From Megasphaera elsdenii DSM 20460 (lineage in GTDB: Bacteria > Bacillota > Negativicutes > Veillonellales > Megasphaeraceae), in contig NZ_CP027570.1 of assembly GCF_003010495.1 (NCBI RefSeq), positions 2,130,001-2,162,000 of the forward strand: a stretch of DNA of 32,000 nt, in the 5' to 3' direction. This document shows positions 1 through 32,000 of this stretch, in pieces. Below the pieces are notes generated by a model that saw only the letters and a list, made by a program, of their open reading frames with translations, made no database searches and was not told where the DNA came from. Position numbers and translations under genes: made by a program. How positions within the stretch are numbered: position 1 is the stretch's first letter; each line of letters starts with the position of its first letter.

Positions 1-620
1 GGCCCGATGGGGCAGAAGGTATCCAGGCTCTTGCCGTGGAACCACTGGACGTGGTTGGCCTGCAGGTCCCGGGCCGTGACGTCGTTGAGGATAGTGAAAC
101 CGTAGACGTGGTCCATGGCTTCGCCGACGGTGATGTCCGAACCTTCCTTGCCGATGATGACGGCCAGTTCGCCTTCATAGTCGACTTGAGATGTGACGTT
201 CGTATGGGGGTCGATGAGGTCATCCGGGCCGATGACCGACGACGTAGCCTTGGTGAAGATGACCGGATATTTTGGCGGTTTAGGCATGGCTGTCTTGTCA
301 AATTCGGCAATGTGTTCCGTATAGTTCTTGCCGATACAGAAAATATTCCGTTCCATATGGGGGATAGGGGCCATGATGCGTATCGTATCGAGCGGTTTGG
401 CCTTGACGGCGCCCGTCTTTTCGTTCTGTTCCAGCGCATCGGCCAGGGCCAGCAGGCCGTCGTTGCCTTGACGGATGAATTCCAGCATCGTTTCCGGAAG
501 GGGCGTAAAGAAAGCTTCTTCCAGGGCAATAGCCCCGTAGACCCCGTCTTCCGCTTCATTCAGGACGCCCCATTGGACGAACCCGAGGTCTTCAAAAGTG
601 ACAAGTTTTTTTATCATCAT
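1..620 (-). CDS. Fumarylacetoacetate hydrolase (FAH) family protein; the C-terminal part lies outside the window
   Basis: Absent from the ORF track because it runs off the window edge. The reverse-strand translation from ATG (620-618) reads MMIKKLVTFEDLGF...MAPIPHMERNIFCIGKNYTEHIAEF...KYPVIFTKATSSVIGP...VDYEGELAVIIGKEG...FTILNDVTARDLQ...WFHGKSLDTFCPIG. These are typical FAH-fold motifs. A GGAG SD lies at 631-634 (complement). The + ORF 36..677 is its antisense shadow. Confidence 0.85.
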   Translation of the reverse strand, partial: MMIKKLVTFEDLGFVQWGVLNEAEDGVYGAIALEEAFFTPLPETMLEFIRQGNDGLLALADALEQNEKTGAVKAKPLDTIRIMAPIPHMERNIFCIGKNYTEHIAEFDKTAMPKPPKYPVIFTKATSSVIGPDDLIDPHTNVTSQVDYEGELAVIIGKEGSDITVGEAMDHVYGFTILNDVTARDLQANHVQWFHGKSLDTFCPIG

Positions 621-651
621 AAAAATTCGACTCCTTTACTCATGATAACTT

Positions 652-680
652 ATTATAGCATGACCACTAAAGAATGACTA
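652..680 (-). promoter_or_regulatory. Candidate sigma-70 promoter of the FAH gene
   Basis: On the minus strand: TAGTCA (680-675), a 17 nt spacer, then TGcTATAAT (660-652, extended -10). It sits about 30 nt upstream of the ATG at 620. Confidence 0.4.
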
Positions 681-779
681 GCGTAGCGGGATGCTCCGCC
701 GTGAAATTCAACCACATCCTGTTCTTTGGCATAATTTCAGGTTTTACGAGCCATGGACTATGAACGATTGCTTTTTCTT

Positions 780-995
780 GGACTCAGATGCGGCTATGCC
801 GCGACAGACTCAAGCCGACAACGACGCTTCGGGAAGCCCTCAGCGCGTAGCGGGCCGCCCTCTGGGACAGCCCCTACGGAATCGCAGTCAGGCGATGGGA
901 ACAGTCTGCAGATGGCAGGCTGCGCGGTTCTACAGAACGCAAAAAGACACGGCCATTGGCCGTATGCGTAGGGGCCGTCCCAACGGGCGGCCCGC
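780..995 (+). repeat. Structured GC-rich intergenic repeat, copy A (modules M1-M2-M3 plus an inverted M3)
   Basis: Positions 780-878 align with 10371-10474. The alignment includes an identical 23-mer, CCCTCAGCGCGTAGCGGGCCGCC (837-859 = 10431-10453), and an identical 10-mer, ACAACGACGC (818-827 = 10411-10420). Positions 967-995 are an inverted copy of 850-878 (26/29 matches). Confidence 0.65.
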
Positions 996-1090
996 CTGAT
1001 AGAGAGTGTACACACTATGCATGATGGGAGATGCATAAAGAATACCACATATACCAGAAGAGTTATATCTACGATTCCTAAGGTTAACGT

Positions 1091-1127
1091 AAAAAAAGGG
1101 GCTGTCTGAATGTGGCAGTCCCTTTTT
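1091..1127. terminator. Bidirectional intrinsic terminator downstream of gdhA
   Basis: A7 (1091-1097), stem GGGGCTGTC (1098-1106) / GGCAGTCCC (1114-1122), a 7 nt loop, then T5 (1123-1127). On the + strand the stem is 9 bp with two G-U pairs. On the minus (gdhA) strand those pairs become A-C mismatches, but a U7 tract follows. Confidence 0.65.
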
Positions 1128-1152
1128 ATATCTACTTATTATTAAATTATTA

Positions 1153-2646
<1,494 letters not shown>

Positions 2647-2691
2647 TTAAAATAATAAAATTCGAAAAACGAATCATAAACTTCGTCCCGA

Positions 2692-2721
2692 CTGGCAGGG
2701 TGGGCGGAAGCGTAGTATAAT
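2692..2721 (+). promoter_or_regulatory. Candidate promoter of the PHP-amidase pair
   Basis: cTGGCA (2692-2697), an 18 nt spacer, then TATAAT (2716-2721), about 33 nt upstream of the ATG at 2754. Confidence 0.4.
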
Positions 2722-2753
2722 AGGGGCGATGTTTGAAGAAAGGAAGTGCATAT

Positions 2754-3665
2754 ATGGAAACATGGCTTGATTTGCATATGCATACCAAATACAGCATGGA
2801 TGGCCAGTTCGAGCCAGCCGATTTGATGCGCCAGTGTGCCCAGGCCGGTGTGACGACGGTCGCCGTGACCGACCATGATTCGGTCCGGGCCATCCCGGAA
2901 GCACGGGATGAAGCGGCCCGGCTGGGGCTGAACCTGGTGCCGGGTATCGAAATCAGCTGTCAGTATGAAGGGAAGAATTTCCATCTCCTCGGCTATGGCA
3001 TCCACGCAGAAGATACTGTTTTTGCGGCCATTGAAAAAGATGTATACAGTCAGCGCCGGGCCATTTCGGAGAAAATCCTCGATGCTGTCGAAGCCTTGGG
3101 CGTCGTCCTCGACAGGCCGGCTATTTGGGCGCTCTGCAGCGGCGATGCCATTGCGTCGGTCCACATCGCCCGCGTCGCCCTGGCGGATCCGCGCAACGCG
3201 GATTGTCCCGTCCTAGCACCGTACCGGCCGGGAGGTGCCAGAAGCGATGCGCCGTATGTCAATTTCGGCTGGGATATCTGCGGTCAGGGAGGGCCGGCTT
3301 TCGTGCCCATGACCTTCATGGCCTTCGACCGTGCCGTCGCTATCATCCACGACCATGGCGGCGTCGCCGTCCTGGCTCATCCCGGAGCCAATATGAAACA
3401 GAATCGTCCCTTGACGGAGAAGCTCATTGCCACAGGTCTCGACGGCCTCGAAGCGTATTGCAGCTACCACGATGAGGGGACGAGCGATTTTTACCGCCGC
3501 ATCGCCGACGAGTACGGTTTGATGGCGACCTTGGGCAGCGACTATCACGGCCGGGCCAAGCCGCACATCCAGCTCGGGACCTACGGCCATCCGGCTCCGC
3601 AGGCCTTGTGGGACCGGCTCTGCCAAAAAATCAAACAACAACATGGGGAAGTGTATGTATCGTGA
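2754..3665 (+). CDS. PHP-domain phosphoesterase (TrpH/YciV-like)
   Basis: The N-terminus is METWLDLHMHTKYSMDG, followed by AVTDHD, GIEISC and a C-terminal GSDYHG; these are the PHP metal-binding motifs. I preferred the ATG at 2754 (AGGAAG SD at 2741-2746) over the TTG at 2733 used by the track. Confidence 0.85.
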   Translation: METWLDLHMHTKYSMDGQFEPADLMRQCAQAGVTTVAVTDHDSVRAIPEARDEAARLGLNLVPGIEISCQYEGKNFHLLGYGIHAEDTVFAAIEKDVYSQRRAISEKILDAVEALGVVLDRPAIWALCSGDAIASVHIARVALADPRNADCPVLAPYRPGGARSDAPYVNFGWDICGQGGPAFVPMTFMAFDRAVAIIHDHGGVAVLAHPGANMKQNRPLTEKLIATGLDGLEAYCSYHDEGTSDFYRRIADEYGLMATLGSDYHGRAKPHIQLGTYGHPAPQALWDRLCQKIKQQHGEVYVS

Positions 3666-4606
3666 AAACGAAAAAAATGATATCCGCCCTGGCCTTGACG
3701 GTGTGCCTGGCCCTGGGCATGACGACCGGTTCTTTTGCGAGTCCTGTCAGTGAAGAAGGCGCGGCCTATACGACGGGCGTAGCCAGTGTCGATCAGCATA
3801 TGGATGCCGCGGCCAAGGCCAGGGCGAAAGCCGCCAAGGCTTCCAAGAAAGACGGGAAAATGAAAAAGGATCAGTCTGGGAAAACGGAAGCCGCAACACC
3901 TGGCACGACGAGTACCGCCGCCAGAATGACGGCGGTGGCCAGTGTACCGCGGTCGGCCAAACCAGCCGGAGCCCGCGGCGTCATGCGCAATTATAATCCC
4001 GTCACCGATGCGGCACCGGCCGAACCGATGGCTGTCAAGGAAACACATTTCCAGTTCCGGGAAACGCTGCTCCTGCGGCCGAAGACGGACATGATCGTTA
4101 TCCATCACGTCGGCATCCCCGATGGGGATACGTCGGCAGCGGCTATCCACCGCGCCCATTTGGCCAACGGCTGGGCTGGCATCGGTTATCATTACGTCAT
4201 CCGCAAAGACGGGACCATTGAACGGGGCCGCCCGCTGGCTACGGTCGGTGCCCACGCTGAAGGGCAGAACTACCATACCGTCGGCATCAACGTGACGGGC
4301 AATTTTGAAAAAGAAATCCCCACGCCGGCCCAGATCCACTCGTTGGAAGGGCTGGTCGCCTGGATCTGCAAGACCTACAGCATCGTGCCGGGACCGTCTA
4401 CCATCGTAGGCCATCGCGACGTCAACAGCACGGACTGCCCGGGACGCAACCTCTACAGCCTGCTGCCGCAGATCCGCAAGGATGTTGCCCGGAAGCTGAA
4501 CGGCATGGATTCGTCCTATGAAGATAAGCTGAAAAAGACGAATTTCCTCAAGATGAGCCGCAAAGAACGGGAAGCTATCATCATGCAGGGCGCATCAGTC
4601 CTGTGA
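3662..4606 (+). CDS. Secreted N-acetylmuramoyl-L-alanine amidase (Amidase_2 / PGRP-type)
   Basis: Amidase_2 motifs are present: IVIHHVG, GIGYHYVIRKDGTIERGR, GAHAEGQNYHTVGI and GHRDVNSTDCPG. The N-terminus (V)KTKKMISALALTVCLALGMTTGSFA looks like a signal peptide. The GTG at 3662 overlaps the PHP stop (GTGA). The ATG at 3677 is an alternative start. Confidence 0.85.
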   Translation: MKTKKMISALALTVCLALGMTTGSFASPVSEEGAAYTTGVASVDQHMDAAAKARAKAAKASKKDGKMKKDQSGKTEAATPGTTSTAARMTAVASVPRSAKPAGARGVMRNYNPVTDAAPAEPMAVKETHFQFRETLLLRPKTDMIVIHHVGIPDGDTSAAAIHRAHLANGWAGIGYHYVIRKDGTIERGRPLATVGAHAEGQNYHTVGINVTGNFEKEIPTPAQIHSLEGLVAWICKTYSIVPGPSTIVGHRDVNSTDCPGRNLYSLLPQIRKDVARKLNGMDSSYEDKLKKTNFLKMSRKEREAIIMQGASVL

Positions 4607-4612
4607 TACCCA

Positions 4613-4642
4613 TTGGCAGAGGCCAGTGAAGTATGATATAAT
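4613..4642 (+). promoter_or_regulatory. Candidate promoter upstream of mfd
   Basis: TTGGCA (4613-4618), an 18 nt spacer, then TGaTATAAT (4634-4642, extended -10). Confidence 0.5.
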
Positions 4643-4671
4643 CAAATAGTTAACCAATTCAATTACAATAA

Positions 4672-4705
4672 GGGCTGCACAGGGACCATCTCCCTGTGAC
4701 AGCCC
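4672..4705 (+). other. Strong hairpin between the amidase gene and mfd (weak terminator or mfd leader structure)
   Basis: GGGCTGCACAGGGA (4672-4685), loop CCATC, then TCCCTGTGACAGCCC (4691-4705). This gives 14 Watson-Crick pairs with one bulged A. It is followed by CAATTTGTC, which is a poor U tract. Confidence 0.45.
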
Positions 4706-4730
4706 CAATTTGTCATGAGGTAAAAATGAT

Positions 4731-7700
4731 ATGAAGCAATTCTTTCAATGGATGAATCAAGATGAAAATATCCGCGAGGCTGTGACTGCGTTTTCTCAGC
4801 CGGGCTGCCATAGCATCTATGGTCTCAGCGGCTCGGTCAAGAGCGCCCTCGTCGCCAAGGCCTTGACGGAACGGCCGGGACAGGCTGTCCTTGTCGTCCC
4901 GTCGCGGGAACAGGCAGCGTCCTGGCGGGCAGACCTGGCCTTTTTGGCTCCGGACCTGCCGGTCCTGGACTTTCCCGTTGTCGACAAGGCCGTCTTCACG
5001 ACGACGGCCAAGAGCCTTGACCGGACGGCCCGGCAGATGGAAGCCCTGGGACGCCTGCGTCAGGGGGACCGCCTCCTGATTCTGGCGGCACCGGAAGAAG
5101 CCGCCCAGTACGTCATGGCGCCGCAGCGCATCGATGCCGCGGCTATCGACGTCGCCATCCATCAGGAGTACGACCGCGATGAGCTGCTGCAGTACCTCGT
5201 CGACGCCGGCTATGAACGGGTGGACCTGGTCGAACGGCGCGGCCATTTTTCCGTCCGCGGCGATATCGTCGATATCTACGCCGTCAATGAACCGCAGCCG
5301 CTGCGCCTGGAATTTTTTGGTGATGAACTGGACAGCCTGCGCACGTTCGATGTGGACAGCCAGAAATCACAGGAACAGCGGGAGAAAGCCCGGATCCTGC
5401 CCATTTCCCTGACGGTCCAGGATGATGAAAAATACACCCTTCTGGATTATGCTGAACAGGGCGTCATCATCTGGGATGAACCGAACCGCGTCCGCGAAGG
5501 CTTGAAGAAAATCCTCAAGGAATCGGATGACTATAAAGGCCGCCTGGCCTCCTGGAAGAACCTGGCAGGCGCTGAACGCCCAGGTCCGCAGCTCATCTTG
5601 TCGCTCATGGCCCAGTCCGTGCCGGACATGGTAGTGGACACGTCGGCCAGCTTTGCTGCCAAGATGATGGCCAGTTTCCAGAAGCAGTTCAACCTCCTGG
5701 AAGAAGAAGTGGACCATTGGCGGTCGTTAGGGAATACCCTCCTCTTCGTCATCAGCAGCCGCGACCGGCGGGCTTCGCTCCAGGCCTGGATGAAGCAGCA
5801 CGAATTGCCGTTCCGTGACTATGACGAGGCCCAGAGCCCGGCCGGCGGGATCTACGTCGTCGAAGGGGAAATCCACGACGGTTTCGAACTGCCCTATGCC
5901 AAGGTCGTCGTCGTCGCCGAACGGGATGTCTTCGGCACGCAGAAGCGGCGCCTGCGCCATCATGCGGCCAAAGGCCAGGAAATCAACGTCTTTACGGACC
6001 TCAAGCCCGGCGATTACGTCGTCCATGAAGTCCACGGCATTGGCCGCTACATCGGCATCAAGACCATTGAAATGGATGGCGTCCATAAGGATTACCTGGA
6101 AATCCACTATGCCGGCAAGGACATCCTCTACGTGCCGACAGACCAGTTGTCCCTGTTGCAGCGCTATATCGGTAACGAAGGGGATACGCCGAAACTGCAG
6201 AAAATGGGCGGTTCCGACTGGCAGAAGACGCGGGCCAAGGCCCAGAAATCCATTACCGACCTGGCCGAAAAGCTCGTCGCCCTTTATGCCAAGCGGGAAG
6301 TCGTCCAAGGTTATGCCTTTCCGCCGGACACGCCGTTCCAAAAGGAATTTGAAGAAGCCTTTCCTTATGAAGAAACGGAAGATCAGCTGAAAGCCGTCCG
6401 CGACATCAAGGCTAGCATGGAACGGCCGACGCCGATGGACTGCCTGGTCTGCGGCGACGTCGGTTTCGGCAAGACGGAAGTGGCCATGCGGGCCATCTTC
6501 AAAGCCGTCACAGCAGGCAAACAGGTGGCCGTCCTGGTGCCGACGACGGTTTTGTCGCAACAGCATTTCCAGACCTTCATGGAACGCTTCGGCCCCTTTG
6601 GCGTCCACGTCGACGTCCTCAACCGCTTCCGTTCCTATAAAGAAAAGAAAGATATCCTGGCCCGGACCCTGACAGGCGATATCGACGTCCTCATCGGGAC
6701 CCACAGCCTGCTCAATAAAAAGGTCAAGTTCAAGGACCTGGGCCTCTTGGTCGTCGATGAAGAACAGCGCTTCGGCGTTGCCCAGAAAGAAAAATGGAAG
6801 GCCTGGGCCGCCAATATCGATGTCCTGTCCCTGAGCGCGACGCCCATTCCGCGGACGCTGCACATGTCCCTGGTCAACTTGCGGGAAATGTGCGTCATCG
6901 AAACGCCGCCGACCGACCGTTTCCCCGTCCAGACCTATGTGACCGAATACGACGCCCGCATCGTCAGCGATGCCATTATGCGCGAAAAGCGGCGGGGCGG
7001 CCAGGTCTTCTTCGTCTACAACCGCGTCGCGACCATCGAAAAGATGAAAGACCAACTCCAGGCCCTCTTGCCGGACGTGACCATTGGCATTGCCCATGGT
7101 CAGATGGCCGGGAGTCTGTTGGAATCGGTCATGTTCGATTTCTACGAAGGAAAATACGACGTCCTCCTCTGTTCGAGCCTCGTCGAAAATGGCTTGGACG
7201 TAGCCAATGCCAATACGATCATCATTTATGACGCCGACCATTTCGGCCTGTCCCAGCTCTATCAGATGCGCGGCCGCGTCGGCCGGAGCCACCGCATGGC
7301 TTATGCTTATTTCCTCTACCGCCGCGACAAGGTCCTGTCGGAAGTCGCTGAAAAGCGATTGCAGGCCATCAAGGAATTTACCGAACTCGGGTCGGGCTTC
7401 AAGATTGCCATGCGCGACCTGGAAATCCGCGGTGCCGGCAACCTCCTGGGCCGGGAACAGCACGGCAATATCGCCAGCGTCGGTTTTGCCATGTACTGTC
7501 ACATGCTGGAAGATGCCATCGCCAAGGCCCAGACCGGCAAGGACGTGGCGCCGCCACCGCCGGAAACGGTCATGGAAATCCATGTCGACGCCTTCATCGA
7601 CGACGACTATATCCAGAATGGTGGTCAGAAAATCGAAATGTACCAGCGCCTGGCTGTCTTATCGTCGAAAGAGGAACTGGCCGGCCTGCGCCAGGAACTG

Positions 7701-8015
7701 GCCGACCGCTATGGCAAGCCGAGCCAGCCCGTAGAAAAACTCCTGCAGGTCACGGAAACGCGCCTCGATGCCAAGGCTCAGGGCCTGGTACTCATCGCCC
7801 AGAAGAAGGATGTCCTGGAATTGAAATGGCAGCGCGTCGCCGATATGCCGGACCTTCCCAACTTGGAACCGTCCCTGCGCCGCCGTTTCCGCCTGGTGCC
7901 CAATCTGCCCGTCATGGTCCGCGTCTCCCTGGCAGGGATTTCCGACGTCCTGGCCTTCATCCAGACCCTGCTGACGGCTTTTTCATCATTGAGAAAGGGG
8001 AATTCCCTTGAGTAA
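4731..8015 (+). CDS. mfd: Transcription-repair coupling factor
   Basis: The 1094 aa product has a UvrB-homology N-terminus, a CarD/TRCF RNAP-interaction region (DYVVHEVHGIGRYIG), helicase motifs GDVGFGKTEVAMRA and DEEQRFG, and a QLYQMRGRVGRS motif. Confidence 0.97.
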   Translation: MKQFFQWMNQDENIREAVTAFSQPGCHSIYGLSGSVKSALVAKALTERPGQAVLVVPSREQAASWRADLAFLAPDLPVLDFPVVDKAVFTTTAKSLDRTARQMEALGRLRQGDRLLILAAPEEAAQYVMAPQRIDAAAIDVAIHQEYDRDELLQYLVDAGYERVDLVERRGHFSVRGDIVDIYAVNEPQPLRLEFFGDELDSLRTFDVDSQKSQEQREKARILPISLTVQDDEKYTLLDYAEQGVIIWDEPNRVREGLKKILKESDDYKGRLASWKNLAGAERPGPQLILSLMAQSVPDMVVDTSASFAAKMMASFQKQFNLLEEEVDHWRSLGNTLLFVISSRDRRASLQAWMKQHELPFRDYDEAQSPAGGIYVVEGEIHDGFELPYAKVVVVAERDVFGTQKRRLRHHAAKGQEINVFTDLKPGDYVVHEVHGIGRYIGIKTIEMDGVHKDYLEIHYAGKDILYVPTDQLSLLQRYIGNEGDTPKLQKMGGSDWQKTRAKAQKSITDLAEKLVALYAKREVVQGYAFPPDTPFQKEFEEAFPYEETEDQLKAVRDIKASMERPTPMDCLVCGDVGFGKTEVAMRAIFKAVTAGKQVAVLVPTTVLSQQHFQTFMERFGPFGVHVDVLNRFRSYKEKKDILARTLTGDIDVLIGTHSLLNKKVKFKDLGLLVVDEEQRFGVAQKEKWKAWAANIDVLSLSATPIPRTLHMSLVNLREMCVIETPPTDRFPVQTYVTEYDARIVSDAIMREKRRGGQVFFVYNRVATIEKMKDQLQALLPDVTIGIAHGQMAGSLLESVMFDFYEGKYDVLLCSSLVENGLDVANANTIIIYDADHFGLSQLYQMRGRVGRSHRMAYAYFLYRRDKVLSEVAEKRLQAIKEFTELGSGFKIAMRDLEIRGAGNLLGREQHGNIASVGFAMYCHMLEDAIAKAQTGKDVAPPPPETVMEIHVDAFIDDDYIQNGGQKIEMYQRLAVLSSKEELAGLRQELADRYGKPSQPVEKLLQVTETRLDAKAQGLVLIAQKKDVLELKWQRVADMPDLPNLEPSLRRRFRLVPNLPVMVRVSLAGISDVLAFIQTLLTAFSSLRKGNSLE

Positions 8016-9579
8016 GAACTCCTTTTTACGGGGCGCCATGGTCCTCACCATGGCCGGTATCGTCGTCAAGATCTTAGGCGGGCTGAACCGTATTTTATTG
8101 TCGCGCCTCTTGGGCGGCGAGGGCATCGGCCTCTATCAGATGGCTTATCCTGTCTATATCCTGCTTTTGAGCATCATCGGCGCAGGGATTCCCATTGCCG
8201 TGTCCATCATGATCGCTGAAGAAGCGGCCAAAGGCCATTACAGTGGCGTCCGCCGTATCTTCCATGTGACCCTGGCCTTTATGACTGTCGTTGCTGTCGT
8301 TTGCGGCTTGGCCCTGCCTTTTGGCGCCCATGGCCTGGTCGAAGTGGGCATCGTCCGTGATGGCCGGGCCTTCCCGGCCCTGGCCGTGTTGGCACCGGCT
8401 TTGACTTTATCCGTCATAGCCTGCTGCTTCCGCGGTTATTTCCAGGGTCTGCAGCTCATGACGCCGACCGCCTTGTCCCAGATGGCGGATCAATTCGTCC
8501 GGGTTTGCACCATGCTCGTTTTGGCCTGGCTCCTGCTGCCGAAGGGGCTGGAGTGGGCCGCAGCCGGTGCGGCCTTTGGTGCCATCCCCGGGGCGGCTGC
8601 CGGGCTGCTGCTCATCACCTTCTTATATTACCGCTACAGCCGCCAGCCTATGCCCGAAGATGACGGCGTCTTCCGCGTCCAGTCGCCACGGCGCATCATC
8701 CGCCGGCTCATTGTCCTGGCCGTGCCCGTGGCGGCAGCCAATATGCTCCTGCCGGCCGTGGCCAGCATCGACTTGTTCATCGTGCCCTTGCGCCTGGAAG
8801 CGGCTGGCTACAGTACGCATGAAGCGACGGCCCTCTATGGCTACCTGACGGGTATGGCCAACGGCCTGGTCCAGCTGCCGGCCATCTTGACCATCGCCTT
8901 GGCGACGAGCCTCGTCCCGGCCGTATCGGCGGCTTTTTCCCGTCATGACCGGGACGTCATCCTCGACCGGACCGACACGGCTATGCGCATTGCCAACGTC
9001 ATCACCGTACCGGCCTGCCTGGGCCTGGCCGTCCTGGCCGTGCCCATTTCCCGGCTCCTCTACGCGACGCCGGCAGCGGGACCGGCTATCTGCGTCCTGT
9101 CCATTTCCGTCTTCCTCGTCGGTCTCCAGCAGATTACCAGCGGCCTCCTGCAGGGCATGGGCCATACGGCGGTCCCCCTGTACAATATGGCTGCTGCAGC
9201 CGTTGTCAAAATCGTCCTCAGCTGGCATCTGACGGCCATTCCCTGGCTGGGTGAAGTCGGCGCCGCCTGGGCGACCAATGCCGACCTGGCTGTCGCGACG
9301 GCGCTCAACTTGTACTTTGCCCATAAATACATCGCCTACCGCGTCCAATGGCGCTACGTGGGTAAACTCTTCCTGGCCGGTGCCGCCATGGCCGGTACGG
9401 CCTGGCTCGTCCATCACGCCCTGATCGTCCTCTTCGGCAACGCCGCAGCCACCCTCATCGCCATGATGGCCGCCGCCCTGGTCTACCTCATAGGCCTCAT
9501 CGTCTTCCGGGCCCTGACCGTCGAAGACATCGAAAAGATTCCCGTCATCGGGAAAAAAGTGAGCCGGCGGATACCTTGA
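8008..9579 (+). CDS. MOP-superfamily polysaccharide/lipid II flippase (SpoVB/YabM/MurJ-like)
   Basis: The 523 aa polytopic membrane protein starts MSKNSFLRGAMVLTMAGIVVKILGGLNRILLSRLLGGEGIGLYQMAYPVY, typical of SpoVB/MurJ-like proteins. The TTG start at 8008 has an AAAGGGG SD 7 nt upstream and overlaps the mfd stop by 8 nt. Its position after mfd matches Firmicute synteny. Confidence 0.88.
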   Translation: MSKNSFLRGAMVLTMAGIVVKILGGLNRILLSRLLGGEGIGLYQMAYPVYILLLSIIGAGIPIAVSIMIAEEAAKGHYSGVRRIFHVTLAFMTVVAVVCGLALPFGAHGLVEVGIVRDGRAFPALAVLAPALTLSVIACCFRGYFQGLQLMTPTALSQMADQFVRVCTMLVLAWLLLPKGLEWAAAGAAFGAIPGAAAGLLLITFLYYRYSRQPMPEDDGVFRVQSPRRIIRRLIVLAVPVAAANMLLPAVASIDLFIVPLRLEAAGYSTHEATALYGYLTGMANGLVQLPAILTIALATSLVPAVSAAFSRHDRDVILDRTDTAMRIANVITVPACLGLAVLAVPISRLLYATPAAGPAICVLSISVFLVGLQQITSGLLQGMGHTAVPLYNMAAAAVVKIVLSWHLTAIPWLGEVGAAWATNADLAVATALNLYFAHKYIAYRVQWRYVGKLFLAGAAMAGTAWLVHHALIVLFGNAAATLIAMMAAALVYLIGLIVFRALTVEDIEKIPVIGKKVSRRIP

Positions 9580-9608
9580 AGTTCGCCGGCATCTGTTTTT
9601 ATTTTTTT
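9563..9608 (+). terminator. Candidate intrinsic terminator after the flippase gene
   Basis: GCCGGCG (9563-9569), a 14 nt loop, CGCCGGC (9584-9590), then a T-rich tail (ATCTGTTTTTATTTTTTT). The large loop and the 5 nt gap before the T run lower my confidence. Confidence 0.45.
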
Positions 9609-9625
9609 AGAAAGGCGGGAGTTTT

Positions 9626-10345
9626 TTGTTTCCAGGAATAGGTGTTTTAGCGAATGTATTGGGCATTGTCGGTGGTGGACTCTTGGGGCTGGGGTGCGGA
9701 CGGCTGATATCAGAGCGTTTCCAAAAGGCCATCATGATGGCCTGCGCTGTGGCGGTCATATTCCTCGGTTTGACGGGAACGGTCAAAGAGATGCTGCAAA
9801 TCGGCGCTGATGGGGGAGTGACGCTCGTCGGGACGAACTGTATGCTTGCGAGTCTCATCGGTGGTGCAGTCATCGGTGAAGCCATCGACCTCGAAGACCG
9901 CATGGAGCGTTTCGGGCACTGGCTCCAGCAGAAGACGGGCAGTGGCGGTGACACGCGATTCGTCGAAGGCTTCGTCACGGCATCCCTGACAGTCTGCATC
10001 GGTGCCATGGCCGTCATCGGTTCTATCAACGACCGCCTGCTCAGTGACCCCTCTGTCCTGTTCGCCAAGACGGTAATCGATGCCGTCATCGTCATGATCA
10101 TGACATCGGCGCTGGGCAAGGGCTGCATCTTTTCCGCAATTTCTGTCGGCATCTTCCAGGGAATCATCTTCCTGCTGGCCGGCTTTCTCGAACCTATCAT
10201 GACGCCTGCTGCTCTAAAGAGCCTCAGCGCCGTCGGCAATATCCTGATTTTCTGTGTCGGCACGAACCTCTTCGGCCTGCCTCACGTGCGCATTGCCAAC
10301 CTGCTGCCGGCACTCGTCATCGCTGTCGTGTGGGTGCTGGTCTGA
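9626..10345 (+). CDS. DUF554 family membrane protein (YdfK/YqgA-like)
   Basis: The 239 aa hydrophobic protein starts MFPGIGVLANVLGIVGGGLLG, followed by TASLTVCIGAMAVIGSI, which I recognise as DUF554-like. The start is a TTG with an AGGCGGGAG SD region upstream. Confidence 0.8.
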   Translation: MFPGIGVLANVLGIVGGGLLGLGCGRLISERFQKAIMMACAVAVIFLGLTGTVKEMLQIGADGGVTLVGTNCMLASLIGGAVIGEAIDLEDRMERFGHWLQQKTGSGGDTRFVEGFVTASLTVCIGAMAVIGSINDRLLSDPSVLFAKTVIDAVIVMIMTSALGKGCIFSAISVGIFQGIIFLLAGFLEPIMTPAALKSLSAVGNILIFCVGTNLFGLPHVRIANLLPALVIAVVWVLV

Positions 10346-10370
10346 TTCCAGGACATCCCTGTATGGAATC

Positions 10371-10567
10371 GGAATACGATGCGGCGTTCCACCGCGATAA
10401 ATTCGAACTAACAACGACGCATCGGGGATACCCTCAGCGCGTAGCGGGCCGCCTTTACAGGACGGCCCCTACGATGGCCCCAATCGGGGCCTTTTTTTAC
10501 GAGCCGAGGGTCACTCGAGGCGATGTCGTCCGTTTGCATCTGTCGCCGCGCAGCGGCATTTGAGTCC
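10371..10567 (+). repeat. Structured GC-rich intergenic repeat, copy B (about 200 bp, long imperfect palindrome)
   Basis: Positions 10371-10474 are homologous to 780-878 (same 23-mer and 10-mer). The right end, 10538-10567, is an inverted copy of module M1 (24/29 matches to 780-808 when reverse-complemented). The element encloses the terminator at 10476-10498. Confidence 0.65.
10476..10498 (+). terminator. Intrinsic terminator (ends the DUF554 transcript, embedded in repeat B)
   Basis: GGCCCC (10476-10481), loop AATC, GGGGCC (10486-10491), then T7 (10492-10498). The stem is a perfect GC stem. Confidence 0.8.
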
Positions 10568-10588
10568 GGGGCGGCCTGTGACAGCGCC

Positions 10589-10617
10589 TTGCTTTTTCCC
10601 TTTCTTTTTGCTATACT
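10589..10617 (+). promoter_or_regulatory. Candidate promoter of the marR-RND operon
   Basis: TTGCTT (10589-10594), a 17 nt spacer, then TATACT (10612-10617). Confidence 0.6.
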
Positions 10618-10626
10618 ACAGATAGA

Positions 10627-10645
10627 TAGTTGAGCAAATCAACTA
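10627..10645. promoter_or_regulatory. Perfect palindrome, candidate MarR operator
   Basis: TAGTTGA-gcaaa-TCAACTA lies 10 nt downstream of the -10 element, covering the expected transcription start region. Confidence 0.5.
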
Positions 10646-10671
10646 ATTACAGAGAAAAGGGGATGCGGAGC

Positions 10672-11133
10672 GTGGATTATTTAAAGGTCAGCCATGATTT
10701 CAGCGTGATAAACCAGCGTTCGCAAGCCTATGTGACCGAGGCCTGTCGGCCGTGGAAGTTATCTTATTCGGAACACGTGACCCTCATGAGCCTGTACAGC
10801 AACGACGGCTGCCGGCAGCATGAGCTCTGTCAGGTCATGAAGGCCGATAAGGCTTTGGTGGCCCGCAATCTGAAATTGTTGGAAGAGAAGGGGTTCGTCA
10901 GCCGCCGTCAGCAGGGCGATGACCGGCGCTATAAATATCTCTATTTGACGCCGAAGGCCCTGGATTTACAGGATACGATGGAGGGCATCCTCAAGCGATG
11001 GGTCGAGATTCTCGTCCGAGGTATCGACGAGGTGACGCTGGACAAGGCGTTCCAGCTTATGCATCAGGTGGCGGACAATGCCGTCGAGGCGGAAGTGGCT
11101 CCGCTGGATCCGCAGAAGGAGATGAAAGTATGA
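10672..11133 (+). CDS. MarR family transcriptional regulator
   Basis: A winged-HTH region is present: HVTLMSLYSNDGCRQHELCQVMKADKALVARNLKLLEEKGFVSRRQQGDDRRYKYLYLTPKA. The start is uncertain. GTG 10672 sits 9 nt after AAAGGGG; ATG 10663 directly abuts that SD; the track's TTG 10630 falls inside the operator at about +1 and is unlikely. Confidence 0.85.
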   Translation: MDYLKVSHDFSVINQRSQAYVTEACRPWKLSYSEHVTLMSLYSNDGCRQHELCQVMKADKALVARNLKLLEEKGFVSRRQQGDDRRYKYLYLTPKALDLQDTMEGILKRWVEILVRGIDEVTLDKAFQLMHQVADNAVEAEVAPLDPQKEMKV

Positions 11134-12221
11134 AAGCATATTGGAAATATACGGCTGCAGCCATGGCCGTCGTGGCAGCCCTCAGCCTGACAGGCTGCGG
11201 CCAGCAGACGCAGCAGGCCGAACAGCCCCAGCTGGTCAAGGCCATCCAGGTCGGCAGCGAAAGGGCGGGTACGACGGCTGGAACCTATTCGGGGACCGTC
11301 AAAGGCCGTTACCAGAGTAATCTGTCCTTCCAGGCCGGCGGCCGCATTACGGCCCGCAACGTCCAGCTCGGCTCGCAGGTCCATGCCGGCGACGTCTTGA
11401 TGACGGTCGATCCGAAGGATATTGCTCAGGCTGTCAACCAGACGCAGGCCAAGGTCGACGCTGCTGCTGCCCAGCTCCAGCTGGCCCAATCCAATTTGAA
11501 CCGCTATCAGCAATTATACAATATGGATGCCATCAGTGCGTCCGTCCTGGACCAGTACCAGACGGCCTACGACCAGGCTTCGGCCCAGTATAACCAGGCC
11601 CTGGCTGCTCAACAGGCTCAGGAAAACCAGTTGTCTTATACACAGCTCACGGCCGATGCCGACGGCGTCATTTCAGCCGTATCGGCCGAAGTCGGGCAGG
11701 TCGTCGCGGCCGGTCAGACTGTGGTCACCCTGGTTCATTCAGGGGACTTGGAAGTCCAGGTCAACGTGCCGGAAAATAAATTGGCCGATTTCCCGGTGGG
11801 CAAGAACGTGACCGTCACTTTCTGGGCCCTCCAGAACCAGCAGGCTGCCGGCGTCGTCCGCGAAGTGGCGCCCATGGCCGATGCAGCGTCGCGGACGTAC
11901 CAGGTCAATATTTCCCTGCCCAATCCGCCGGACGGCATGCAGCTCGGCATGACGGCTACCGTGGCTAACGGCAGTGAACAGGCAGTGGCTGAAGATACCT
12001 TCGTCCTGCCCTTGGCCGCTATCTACCAGACCGGCGACACACCCCAGGTCTGGGTCGTCGGGGAGGACAAGACTTTGTCCCTGAAAGATGTGACTGTCCA
12101 GGATTTTGGCGATAATAGCGTCAAGGTCACGGGTCTCAGCCGCGGCGATGTCGTCGTCACAGCCGGGGTCCATATGCTCAGTGAATGTCAAAAAGTCCGC
12201 GTAGAGGGGGAAGATGAATGA
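11130..12221 (+). CDS. Efflux RND transporter periplasmic adaptor subunit (lipoprotein)
   Basis: The product starts MKAYWKYTAAAMAVVAALSLTGCG (lipobox L-T-G-C). It has a coiled-coil segment (QAKVDAAAAQLQLAQSNLNRYQQLY) and a beta-barrel C-terminus typical of HlyD/AcrA-family adaptors. The ATG overlaps the marR stop (ATGA). The track's extension back to 10998 overlaps marR and was rejected. Confidence 0.9.
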   Translation: MKAYWKYTAAAMAVVAALSLTGCGQQTQQAEQPQLVKAIQVGSERAGTTAGTYSGTVKGRYQSNLSFQAGGRITARNVQLGSQVHAGDVLMTVDPKDIAQAVNQTQAKVDAAAAQLQLAQSNLNRYQQLYNMDAISASVLDQYQTAYDQASAQYNQALAAQQAQENQLSYTQLTADADGVISAVSAEVGQVVAAGQTVVTLVHSGDLEVQVNVPENKLADFPVGKNVTVTFWALQNQQAAGVVREVAPMADAASRTYQVNISLPNPPDGMQLGMTATVANGSEQAVAEDTFVLPLAAIYQTGDTPQVWVVGEDKTLSLKDVTVQDFGDNSVKVTGLSRGDVVVTAGVHMLSECQKVRVEGEDE

Positions 12222-15200
12222 AAAATTTATCGGAAGTCTCTATTCATAACCGCGTCCTCGTCTGGTACTTCATCATCCTCATCGCCATTGCCGGTATCTT
12301 TTCCTACATGAAACTGGGACGTATGGAAGACCCGACGTATACGGTGCGGACCATGGTCGTTTCCGTCGCCTGGCCGGGAGCTACGGCAGAACAGATGCAG
12401 GAACAGGTGACGGACAAGATCGAAAAGAAACTGCAAGATACGCCGAACCTGGATTATATCAAAAGTTATTCCCGGCCCGGCCAGTCGGTCATCTACGTCT
12501 ATCTCGACGACAAGGCGCCGCGCGACAGTATCCGCAGCACGTGGCATGAAGTCCGCAATCTGACGGAAGACATGAAGAAGGACCTGCCTGAAGGCGTCTA
12601 CGGCCCGTATTATAACGACCGCTTCGATGACGTCTACGGTTCTATCTATGCCGTCACCGGCGATGGTTATTCTTATGAAGAACTGCGCCAGAAGGCCGAA
12701 AAGATACGCCGCATGATGATGTCCGTCGACGATGTCAGCAAAGTCGAACTGGTCGGCGAACAATCGGAAAAGGTCTATATCGAAGTGGCTAATTCCAAAT
12801 TGGCCGAACTGGGCATTGCGCCGACGACCATTGCCGATGCCGTCAAAGGCCAGAACCAGATGACGCCGGCCGGTATGGTCGATACTCAGTCGGATAACGT
12901 CTACCTGCGCCTGTCCGGTGTCTTTGAAGACGTCGAAGCCATCCGCAACCTGCCTATCAATGCCAATGGCCGCGTCTTCCGCCTGGGTGACATCGCCACG
13001 GTCGAACGGCGCTATACGGAACCGGCAGACCCGAAGATGTTCTACAACGGCAAACCGGCCGTCGGCATCGCCTTGTCCATGAAGAGCGGCGGCAATAACC
13101 TGAAGCTCGGTGAAAACCTGAAGAAATTGCAGGAAAGCGTCAAATCCGATTTGCCGGCAGGCATGGAAATCCACCAGGTATCGGACCAGCCGCAGGTCGT
13201 CAAAGAGTCCATCAGCGATTTTACCAATACCCTGCGCGAAGCTATCATCATCGTCCTCGTCGTCAGCTTCCTCAGCCTGGGCCTGCGGACGGGCCTGGTC
13301 GTCGCTTTCTGTATCCCTCTGGTCCTGACCGGCGTCTTCTGCGTCATGGAAGTGGCCGGCATCGACTTGCATAAAGTCTCTTTGGGGTCCCTCATCATCG
13401 CCCTGGGCCTCCTCGTCGACGACGCCATCATTGCCGTCGAAATGATGACCGTCCAGCTGGAGAAGGGCATGAACCGCGTCGATGCGGCCTGCTATGCCTT
13501 CAAGGCAACAGCCAAGCCCATGCTGACGGGGACGCTCATCACTTGCTCCGGCTTCATCCCCGTCGCCTTTGCCGACGGGGCGGCGTCGGAATTTTGTAAA
13601 GATTTGTTCCCTGTCATTACGGCGGCCCTGGTCTTGTCGTGGATCGTATCGGTCATGGTGGCGCCGCTCTTCGGCTATTACCTGATCAAGCCCAAGGTTG
13701 CCCAAGGGACGGAGCCGGAACCGTTGTACCAGAGCCGGTTCTACGTCTTCTTCCGCAAGGTCCTGACCTGGTGCCTGACTCATCGGGCCCTGGTCATCGG
13801 CGGGACAGCGGCCATGTTCATCTTGTCTGTCGGCTTGATGAAACTCATTCCCCAGGAATTTTTCCCACCCTCTCTCAGACCGGAACTCATCGTTGAAATG
13901 ACCCTGCCTGAAGGCTCGTCCATGCAGGCGACGCAGAAAGAAGCGGCCCGCTTTGCCCAGTATCTCGACAGCCAGCAGGAAAAACTCAAGGATTATTCGT
14001 ATTACGTCGGAGAAGGGGCGCCGCGCTTCGTCCTGACCATCGAACCGGTCCTGCCGGCCAACAACTACGCTCAGTTCGTCGTCGTCGCCAAGGATACCCA
14101 GACGAGGGAAGAATTGACGCAGTCCATCAAAGAAGAAATGGCCGATAAGTTCCCCAACGTCCGCTGCAACGTCAAGAACGTGCCCTTAGGGCCGCCGTCG
14201 GATTATCCCATTATGCTGCGCGTATCCGGCTACGATACGGATAAGGTCAAAGCCTATGCCCAGCAGATTGCGGCGCGCATTGCCAAGGACCCGAATACGG
14301 AAAATGTCTTCCTCAACTGGGATCAGAAGAATAAGATCATGCACGTCGACCTGGACCAGAATAAATTGCGGGCCATGGGCATTTCCGGCGAAGATATTGC
14401 CAAGACCTTGTATACAGAACTGTCCGGGGCCACAGTCGCACAATACTACGCAGCCGACAAGACCATCGGTATCCAGCTGCGTCTTCAGGACAGCGACCGT
14501 AATGACCTGGCCAAAATCAAGAGCCTGCCTGTCTACGTAGGCCCGGCCGGTTATGTGCCGCTGGAACAGATTGCCAACGTTTCCTATAAAGGTGAAGATG
14601 GACTCATCTGGCGCCGCGATTTGAAGCCGACCATCACCATCAACGGCGGCATCAAGTCCGGTACGGCTAACGATGCGACGCAGAAAGCCTACGATTCTAT
14701 CGCCGATATCCGGGAAAGCATGCCCTTTGGCTATACCGTCGAAGTCGACGGGGCCCTGGAAAACAGCCAGAAATCCCTGAAATACCTGATGGTGCCCGTG
14801 CCTATCATGATCATCATCATTATGACCCTGCTCATGTTCCAGCTCCGCAGTCCGTCGCTCATGTTCCTGGCCCTGATTACGGCGCCCATGGGACTTATCG
14901 GCGTTTCCTGGGGGATGCTCCTCTTCGGGAAATCCCTGGGCTTCGTCGCCGACTTGGGCATCCTGGCCCTGGGCGGCATGATCATCCGCAACTCCATTAT
15001 CCTCCTGGACCAGATCCAGAAGCATATGGCTGCCGGTGAGGACCCGTGGCACGCCGTCATCGACTCGGCGGTCATGCGCTTCCGGCCCATCATGCTCACA
15101 GCCGCTGCGGCCATTTTAGGCATGATTCCCCTCATGCGCAGCGTCTTCTGGGGCCCCTTGGCCGTTGCCATTGCCAGCGGCCTCTTCGTCGCCACCGTCC

Positions 15201-15262
15201 TGACCCTGCTGGTCCTGCCGACGATGTACGCTGCCTGGTTCAAAGTAAAAAGAACGAGCTAG
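12218..15262 (+). CDS. RND efflux permease (AcrB/HAE1 family)
   Basis: The 1014 aa product has 12-TM architecture with two large periplasmic loops. The N-terminus NRVLVWYFIILIAIAGIFSY and the ALGLLVDDAIIAVE motif are typical of AcrB-type pumps. The start overlaps the adaptor stop (ATGA). Confidence 0.95.
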   Translation: MKNLSEVSIHNRVLVWYFIILIAIAGIFSYMKLGRMEDPTYTVRTMVVSVAWPGATAEQMQEQVTDKIEKKLQDTPNLDYIKSYSRPGQSVIYVYLDDKAPRDSIRSTWHEVRNLTEDMKKDLPEGVYGPYYNDRFDDVYGSIYAVTGDGYSYEELRQKAEKIRRMMMSVDDVSKVELVGEQSEKVYIEVANSKLAELGIAPTTIADAVKGQNQMTPAGMVDTQSDNVYLRLSGVFEDVEAIRNLPINANGRVFRLGDIATVERRYTEPADPKMFYNGKPAVGIALSMKSGGNNLKLGENLKKLQESVKSDLPAGMEIHQVSDQPQVVKESISDFTNTLREAIIIVLVVSFLSLGLRTGLVVAFCIPLVLTGVFCVMEVAGIDLHKVSLGSLIIALGLLVDDAIIAVEMMTVQLEKGMNRVDAACYAFKATAKPMLTGTLITCSGFIPVAFADGAASEFCKDLFPVITAALVLSWIVSVMVAPLFGYYLIKPKVAQGTEPEPLYQSRFYVFFRKVLTWCLTHRALVIGGTAAMFILSVGLMKLIPQEFFPPSLRPELIVEMTLPEGSSMQATQKEAARFAQYLDSQQEKLKDYSYYVGEGAPRFVLTIEPVLPANNYAQFVVVAKDTQTREELTQSIKEEMADKFPNVRCNVKNVPLGPPSDYPIMLRVSGYDTDKVKAYAQQIAARIAKDPNTENVFLNWDQKNKIMHVDLDQNKLRAMGISGEDIAKTLYTELSGATVAQYYAADKTIGIQLRLQDSDRNDLAKIKSLPVYVGPAGYVPLEQIANVSYKGEDGLIWRRDLKPTITINGGIKSGTANDATQKAYDSIADIRESMPFGYTVEVDGALENSQKSLKYLMVPVPIMIIIIMTLLMFQLRSPSLMFLALITAPMGLIGVSWGMLLFGKSLGFVADLGILALGGMIIRNSIILLDQIQKHMAAGEDPWHAVIDSAVMRFRPIMLTAAAAILGMIPLMRSVFWGPLAVAIASGLFVATVLTLLVLPTMYAAWFKVKRTS

Positions 15263-15294
15263 GTTCATGGTTCGTGGCTCTCCTTATTACTCCA

Positions 15295-15328
15295 AAGGAG
15301 GTTGTCTTAATACGACAGCCTCCTTTTT
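15295..15328 (+). terminator. Intrinsic terminator of the RND operon
   Basis: AAGGAGGTTGTC (15295-15306), loop TTAATAC, GACAGCCTCCTT (15314-15325); the T run (15324-15328) overlaps the last two stem positions. The stem is 12 bp with one U-G pair. Confidence 0.8.
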
Positions 15329-15363
15329 GTCGTGCTGCCATACTCTAAAGACATTTCTAATAA

Positions 15364-15385
15364 TATGTGATAAGCATTTCACATA
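15364..15385. promoter_or_regulatory. 22 bp palindrome overlapping the -35 of the flavodoxin operon promoter
   Basis: The sequence is TATGTGA-taagcatt-TCACATA, with 7 bp arms. It has TGTGA/TCACA half sites like CRP/FNR-family boxes, but with an 8 nt rather than 6 nt spacer. Confidence 0.45.
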
Positions 15386-15406
15386 ACAGAAAATGGAAGG
15401 TATACT
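15378..15406 (+). promoter_or_regulatory. Candidate promoter of the flavodoxin-AKR-polyferredoxin operon
   Basis: TTCACA (15378-15383), a 17 nt spacer, then TATACT (15401-15406), in an AT-rich intergenic region downstream of the RND terminator. Confidence 0.55.
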
Positions 15407-15470
15407 ACAAGTATGATATTGCTTTAAGTATAGGCCATAGTGAATGTAAGAAAAAAAGGAGATGTCTATT

Positions 15471-16211
15471 ATGAGGAAGAAAGTATTAGGTCTTGCTTGT
15501 GCCATGATGATGACGGCGTTCCTGACGGCTTGCGGTATCAGTGATATTACGGGTAAGTCAAGTTCATCTGGTAATCTGAGTCAGAAAAAGCTCACGAATC
15601 CGACCGTATCTGCGTCGGTAGTCCATCACCCCCAGGGAAACCCGCATAAGATTCTCATTGCCTATTTTACGTATCCGGAAAATACGGATGCCAAGGCCAT
15701 TCATTCGGATAAGTACGACGTCATGAGTTCAGCCAGCCTGAAAGTCAAGGATGGCGTCGCTGTTGGCAATAATACGGTTATTGCTGATTATATCGCCAAC
15801 CAGACTGGCGGCGATTTATTCTCTATCCTGACGGAAAATCCCTATCCGACGAGTTATGAAGAAACTGTCGACCAAGGCAAGGCGGAAATTCAGAATCAGG
15901 AACTGCCTGCTTTGAAGAGTCATGTCGATGACCTCAGCGGCTACGATACGATTATCTTAGTTTATCCAAACTGGTGGAGCACCTTGCCAGCGCCGGTACA
16001 GTCGTTCCTGAAGGAAACGGATATGTCAGGAAAACAGGTCTACGCTATCGTCACATCCGGTGGCAGTGGGTTCTCCGACACCATCCAGAACATCCAGCAG
16101 ACTGAACCGGGGGCTTCGGTCCACGAAGGATTTGCCCTGCATCATAAGGACATGGATAAAGCTGAAGAAATGACCCAGCATTGGCTGAATCAAATGGGGT
16201 TCACACAGTAA
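15471..16211 (+). CDS. Flavodoxin-fold lipoprotein (Flavodoxin_4-like), paralogue 1
   Basis: The product starts MRKKVLGLACAMMMTAFLTACG (lipobox L-T-A-C) and contains ILIAYFTYPENTD, YDTIILVYPNWWSTLPAPVQSFL and GKQVYAIVTSGGSGF. I preferred the ATG at 15471 (AAAGGAG SD 9 nt upstream) over the ATG at 15462, which abuts the SD. Confidence 0.85.
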   Translation: MRKKVLGLACAMMMTAFLTACGISDITGKSSSSGNLSQKKLTNPTVSASVVHHPQGNPHKILIAYFTYPENTDAKAIHSDKYDVMSSASLKVKDGVAVGNNTVIADYIANQTGGDLFSILTENPYPTSYEETVDQGKAEIQNQELPALKSHVDDLSGYDTIILVYPNWWSTLPAPVQSFLKETDMSGKQVYAIVTSGGSGFSDTIQNIQQTEPGASVHEGFALHHKDMDKAEEMTQHWLNQMGFTQ

Positions 16212-16230
16212 GTAAAATGGAGGGATTCTT

Positions 16231-16956
16231 ATGAAATTGGTAAAAATCATGCGAGTTGTTTTCTTAGGGGCGGCTATGTTCCTGCTGACGGCCTGCGGCG
16301 AAACGGGAACTTCCGTGCAGAGCACGTCGGAAAATACAGCGTCGGCACCGGCTTCCGGCGTCTATGTGCCCAATCAGACGGGCAAGCCTATGTCGGAAGA
16401 CATCAAAGATGAATTGGAAAGCAAACATAAACAGGAAGCAGCTGCCATCAAGACCATCCAGGAAGAACCGAAGGGCAGCCATAAAGGCCAGCGCATCCTT
16501 ATCGCCTATTTCACCTGGGGCGGCCGGTCTGGTGAAGTGGCCCATATGATACAGGACAAAATCGGCGGTGACCTCTATGAAATCAAGCGCGACCCCGATT
16601 ACTCCCGCGATTACTCGACGGTCCTCAAAGAATCGGCGCAGGAAGTTGATGAAAATGTCCATCCCCAATTAGCCGGCACACAGCCCGACCTGTCGCAGTA
16701 CGATGTCATCGTCCTCGGCTATCCCTGCTGGTGGTTCACGGCGCCCATGACCATTCCGTCGTTCCTGGAAGGGAAAGATTTGGCAGGGAAACTCATCGTG
16801 CCCTACATGTGTTCCTATAGCAGCCCCTTTGAAGTCACCTTGCCGGCTCTGGCTGCCGCAGCTCCCGGTGCCCGCCTCTTTACGGGTCTGACCCTGGATA
16901 AAGATACGGATTACAGCGTCATCGATCCCTGGCTGGATAAGGCCGGATTGTTATAA
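16231..16956 (+). CDS. Flavodoxin-fold lipoprotein (Flavodoxin_4-like), paralogue 2
   Basis: The product starts MKLVKIMRVVFLGAAMFLLTACG (lipobox L-T-A-C) and contains ILIAYFTWGGRSGEVA, YDVIVLGYPCWWFTAPMTIPSFL and GKLIVPYMC. A GGAGGG SD lies 6 nt upstream. Confidence 0.85.
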   Translation: MKLVKIMRVVFLGAAMFLLTACGETGTSVQSTSENTASAPASGVYVPNQTGKPMSEDIKDELESKHKQEAAAIKTIQEEPKGSHKGQRILIAYFTWGGRSGEVAHMIQDKIGGDLYEIKRDPDYSRDYSTVLKESAQEVDENVHPQLAGTQPDLSQYDVIVLGYPCWWFTAPMTIPSFLEGKDLAGKLIVPYMCSYSSPFEVTLPALAAAAPGARLFTGLTLDKDTDYSVIDPWLDKAGLL

Positions 16957-16972
16957 GACAGGAGGAAGTAGG

Positions 16973-18358
16973 ATGAGTCACGATATCAGCCGGCGGACTT
17001 TTTTGAAGCTCCTCGGCGGGGGACTGGCTGGGGCAGCTGCTGGCGGGGCTTTGGTGAAGCGCGAGGATATCCTGGCTTTTCTCGATGCCGATAAGGCTGC
17101 CGGGGCAGCCGGAACGGCCTTGGGAAAAGTCACGACGCGCTACTATAAGCCCCTCGGGAAAGACTTGTCTCTCCTGGGCTTTGGCTGCATGCGCCTGCCG
17201 ACGACCTTTACAGCGTCGGGCCGGGAAATAGATAAGGAATTAGGCGAGAAGATGGTCGATTTTGCCTATCGCCACGGCATCAATTATTTTGATACGGCCT
17301 GGTTCTACCACGACGGGAAGTCCGAAGCCTTCATCGGCCAGGCCTTGCAGAAATATCCCCGCGACACAGTCTATCTGGCCGACAAGATGCCGACGCCCAT
17401 CTTGACGGGACTCGATCAGGCAAAGGATATCTTCCAGACCCAGCTCGACCGCTGCCAAGTTGCGTATTTCGACAACTACATGCTTCATTCCCTGACCAGT
17501 CAGGACCAGTTCGATGAACTTTACATCCAAGACGGCATCCTGGACTACCTTCGCCAGGAAAAAGCCCGGGGCCGCATCCGTTGCCTGGGCTTTTCCTTCC
17601 ACGGTGACGTGCCCTTCTTTCATTATCTCCTGGACCAGTATGATTGGGATTTCTGCATGATCCAGCTCAACTATGCCGACTGGAACGAACCGGGCGAAGC
17701 GCCGGCAGGGAGCCGCCAGGCCGGGGACCTGTACCGCAAGTGCCGAGAAAAGGATGTCCCCATTTTCGTCATGGAACCGGTCAAAGGGGGCAACCTGGCC
17801 AATCTGTCATCGTCGGCAGAAGCCATCTTGAAGCAGCAGCGGCCAGAGGCCAGCATGGCGTCGTGGGCCCTGCGCTGGGTCGGCTCTAAAGAAGGGGTCA
17901 TCACCATGAATTCAGGCATGAGCAATTTGGAACAGGTCCTGGACAATATCCGGACCCTGAGCAATTTTCAGCCCTTATCGGCCGCCGAAGAGCGGGCTAT
18001 CCAGCGCTCCCTGGGGAAGGAAGCCGGCAGCGGGGCCATTCCCTGTACCTATTGCCGTTACTGTGAACCCTGCCCCTACGGTGTCGACATCGCCGGAGTC
18101 TTTCATATCTACAACCGTTATGGCGAACCGGCCGGAATCGACGTGGACCATCCCCAAGGGGCCTCGGCAGCACAGGAGAAAGTCTTCCTGGCCCATTATC
18201 AGAATAACCTGGAACGGCCGCAGCGCGCTTCCCACTGTACAGCCTGCGGCCGCTGTCTGCCCAAGTGTCCGCAGCATATCGACATCCCTAAGTACGTGCG
18301 GGCCATTGATGATGTTGTCCAATATTTCGGGCGCGATACAGGAAAGGGGATAGTGTAA
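16973..18358 (+). CDS. Aldo/keto reductase with a C-terminal Fe-S domain and an N-terminal twin-arginine signal
   Basis: The N-terminus MSHDISRRTFLKLLGGGLAGAAAGGA matches the Tat consensus S-R-R-x-F-L-K plus an h-region. AKR tetrad contexts are present: YFDTAWFYHDG (Asp, Tyr), YLADKM (Lys) and YMLHS (His). The C-terminus has CTYCRYCEPCP (CX2CX2CX2CP) and CTACGRCLPKCP (CX2CX2CX3CP). A GGAGGA SD lies 6 nt upstream. Confidence 0.9.
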   Translation: MSHDISRRTFLKLLGGGLAGAAAGGALVKREDILAFLDADKAAGAAGTALGKVTTRYYKPLGKDLSLLGFGCMRLPTTFTASGREIDKELGEKMVDFAYRHGINYFDTAWFYHDGKSEAFIGQALQKYPRDTVYLADKMPTPILTGLDQAKDIFQTQLDRCQVAYFDNYMLHSLTSQDQFDELYIQDGILDYLRQEKARGRIRCLGFSFHGDVPFFHYLLDQYDWDFCMIQLNYADWNEPGEAPAGSRQAGDLYRKCREKDVPIFVMEPVKGGNLANLSSSAEAILKQQRPEASMASWALRWVGSKEGVITMNSGMSNLEQVLDNIRTLSNFQPLSAAEERAIQRSLGKEAGSGAIPCTYCRYCEPCPYGVDIAGVFHIYNRYGEPAGIDVDHPQGASAAQEKVFLAHYQNNLERPQRASHCTACGRCLPKCPQHIDIPKYVRAIDDVVQYFGRDTGKGIV

Positions 18359-19816
18359 ATGCGGAACATGCTGCAACGGGGACGCATCGTTTTATCGTGG
18401 CTCCTGATGGGGGCCATGGTCCTGACCTTTGCTGGTATCGTAGCACCCGTGCTGCCGCAATGGCAGGTCCTGCCGGCTCTCTTGGCTGGGAATCTCCTGG
18501 TCATCGCCGTCATCATCGTCCTGACCCTGCTCCTGGGACGGATCTATTGCAGCGTCCTCTGTCCCTTGGGAATCAGCCAGGACTTCGTCTTCTGGCTGGC
18601 CAAACGGCGCAAAAAGAATCGCCGGAAATTTACTTTCCGGCGGGAACGGCGCATCGTGCGCTATAGTATCTTGATGTTGACCGGTCTGGCTTTCCTGGCC
18701 GGCTTGTCTGGTTTTGTGGGGCTGGTCGACCCGTACAGTATCTTTGGCCGCATCGTCCACGATGGACTGGGCCTGCCAGTTGCCTATGGCTGGAACGCTT
18801 TGGTCGGGGTCAACGAAAGCCACGGCTGGATTCCGGTGCTGAGCAAGACGGATATCCTCTGGCCGCCGCTGGCTGCCATGGCCCTGGCCGGGGTTTATTT
18901 CGTCGTCCTGACTGTCCTGGCCTGGCGCTATGGCCGAGCGTACTGCCATACTGTTTGCCCTGTCGGCACGCTGTTGGGAACCCTCAGCCGCTTCAGCCTG
19001 TTCCGGCCGGTCATCGACGGATCGCGCTGCACCCACTGCGGGGCCTGTGAAAAGACGTGCCGTTCGTCCTGCATCGACGTCGCCCATGGCTTCGTCGATA
19101 CCAGCCGCTGCGTCGACTGCTTCGACTGCGTTGCCGTCTGTCCGAAAGGGGCCTTAACCTTTTCCCGGACCCTTCCGGTCAAGCTTCCGGAAAAAAAGCT
19201 ATCTGGTGAAGGTATCAGCCGACGGGAGATGCTGCTGACGACGGCCGTTGCCGCCGGGACCATCGCCGCAGGTCTGGCCCGCAGCCAGACCGTTGTTCCA
19301 GCCTTGATGGGGACGGGGAAGGGGAAGAAGAAAATCTTGCCGCCTGGGGCCGTTTCAGCCGATGCTTTTGCTCAGCGCTGTACGGCCTGCCATCTCTGTG
19401 TCAGCCGCTGTCCCAGCGGCGTCCTGGTGCCGGCCGTCTTGGAGAACGGCGCCTTGCAGATGGGCCAGCCCTACATGGATTTTTCTAAAGGCTACTGTGT
19501 CTATAACTGCAACTTTTGTTCTCAAGCCTGCCCGGCCGGTGCCATCCGTCCGCTGGAGCTGGCCGTGAAAGAAAAGACAAAAATCGGCATCGCCCGTTAT
19601 GCCCAATTCCACTGTCTCATCGCCCGCGACGGCATAGTCTGCGGTAACTGTGCCCGCCATTGTCCCGTCCAGGCCATTACCCTGGTCGAGAACAAGGACG
19701 GGCGCAGCTACCCGCACGTCGATGGGGCGCGCTGTATCGGCTGCGGTTCCTGCGAGTATCACTGTCCGGCCAAACCGGCAGCTATTTCCGTCAGCACCTT
19801 GCCGAAATCTTCGTGA
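18359..19816 (+). CDS. Membrane polyferredoxin: NapH/MauN-like 4-TM module fused to a NapG/MauM-like module through an RR-preceded fifth TM segment
   Basis: Four hydrophobic segments are present, with CSVLCP (aa 64-69) and CHTVCP (aa 196-201) CX3CP motifs. Next come CTHCGACEKTC and CVDCFDCVAVCP. Then SRREMLLTTAVAAGTIAAGLA (aa 287-307) and ILPPGA. These are followed by CTACHLCVSRCP, CNFCSQACP, CGNCARHCP and CIGCGSCEYHCP. The ATG immediately follows the AKR stop. Confidence 0.85.
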   Translation: MRNMLQRGRIVLSWLLMGAMVLTFAGIVAPVLPQWQVLPALLAGNLLVIAVIIVLTLLLGRIYCSVLCPLGISQDFVFWLAKRRKKNRRKFTFRRERRIVRYSILMLTGLAFLAGLSGFVGLVDPYSIFGRIVHDGLGLPVAYGWNALVGVNESHGWIPVLSKTDILWPPLAAMALAGVYFVVLTVLAWRYGRAYCHTVCPVGTLLGTLSRFSLFRPVIDGSRCTHCGACEKTCRSSCIDVAHGFVDTSRCVDCFDCVAVCPKGALTFSRTLPVKLPEKKLSGEGISRREMLLTTAVAAGTIAAGLARSQTVVPALMGTGKGKKKILPPGAVSADAFAQRCTACHLCVSRCPSGVLVPAVLENGALQMGQPYMDFSKGYCVYNCNFCSQACPAGAIRPLELAVKEKTKIGIARYAQFHCLIARDGIVCGNCARHCPVQAITLVENKDGRSYPHVDGARCIGCGSCEYHCPAKPAAISVSTLPKSS

Positions 19817-19818
19817 CT

Positions 19819-20274
19819 TCAGTCTTCCGGGTCGGTGGCGATATCCGGTTCGTTCTTGCGGTTGAAGCCGATGATGCGGCGCGGCTTTTCAATGTCGTCG
19901 TGGCGGGGGACGGCGACGAGGAGCAGGTTGAGCTGGGAAATATGCTGGACCAGTTCGACGGCCGATCCGTCGGACAATTCGCCGTAAAAGACGATCATGT
20001 TCGGATCCCAGTAGCCGATATCCTGGATGCTGAAGGTGATATCGCCAGCTGATACCAGGCGGCCGCCGGCCTGCATGTCGTCGGGCAGGCCCGACTCAAA
20101 GTTGTTGATCAGGGCGACGATGCGCTGATACATGTCTGAGGCCAGGTAGGGCGCTTCCGGATCTTCGTCTTCTTCTGGAACGGCGCCGGGCTGGAGGATC
20201 GTCAGTTCCTTTTCGGCTTCCGCGTCTTTTTCGGGAGTTCCTTGTTGTTTTTTCTTATCCATTACGTCTGCCAT
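19819..20274 (-). CDS. Hypothetical acidic protein (151 aa)
   Basis: The ATG at 20274 has a GGAGGG SD 6 nt upstream. The composition looks coding, unlike the + strand ORF 19660..20052. I recognise no family. The stop lies 2 bp from the convergent stop at 19816. Confidence 0.7.
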   Translation of the reverse strand: MADVMDKKKQQGTPEKDAEAEKELTILQPGAVPEEDEDPEAPYLASDMYQRIVALINNFESGLPDDMQAGGRLVSAGDITFSIQDIGYWDPNMIVFYGELSDGSAVELVQHISQLNLLLVAVPRHDDIEKPRRIIGFNRKNEPDIATDPED

Positions 20275-20364
20275 AAAAATCCCTCCTTATCATTTTCACT
20301 ATATCATTTCGACATAGAAGGAGGCGATTCCTGCTGCTTTTTCTCAGGTGGCAGGATTTTTTTC

Positions 20365-20393
20365 TTGGAATCCCTATGCGGATATGGTATAAT
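20365..20393 (+). promoter_or_regulatory. Candidate promoter of the permease gene
   Basis: TTGGAA (20365-20370), a 17 nt spacer, then TGgTATAAT (20385-20393, extended -10). Confidence 0.55.
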
Positions 20394-20451
20394 GGTCCAG
20401 ACATGCTGACATCAGGTAACATATTTTCACACGAAAAGAGGTTTTTTCTTC

Positions 20452-21702
20452 ATGGAATATGTGAACGAGTTGGACACTATATCGGCCAGAGCTGCGCAAA
20501 AGGATGCGGCTCTCAAGGTACATCGTCTTACGTTTATGGAGGCTACGATGATGGTCGTCGGGTCTACCATAGGTTCCGGTGTTTTAGGTTTAGCTTTTGC
20601 CAGTCGCAATGCCGGCTGGCCTGTCCTGCTTACGTGGCTTGTCGTAGCAGGCTTTTTTTCTATCATCTCCATGCTCTATGTCGCTGAAGCGACGCTGCGG
20701 ACGACGAAGCCCTTGCAGCTGTCGGGCCTGGCAGAAAAGTACGTCGGCAAAATCGGTTCCTGGCTGATTTTCTTTTCCGTCGGGGCCACGTCTTTTTGCA
20801 GCCTTATCGCTTACACCAGCGGCTGCGGCAGGATATTGAGCGAATTTTTCGGTATTTCCCTGGAAATGGCCAGCTGCCTCTTTGCCCTCGGGGCGACGAG
20901 CGTCGTCTGGCTGGGCCTCAAGGCTACTGGGGTCGCTGAGAAATATTTGAGTTCAGGTATGACGGCCATGCTTATTCTTCTCGTCGGCGCGTCACTGTTT
21001 TCGGCCCGCGTACCTGTCGCAGATATTCTCTACGCCCATTGGACCTATGCCGTTCCGGTCTTCAATATCGCCGTCTTCTGCTATGCCGTCCAGTATATCG
21101 TTCCGGAAATCTCCCGGGGCTTCACGCATGACCCGGGGAAAATCGTCCCGTCCATCCTGGCCGGGGCCGGCATTTCCTTCGTCATCCTGGCTTTGGTCCC
21201 CTTGGCGGTCTTCCTCATGCTGCCAGTCGATGAAATTTCGGAAGTCGCCTCCCTGTCCTGGGGCCGTGCCCTGGGATCTCCGGTCTTCTTCGTCATCGTC
21301 AACGCTTTCGCTTTCTGTGCCATGCTCACATCGTTCTGGGCCATTGCCGAAAGCTTCTTGACCAATATGATCGACCGCCTGGGCTTTAAATCGGAAACGG
21401 ACATCCGTACGCGAGCCGGCTGCCTGGCCTTCATCGTCATCCCGCCAGTCCTCTTGGCTTACAGCGGCCTCGTCGGTTTCGTCAACGCCATCTTCAGCGC
21501 CGGCACCTTCGGCGGCATCATCATGTCCATCCTGCCCGTCTTCATGCTGCGCAGCGCCCGTAAACACGGCGACCACGCACCGTGCTGGAGATGCGGCTGG
21601 ATCGCTCACCCCATCATGCAGTTCCTCGTCGTCGTACTCTTTGCCAGTGCCGGCATCTACGCCATCTTTAGCCTATGCGGCTGGCTGCCTGCGGCGTGGT
21701 AG
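20452..21702 (+). CDS. Amino acid permease, Trp/Tyr (HAAAP) family-like
   Basis: The 416 aa polytopic protein contains TFMEATMMVVGSTIGSGVLGLAFASRNAGW...MLYVAEATL, which resembles the first TM pair of Mtr/TyrP/TnaB-type carriers. Substrate specificity cannot be read from the sequence. Confidence 0.8.
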   Translation: MEYVNELDTISARAAQKDAALKVHRLTFMEATMMVVGSTIGSGVLGLAFASRNAGWPVLLTWLVVAGFFSIISMLYVAEATLRTTKPLQLSGLAEKYVGKIGSWLIFFSVGATSFCSLIAYTSGCGRILSEFFGISLEMASCLFALGATSVVWLGLKATGVAEKYLSSGMTAMLILLVGASLFSARVPVADILYAHWTYAVPVFNIAVFCYAVQYIVPEISRGFTHDPGKIVPSILAGAGISFVILALVPLAVFLMLPVDEISEVASLSWGRALGSPVFFVIVNAFAFCAMLTSFWAIAESFLTNMIDRLGFKSETDIRTRAGCLAFIVIPPVLLAYSGLVGFVNAIFSAGTFGGIIMSILPVFMLRSARKHGDHAPCWRCGWIAHPIMQFLVVVLFASAGIYAIFSLCGWLPAAW

Positions 21703-21721
21703 GAAAATTAATTGCTCAAAA

Positions 21722-21754
21722 AGAGGTTGTCTTCAGCGGACAGCCTCTTTTTTC
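21722..21754 (+). terminator. Intrinsic terminator of the permease gene
   Basis: AGAGGTTGTC (21722-21731), loop TTCAGCG, GACAGCCTCT (21739-21748), then T6 (21749-21754). The stem carries one U-G pair. Confidence 0.8.
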
Positions 21755-21881
21755 TGTATCCCCACTGGGGAAAAACTGAAAATTTTTACAAAAAATATAC
21801 ATACATATGGTGACTTTCATGTATAATAAGGAGAGTATCAACTAGACAGCAACTATACCGTCAAGAAAAGTGGGGAGAATA

Positions 21882-23426
21882 ATGGAAAAACAAACCCGGA
21901 ATGTTTTCGGTATCATCCATATCGGGACGGTCAACATGACCTTGAAGGTCATTGCTTATTCGTCTTTGGACGACATGGAAATCATCGAAAATGTATCCCG
22001 AGAAGTGAAATATGGGGAAACGGTATTCCAGCGCCATCATGTCAGTTTTCAGTCTTTGAATGAAATCTGTCAGGTCCTGCTGGGGTTCCGCCAGCTCCTT
22101 CGCGATTACGATGTCAAGGATGTCCGAGTCTTGTCGACGACGGCTATTTGTGAGGCCGATAATTTGATCAATGTCCTCGACCAGATCCATATCCGCACGG
22201 GCTTCGATGTCGAAGTCATCCATATGACCAAGGAAATCTACTACAAGTTCTTTGGCCTTTATTATAATGTATTGAAAGGGAACTTTAATTTTGCCGATAA
22301 GGCCGTTATGCTCCTGGATATCACGTCCGGCGGCGTCGGCTTGACGTGCTGGAAGTCGGACCGCCTCTTGTTCCAGCAGAATATCCATATCGGTTCCTTG
22401 CGGATCCTGGAAAATTTCACGGAAAAGCAGCGCAATGAATTGACGTTCCCGACGGCCGTGCGCGAATATATTTACGGGACTCTCTATCCGCTCTGGAAGG
22501 GCGTCCAGCGGTATGATATCAAGTACATCGTCTTGTCCGGCCGCGGGGCCAATCTGGTGTCGCGCCTCATGGGCAAGACCAGTGAGAACGGGTTGTTCCT
22601 GATTACGCCCGATGAGCTGCGCCAGTTCGTCTATTCTTTTAAAGGCGTCACGCCGTTCAAGCTCATGCAGCGCTTCGGCCTGTCCCAGAACCTGGCCAAT
22701 GTCATCATGCCGACGATCCTCTTGTATTATGAACTGCTGCGCATCGTCGACATCGACATGCTGGTCGTCATGCCGACGACCTTCACCGAAGGCTATACCA
22801 TGTACTATGTAGCCGATAAGACCCATAATGATTATATGGCCCATCTCCAGGGCCTGCTCCTGGACATGATGCGCCGCATGGCCAAGAAGTATTTGTCCGA
22901 CTCCGCCCATTCCGCCCGCATCGAAGAATACGGCAACGTCCTCTTCCAGGCGCTGTACCAGTTCATCGGCCTCGATTACAGTTATAATTATCTGCTCCGC
23001 CTGGCCGCTATCTTCCACGAAACGGGGAAATTCATCAATATCCGCAAGCATAATCTTTGTACATACAACCTCATCATGGAAACGGACCTCTTCGGCCTGG
23101 CTGACGATGAAAAGGAAATCCTGGCGGCCGTCCTCTACTATGCCTTCGACGGCACCCTGCAGGAGGCATCACCGGTCTACCATGCCCTGACGCCGCGTCA
23201 GAAGGTCATTACGGCCAAACTGACGGCTATTTTCCGCCTGGCCGATTCCCTGGATAAGAGCCATTTGGGGAAAATCAGCGCCATCCGGGCTGAGCTCAAG
23301 GACGACCGACTCGTCGTCTCCTATACGGCAGAAGCCGATATTTCCCTGGAACGCTGGACATATCTGAAAATGGCCGTCGACTTTGCCGAAGTCTTTGGTA
23401 TTTCGACGGAATTAGTGAAAGGATAG
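21882..23426 (+). CDS. ppx: Ppx/GppA family exopolyphosphatase
   Basis: It has an N-terminal ASKHA-fold segment (FGIIHIGTVNMTLKVI, LLDITSGGVGLT) and a C-terminal HD-like segment (LRLAAIFHETGKFINIRKHNLCTYNLI). I preferred the ATG at 21882 (GGGGAG SD) over the track's GTG at 21870. It lies directly upstream of ppk. Confidence 0.88.
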   Translation: MEKQTRNVFGIIHIGTVNMTLKVIAYSSLDDMEIIENVSREVKYGETVFQRHHVSFQSLNEICQVLLGFRQLLRDYDVKDVRVLSTTAICEADNLINVLDQIHIRTGFDVEVIHMTKEIYYKFFGLYYNVLKGNFNFADKAVMLLDITSGGVGLTCWKSDRLLFQQNIHIGSLRILENFTEKQRNELTFPTAVREYIYGTLYPLWKGVQRYDIKYIVLSGRGANLVSRLMGKTSENGLFLITPDELRQFVYSFKGVTPFKLMQRFGLSQNLANVIMPTILLYYELLRIVDIDMLVVMPTTFTEGYTMYYVADKTHNDYMAHLQGLLLDMMRRMAKKYLSDSAHSARIEEYGNVLFQALYQFIGLDYSYNYLLRLAAIFHETGKFINIRKHNLCTYNLIMETDLFGLADDEKEILAAVLYYAFDGTLQEASPVYHALTPRQKVITAKLTAIFRLADSLDKSHLGKISAIRAELKDDRLVVSYTAEADISLERWTYLKMAVDFAEVFGISTELVKG

Positions 23427-23433
23427 GATAATC

Positions 23434-25590
23434 ATGGCAGATTTTACGAGTAGTCAATATTTTTTAAATCGTGAATGTACATGGGTCAAATTCAATGAAC
23501 GGGTCCTGCGCGAAGCCATCGTCCCGTCCAATCCACTGCTGGAACAGCTGAACTTCGTCGCCATTGCCGCGTCGAACCTGGACGAATTTTTCATGATCCG
23601 CGTGGCCGGCGTCAAGCACCTCGTCGAAAGCGGCGTCAAGCACATCGATATCGCCGGCATGACGCCGCAGGAACAGTTCGATGCCATCCAGGAAATGGTC
23701 CATAAACTGGTCGACGACCAGTACCGCTATTATGGCGATATCCAGCAGAAACTGCAAGCCCACGGCCTGCATTTCATTCGTGTCGACGCTCTCGATGATG
23801 ACCAGCGGCTGTGGCTGGAAAGCTTTTTTGAACGGGAAATCTATCCCGTCGTCACGCCCATGGCTGTCGATTCCAGCCATCCTTTTCCGTTCCTGGCCAG
23901 TCTGAACCTGAACCTGGCCGTCCTCTTGCGCCGCAAGCAGGGGGACCGTTCCGTCAAGACGGCTATCCTGCCGGTTCCGACGTCGGTCATCGACCGCATC
24001 ATCAAGGTCCCGGACAGCGTTTCCCCGGCCGGAAAACAGCATGACGGCCAGCAGTTCCTCTTCCTGGAAGATGTCATCGCCGCCTATGCGGAACGCTTCT
24101 TCCTGGGCTGCGACATCCTGGAAGTCGCACCGTTCCGCATCACCCGCGACGCTGACCTGGATATCGACGACGATGCCGAGGACCTTTTGATGGAAGTGGA
24201 AAAGAGCTTGAAGAAGCGCCGCAAAGGGGCGGCTGTCCGCCTGGAACTGGCGTCGACGGCGAGCCGCATAATCCGCGACTTCCTGCGTGACGAATTGCAG
24301 CTCGAAGAACGGGATGTGTATGCCATCCCCGGTCCGCTGGACTGCAAGGTCTTTTTCTCCTTCGTCGGCATCGACGGCTATGATGACCTGCGCTATCCGC
24401 CGGTGACGCCGCAGCCGTCGTCGGAACTGGCTGCCATCGACGCGCCTGATTTCTGGTCGGCCATTGCCGAACGGGACGTCATGGTCCATCATCCTTACGA
24501 AACCTTTGAAACGGTGGAACACTTCATCCAGCTGGCGGCGACGGACCCGGATGTCCTGGCCATCAAGCAGACTTTGTACCGCGTCAGCAGCAAGTCGCCG
24601 ATCATCGCAGCCCTGGCCCAGGCGGCAGAAAATGGCAAGCAGGTCACGGTCCTCATGGAAGTCAAGGCCCGTTTCGATGAAGAAAATAATATCCACATGG
24701 CCCGCAAGCTGGAAAAAGCCGGCTGCCATGTCATTTACGGCATCATGGGCCTCAAGACCCACTCCAAGATTACCCTCGTCGTCCGCCGTGAAGAAGATGG
24801 CATCCGCCGTTACGTCCACCTGGCGACGGGCAACTACAACGGCAAGACGGCCCGTATCTATACGGATGTCGGCATCTTGACGGCCAATACCCTCATCGGC
24901 GTCGATGCGTCGGCTTTCTTCAATCTCCTGTCGGGTTATTCCGATCCGCCTCAGTGGAATAAACTGGCCGTCGCGCCGCTCAATCTGAGGGAAACGATTT
25001 ATCAGGAGATCGACCAGGAAATCGCCCAGGCCAAGGCCGGCAAGAAAGCCCTCATCGTGGCCAAGATGAATTCTCTCCTCGATAAATACGTCATTGCCAA
25101 GCTCTATGAAGCGTCGGCAGCCGGCGTCAAGATCCGCCTCATCGTCCGCGGCATCTGCGTCATCCGCCCGGGTCTGCCCGGCATCAGCGAAAACATCGAA
25201 GTCCACAGCATCGTCGGCCGCTTCCTGGAACACAGCCGCCTGTTCTACTTCTATAACGGCGGCAAGGAAGACGTCTTCATTTCGTCGGCTGACTGGATGC
25301 CGCGCAACCTCAATGAACGCGTCGAATTGATGACGCCCGTCGAATTTCCGCCGCATAAAGAACGGATCAAGCGTATCCTGAAAGTATATTTCGACGACAA
25401 TGTCAAGGCCTATGCCATGAACAGCGACGGTTCGTACCGCTACCTGGCAGACGAACGCCAGGGCAAGCCTGTCAACGCCCAGGATACATGCCAGCGCCAG
25501 GCTGAACGGCTGGCATCGGAACGGAAGAAGGCGGCACGCCAGTTCCGCAAGGTCGTCCTGCGTCCACGTCCTGCTGAAGAAGACAAGTAA
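23434..25590 (+). CDS. ppk: Polyphosphate kinase 1
   Basis: The 718 aa product starts FLNRECTWVKFNERVLREA, followed by NLDEFFMIRV, both typical PPK1 N-terminal motifs. It also has PLD-like C-domains (GLKTHSKITLVVRRE, GRFLEHSRLFYF). Confidence 0.97.
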   Translation: MADFTSSQYFLNRECTWVKFNERVLREAIVPSNPLLEQLNFVAIAASNLDEFFMIRVAGVKHLVESGVKHIDIAGMTPQEQFDAIQEMVHKLVDDQYRYYGDIQQKLQAHGLHFIRVDALDDDQRLWLESFFEREIYPVVTPMAVDSSHPFPFLASLNLNLAVLLRRKQGDRSVKTAILPVPTSVIDRIIKVPDSVSPAGKQHDGQQFLFLEDVIAAYAERFFLGCDILEVAPFRITRDADLDIDDDAEDLLMEVEKSLKKRRKGAAVRLELASTASRIIRDFLRDELQLEERDVYAIPGPLDCKVFFSFVGIDGYDDLRYPPVTPQPSSELAAIDAPDFWSAIAERDVMVHHPYETFETVEHFIQLAATDPDVLAIKQTLYRVSSKSPIIAALAQAAENGKQVTVLMEVKARFDEENNIHMARKLEKAGCHVIYGIMGLKTHSKITLVVRREEDGIRRYVHLATGNYNGKTARIYTDVGILTANTLIGVDASAFFNLLSGYSDPPQWNKLAVAPLNLRETIYQEIDQEIAQAKAGKKALIVAKMNSLLDKYVIAKLYEASAAGVKIRLIVRGICVIRPGLPGISENIEVHSIVGRFLEHSRLFYFYNGGKEDVFISSADWMPRNLNERVELMTPVEFPPHKERIKRILKVYFDDNVKAYAMNSDGSYRYLADERQGKPVNAQDTCQRQAERLASERKKAARQFRKVVLRPRPAEEDK

Positions 25591-25591
25591 A

Positions 25592-25620
25592 TTGACAAGC
25601 CTGCCGGTCTTTGCTAAAAT
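25592..25620 (+). promoter_or_regulatory. Near-consensus sigma-70 promoter of the YabE-like gene
   Basis: TTGACA (25592-25597), a 17 nt spacer, then TGcTAAAAT (25612-25620). An AGGAGG SD follows at 25636-25641. Confidence 0.7.
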
Positions 25621-25647
25621 GAAAAGAAAAGCTTTAGGAGGCATGGC

Positions 25648-26654
25648 ATGGACTGGAAACGATTCAGTATGACTGGATTCAAGAATAAACGACCGATTAC
25701 ACGCATGTACGCCACGATGATCGCCTTATTGGTCATCGTGTCTTTGACGGGCTTCATCGACCGGGGGAAATCAGTGACCCTCGTCGCCGACGGCACGACC
25801 CGCCAGGTATATACTCACGCCGTCAATGAACAGGCTTTGATGCGGGAAAACAATATCGATATGGGCGATTACGATGAAATCGACGTATCGACGCAGAAGC
25901 TTGCCGACGGCAGTTACGTCAAGGTGCGCCGGGCTATCCCGGTGACCCTGGAATACCGGGGCAGAAGCAGCAGGTCTATACGGCCAAGCACAATTCCCAG
26001 GAAGTAGCCGAACAGTACGGCTACAACAAGGAAAAGTACCGCCCTTATGGCGACGTACAGAAGCCGCTCCAGGCCGGGGAAAATATCGTCATCGGCCACG
26101 TCTCGCGCAAGACGATCACCGAAGATGAAGTGGTGCCGTACGCCATCGAAAGCATCCCTGATGAAACTCTGGGCCAGGGCGAAGAGAAAATCGTCCAGGA
26201 AGGGCAGAACGGCCGCAAACGGGTCAAGCTGAACATCGTCAGCGTCGACGGCCAGGTCGCCGACAAGGAAACGCTTTCGACGGAGCTCATTTCGGAAATG
26301 CAGCCGCTGATCCGCAAGGTCGGCACCAAGGAAACGGTTGAAATCAACACCAGTACCGGCGACGTATCCCATTACCAGAAGATCATCACCATGGAAGCCA
26401 CGGCCTATCTGCCGACTGATGGCGACGGCCAGTGCATCACCCGCATGGGGACGCGGGCCCGCTATGGCGTCGTCGCCGTCGACCCCAACGTCATCCCCTT
26501 GGGTTCGACCGTCTTCATCCCCGGCTATGGCGTAGCCCGGGCCGAAGATACAGGCGGAGCCATCCTCGGCAACCGCATCGACCTCTGCATGGAAGACTAC
26601 GATGCCTGCATGACCTTCGGCCGCCGCACCGTACCGGTCTATATCTTGAATTAA
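25648..26654 (+). pseudogene. DUF348-DUF348-G5-3D domain cell-wall protein (YabE/RpfB-like), interrupted by a -1 frameshift in a G4 run
   Basis: Frame 1 reads ...RRAIPVTLEYRG and then hits a stop at 26005-26007. Frame 3 continues from 25962 as QKQQVYTAKHNSQEVAEQYG...TITEDEVVPYAIESIPDETLGQGEEKIVQEGQNGRK (G5)...MEATAYLPTDGDG...VVAVDPNVIPLGSTVFIPGYG...AEDTGGAI (3D). The switch point is TACCGGGGCAG (25954-25964). One extra G would restore a single ORF of about 336 aa. Confidence 0.75.
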
Positions 26655-26691
26655 GGTTTGAATCATCCGCTACAAACTTCAAACACGTCCG

Positions 26692-26730
26692 CAAGGGCAG
26701 GCATTTGAAAAAATGCTTGCCCTTGTTTGT
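26692..26730 (+). terminator. Intrinsic terminator after the YabE-like gene
   Basis: CAAGGGCAGGCATT (26692-26705), a 6 nt loop, AATGCTTGCCCTTG (26712-25), then TTTGT. The stem is 14 bp with one G-U pair. Confidence 0.7.
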
Positions 26731-26745
26731 CATATATGCTATAAT
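26717..26745 (+). promoter_or_regulatory. Candidate rpsB promoter
   Basis: TTGCCC (26717-26722), a 17 nt spacer, then TGcTATAAT (26737-26745). It implies a leader of about 120 nt before rpsB. Confidence 0.5.
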
Positions 26746-26873
26746 ATCAAAGGTTTGAATACCAAGATCCAAAATACACACGCTTGGCGAGCTCAGCACT
26801 GTGCCCCTCCCAGGGGGGAAGGGTGAAGATGAGCGATGACCGGGCGGAGGAAAAAACAGGAGGAATCACAATT

Positions 26874-27617
26874 ATGGCAGTAGTATCTATGAAACAATTA
26901 TTGGAAGCCGGCGTTCATTTCGGTCATCAGACCCGCCGTTGGAACCCGAAGATGGCTCGTTTCATCTTCACCGAACGTAACGGTATCTACATCATCGACT
27001 TGCAGAAAACCGTTAAGAAAATGGACGAAGCTTACAATTTTGTCCGCGACCTGGCTGCTGAAGGCGGCAAAGTCCTCTTCGTAGGCACGAAAAAACAGGC
27101 TCAGGAATCCATTAAAAACGAAGCAGAACGTTGCAACCAGTACTTCGTCAACGAACGCTGGCTCGGCGGTATGCTCACCAACTTCCAGACCATCGAAAAA
27201 CGCGTAAAACGCTTGAAGACTTTGGAAAAACAGGCTGAAGACGGCACGTTCGAAATCCTGCCGAAGAAAGAAGTTACGCTCCTCAAACACGAAATGGAAA
27301 AACTTCAGAAATACCTCGGCGGCATCAAAGACATGAAGAAACTTCCGGACGCTCTCTTCATCATCGACCCGAAAAAAGAAGAAATCGCTGTTTCCGAAGC
27401 TCGTAAACTTCACATCCCCATCATCGCTACGGTTGACACCAACTGCGATCCCGATGTCATCGACTATCCGATCCCGGCTAACGACGACGCTATCCGCGCT
27501 GTCAAACTCTTGACCGGCAAAATCGCTGACGCTGTCCTCGAAGGCAACCAGGGCGAACAGACGGAAGAAGGCGCCGCTGAAGGTGCTGAAGCAGCTGAAG
27601 AAAAAGCAGCAGAATAA
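26874..27617 (+). CDS. rpsB: 30S ribosomal protein S2
   Basis: The product starts [36 protein letters not shown] lies 9 nt upstream. The track's extension to 26784 has no support. Confidence 0.97.
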
Positions 27618-27653
27618 GATCGTTTGTTCTTTGAGAACTGAATGGTTAGTATA

Positions 27654-27685
27654 GGAAGGTAAGGAGCCTTTGCTTCTTACCTTTC
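27654..27685 (+). other. Hairpin between rpsB and tsf (possible partial terminator/attenuator)
   Basis: GGAAGGTAAGGAGC (27654-27667), loop CTTT, GCTTCTTACCTTTC (27672-27685). The stem is 14 bp with two G-U pairs, followed by a TTC-rich rather than a clean T tract. Confidence 0.4.
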
Positions 27686-27726
27686 TTCAAACTGTATAAT
27701 TCACATTACTTTTAGGAGGAATACTC

Positions 27727-28374
27727 ATGGCTATTACAGCAGCAATGGTAAAAGAATTAAGAACGAAAACCGGTGCAGGCATGATGGACTGCAAAAAAGC
27801 ATTGACCGAAAGCAACGGCGATATGGAAAAAGCCGTCGACTTGCTTCGTGAACACGGCTTGGCTGCAGCAGCTAAGAAAGCAGACCGCATCGCTGCTGAA
27901 GGTTTAGTTTATTCTTACATCCATGGCAACGGCCGTATCGGCGTCCTCGTCGAAGTCAACTGCGAAACGGACTTCGTCGCTCAGACAGACAACTTCAAAG
28001 CACTCTGCAAAGATATTGCAATGCAGATCGCTGCTGCAAAACCGGCATACCTCAAACGCGAAGAAGTTCCGGCTGAAGTTTTGGAACATGAAAAAGAAGT
28101 TCTCCGCCAGCAGGCCCTGAACGAAGGCAAACCGGAAAAGATCGTCGAAAAGATGATCGTCGGCCGTATCGAAAAATTCTACAAAGAAAACTGCCTCCTC
28201 GATCAGGAATTCATCAAAGATTCTGACAAGACGGTCCAGCAGGTCGTTACCGAAGCGGTTGCTAAAATCGGTGAAAAAATCGACATCCGCCGTTATACAC
28301 GTTATGAATTGGGTGAAGGCCTGGAAAAACGGAACGATGATTTTGTTTCCGAAGTAATGGCACAAGCTAAATAA
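27727..28374 (+). CDS. tsf: Elongation factor Ts (short form)
   Basis: The product starts [50 protein letters not shown] lies upstream. Confidence 0.97.
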
Positions 28375-28381
28375 GATTGCA

Positions 28382-28416
28382 TAAGAGAACACCCAACCCG
28401 TGTTCTCTTATTTTCT
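28382..28416 (+). terminator. Intrinsic terminator after tsf
   Basis: TAAGAGAACAC (28382-28392), loop CCAACCC, GTGTTCTCTTA (28400-28410), then TTTTCT. Confidence 0.8.
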
Positions 28417-28418
28417 AA

Positions 28419-29180
<762 letters not shown>

Positions 29181-29226
29181 ACGCTGTATGATATACTTAT
29201 AAAAATAAAATAAGGAAGTGATTGAC

Positions 29227-29787
29227 ATGGAAGTAAAAGAAATCATTGCCCAGCACGAAGAAAAGATGGACAAGACCATCGAAGCCCTGAAACGGGAATT
29301 GTCGTCGATCCGCACGGGCCGCGCCAGCACATCCCTGCTGGACCGGATTACCGTCGACTACTACGGTACGCCGACACCGGTCAAACAGGTCGCCAACGTA
29401 TCGGTCCCGGAACCGCGCATGATCACCATCGCTCCGTGGGAACCGAAGATGCTCGGTGAAATCGAAAAGGCCATCCTCAAGTCTGACTTGGGCCTGAACC
29501 CGAACAACGACGGCAAGATCATCCGCCTGGAAATTCCCCAGCTGACGGAAGAACGCCGTAAAGAACTGAGCAAGAAAGTCAGCAAGATCGCTGAAGACTC
29601 GAAAGTTGTCATCCGCAACATCCGCCGCGACGCCAACGAAACCATCAAGAAGATGGAAAAGAAGAAGGAAGTCACGGAAGATGACAGCAAGGAAGGTCAG
29701 GAAAATATCCAGAAGCTGACAGATAAAAAAATCAAGGCCATCGACGAAATCAAAGCGAAAAAAGAAAAAGAAGTCATGGCCGTATGA
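29227..29787 (+). CDS. frr: Ribosome recycling factor
   Basis: The 186 aa product starts [34 protein letters not shown] and contains [10 protein letters not shown] chose the ATG at 29227 because the AGGAAG SD ends 8 nt upstream. Confidence 0.95.
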
Positions 29788-30038
29788 TGGATATACGGAT
29801 TTTTATTGGCATGCCGTTACGGTATGCCAAATCTGTATTACAGGAAAAAAATATTCCTTATGTCATAGAGCGGACTGTGTCGCGGAGCCATTTCTTCCAC
29901 TGCGACCCTCAGCAGACCTATGTCATCCGTGCCCAGGAAAGGGAAGACGGCACGGTCTGCCTGTTAGTCGATGACAGCCTGGAAATGAGCAGCTCCGTAG
30001 CCGCAGTGCTGCGAAATGGAGACGTACAGCATGATTAA
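29784..30038 (+). CDS. Small hypothetical protein (84 aa) filling the frr-uppS gap
   Basis: The start overlaps the frr stop (ATGA at 29784-29787) and the stop overlaps the uppS start (ATGATTAA at 30031-30038). I recognise no family. Confidence 0.5.
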
Positions 30039-30798
30039 CTTTTTTGGCAAAAAGAAAGAAACTTCCGGCTCCGTATCCGAGGGGATGCTGGATCCCCATA
30101 ATATTCCCCGCCACGTGGCCATCATCATGGATGGCAACGGCCGCTGGGCCAAGCGCAAAGGCTTGCCCCGCAGTTACGGCCACCGCGCCGGCGCCGATAC
30201 GCTGAAGCGCATCGTCATCGCCGCCGATGACCTGGGCATCAAGGTCCTGACGGTCTATGCCTTTTCGACGGAGAACTGGAAGCGCCCTGATGAAGAAGTG
30301 TCGTACATCATGAAGCTCATGAAGAGTTACTTGAGCAAGAATCTCTTGGAACTCAAGGAACACAACGTGCGGCTCCATGTCATCGGTGATATGAAGCGGC
30401 TCCACCCGGATTTGCAGGAAGCCTTTGCCCAGGCCGAAGCGGACATGGCTGCCAACACAGGCCTCATCCTCAACGTGGCTGTCAATTACGGCGGCCGCCT
30501 GGAAATCACCCAGGCCGCCCGCAGGCTGGCCGAAGCCGTCCAGGCCGGGACGATTCAGCCCGAAGAGATTACCGAAGCGACATTGGCCCAGTACCTGTAT
30601 ACGGACCCGGAAAACGACGTGGACCTGCTCATCCGTCCCGGTGCGGACAAGCGGGTCAGCAATTTCCTCCTGTGGCAGATGGCCTATGCCGAGTTCTGGT
30701 TCACCCAGCTCTGCTGGCCCGATTTCACCAAGGATACCCTGGTCGAAGCGATTCTATCCTTCCAGGGCCGGGAACGGCGCTTCGGCGGCTTAAAATAA
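30031..30798 (+). CDS. uppS: Isoprenyl transferase / undecaprenyl diphosphate synthase
   Basis: The product contains RHVAIIMDGNGRWAKRKGLPRSYGHRAG, FSTENWKRP and RVSNFLLWQMAYAEF. I preferred the ATG at 30031 (GGAG 9 nt upstream). The ATG at 30016 is an alternative start. Confidence 0.95.
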   Translation: MINFFGKKKETSGSVSEGMLDPHNIPRHVAIIMDGNGRWAKRKGLPRSYGHRAGADTLKRIVIAADDLGIKVLTVYAFSTENWKRPDEEVSYIMKLMKSYLSKNLLELKEHNVRLHVIGDMKRLHPDLQEAFAQAEADMAANTGLILNVAVNYGGRLEITQAARRLAEAVQAGTIQPEEITEATLAQYLYTDPENDVDLLIRPGADKRVSNFLLWQMAYAEFWFTQLCWPDFTKDTLVEAILSFQGRERRFGGLK

Positions 30799-30817
30799 AT
30801 CAGGGAAGGTATATGAT

Positions 30818-31645
30818 ATGTTGGCAAAACGAATACTGACAGGCATCGTCGGCGGTGCCTTTACGATTTTTGTGATTTACGAAGGGAACTGGCTGTTTTT
30901 CCTCATGATGGCCTTGTTATCCCTCGTCGCCTGGTACGAATACGGCAACCTGGTCCGCAAGCTCCATGCCGTGCCCGCAGACAAATGCGGTGCCGTCTGG
31001 CTCGTCGCCATCTTAGCAGCCTATTGGTTCGGCAGTACCAAGGCCATGCTCGTCCTGGCTCTGGGCCTGCTCTGCTGGCTCATGCTGCGGACGGTGTTCT
31101 TTCACGATAAGGTCAAGCCCGTAGACAGCGCCTATACGTTATACGGCCTGCTCTACATCGGCTGCGGCTTTCTGGCTATGCTGGCCCTGCGCAGCGGTTC
31201 CGTCGCGTCCTTCATGGGCAGCAGTTTCAGCGCCGTCATGCTGGAACCGGCGCGGTTCTTCGTCTTTCTCCTCATCTTCTCGACCTGGGCCAGTGATACC
31301 TTTGCCTTCGCCGTCGGCAAGATGATGGGCAAAGTCAAGCTCTGCCCGGCTATCAGCCCCGGCAAGACCCGCGAAGGGGCTATCGGCGGTTTCGTCGGCA
31401 CCCTGGCGGTAGCCATCATTTTCTCGCTGATCTTTAAATTCTCCGTGCTCCATGCCTTGGCCATCGGCATCATCGTCGGCATCATGGCGCCTTTGGGAGA
31501 CTTGGTCGAATCCATCTTGAAGCGCGTCTGCGGCGTCAAGGATTCGGGAAACATTATTCCCGGCCACGGCGGTGTCCTGGACCGCTTCGACAGCCTCCTC
31601 TTTGCAGCGCCGGCACTGTATGCCTATTTGATTCTGGTTATTTAA
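30818..31645 (+). CDS. cdsA: Phosphatidate cytidylyltransferase
   Basis: The polytopic product carries the signature SDTFAFAVGKMMGK...SPGKTREGAIGG...GDLVESILKR..GVKDSGNIIPGHGGVLDRFDS. Confidence 0.93.
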   Translation: MLAKRILTGIVGGAFTIFVIYEGNWLFFLMMALLSLVAWYEYGNLVRKLHAVPADKCGAVWLVAILAAYWFGSTKAMLVLALGLLCWLMLRTVFFHDKVKPVDSAYTLYGLLYIGCGFLAMLALRSGSVASFMGSSFSAVMLEPARFFVFLLIFSTWASDTFAFAVGKMMGKVKLCPAISPGKTREGAIGGFVGTLAVAIIFSLIFKFSVLHALAIGIIVGIMAPLGDLVESILKRVCGVKDSGNIIPGHGGVLDRFDSLLFAAPALYAYLILVI

Positions 31646-31658
31646 GGAGGGCAGGGGA

Positions 31659-32000
31659 ATGAAGGATATTCTGATTTTAGGCAGCACCGGTTCCATCGGG
31701 ACCCAGGCTGTCGACGTCATCGAAGCCCATCCGGATGCCTTCCGCCTGGCCGGCGTTGCTGCCTATTCCCATTGGCAGGCCGTGGCCCGGCAGGTACAGG
31801 ACCATCAGGTGAAATGGGCCTGCATGGTCGACGAAAAGGCCGCTGACGAACTGCGCCGCGCCGTCGGCCCGGCGTGTACTGTCTTTTCCGGCAGCGAAGG
31901 GCTGTTAAAGCTCATCGATGAATGTGACGCCCGCATCGTCCTGACGTCCCTCGTCGGTGCCGCCGGTATCGAACCGACACTGCATGCCATCGAAAAGGGC
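31659..32000 (+). CDS. dxr: 1-deoxy-D-xylulose 5-phosphate reductoisomerase; N-terminal 114 codons, continuing beyond the window
   Basis: Absent from the ORF track because there is no stop in the window. The ATG at 31659 follows an AGGAGGG SD. The translation reads MKDILILGSTGSIGTQAVDVIEAHPDAFRLAGVAAY..., which contains the Dxr NADPH-binding motif. Confidence 0.93.
   Translation, partial: MKDILILGSTGSIGTQAVDVIEAHPDAFRLAGVAAYSHWQAVARQVQDHQVKWACMVDEKAADELRRAVGPACTVFSGSEGLLKLIDECDARIVLTSLVGAAGIEPTLHAIEKG

Follow-up and report, generated by a model that had tools for sequence, protein, structure and literature searches.

Organization of the locus

The window analysed here is a stretch of 32,000 nucleotides from Megasphaera elsdenii DSM 20460. 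At 15471-19816 it contains four genes, g1 to g4, all on the + strand and separated by 19, 16 and 0 nt, as the initial annotation had it (Table 1). Gene calls made independently on near-identical contigs gave the same coordinates, including the 246-aa start of g1. A Shine–Dalgarno (SD) sequence had been claimed for every gene and is indeed found before all four: AAGGAG lies 9 nt upstream of the g1 ATG, GGAGG and AGGAGG lie 7 nt upstream of the g2 and g3 ATGs, and a weaker site, GGAAAGGGG, precedes g4, whose ATG directly abuts the TAA of g3.

Table 1. Genes and features of the operon and of the region just upstream (positions in the window)
Feature	Position	Strand	Description
Intrinsic terminator hairpin of the upstream MarR-MFP-RND operon	15294-15326	+	followed by a U run
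Promoter-like site TTCACA-17-TATACT	15378-15406	+	10/12 consensus positions
g1	15471-16211	+	246 aa; lipoprotein Flavodoxin_4, PRK06934-like
g2	16231-16956	+	241 aa; second lipoprotein Flavodoxin_4
g3	16973-18358	+	461 aa; aldo-keto reductase (AKR)
g3 twin-arginine signal peptide, residues 1-27	16973-17053	+	SRRTFLK, Gly/Ala-rich h-region, then K28 R29
g3 AKR (alpha/beta)8 barrel	17135-18007	+	tetrad D107, Y112, K138, H172
g3 C-terminal ferredoxin-type domain	18044-18271	+	C358/361/364/367, C422/425/428/432
g4	18359-19816	+	485 aa; NapH-NapG-type polyferredoxin
g4 NapH-like membrane part	18359-18988	+	four helices, two CX3CP (C64/C68, C196/C200)
g4 ferredoxin dicluster	19001-19168	+	C224-C238, C251-C261; predicted cytoplasmic side
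g4 internal twin-arginine motif ISRREML and fifth helix	19214-19285	+	then R308, KGKKK
g4 NapG-like domain	19340-19792	+	four ferredoxin-type Cys motifs; predicted periplasmic

The promoter predicted for the operon gains support from sequence comparison, since its core, ATAAGCATTT[C/T]ACAT ... TATA[C/A]T, is kept in two other Megasphaera loci. The terminator that had been placed between the RND operon and g1 is a strong hairpin (13-bp stem, 7-nt loop, dG -20.3 kcal/mol, z -5.7), kept with compensatory changes in the relatives L006 and L090. The neighbouring MarR-RND operon, which had been read as a sign of xenobiotic handling, is a conserved neighbour in Megasphaera, not outside the genus.

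Domains and signals of the four products

All four products had been proposed to be exported or membrane-bound, and a predicted signal is present in each. g1 and g2 match Pfam Flavodoxin_4 (PF12682; 8.6e-20 and 2.5e-25, respectively), and g1 scores 148.6 bits with NCBIfam PRK06934, under its cut-off of 172. The L-T-A-C lipoboxes described for both proteins pass a PROSITE-type rule, with Cys21 in g1 and Cys22 in g2. The phosphate loop of g1 is extended by an insert of ~26 aa. In g2 the linker is long and rich in Ser, Thr and Glu, and the third loop has diverged, reading CSYSSP in place of TSGGSG. Both share their fold family with the FMN-bound structures 4ICI, 4J8P and 3KLB (E 5e-15 to 7e-22), with 4ICI matching g2 at 7e-22; the Y-F-[ST]...G-x-[ST] and P-x-W-W loops are conserved. 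The solved proteins are short (~160 aa), whereas g1 and g2 have lipoprotein signals and linkers of 55-85 aa. As these signals are of the Sec type, g1 and g2 would be exported in the unfolded state and lacking FMN; Tat signals replace them in some related flavodoxins.

g3 matches PF00248 (Aldo_ket_red, 2.1e-34) and Fer4 dicluster families. The consensus twin-arginine start noted earlier holds, SRRTFLK being exact; the h-region has a Kyte-Doolittle score of 1.51, and AF2 gives residues 1-27 a pLDDT below 50. The barrel is modelled at pLDDT 88.7, and its catalytic tetrad is invariant in 43 sequences. Foldseek ranks NAD(P)H AKRs highest (1YNP, for instance, at TM 0.78), and in the PDB profile comparison L-galactose dehydrogenases come second and third. 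The two C-terminal Cys clusters that had been pointed out match Fer4_9, Fer4_8, Fer4_17 and Fer4_18; in the same 43 sequences all eight Cys are invariant but C425, which is >90% conserved. Foldseek and PDB profile comparison found no solved AKR structure with a C-terminal eight-Cys domain, and no flavin domain is evident in g3.

A barrel followed by an eight-Cys domain is also the make-up of the Fe-S AKRs of COG1453 / KEGG K07079 ('predicted aldo/keto reductase-like oxidoreductase'), for which we found list-type mentions only in the literature. The tetrad is invariant in the exported and cytoplasmic forms of this family, as are the Fe-S Cys except C425 (>90%). Signal-less cytoplasmic forms of ~390 aa are common; g3 differs from them in its Tat signal and its dedicated polyferredoxin partner.

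g4 matches Fer4_5 (1.5e-16) and has five Fer4 stretches. Its best NCBIfam matches are NapG, MauM/NapG and NapH/MauN, with scores far under the cut-offs (89.5 versus 269, 83.4 versus 178.85, 69.6 versus 213). By part, the NapH-like region matches TIGR02163 (2.9e-19) and the NapG-like domain PRK09476 (1.9e-25) and TIGR00397 (1.6e-23), all below cut-off. The profile check thus upholds the flavodoxin, AKR and NapH/NapG-type assignments, the last with models below cut-off. A motif scan recovered the two CX3CP and six ferredoxin-type Cys motifs that had been reported. Among 40 homologues the motif Cys are invariant except C435; in the NapG-like domain this means 15 of 16, with C435 >90% conserved. 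The description of g4 as a 4-TM protein, however, has to be revised, because five hydrophobic helices were found (AF2: 2-25, 33-59, 98-123, 171-191, 288-309). The fifth (about 288-309), weakest of the five with a Kyte-Doolittle score of 1.29, follows the internal ISRREML motif; R289 is >90% conserved, and every homologue inspected has an internal RR motif.

Judged from its sequence, g4 is a NapH-NapG fusion belonging to the dual Sec/Tat polyferredoxins, for which Tooke et al. (2017, PMC5449189) used reporter fusions to show that the fifth helix depends on Tat. By description, Q1NSB0 of the delta proteobacterium MLMS-1 from that study resembles g4 in its five helices, its NapH-NapG fusion, a twin-arginine motif followed by a weakly hydrophobic fifth helix and positive charges, and the presence of clusters on either membrane face. 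Three cytoplasmic clusters are predicted for Q1NSB0, whereas g4 has two ferredoxin motifs and two CX3CP motifs; from NapH and the same study, the dicluster of g4 is predicted to lie on the cytoplasmic side. The work of Tooke et al. was confined to membrane insertion and assigned neither a partner enzyme nor a function.

In NapGH of E. coli and Wolinella (and the related MauMN), NapH combines four helices with two CX3CP motifs and a pair of ferredoxin-type Cys clusters, as does the NapH part of g4, and NapG, Tat-targeted with four ferredoxin-type clusters, resembles the C-terminal half of g4. In g4, however, the two proteins are fused and the partner is a Fe-S AKR, not NapAB/NapC; there are no nap or mau genes near the operon. 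Meheust et al. (2021, PMC8238504) describe NapH-like proteins as modular units that transfer electrons across the membrane. The extracytosolic systems of that survey (NosR, PceC) have, like g4, a NapH-type link from an electron pool to extracytosolic oxidoreductases. They are defined by an ApbE-flavinylated FMN-binding domain, whereas the relay of g4 is a NapG-type polyferredoxin; no ApbE or FMN_bind gene is found in the window, and AKRs occur 0 times in that paper. We found no paper describing an exported AKR-polyferredoxin system. The initial claim that no system of this composition has been characterised stands to that extent, but g4 itself belongs to a known polyferredoxin family.

The conserved pair and its accessory flavodoxins

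We surveyed 82 other AKR loci, scoring polyferredoxin adjacency on the same strand. A polyferredoxin gene is adjacent in 65 of 74 loci with an N-terminally extended AKR and in 0 of 8 with a signal-less one (Fisher p = 7e-7; p = 5e-4 under the strict-regex table). Counting against this coupling, no polyferredoxin was found within 3 kb at nine loci with a Tat-type AKR. The pair occurs in Negativicutes, Bacteroidales, Desulfovibrionaceae and MAGs labelled Myxococcota and Clostridia, and is retained in L005, where the polyferredoxin is split into two genes. Among 80 loci, tatA-tatC lies directly beside it in 23-25 Bacteroidales loci (tatC Pfam 3e-65); the window contains neither Tat nor menaquinone genes. 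Related polyferredoxins have another Tat client as their partner, a Tat-signal DUF362 protein.

The four families had been expected to co-occur. This survey bears that out across phyla for the AKR and the polyferredoxin, not for the flavodoxins, and indicates that the conserved unit is the pair and not the four genes. Flavodoxin_4 neighbours were found in only about 7 of the 82 loci. Exported flavodoxins directly adjoin the pair in Megasphaera (L006, L090 and L096, all three of which keep g2 beside the AKR), Desulfovibrionaceae (L018), Paraprevotella (L077) and L068. Locus L068 is labelled Clostridiaceae. On these neighbourhoods g1 and g2 are lineage-specific accessories, outside the universal core: the AKR-polyferredoxin module is widespread in gut anaerobes, and the operon in the window adds two lipoprotein flavodoxins to it. 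L006, L090 and L096 also have a cytoplasmic-type flavodoxin gene within the same operon.

It is highly improbable that the signals are non-functional, that is, that the AKR and flavodoxins are cytoplasmic, the RR and lipobox matches due to chance and g4 a generic membrane ferredoxin, even though the ~390-aa Fe-S AKRs show that signal-less forms are common. Orthologues keep the export signals, as had been anticipated: the RR motif is found in nearly all full-length (440-480-aa) AKR relatives, and RR motifs with N-terminal extensions of ~60 aa are conserved across 36-99% identity. In many Bacteroidales AKR orthologues the Tat h-region is followed by a lipobox, and a lipobox is present in 111 of 120 g1 relatives, a large lipoprotein subfamily. 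The tracking of the polyferredoxin neighbour by the AKR extension, the tatA-tatC genes embedded beside the pair and the internal RR of the polyferredoxins all argue in the same direction.

It is possible, if on the unlikely side, that the operon merely co-transcribes two separate units, the AKR-polyferredoxin pair and lipoprotein flavodoxins that work with other partners as independent extracytoplasmic flavoproteins, for example as flavin-binding proteins or as reductases of quinones, flavins or metals. The low count of Flavodoxin_4 neighbours fits this, as do the g1 relatives in AKR-free extracytoplasmic redox islands (with ApbE, DUF4405/cytochrome-b-like proteins, SLH-anchored flavodoxins, Fe-ADH and LysR) and the exported flavodoxin of Selenomonas, which lies 4-5 kb away beside DUF4405 and Flavodoxin_2. 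Yet the recurrence right beside the pair in the six loci named above exceeds expectation, roughly estimated at ~0.5 per 80 loci for a family of few copies per genome, and in the window the flavodoxins share one promoter and gaps of 16-19 nt with the AKR.

A putative Fe-S conduit and the direction of electron flow

Sequence and comparison establish which domains and signals the proteins have and that the genes of the pair are specifically coupled. We put the probability at roughly 0.55 that the locus encodes a Fe-S conduit from membrane to periplasm that serves an AKR located there, with the flavodoxins as accessories. We infer that g3 and g4 form a Fe-S wire from a membrane or cytoplasmic electron pool to the periplasmic AKR active site. 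The C-terminal domain of g3 would bind two [4Fe-4S]-type clusters, and Tat would export the protein folded and cofactor-loaded. A precedent for nicotinamide-loaded export is the glucose-fructose oxidoreductase of Zymomonas, which is Tat-exported with bound NADP. For a Tat-exported Fe-S enzyme and periplasmic aldehyde handling, the precedent is the E. coli aldehyde oxidoreductase PaoABC (PMC4273604). The Zymomonas enzyme has the GFO/IDH/MocA fold and PaoABC is a molybdo-flavo-Fe-S enzyme; unlike g3, neither has a NapGH-type membrane partner. In g4, Sec would insert the four NapH-like helices, leaving two clusters on the cytoplasmic face, and Tat would move the four-cluster NapG-like C-terminal domain by means of the internal twin-arginine motif and the weak fifth helix. 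g1 and g2 may act in the periplasm as flavin-based one-to-two-electron adaptors or side acceptors.

[4Fe-4S] clusters pass single electrons, and AKRs work by transferring hydride from NAD(P)H. This mismatch weakens the conduit reading, as g3 has no evident flavin domain and most loci lack a flavodoxin. We also know of no redox cofactor inside NapH-type helices, which counts against it as well.

Within the conduit reading, outward electron flow appears somewhat likelier than inward. The electron source would be quinol or else a low-potential flavodoxin or ferredoxin of the cytoplasm, and the acceptor a periplasmic compound of the carbonyl or quinone type; the cytoplasmic flavodoxin of the L006, L090 and L096 operons is a possible donor. 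Menaquinol, however, would be poorly suited to reducing ordinary aldehydes or ketones, as estimated from standard potentials, and this, together with the profile matches to the aldose-oxidising L-galactose dehydrogenases, favours the opposite direction. The same architecture would then work in reverse, with a periplasmic Fe-S AKR dehydrogenase (acting on, for example, aldoses, alcohols or aldehydes) passing electrons through the polyferredoxin to menaquinone, which would support fumarate respiration in Bacteroidales or Selenomonas. Aldose dehydrogenases do occur within the AKR superfamily, flow from a low-potential donor to menaquinone is favoured thermodynamically by estimate, and periplasmic polyferredoxins run from donor to quinone in the hydrogenase-2 and formate dehydrogenase systems. 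In one Bacteroidales locus the Tat-AKR is flanked by a GH31 glycosidase and an aldose epimerase, but such a carbohydrate context was seen in this locus only. We nevertheless regard reversed flow as unlikely: it meets the same mismatch between two-electron and one-electron chemistry, and characterised NapGH runs from quinol outward (PMC5449189, PMC8238504). The cytoplasmic flavodoxin gene in the three Megasphaera operons also better fits a cytoplasmic low-potential donor.

Proteins with export or membrane signals encoded in one operon

The four ORFs of the operon span positions 15471 to 19816 of the window on the + strand, with intergenic gaps of 19, 16 and 0 nt, the ATG of g4 being directly abutted by the TAA of g3. 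They encode two lipoprotein Flavodoxin_4 proteins (g1 and g2), a Tat-signal Fe-S aldo-keto reductase (AKR; g3) and a NapH-NapG-type polyferredoxin (PFD; g4). Each ORF is preceded by a Shine-Dalgarno-like sequence (AAGGAG-9-ATG for g1, GGAGG-7-ATG for g2, AGGAGG-7-ATG for g3 and a weaker GGAAAGGGG for g4), and coordinates and upstream sequences agree with the tightly spaced arrangement described in the initial annotation. The same gene boundaries, including the start giving a 246-aa g1, were called on near-identical metagenomic contigs.

Features of the operon and its flanks in the window, and genes accompanying the AKR and polyferredoxin in comparison loci (L-numbers; other genomes or contigs)
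Feature	Location	Strand	Remarks
RND-gene terminator hairpin, 13 bp	15294-15326		dG -20.3 kcal/mol, z -5.7
Perfect 7+7 inverted repeat TATGTGA-N8-TCACATA	15364-15385		overlaps -35 hexamer of operon promoter
Promoter-like TTCACA-17-TATACT	15378-15406	+	sequence match
g1	15471-16211	+	246 aa
g2	16231-16956	+	241 aa
g3	16973-18358	+	461 aa
g4	18359-19816	+	485 aa
DUF6173 gene	19819-20274	-	convergent with g4
tatA-tatC, Bacteroidales	L031, L038, L044, L046, L050-L053, L057, L058, L061-L063, L065, L067, L069, L070, L072, L075, L077, L078, L080, L081, L084		e.g. L075:10381-11326
Genes added in Megasphaera operons	L090:6792-7172 and 8033-8482; L096:6847-7227 and 8088-8537; L006:5768-6328

As can be seen from the profile match (PF00248, E 2.1e-34, 119.4 bits against a cut-off of 24), g3 contains an AKR barrel; its family is large, exceeding 7,000 clusters at E <= 1e-10. 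The top 50 Foldseek matches of its AlphaFold2 model (pLDDT 88.7, with signal residues 1-27 disordered) were AKRs throughout (TM about 0.7-0.85 on the target); these are NAD(P)H AKRs of the ordinary kind, and they cover the barrel alone. In an alignment of 43 sequences D107, Y112, K138 and H172 were invariant; they line up with the corresponding motifs of AKR11C1, and these we take, from general AKR motifs, to be the positions of the catalytic tetrad. Motifs of the putative cofactor region (GFSFH, IQLNY, MEPVxGG and SGMSxxEQVxDN) resemble those of AKR11/Kv-beta, and an invariant Glu268 stands where Ser or Gly is usual. The C-terminal domain of g3 carries two Cys motifs, CTYCRYCEPCP and CTACGRCLPKCP; 7 of the 8 Fe-S cysteines are invariant among 43 relatives and the eighth, C425, is more than 90% conserved. 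No AKR with an Fe-S domain was found among the solved structures of the PDB.

AKRs are textbook cytoplasmic NAD(P)H-dependent enzymes. We judged export and topology from hydropathy and conservation, together with motif rules and the secondary structure in AlphaFold2 models. The twin-arginine signal initially assigned to g3 was borne out by this analysis: an exact SRRTFLK is followed by a Gly/Ala-rich h-region (Kyte-Doolittle 1.51) and then by K28 and R29, and almost every relative of about 430-505 aa has an RR motif. AKR relatives of about 390 aa lack this N-terminal extension of ~60 aa. In AKRs of Bacteroidales a lipobox often follows the RR-bearing extension, and some of their Tat-type AKRs reach ~610 aa through an extra C-terminal domain of ~150 aa (L015:7992-9821; L025:7992-9836).

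For g4, the two CX3CP motifs and six ferredoxin-type Cys motifs noted earlier are present, but the proposed four transmembrane helices have to be corrected to five. In the AlphaFold2 model (pLDDT 79.8) these occupy residues 2-25, 33-59, 98-123, 171-191 and 288-309, and a disordered linker follows. Helix 5 is the least hydrophobic (Kyte-Doolittle 1.29, versus 2.1-2.9 in helices 1-4), with ISRREML before it and R308 and KGKKK after it. Its first four helices, both CX3CP motifs and, C-terminal to these, two of the ferredoxin Cys motifs form an N-terminal part that matches NapH/MauN; the C-terminal remainder, with an internal twin arginine and four ferredoxin-type Cys motifs, matches NapG/MauM. 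The suggested comparison with NapH and NapG profiles upheld these domain matches, but all scores were far below the family cut-offs (NapH/MauN: TIGR02163, 69.6 versus 213, and PRK09477, 60.7 versus 234 bits; NapG/MauM: TIGR00397, 83.4 versus 178.85, and PRK09476, 89.5 versus 269 bits). Among 40 homologues, every motif cysteine except C435 is invariant (15 of 16 for the NapG-type cysteines), C435 and R289 are each more than 90% conserved, and the internal RR motif, or RK/KR in its place, occurs in all homologues inspected. A solved NapH-type membrane domain was not found in the PDB.

A polytopic NapH-NapG polyferredoxin was described by Tooke et al. (2017; PMC5449189), whose reporter fusions showed for one protein, that of MLMS-1 (Q1NSB0), that helix 5 is Tat-dependent, the hand-over signal being low hydrophobicity together with positive charges downstream. 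g4 shares the five helices, the RR directly before a weak helix 5 and the positive charges after it. By these described features we assign g4 to this family of polytopic polyferredoxins.

Gene coupling across genomes

We scanned genomes, one per species, for relatives of the AKR, and 595 of the 600 pattern matches listed encode one, giving at least 595 stretches. The best 80 of these at least 595 loci are mostly from gut and rumen Bacteroidales, with others from Selenomonas, Desulfovibrio(naceae) and further groups. For the synteny survey, which took in these 80 best genome loci, the window proteins served as queries against the ORFs called in 82 loci non-identical to the window. The polyferredoxin gene adjoined the AKR gene on the same strand in 65 of the 74 loci where the AKR has the N-terminal extension, versus none of the 8 with a signal-less AKR (Fisher p = 7e-7; p = 5e-4 for the table built with the strict RR regex alone). 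This pairing is found with AKRs of 36-74% identity and survives division of the polyferredoxin into two genes. Of the four families expected to occur together, the AKR and g4 do so, and Flavodoxin_4 genes lie beside the pair (the AKR and the polyferredoxin) in about 7 of the 82 loci. Across these loci the AKR and g4 keep their signals and their genes occur together, the opposite of what had initially been named as refuting the proposed periplasmic electron chain. Where a Tat-type AKR lacked an adjoining polyferredoxin, no alternative partner was found in the loci surveyed; some of these genes are at contig ends and some encode the extra C-terminal domain of ~150 aa. The gene context of signal-less AKRs was heterogeneous and gave no substrate clue.

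Polyferredoxin relatives at about 41% identity to g4 are very abundant in gut metagenomes, with thousands of member sequences. In place of an AKR, their partner is a DUF362 protein beginning MDRRDFLK (L097:968-3448; L098:5038-7518), and this Tat-signal protein is a putative second client of the same polyferredoxin conduit. The exchange of DUF362 for an AKR fits the modularity described by Meheust et al. (2021; PMC8238504), in which NapH-like proteins serve various extracytosolic oxidoreductases as exchangeable units of transmembrane electron transfer; AKRs are not mentioned among them.

Clustering of the neighbouring ORFs yielded one further recurrent family, TatC (Pfam 3e-65), at 25 loci, with a TatA gene just upstream in 23 of them. 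tatA-tatC directly flank the pair, nearly all on the same strand, which suggests that the pair is a principal Tat client in those 23-25 Bacteroidales genomes. The linkage to tatA-tatC, taken with the specific coupling of the AKR to the polyferredoxin, is strong indirect evidence for dependence of the pair on Tat. No tat genes lie within the 32-kb window, nor were nap or mau genes found there; tatAC have been reported in five Negativicutes genomes (PMC3827258). Between the AKR gene and tatA in many Bacteroidales loci, a conserved 170-aa polytopic membrane protein is encoded at L067:4187-4705, L075:9694-10311, L077:9845-10354 and about 12 further loci; its match to ECF S-components (3.5e-5) is sub-threshold.

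Proposed direction of electron flow and possible roles

The domain make-up, the conserved signals, the specific gene coupling and the tatAC linkage are established here; the function of the pair and of the flavodoxins we infer throughout. The AKR would be exported with its clusters, possibly together with a nucleotide bound to it. In g4 the NapG-like domain would lie on the periplasmic side, swapping electrons with the Fe-S domain of the AKR, and the NapH-like part may tie this wire, via cytoplasmic clusters, to quinol or to a low-potential cytoplasmic donor. One-electron clusters would have to be linked to a hydride-type active site with no evident flavin; candidates for this step are bound NADP(H) of the kind present in Zymomonas GFOR, a flavin at the phosphate site of the barrel, an adaptor flavodoxin, or chemistry directly between cluster and substrate.

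We somewhat favour outward flow, with the AKR as a reductase, because the characterised NapGH runs outward and because three Megasphaera relatives have a gene for a cytoplasmic flavodoxin within the operon. A serious rival is the opposite direction, in which the AKR would be a periplasmic dehydrogenase delivering electrons to menaquinone. Thermodynamic grounds speak for this reading, as do the L-galactose dehydrogenases among the best profile matches of the AKR and one orthologue whose gene is flanked by those for a GH31 glycosidase and an aldose epimerase. The locus in question (L086:4395-10527, Bacteroidales) encodes a Tat-type Fe-S AKR without an adjacent polyferredoxin, the flanking epimerase having 729 aa, and its context hints at a carbohydrate substrate in that lineage.

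The functionally unassigned g4 family, the modularity of NapH-like proteins and the uncharacterised Fe-S AKR family (annotated as COG1453 and K07079) are already on record. A targeted search of the literature on Tat or periplasmic AKRs, Fe-S AKRs and NapH/NapG with AKRs found no description of the module, K07079 and COG1453 appearing as list-type mentions only, in line with the earlier remark that no characterised system of such composition is known. What is new is that a Tat-exported Fe-S AKR is coupled, specifically and widely, to this polyferredoxin, and that in Megasphaera lipoprotein flavodoxins extend the pair. We tentatively propose, with a probability of roughly 0.4, that the pair is an unrecognised class of extracytoplasmic oxidoreductases of anaerobes, in which an AKR barrel is powered by an Fe-S wire from the membrane or cytoplasm and not by free NAD(P)H; that its embedding with tatA-tatC marks its importance in gut Bacteroidales; and that Megasphaera adds an undescribed class of exported flavodoxins.

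If so, the AKR would be a new type of terminal enzyme in anaerobic respiration or periplasmic detoxification, and low-potential electrons of the cytoplasm would enter through the cytoplasmic clusters of NapH. Tat export of an AKR that has an Fe-S wire of its own and a dedicated polyferredoxin implies other means of powering AKR chemistry outside the cytoplasm. Almost all of the 80 closest loci show the pairing, which makes the pair a strong candidate for a periplasmic redox activity that has gone unrecognised in the gut microbiota; it could serve to respire or detoxify carbonyl, quinone or sugar compounds, or to gain energy from them. The pair also offers a tractable system for the role of NapH-type cytoplasmic clusters and for electron passage through cofactor-poor membrane domains.

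Flavodoxins with export signals and the flanks of the operon

g1 and g2 belong to Flavodoxin_4 (PF12682; E 8.6e-20 and 2.5e-25; 71.2 and 89.2 bits against a Pfam cut-off of 24), and score below NCBIfam cut-offs (g1, PRK06934, 148.6 versus 172 bits; g2, PRK07116, 104.1 versus 198 bits). They have relatives among FMN-binding structures (4ICI, 4J8P and 3KLB). Their flavin loops are only partly canonical: the phosphate loop and P-x-W-W are retained, and the alignment shows an insert of 26 aa in g1 and CSYSSP as the third loop of g2. Both proteins begin with a positive n-region (2-3 K/R among the first seven residues), a hydrophobic h-region and an LTAC lipobox at Cys21 (g1) or Cys22 (g2), and both passed a PROSITE PS51257-like rule, confirming the lipoprotein signals initially described. 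As neither has a twin arginine, Sec export in an unfolded state would be expected.

The flavodoxins are accessory, joined to the AKR module in some lineages only. Their recurrence beside the pair in unrelated lineages nevertheless argues for a functional link. In a Desulfovibrionaceae MAG (L018:5092-5832) the flavodoxin adjoining the pair bears the Tat signal MTRRTWLQGAAG, in Selenomonas a flavodoxin 4-5 kb from the pair has a Tat signal and a lipobox, and at L068 and L077 the flavodoxin beside the pair has a Sec-type signal. Flavodoxin_4 proteins with twin-arginine signals are encoded at L004:8952-9860 (MNRREFLKLGSMGLMTLAFAGC; Tat plus lipobox) and L033:14883-15647 (DRSRRFVLKG). Unlike the Sec-type lipoproteins g1 and g2, the Tat-signal proteins would be exported folded, with FMN.

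Within Megasphaera, the order g1-g2-AKR-PFD of the window becomes g1-MerR-g2-cytoplasmic flavodoxin-AKR-PFD at L090 and, without g1, MerR-g2-cytoplasmic flavodoxin-AKR-PFD in M. hexanoica (CP171361.1); the operon at L006 has a cytoplasmic-type flavodoxin in addition. The cytoplasmic-type flavodoxin of 149 aa (L090, L096 and L006) and the MerR-family regulator (L090 and L096) are both absent from the window.

Lipoboxes were present in 111 of 120 relatives of g1, many of which are encoded in AKR-free islands with ApbE, SLH-anchored flavodoxin fusions, DUF4405/cytochrome-b-like proteins, Fe-ADH, CMD/cupin and LysR, indicating that exported flavodoxin-fold proteins are a broad class of their own. 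How and why flavodoxin folds function extracytoplasmically, as lipoproteins or with Tat signals, is a separate question. In one Firmicute island (L092:1-12774; also L093 and L094) exported Flavodoxin_4 proteins are abundant as lipoproteins, SLH-anchored proteins and Cyclophil_like fusions, beside ApbE, NusG_II, Hpre_diP_synt_I, RibD_C, DUF4405/cytochrome-b-like, Fe-ADH, CMD/cupin and LysR. By its gene content such an island looks like an extracytoplasmic flavin-based redox system; a literature search on exported flavodoxins found no description of them or of such a system.

Upstream of the operon, two other Megasphaera loci retain both the promoter core and the terminator hairpin, the latter with compensatory changes. 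The inverted repeat was considered as an operator; it occurs in same-species contigs only, its left arm not being conserved in other Megasphaera loci, and we therefore do not claim it as one. Rfam gave no match at gathering score in the window, and a search for a riboswitch or other RNA element 5' of the operon returned only RsaE, at chance level (E 0.19). Elsewhere the window carries housekeeping genes. The adjoining MarR-RND operon had been read as the mark of a xenobiotic-handling locus; this adjacency is kept only within Megasphaera and so is weak evidence for function. Among the matches listed, the closest genome is Megasphaera sp. WILCCON 0056 (AKR identity 94%). At the downstream end, the stop codons of g4 and of the DUF6173 gene are 2 nt apart (19814-19821) with no terminator between them, and the two transcripts probably overlap.

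Follow-up and report, generated by a model that had tools for sequence, protein, structure and literature searches.

A Tat-signal aldo/keto reductase of Megasphaera elsdenii as the probable catalytic subunit of a periplasmic redox module with a polytopic polyferredoxin

Aldo/keto reductases (AKRs) are known from the textbooks as soluble enzymes that use NAD(P)H and normally reside in the cytoplasm, and the periplasm is devoid of pyridine nucleotides. Why, then, does an AKR gene of Megasphaera elsdenii open with a twin-arginine (Tat) signal, and what would supply such an enzyme with electrons? The question arose from a sequence-only reading of a 32-kb window (32,000 nucleotides of contig NZ_CP027570.1, the whole stretch of DNA analysed here), in which the AKR was seen to lie beside a polyferredoxin and flavodoxins. 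Its product is an exact match to the public M. elsdenii protein WP_014016759.1, for which the sole annotation is "aldo/keto reductase". An NCBIfam profile search returned no specific family for it, searches of the literature for Tat-AKR, Fe-S AKR, COG1453 or an AKR with NapGH found nothing relevant, and the PDB contains no solved structure of any Fe-S AKR, nor of NapGH. We argue that the protein is probably part of a periplasmic redox system, hitherto undescribed, that is widespread in gut anaerobes. The features of the locus are collected in Table 1.

Table 1. Coordinates, within the 32-kb window, of the AKR gene, its neighbours and their principal features.
Feature	Position	Strand	Details
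Flavodoxin_4-family lipoprotein 1	15462..16211	+	249 aa; lipobox FLTAC|G (Sec-type); Pfam PF12682, NCBIfam PRK06934
Flavodoxin_4-family lipoprotein 2	16231..16956	+	241 aa; lipobox LLTAC|G (Sec-type); PF12682, E 2.5e-25
Tat-signal Fe-S aldo/keto reductase gene	16973..18358	+	461 aa; M. elsdenii WP_014016759.1; ORF and Shine-Dalgarno
Twin-arginine signal of AKR	16973..17056	+	residues 1-28; TIGR01409, conserved motif
AKR (alpha/beta)8 barrel	17174..18004	+	residues 68-344; Pfam PF00248 (Aldo_ket_red), E 2e-34
C-terminal Cys-rich domain of AKR	18041..18283	+	residues 357-437; two [4Fe-4S] predicted; Fer4 Pfam models
Polytopic polyferredoxin, NapH-NapG fusion	18359..19816	+	485 aa; WP_014016758.1; NCBIfam NapH/NapG
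Internal twin-arginine motif and Ala-rich TM5 of polyferredoxin	19217..19279	+	S287-R288-R289-E-M-L; predicted Tat-dependent TMD

The AKR open reading frame opens with the first in-frame start codon to follow a stop, AGGAGG lies 7 nt upstream of it, and a Shine-Dalgarno sequence precedes none of the six later in-frame starts within the first 80 codons. A start downstream of the RR motif, which the sequence-only reading had named as a finding that would undo the Tat assignment, can be rejected: the Shine-Dalgarno sequence occurs at codon 1 alone and the N-terminus is conserved as protein. The twin-arginine motif is kept in long-form homologues from several phyla, down to approximately 35% identity, and the N-terminus is therefore translated and under selection. 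The arginines R7-R8 (nt 16991-16996) lie within SRRTFLK (residues 6-12), which is followed by a Gly/Ala h-region, FLKLLGGGLAGAAAGGALV, of mean Kyte-Doolittle hydropathy 1.51 and then by the basic residues K29-R30. The NCBI Tat-signal HMM TIGR01409 scores this segment at 21.2 bits (cutoff 16.7), and the Pfam TAT_signal model at 10.3 bits, below its cutoff of 22.7. Judged by its motif, h-region, basic c-region and TIGR01409 score, this is a genuine Tat signal, as had been claimed. Inspection found neither an AxA cleavage site nor a lipobox in the signal, which may therefore serve as an uncleaved anchor. In many orthologues a lipobox follows directly after the h-region, an arrangement that makes sense only outside the cytoplasm. 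Neither tatA nor tatC was found within the 32-kb window, and a search of the literature on M. elsdenii quinone and Tat returned nothing informative. Both tat genes lie inside the gene cluster in 15 loci, every one of which encodes a Tat-form AKR; in Prevotella sp. ne3005, for example, the gene order is tatA-tatC-pfd-akr.

By profile and predicted fold, the protein is a member of the AKR superfamily. The barrel scores 119.4 bits against Pfam PF00248 (cutoff 24), and an AlphaFold2 model of mean pLDDT 90.6, low for residues 1-26 and confident for a helix at 30-45, retrieved AKRs as 50 of its top 50 Foldseek matches, the best being AKR11C1 (1ynp; E 9e-16, TM 0.78). The catalytic contexts picked out in the sequence-only reading are all correct: D107 (FDTA), Y112 (WFYHDG), K138 (ADKM) and H172 (MLHS) form an Asp-Tyr-Lys-His tetrad that aligns with those of AKR1B1 and AKR11C1 and is invariant across 114 homologues. 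Both of the C-terminal Cys clusters that it described are also there, and all eight cysteines are invariant in the 114 homologues, cytoplasmic members included, although the first motif (C358, C361, C364, C367, P368) has the non-canonical spacing CX2CX2CX2CP. The second (C422, C425, C428, C432, P433) is a canonical CX2CX2CX3CP, and this pair of spacings recurs in 107/114 homologues. The Pfam models Fer4_9, Fer4_8 and Fer4_18 match the C-terminus at 30 bits (cutoff 27). Cofactor uptake in the cytoplasm, and hence export in the folded state, would fit these invariant dicluster-type motifs.

The ATG of the polyferredoxin gene directly follows the TAA stop codon of the AKR gene, leaving no intergenic bases. 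As expected, an Fe-S protein is encoded next door, but it is a polytopic fusion rather than a soluble polyferredoxin, with NCBIfam NapH matching residues 168-271 and NapG residues 286-478. Four TM segments (10-28, 41-59, 99-117 and 171-189) are detected at a Kyte-Doolittle threshold of 1.5, and a fifth falls under it. CX3CP motifs are found at 64 and 196, together with a positively charged cytoplasmic loop, and there are six 4Fe-4S-type motifs, at 224 and 251 and then, after the twin arginines 288-289, at 341, 380, 419 and 459. The internal RR is kept in 48/52 homologues, and in alignments the RR/TM5 segment coincides with the signal region at the N-terminus of NapG; TM5 is predicted to place the NapG-like half outside the membrane, in the periplasm. 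By family description these are the features of the polytopic polyferredoxins for which Tooke et al. (2017; PMC5449189) demonstrated dual Sec-Tat insertion. Like PFD of delta proteobacterium MLMS-1, as published (Q1NSB0; PMC5449189), the protein has five TMDs, an RR before a weakly hydrophobic TMD5, and Fe-S cluster motifs on both sides of the membrane, and the PFD alignment in the same eLife paper contains a Negativicute homologue (PMC5449189). That work concerned the biogenesis of the family and proposed neither a function nor a partner for it (PMC5449189).

NapGH of E. coli and Wolinella succinogenes provides a functional parallel, in which a four-TM NapH with CX3CP and cytoplasmic 4Fe-4S clusters operates with a Tat-dependent periplasmic NapG-type protein carrying four clusters, the two together feeding a Tat-exported periplasmic enzyme. 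At the M. elsdenii locus, however, NapH and NapG are one polypeptide, both scores fall far under the Nap equivalog cutoffs (NapG 89.5 against 269 bits; NapH 60.7 against 234 bits), there is no NapC or cytochrome, and the client would be an AKR instead of a molybdoenzyme. No napA or napB was found nearby. Because the TM segments, CX3CP, 4Fe-4S motifs and RR of NapH/NapG are present while the equivalog scores and nap context are not, the polyferredoxin probably works like NapGH without being Nap, and with scores so far below the cutoffs quinol oxidation is not to be assumed.

Whether the Tat signal co-varies with the polyferredoxin gene, a comparison proposed at the outset, can be answered across genomes, and it does. 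Among 88 non-redundant AKR homologues, which include 57 Tat or Tat-lipoprotein forms and 18 signal-less ones, a polyferredoxin homologue adjoins the AKR in 47 of the Tat forms (10 without) and in none of the signal-less forms (18 without; Fisher p = 1.4e-10, with loci counted irrespective of phylogeny). On a rough NJ tree the link appears in at least three separate Tat clades and in two gene orders. When 78 loci were scanned from the polyferredoxin side, the adjacent gene encoded an Fe-S AKR in 48 and a different Tat-signal protein, DUF362, in 23; the latter indicates that the polyferredoxin serves exported partners. The AKR-polyferredoxin pair is found in Prevotella, Bacteroides, Alistipes, Phocaeicola, Selenomonas, Desulfovibrionaceae and Elusimicrobia MAGs, and near-identical Megasphaera AKR sequences number 1349. 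At one locus a downstream 524-aa gene without a Pfam entry is the polyferredoxin. A role in polysaccharide utilisation in Bacteroidales was hinted at by the first two contexts and was not sustained over further loci; most Bacteroidales loci combine pfd-akr with TM1506, a 5TM gene or tat genes, not with glycoside hydrolases.

The premise that Fe-S AKRs are generally cytoplasmic is supported, since of the top 150 representatives (50% identity) no more than some 20 extend over the N-terminal signal. These cytoplasmic relatives (COG1453-type, ~375-395 aa) share the barrel, the tetrad and the two Cys motifs with the M. elsdenii protein at 41-49% identity, but they lack a signal peptide and, as the linkage counts show, the adjacent polyferredoxin. 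A literature search found no functional study of them.

The flavodoxins in the neighbourhood, also proposed as electron donors, fared less well. Two Flavodoxin_4 genes do adjoin the AKR gene, the second ending 16 nt upstream of it, but their products (PF12682 E 9e-20 and PRK06934 E 2e-43 for the first) are Sec-type lipoproteins, and flavodoxin-like genes accompany the AKR-polyferredoxin pair in only ~8 of the first 93 loci, for which reason we reject them as obligate partners. The structures nearest to the second (4ICI, 3KLB, 4J8P) are of uncharacterised 'putative flavoproteins'. Their lipoboxes indicate that both proteins are also extracytoplasmic, which would make the products of the whole four-gene block membrane-bound or extracytoplasmic. 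A promoter and terminator scan performed no better than background and is compatible with a four-gene operon from near 15378; Rfam found no riboswitch or other RNA element at gathering score anywhere in the window.

Our preferred reading, in which we have moderate confidence, is that the AKR and the polyferredoxin make up a two-gene redox module of the periplasm, with the AKR as catalytic subunit and the polyferredoxin as wire. The AKR would fold in the cytoplasm, take up its two Fe-S clusters there and probably also receive a non-exchangeable NAD(P), before export in the folded state by the Tat pathway. It would then be retained on the outer surface of the cytoplasmic membrane, probably by an uncleaved signal-anchor in Megasphaera and by a lipid anchor in Bacteroidales, and would dock on the periplasmic NapG-like domain of the polyferredoxin. 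The latter, presumably inserted by the joint action of Sec and Tat and bearing two to three Fe-S clusters towards the cytoplasm and four towards the periplasm, would act as a wire between an electron pool of the cell (quinol or reduced ferredoxin/flavodoxin) and the AKR clusters, with electrons passing in one direction or the other. The barrel, with its intact Asp-Tyr-Lys-His site, could reduce a periplasmic carbonyl compound or oxidise a matching alcohol or aldose, and the two flavodoxin-like lipoproteins may be lineage-specific extras of the M. elsdenii operon. Of all this, the data establish the sequence features, how far they are conserved and which genes are linked; export, docking, electron flow and its direction, the substrate and the bound nicotinamide cofactor are inferred from them. 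As far as its genes can tell us, the module would be a NapGH-type periplasmic system, known in kind, with an AKR as a new client and catalytic subunit. It resembles MsrPQ, whose Tat-exported periplasmic reductase draws its power through an electron conduit in the membrane that is dedicated to it, but MsrQ is a haem/flavin protein and none is encoded here. The NapH-like extracytosolic systems of Méheust et al. (2021; PMC8238504) likewise reuse a conduit modularly with different enzymes; ApbE flavinylation and FMN-binding domains, by which those systems are defined, are both absent from this locus, and the paper makes no mention of AKR partners (PMC8238504).

The module faces a difficulty at its active site. 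Several equivalents of AKR cofactor contacts are conserved (S208, Q231 in 102/114, P269, G315, S/T317, Q/H321, D/E324 and N325), and the NAD(P)-signature positions are equal in exported (n=89) and cytoplasmic (n=25) Fe-S AKRs, so the cofactor paradox is real. Retention of the NADPH-binding residues is nevertheless partial, as read from the alignment: the nicotinamide-stacking aromatic of AKRs is replaced by an invariant Met267, the neighbouring Ser by an invariant Glu268, and further family-specific invariants (H210, N233, R74, P76 and W225) sit at or beside cofactor positions. The beta8/alpha8 cofactor motif, NSGMSNLEQVLDNI, is matched most closely by that of the Kv-beta subunits (AKR6), LLGASNAEQLMENI; these, by contrast, are eukaryotic proteins of the cytoplasm that have no Fe-S domain. 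NADPH is bound very tightly by Kv-beta. The equal retention of the signature would fit NAD(P) loaded before export, and the paradox could be escaped either in this way or by Fe-S-driven chemistry. No flavin domain lies between the one-electron clusters and a two-electron nicotinamide, and we know of no precedent for a one-electron Fe-S chain reducing a hydride cofactor without flavin. At approximately -74 mV, menaquinol is badly suited to reducing ordinary aldehydes and ketones (approximately -200 mV); quinol-driven reduction of such carbonyls would therefore run uphill, which leaves either the direction or the donor in doubt.

It is possible, and we put it no higher, that a tightly bound NAD(P)(H) is loaded before Tat export and cycles in a ping-pong or redox-neutral periplasmic reaction, with the Fe-S domain and polyferredoxin merely poising, regulating or slowly recharging it. 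Glucose-fructose oxidoreductase of Zymomonas mobilis is nicotinamide-dependent and reportedly Tat-exported because its NADP is bound tightly beforehand, a precedent that differs in its Rossmann fold and in lacking both Fe-S clusters and a membrane partner for electron transfer. The cofactor contacts conserved alike in exported and cytoplasmic forms point the same way, as does TM1506/DUF1893, encoded beside Fe-S AKRs in ~20 loci and inferred by Iyer et al. to have NAD or ADP-ribose as its ligand (PMC3239186). TM1506 is, however, absent from the Megasphaera window, the invariant Met267 and Glu268 sit poorly with classical nicotinamide stacking, and a near-obligate chain of ten clusters (six predicted in the polyferredoxin, the two of the AKR and the CX3CP pair) would serve no purpose if the cofactor cycled between two substrates.

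Rather unlikely, in our estimate, is a chemistry independent of nicotinamide, in which the clusters give single electrons to the substrate, or to another cofactor in the old nicotinamide pocket, while Tyr, Lys, His and Asp move protons only. A likeness can be drawn to IspG, which also combines a barrel with a [4Fe-4S] domain. The lack of pyridine nucleotides in the periplasm would favour such a mechanism, as would the universal presence of the Fe-S domain in the family (cytoplasmic members included), the family invariants around the cofactor positions and, judging from domain order, the position of the Fe-S domain, which begins immediately beyond the place at which classical AKRs lay a C-terminal loop over the active site. 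Against it stands the adenosine-end signature D/E324-N325, which is invariant or nearly so and for which we know of no role besides dinucleotide binding; nor is any AKR known to us to work by cluster-fed, nicotinamide-independent chemistry.

We regard it as very improbable that the AKR stays inside, with the RR a relic or part of a membrane-targeting helix and the enzyme docked at the cytoplasmic face on the NapH-like clusters and served by free NAD(P)H. The subthreshold Pfam TAT_signal score, the want of an evident signal-peptidase site and the lack of tat genes in the window would allow it, but the N-terminus passes TIGR01409, in many orthologues the h-region leads straight into a lipobox, 15 loci have tatA and tatC within the cluster, and none of the 18 signal-less AKRs adjoins the polyferredoxin. 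Least credible of all is a zinc-binding or structural role for the Cys motifs, with the polyferredoxin linkage reflecting co-regulation instead of electron transfer: the 'rubredoxin-like zinc ribbon' label given to the C-terminal module by Iyer et al. (PMC3239186), the atypical first motif and Fer4 scores just 3 bits over their cutoffs speak for it, but two Pro-terminated CX2CX2C...CP motifs fit a dicluster ferredoxin, several Fer4 models exceed their gathering scores, and a zinc ribbon would leave both the Tat dependence and the near-obligate Fe-S partner unexplained.

Returning to the periplasmic module wired by the polyferredoxin, a bolder generalisation can be offered as a tentative idea. 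Fe-S AKRs as a class might be fed by clusters instead of free NAD(P)H, and the exported forms with their polyferredoxin might then constitute an unrecognised periplasmic reductase or dehydrogenase of respiratory type, one that is common among the Bacteroidales and Negativicutes of the gut and that shares a single gene cluster with tatA and tatC in some genomes. If an exported, membrane-wired Fe-S AKR is real, it would extend either the chemistry or the cofactor handling of the AKR superfamily, and the AKR would be the first functional partner for the dual Sec-Tat polyferredoxin family, studied so far for its biogenesis alone. Given its abundance, the module could represent a sizeable unannotated part of the anaerobic redox metabolism of gut and rumen, and in some Bacteroidales it may be a principal reason for keeping a Tat system.

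In this window of Megasphaera elsdenii DSM 20460, the akr reading frame, which encodes the Fe-S aldo/keto reductase (AKR), is real: it begins at the first start codon past a stop, with a Shine-Dalgarno-type AGGAGG 7 nt upstream, and no later in-frame start codon is preceded by a ribosome-binding site, so the twin-arginine (RR) motif does not lie upstream of the true start. All four proteins of the module match public records exactly, under names that are only generic. Residues 68–344 match the Pfam AKR domain (E = 2e-34), and residues 357–437 match several Pfam 4Fe-4S dicluster models slightly over their cutoffs. The AlphaFold2 model (114 homologues as input) is confident, with a mean pLDDT of 90.6 and disorder limited to residues 1–26; its 50 best structural matches in the PDB, headed by AKR11C1, are classical AKRs without exception, and no solved structure there contains the AKR barrel and an Fe-S domain together. 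The sequence-only reading had seen a Tat signal, AKR catalytic residues and two Cys clusters in one protein. This is confirmed, and the four catalytic residues are invariant in the family, but the spacing of the first Cys motif (residues 357–368) needed correcting: it is CX2CX2CX2CP in 107 of 114 homologues, the canonical form being CX2CX2CX3CP. The two motifs are separated by 49–55 residues in most sequences, whereas the gap is much shorter in classical dicluster ferredoxins. The Fe-S AKR family comprises 836 clusters at 50% identity (E ≤ 1e-30), and only a minority of its members, ~20 among the top 150 representatives, are exported forms.

Features of the module, its flanks and related loci (L numbers are fetched homologue loci, with coordinates local to each)
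Sequence	Position	Strand	Feature	Record or remark
Window	10998-15262	+	RND efflux pair	just upstream of module
Window	15462-16211		Flavodoxin_4 protein, Sec-type lipoprotein signal	"flavodoxin" or hypothetical
Window	16231-16956		Flavodoxin_4 protein, Sec-type lipoprotein signal	"flavodoxin" or hypothetical
Window	16973-18358	+	AKR, 461 aa	WP_014016759.1, "aldo/keto reductase"
Window	18041-18076		first Cys motif of AKR	
Window	18359-19816	+	polyferredoxin (PFD), 485 aa	WP_014016758.1, "4Fe-4S dicluster domain-containing protein"
Window	19217-19279		internal RR motif and weakly hydrophobic fifth TM segment	within PFD
Window	19819-20274	-	DUF6173	convergent
Window	20452-21702	+	Trp/Tyr-permease-family transporter	
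Window	21870-25590	+	Ppx/GppA phosphatase and polyphosphate kinase	
L002	4353-8873		split PFD locus	relative 59% identical
L007	1-5004		two proteins >1100 aa	directly upstream of akr-pfd
L011	6223-7180		TM1506/DUF1893 and 5-TM gene	
L022	2199-6948		second Fe-S AKR paralogue	tandem or nearby
L022	5092-5832		Flavodoxin_4 homologue	Desulfovibrionaceae, beside akr-pfd
L038	5977-8547		second Fe-S AKR paralogue	tandem or nearby
L039	3538-7389		tatA-tatC-pfd-akr	Prevotella sp. ne3005
L057	4421-9326		pfd-akr-TM1506-5TM-tatA-tatC	Bacteroides sp. Marseille-P3684
L057	7359-8311		TM1506/DUF1893 and 5-TM gene	
L066	2010-4549		second Fe-S AKR paralogue	tandem or nearby
L080	5992-8772		second Fe-S AKR paralogue	tandem or nearby
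L099	2070-5518		second PFD module	

The AKR N-terminus consists of SRRTFLK, a weakly hydrophobic Gly/Ala-rich h-region and two basic residues. It passes the NCBI Tat-signal model (21.2 bits against a curated cutoff of 16.7) and falls short of the threshold of the stricter Pfam model. The motif [ST]RR[TQDE][AF][LI]K is kept in homologues of ~440–480 aa, down to ~35% identity, in Negativicutes, Bacteroidales, Desulfovibrionaceae, Myxococcota and Elusimicrobia, while homologues of ~375–395 aa begin directly with the first barrel strand. On motif, score and conservation, this is a true Tat signal. In most Bacteroidales versions a lipobox follows the h-region, which makes these proteins Tat lipoproteins. 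Megasphaera-type AKRs lack both a lipobox and an AxA site; their h-region continues into a basic residue, itself conserved, and a helix of the pattern "ILxFLDxD" that the model places confidently, and the signal is possibly an uncleaved signal-anchor.

Covariation of this signal with the polyferredoxin gene, which the sequence-only reading proposed to check, was borne out. The 93 loci fetched came from look-ups by exact protein and from scanning a single genome for each species; in them, 88 non-redundant Fe-S AKR genes were scored, adjacency meaning a PFD homologue next door on the same strand and contig ends being excluded from the non-adjacent counts. PFD adjoins 47 of the 57 Tat or Tat-lipoprotein AKRs (10 not adjacent) and none of the 18 signal-less ones (Fisher p = 1.4e-10, with no phylogenetic correction). 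A rough NJ tree shows at least three changes of Tat state, and every Tat clade on it includes some loci with an adjacent PFD. The order is akr-pfd in Negativicutes, Desulfovibrionaceae and Elusimicrobia and pfd-akr in Bacteroidales; in the window, the TAA of akr directly precedes the ATG of pfd, with 0 intergenic bases. Some loci hold a second AKR paralogue; Tat signals on both copies in L080 and L022 suggest that several substrate specificities share one PFD. In L007, the two large proteins upstream have a hydrazine-synthase-alpha middle domain and beta-propeller repeats, and the second overlaps the akr start codon.

A reciprocal scan of metagenome contigs, starting from PFD, gave 78 non-redundant loci. 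An Fe-S AKR, the commonest client, adjoins PFD in 48, a Tat-signal DUF362 protein lies directly upstream instead in 23, and the rest are interrupted by contig ends; PFD thus consistently serves a Tat-exported client. The two versions never share a locus. In L099, the order is a 5-TM ECF-like gene, a small phosphoribosyltransferase-domain protein, Tat-DUF362 and PFD, and the DUF362 protein passes Pfam TAT_signal.

The neighbour had been read as a polyferredoxin, and the Fe-S motifs are indeed present, but it is not a soluble protein. Of its four hydrophobic segments, the second and third are joined by a strongly basic loop; it also has two CX3CP motifs, two 4Fe-4S-type motifs matching NapH and four more matching NapG, the latter match taking in the NapG signal region. 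Residues 287–292 form a conserved S-R-R-x-F-L motif (SRREML in the window protein) followed by an Ala-rich segment, and the RR is kept in 48 of 52 homologues. Joint Sec and Tat insertion of this architecture was shown by experiment by Tooke et al., 2017 (PMC5449189), who described it as a NapH-NapG fusion and named no function or partner. The window protein is predicted to be a dual Sec-Tat-inserted fusion of the same kind. Since its NapG and NapH scores are far under the equivalog cutoffs and no nap context was found near it, PFD is probably a functional analogue of NapGH rather than Nap itself. In L002, PFD is split into NapH-like (188 aa) and NapG-like (229 aa) genes, and the gene directly upstream of akr encodes a Fer4 protein of 506 aa that carries an [FeFe]-hydrogenase large-subunit domain (Fe_hyd_lg_C) and is a possible electron donor.

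The M. elsdenii operon opens with two Flavodoxin_4-family proteins whose lipoboxes make all products of the four-gene block membrane-bound or extracytoplasmic. Given their Sec-type signals, FMN would be acquired outside the cytoplasm. They are accessories, since such flavodoxins accompany the akr-pfd pair in only ~8 loci. The Desulfovibrionaceae homologue in L022 has an RR motif, MTRRTWLQGAAGM, and may be exported by Tat together with its flavin. Megasphaera is a diderm Firmicute, which the RND efflux genes upstream fit. None of the flanking genes looks related to the module, and long antisense ORFs over them (e.g. 21861-23051 and 23464-25644, minus strand) look like frame artefacts.

In 15 of the 93 first-fetched loci, each with a Tat-form AKR, tatA and tatC lie inside the cluster, which suggests that, in some Bacteroidales, the akr and pfd products are among the major Tat clients. 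TM1506/DUF1893 (Pfam E 1.3e-48) and 5-TM ECF-S-like genes, both absent from the Megasphaera window, recur beside exported and cytoplasmic Fe-S AKRs in ~20 loci, one signal-less AKR being among those with a TM1506/DUF1893 neighbour. This operon was recorded earlier by Iyer et al., 2011 (PMC3239186), who infer NAD or ADP-ribose binding by TM1506; TM1506 could be an accessory for cofactor loading or sensing.

Export would place an AKR where the sequence-only reading expected no pyridine nucleotide. The family was aligned with AKR11C1 and AKR1B1. Positions matching known cofactor contacts are largely kept, and to the same degree in the 89 exported as in the 25 cytoplasmic members, so the move to the periplasm came without loss of the dinucleotide signature. 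We take S208 and Q231 to correspond to the nicotinamide carboxamide contacts S159 and Q183 of AKR1B1, P269 to P211 (beta7 loop, pyrophosphate region), G315, S/T317 and Q/H321 to the K262-R268 region (beta8/alpha8 segment), and D/E324-N325 to E271-N272 at the adenosine end. Against a retained signature, the nicotinamide-stacking aromatic position is an invariant Met267; E268, H210, N233, R74, P76 and W225 are further family-specific invariants. The alignment fits NAD(P) loading before export, for which Zymomonas glucose-fructose oxidoreductase is a precedent. Alternatively, the clusters may deliver electrons directly, the nicotinamide perhaps going unused. If bound NAD(P) just cycles between two substrates, it is hard to see why a wire of many clusters should be near-obligate; on the other hand, we know of no precedent for a flavin-free transfer from one-electron clusters to a hydride cofactor. 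This dilemma is the core of the paradox.

Standard potentials make menaquinol a weak donor for the reduction of ordinary carbonyls, whereas they favour the opposite reaction, in which an alcohol or aldose is oxidised and quinone takes up the electrons. A fermenter with plenty of reduced ferredoxin and flavodoxin could instead feed low-potential electrons into the cytoplasmic clusters of the NapH-like half and drive reduction. Export and partnership with PFD are the parts of the original interpretation that comparative genomics strongly supports, and we consider a periplasmic, PFD-coupled AKR module fairly probable. The literature searched contained nothing on an exported Fe-S AKR with PFD. The parts are of known kinds, namely an AKR barrel, a dicluster domain, a Tat signal and a NapGH-like dual Sec-Tat PFD; their combination appears undescribed, with an exported Fe-S AKR as dedicated client of PFD, conserved across phyla and sometimes clustered with tatA and tatC.

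Follow-up and report, generated by a model that had tools for sequence, protein, structure and literature searches.

A polytopic polyferredoxin of Megasphaera elsdenii with a predicted Sec-then-Tat insertion route and a neighbouring Tat-signal aldo-keto reductase gene

Organization of the locus

We analysed a 32,000-nucleotide stretch of the Megasphaera elsdenii DSM 20460 genome (contig NZ_CP027570.1, positions 2,130,001 to 2,162,000), referred to here as the window. Genes found in the window include those for flavodoxin-like lipoproteins, an aldo-keto reductase with a C-terminal Fe-S domain (AKR-FeS), an RND efflux system, mfd, gdh, ppx/ppk and rpsB-tsf. The TAA stop codon of the AKR-FeS gene abuts the ATG of the gene studied here, which encodes a polytopic polyferredoxin (PFD) (Table 1). 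A mis-called start or a frame artefact was ruled out by the Shine-Dalgarno-like GGAAAGGGG located 9 nt upstream of the ATG at 18359, by homologues sharing the start position, and by the abutting AKR-PFD arrangement, which is repeated in the related loci L001 and L003. Homologues include cluster P0001, which is 98% identical to the window PFD, and further Megasphaera proteins.

The original prediction had read in this protein four transmembrane (TM) segments, two ferredoxin motifs, an SRRxML motif, ILPPGA and four further Cys motifs, and every one of these elements was found in the ORF at 18359-19816, together with two CX3CP motifs. TM1 to TM4 are four strongly hydrophobic 19-residue segments with Kyte-Doolittle means of 2.1-2.9. 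Because of the positive-inside rule, the Arg/Lys-rich loop at aa 81-100 and both CX3CP motifs would be expected to face the cytoplasm. ILPPGA occupies aa 326-331, and the Cys motifs of the C-terminal domain lie at aa 341-351, 380-391, 419-435 and 459-469. The AF2 model of the protein (pLDDT 84.7, pTM 0.80) contained a helix at aa 288-307, in agreement with the fifth TM segment that had been proposed, followed by a disordered linker (aa 308-320). Nucleotides 19217-19285, which cover this segment, encode exactly S287-S309; the peptide GISRREMLLTTAVAAGTIAAGLARSQ corresponds to aa 285-310 (the G285 codon begins at nt 19211) and extends beyond that range by two residues upstream and one downstream. 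At 17 residues, the h-region of TM5 is short for a stable membrane anchor.

Table 1. Features of the PFD gene and of the genes preceding it (window coordinates)
Feature	Position	Strand	Evidence and remarks
Promoter-like site ahead of the four-gene cluster	15378..15406	+	Consensus match only, 10/12 positions
Flavodoxin_4 lipoprotein 1 (LTAC lipobox), probably same operon	15462..16211	+	Pfam, sequence
Flavodoxin_4 lipoprotein 2 (LTAC lipobox)	16231..16956	+	Pfam, sequence
Tat-signal (SRRTFLK) aldo-keto reductase with C-terminal two-motif Fe-S domain (AKR-FeS), probable partner	16973..18358	+	Pfam; adjacency
PFD gene, NapH-like/NapG-like fusion	18359..19816	+	485 aa; ORF, Pfam and NCBIfam matches, Megasphaera homologues
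TM1, aa 10-28	18386..18442	+	Kyte-Doolittle mean 2.31, Hessa sum negative; AF2 helix 2-24
TM2, aa 41-59	18479..18535	+	Kyte-Doolittle mean 2.92; AF2 helix 46-59
First CX3CP motif (C64, C68, P69), predicted cytoplasmic face	18548..18565	+	Invariant in 46 homologues; aligns with NapH CSWVCP
Arg/Lys-rich, predicted cytoplasmic loop, aa 81-100, AKRRKKNRRKFTFRRERRIV	18599..18658	+	Sequence reading
TM3, aa 104-122	18668..18724	+	Kyte-Doolittle mean 2.08; AF2 helix 98-114/117-123
TM4, aa 171-189	18869..18925	+	Kyte-Doolittle mean 2.23; AF2 helix 171-191
Second CX3CP motif (C196, C200, P201)	18944..18961	+	Invariant; aligns with NapH CGHICP
Predicted cytoplasmic ferredoxin domain, C224/227/230/234 (+C238), C251/254/257/261-P262	19028..19144	+	Pfam Fer4_10 and Fer4_6; Cys all invariant
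Twin-arginine motif S287-R288-R289-E290-M291-L292	19217..19234	+	Kept in 109/111 homologues; aligned with RR of tested Q1NSB0
TM5 / Tat h-region, aa 291-307, 17 uncharged residues	19229..19279	+	AF2 helix 288-307
Positive linker (R308, K321, K323-K325), no acidic residues	19280..19333	+	Net charge +5; AF2 pLDDT <50 at aa 308-320
NapG-like predicted periplasmic domain: ILPPGA and four 4-Cys motifs (16 Cys)	19334..19792	+	BLASTP, NCBIfam, Cys invariant

PFD is a fusion of NapH-like and NapG-like units

The N-terminal half of PFD was matched twice by Pfam Fer4_5 and also by the NCBIfam napH model TIGR02163 (69.6 bits; curated cut-off 213.05), and E. coli NapH aligned with aa 14-269 in BLASTP (E 4e-11). 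The NapH/MauN model NF007013 scored 60.7 bits (cut-off 234). At the other end, the NapG equivalog NF007012 matched aa 286-478 with 89.5 bits (cut-off 269) and TIGR00397 (MauM-NapG) scored 83.4 bits (cut-off 178.85); each of these NCBIfam scores lies below its cut-off. E. coli NapG aligned with aa 325-478 (BLASTP E 6e-19, 33% identity), the alignment beginning at RLRPPGA, just past the NapG signal peptide. These matches bear out the proposed fusion of a NapH-like with a NapG-like unit, including the relatedness of the C-terminal half to NapG/MauM-type proteins. A profile search of the PDB with PFD retrieved only generic polyferredoxins (MvhB, 9sw6_G, at 2e-23; FwdF; RnfB), and when the AF2 model was compared with PDB structures by Foldseek, none matched at E <= 1e-3.

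The NapG and MauM profile matches start at aa 286-288, that is, in the signal region and not at the first Cys motif, and the distance from the RR pair to PPGA is 39 residues in the window PFD and 36 in E. coli NapG. Judged by its sequence, the internal RR segment of PFD is positionally equivalent to the N-terminal Tat signal of NapG, in line with the suggestion that this signal had been kept internally.

Fusions of NapH with NapG have been defined as the "polytopic polyferredoxin" family (Tooke et al., 2017, eLife 6:e26577, PMC5449189), and Figure 6 of that paper includes a Negativicute, Anaeroarcus burkinensis. In the prototype, Q1NSB0 from delta proteobacterium MLMS-1, export of the fifth segment (TMD5) needs both Tat and the RR pair, as measured with reporter fusions (PMC5449189). 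The architecture and the mechanism that had been proposed for the window ORF are thus right in idea and not new, having been published and tested on a homologue. We compared the window PFD with residues 1-364 of Q1NSB0, taken from the supplement of that paper; aa 60-308 aligned with residues 82-358 (BLASTP E 6e-16), collinearly and with RR on RR. The window protein has the NapH-like four-TM part with two CX3CP motifs, the cytoplasmic-type 4-Cys motifs between TMD4 and TMD5, RR before a TMD5 of low hydrophobicity, trailing positive charges, and the NapG-like domain with four 4-Cys motifs, in addition to homology to Q1NSB0, all of which are features by which a PFD is recognised.

Properties and conservation of the twin-arginine segment

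We compared 111 full-length homologues with identities as low as 40%, and 109 of them carry RR or KRR, so the pair is conserved. Automatic scoring assigned RR to 80 of these 109 and KR to 29; the 29 read KRR and hence contain an RR pair too. One cluster of nine sequences (P0094) has SRQKFL in place of the motif, and another (P0092), missed in the automatic scoring, shows GRRTF in the alignment. The occurrence of the twin-arginine motif in PFD, as seen in these alignments, is beyond chance. All 28 cluster-ligand Cys residues, together with C238, were invariant in 46 sequences.

TM5 differed from the preceding segments in its hydrophobicity. Its Kyte-Doolittle mean in the window PFD was 1.29 (19-residue window, aa 291-309), and across the 109 homologues the mean was 1.15 for TM5 versus 2.40 for TM1-4. 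On a simplified version of the Hessa scale that ignores residue position, the absolute values of which are not comparable with the deltaG-app values in PMC5449189, the sum for TM5 of the window PFD was +4.5 versus -0.4 to -3.6 for TM1-4; the TM5 sum was positive in 109/109 homologues. Net positive charge follows TM5 in 92 of the 109 and amounts to +5 in the window protein. Positive charges following the last helix are a described feature of release from Sec (PMC5449189), and the linker of the window PFD matches it.

Genes adjoining PFD in related genomes

Of 80 related genome loci, 60 have an AKR-FeS homologue next to PFD; among the full-length AKR-FeS copies, RR signals are present in 62 of 63. 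A Tat-signal DUF362 protein is encoded directly upstream of PFD in about 15 further loci, so that PFD adjoins the gene of a Tat-signal protein, either AKR-FeS or DUF362, in nearly all of the 80. The Flavodoxin_4 lipoprotein genes were also present in the Megasphaera loci L001 and L007. In 14 of the 80 loci, tatAC lies within 6 kb of PFD, and six Prevotellaceae-type loci have the tandem order tatA-tatC-PFD. PFD may be a principal Tat client in Prevotellaceae, where it directly follows tatA-tatC. Searching the 32-kb window by tblastn with Prevotellaceae-type TatA and TatC retrieved neither gene. That the host may nevertheless encode Tat is suggested indirectly by the canonical SRRTFLK signal at the N-terminus of the neighbouring AKR-FeS and by the 14 related loci with tatAC close to PFD.

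Literature searches on DUF362 returned only its membership of the LarA clan. No paper was found in a search on Tat-signal, periplasmic aldo-keto reductases with 4Fe-4S clusters, a search on COG1453 gave nothing related, and searches on Bacteroides tatC with ferredoxin and on Megasphaera twin-arginine translocation gave nothing relevant.

Proposed biogenesis and alternative explanations

We consider it very probable that the window ORF encodes a PFD that is inserted by Sec and then by Tat; it would provide the electron-transfer subunit for the co-encoded AKR-FeS. TM1-4 would insert co-translationally via Sec/YidC, leaving the N-terminus, both CX3CP motifs and the two-cluster ferredoxin domain in the cytoplasm. 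Sec would fail to insert TM5 (aa 291-307), given its low hydrophobicity and the number of positive charges past it, and would release it on the cytoplasmic side. The C-terminal domain would then fold and gain its four [4Fe-4S] clusters in the cytoplasm, after which the Tat translocase would recognise S-R-R-E-M-L and move the folded domain to the periplasm, with TM5 staying behind as an anchor. Export of this domain would depend on Tat and on the RR pair, as it does for Q1NSB0.

Could the window protein instead be the NapGH quinol dehydrogenase of a periplasmic nitrate reductase, or the MauMN of methylamine dehydrogenase, merely fused? The top NCBIfam matches of PFD are indeed the NapG, MauM/NapG and NapH/MauN models. 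However, the scores fall far under the curated cut-offs, what is conserved beside PFD is AKR-FeS or DUF362, and the window contains no molybdopterin enzyme and no napA, napB, napC, mau or nos genes. We therefore rejected a Nap or Mau system, the chance of which is close to negligible; PFD is not part of a nitrate reductase. Another reading, which we consider very improbable, is that a NapG signal has lost its function and survives only as the RR pair and the weakly hydrophobic segment; PFD would then be a four-helix protein with six cytoplasmic clusters. Although the hydrophobicity of TM5 is marginal, the window is devoid of tat genes and the P0094 cluster has RQ instead of RR, the pair is retained in 109 of 111 homologues across Negativicutes and Bacteroidales with the positive patch following it, as would not be expected of a relic. 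Tat signals on the partner proteins indicate that the partners are periplasmic, tatA-tatC-PFD operons exist, and the export of reporters by Q1NSB0 depends on Tat and on the RR pair (PMC5449189).

A third explanation retains the same export route and differs in what happens to the anchor. Signal peptidase I could cut after the h-region (after G305-L306-A307) and free a NapG-like periplasmic subunit, in which case the gene product would be a two-subunit precursor and not a five-helix protein. In the 109 homologues the stretch without charged residues that follows RRx has a median length of 17 residues (mostly 13-18), the short length usual in cleavable Tat signals, that of E. coli NapG among them, and small-x-small motifs close the h-region, GLA in the window PFD and ALA-Q or AMA-Q in six tatAC-linked Prevotellaceae-type homologues. 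A.A occurred in 80 of the 109 homologues as compared with 66 +/- 5 in composition-matched shuffles, a weak test on related sequences. This enrichment is slight and the sequences are not independent, however, and A.A is in any case frequent by chance in an Ala-rich h-region. The lysines directly past the putative site disfavour signal peptidase. Moreover, a signal-peptidase site had to be engineered after TMD5 of Q1NSB0 to free AmiA (Tooke et al., 2017; PMC5449189), suggesting that the native segment is uncut in E. coli. Cleavage is therefore unlikely in our view, though it deserves more weight than a relic signal.

Implications

We infer that the window PFD depends on Tat and RR as Q1NSB0 does, and likewise its partner, the direction of electron transfer and the source of the electrons. 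PFD is likely to be the membrane electron-transfer subunit of a periplasmic reductase. By analogy with NapGH, it would link AKR-FeS to the menaquinol pool or to a cytoplasmic donor, the quinol link being drawn purely from that analogy. PFD could then act as the single-polypeptide transmembrane electron wire that had been envisaged; we know of no structure that demonstrates transmembrane electron conduction by a NapH-type protein, and the PDB searches retrieved no NapH- or NapG-type structure.

A broader proposal is that PFD and the abutting AKR-FeS are the two subunits of a periplasmic oxidoreductase not described before and common among Bacteroidales and Negativicutes of the gut, which the two flavodoxin-like lipoproteins join in Megasphaera and in which a Tat-signal DUF362 protein replaces the AKR in a sister lineage. 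We see the case for and against this proposal as evenly balanced. There is no free NAD(P)H outside the cytoplasm. If the proposal is true, an AKR-fold enzyme works there, wired to the membrane electron pool via ten or so Fe-S clusters.

The published rules of the hand-over from Sec to Tat, namely an RR pair, a last helix of low hydrophobicity and positive charges behind it, were readable from the Megasphaera sequence, and Bacteroidales and Negativicutes of the human and animal gut are rich in members of the family. The main gain from this analysis is the context, since PFD is almost always paired with a Tat-signal AKR-FeS or DUF362 protein and sometimes lies inside a tatAC operon. In dominant gut anaerobes, PFD and its partner are a concrete candidate, open to testing, for a periplasmic redox activity that awaits characterisation, and PFD offers a natural model substrate for studies of Tat in Bacteroidales.

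Comparison with known systems

The nearest known system is Q1NSB0, in which the parts follow the same order as in the window PFD: TM1-4 with two CX3CP motifs, two cytoplasmic CX2CX2CX3C motifs, RR immediately ahead of a TMD5 of low hydrophobicity, positive charges past it and then the NapG-like four-cluster domain. The two proteins share only 25% identity over the membrane half, come from different hosts (Megasphaera and delta proteobacterium MLMS-1), and differ in the cytoplasmic region between TM4 and TM5, which is shorter in the window PFD (TMD5 at about aa 291-307 versus 338-359). Partner genes are not discussed in PMC5449189, whereas the probable partner of the window PFD is a Tat-signal AKR-FeS protein.

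In the nap system, NapH, a protein of four TM helices with two CX3CP motifs and two clusters on the cytoplasmic side, aligns with the N-terminal half of PFD, and NapG, in which a Tat signal is followed by RPPGA and four clusters, aligns with the C-terminal half. NapH and NapG of E. coli and Wolinella succinogenes are separate polypeptides, unlike PFD, and the E. coli gene order, napG then napH, is the reverse of the order in the fusion. PFD also differs from the nap systems in scoring under the curated family cut-offs and in having no nap context.

The logic of biogenesis is shared with the actinobacterial Rieske proteins (Sco2149 and M. tuberculosis QcrA) and with the heme-MoCo protein Sco3746, the early helices of which are inserted via Sec, while an RR pair precedes a weakly hydrophobic last helix followed by positive charges and Tat exports the C-terminal domain with its cofactor already in place (PMC5449189). 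These proteins have unrelated folds and cofactors and three or five TM helices, and their likeness to PFD is one of mechanism by analogy, not of homology. Finally, the modular extracytosolic electron-transfer systems with NapH-like components (Meheust et al., 2021, eLife, PMC8238504) use an ApbE-flavinylated FMN-binding domain as the outward carrier. We saw neither an ApbE nor an FMN_bind gene in the window, and in the window PFD the outward carrier would instead be the NapG-like polyferredoxin, predicted to be exported by Tat.

Homology and conservation of the window protein

The polytopic polyferredoxin (PFD) gene at 18359-19816 (+) encodes a protein of 485 residues, in which nucleotides 19217-19285 correspond to S287-S309. 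The sequence description in the original prediction was exact throughout, as the translated ORF, TM segments, Cys motifs and ILPPGA all matched, and the fifth TM segment that it had claimed was recovered by AlphaFold2 (alignment-based; pLDDT 84.7, pTM 0.80) as a predicted helix at residues 288-307, with a linker of low confidence behind it (residues 308-320).

Features of the PFD protein (residue numbers), its gene neighbours (window positions) and related loci
Feature	Position or loci	Strand	Basis or detail
Flavodoxin-like exported lipoproteins, tandem	15462-16211; 16231-16956	+	Flavodoxin_4 domain, LTAC|G lipobox; just upstream of AKR-PFD
AKR-FeS gene	16973-18358	+	Pfam; Tat signal SRRTFLK
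TM1-4, 19 residues each, N-terminal of RR segment	10-28, 41-59, 104-122, 171-189	+	Kyte-Doolittle means 2.1-2.9
Two CX3CP motifs, N-terminal of RR segment	C64/C68/P69; C196/C200/P201	+	Translation
Two ferredoxin motifs, N-terminal of RR segment	C224/227/230/234; C251/254/257/261	+	Translation
RR segment	285-310	+	Translation: G285-I-S-R288-R289-E-M-L-L-T-T-A-V-A-A-G-T-I-A-A-G-L-A307-R-S-Q310
Positive residues, C-terminal of RR segment	R308, K321, K323-K325	+	
ILPPGA, C-terminal of RR segment	326-331	+	
Four further 4-Cys motifs	341-351, 380-391, 419-435, 459-469	+	
DUF362 loci	L005, L006, L009, L011, L014, L016, L017, L019, L028, L030, L032, L035, L045, L048, L067, L069, L086		
tatA-tatC-PFD, then AKR-FeS	L043, L054, L057, L071, L074, L085		Prevotellaceae-type MAG loci

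The proposed fusion of NapH- and NapG-like units was supported by BLASTP against the E. coli K-12 proteins, NapH aligning with residues 14-269 (E 4e-11) and NapG with residues 325-478 (33% identity, E 6e-19), and Pfam assigned NapH-type Fer4_5 twice along with several ferredoxin domains. The top NCBIfam matches were NapG (NF007012, residues 286-478 on model positions 9-205), MauM/NapG (TIGR00397, beginning at residue 288) and NapH/MauN (TIGR02163), with scores all far under the curated cut-offs. Because the NapG alignment begins at NapG RLRPPGA, just past the Tat signal peptide, and RR-to-PPGA spacing is similar (39 residues in PFD, 36 in E. coli NapG), the internal RR segment is, as judged from sequence, the positional equivalent of the N-terminal Tat signal of NapG, which the fusion had been proposed to retain. 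In the E. coli nap operon napG precedes napH, the reverse of the order in the fusion (NapH part first, NapG part second), and this rules out, for that gene order, an origin by simple loss of the stop codon between adjacent napG and napH.

A database search returned more than 7000 relatives, the closest being from Megasphaera: 98%, 94% ('uncultured Megasphaera sp.') and 68% (M. hexanoica). RR (or KRR) and PPGA co-aligned across 111 full-length sequences (at least 40% identity) with one cluster excepted, so that the conservation of RR on which the original prediction relied was upheld. In a 46-sequence alignment the Cys ligands were all invariant and R289 was at least 90% conserved. Across 109 homologues, the Kyte-Doolittle mean of the fifth segment was 1.15 versus 2.40 for TM1-4, and its Hessa sum (a simplified, position-independent use of the biological scale) was positive in every case, with a mean of +7.3 compared to -1.0 for TM1-4. 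The stretch from TM5 to PPGA carried net positive charge in 92 of these homologues, and +5 in the window protein. The excepted cluster (P0094, nine sequences), the sole full-length group without twin arginine, has SRQKFL for SRRxFL at the equivalent of window residues 287-292. It may be a copy in decay, or may offer a natural test of RR dependence.

Gene neighbourhood of PFD

Upstream of PFD is the gene for AKR-FeS, whose TAA stop directly precedes the PFD ATG. Its product, of 461 residues, combines a canonical Tat signal at the N-terminus with an aldo-keto-reductase domain and, C-terminally, an Fe-S domain of two motifs. The two ORFs lie in one reading frame, parted by that single TAA (GTG TAA ATG; window 18356-18361). 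By eye, the Asp/Tyr/Lys/His catalytic residues of aldo-keto reductases appear to be present. M. hexanoica has the same four genes (two Flavodoxin_4, AKR-FeS and PFD), and exported Flavodoxin_4 genes of similar kind were seen near PFD in loci L001 (M. hexanoica CP171361), L007, L008, L053, L083 and L084. In M. hexanoica the cluster is preceded by a gene for a MerR-family regulator (L001 4847-5227), a hint that control may respond to redox state or metals in some strains. The window lacks this gene, and there the cluster lies directly behind an RND efflux operon (10998-15262). The PFD stop is 2 nt from that of a convergent DUF6173 gene (19819-20274, minus; window 19814-19821), with no terminator-like hairpin between the two stops. 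Other genes of the window are housekeeping.

A scan of GTDB species genomes yielded 80 PFD loci, from Megasphaera, Selenomonas and otherwise nearly all from Bacteroidales, including Bacteroides nordii, B. cellulosilyticus, Parabacteroides, Prevotella, Alistipes, Paludibacter and Muribaculaceae. An AKR-FeS homologue adjoins PFD in 60 of the 80 (5 upstream, 55 directly downstream). When four separately fetched loci (L001-L004) were included, 63 adjacent copies were full-length; 62 carry an RRxFLK signal, 60 both Cys motifs, and at least 42 a lipobox cysteine in addition to the signal. In about 15 further loci of the 80, a Tat-signal protein of the DUF362 family, an uncharacterised member of the LarA clan, is encoded directly upstream of PFD. 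The 17 DUF362 loci listed in the table (Bacteroides, Parabacteroides, Paludibacter) encode proteins of ~311 residues with an MDRRDFLK Tat signal, again directly upstream of PFD, and in no case does an AKR-FeS homologue lie next to PFD. Six Prevotellaceae-type loci have the order tatA-tatC-PFD, with genes that overlap or are separated by a few nucleotides, and in 14 of the 80, tatA and tatC are no more than 6 kb away from PFD, suggesting that PFD and AKR-FeS are together a major client of Tat in these bacteria. The neighbourhood, with its Tat-signal AKR-FeS and DUF362 genes and nearby tatAC, provides independent genomic support for a Tat link of PFD, and for the view that PFD serves redox enzymes exported to the periplasm by Tat as a modular partner in the membrane.

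Discussion

The positive-inside rule (N-terminal MRNMLQRGR, KRRKKNRRKFTFRRERR loop) and homology to NapH predict a cytoplasmic location for the N-terminus, the two CX3CP motifs and the domain with two clusters. TM1-4 would be inserted by Sec, while TM5 would be passed over because of its low hydrophobicity and trailing positive charges. The C-terminal domain would be loaded with clusters in the cytoplasm, and SRREML recognised by Tat, leading to export of the folded domain. PFD may then relay electrons between AKR-FeS in the periplasm and a pool in the membrane or the cytoplasm, and we hold it about evenly balanced whether the two form a functional complex. The periplasm has no free NAD(P)H, and an aldo-keto reductase acting there would therefore be unusual.

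Conservation of the RR motif and the genomic context both contradict a cytoplasmic C-terminal domain in which RR is a relic, as does the published experiment with Q1NSB0, the PFD prototype (PMC5449189). Family scores under the curated cut-offs and the gene context, with no nap, mau or nos genes in the window, contradict the reading of PFD as a true component of a Nap or Mau system. With lower probability, the internal Tat signal may be cleaved after export: the h-region has only 17 uncharged residues, with small-x-small motifs at its end; however, the statistical signal for cleavage motifs is weak, and the published export assay needed an engineered cleavage site (PMC5449189).

Dual targeting by Sec and Tat has a direct precedent. 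Tooke, Babot, Chandra, Buchanan & Palmer (eLife, 2017; PMC5449189) searched prokaryotic proteomes for proteins in which a twin-arginine motif and one more helix follow an even number of TM helices. The search yielded the "polytopic polyferredoxin" family, explicitly described in the paper as NapH fused with NapG. Export of MBP and AmiA fused to the TMD region of Q1NSB0 (delta proteobacterium MLMS-1) needed Tat and the RR pair, and the hand-over from Sec to Tat was set by low TMD5 hydrophobicity and positive charges behind TMD5; a Negativicute, Anaeroarcus burkinensis, was already in the published alignment (PMC5449189). Window residues 60-308 are collinear with Q1NSB0 82-358 (E 6e-16; comparison over residues 1-364 from the supplementary file of PMC5449189), CX3CP falling on CX3CP and RR on RR. 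The window protein shares every sequence-level defining feature of this family, and is very probably a member with Sec/Tat dual targeting. The interpretation in the original prediction is thus supported, but as an independent rediscovery, the twin-arginine fusion architecture having been known since 2017 (PMC5449189).

The gene neighbourhood treated here is, in contrast, absent from the discussion in that paper. In the literature searched, we found no description of a conserved module of PFD with Tat-signal AKR-FeS (or DUF362) or of tatA-tatC-PFD operons in Prevotellaceae, and no paper on a periplasmic AKR-FeS protein; the module and the operons merit follow-up above the twin-arginine motif. 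The role of modular membrane partner resembles that proposed for NapH-like proteins in flavinylated systems (PMC8238504).
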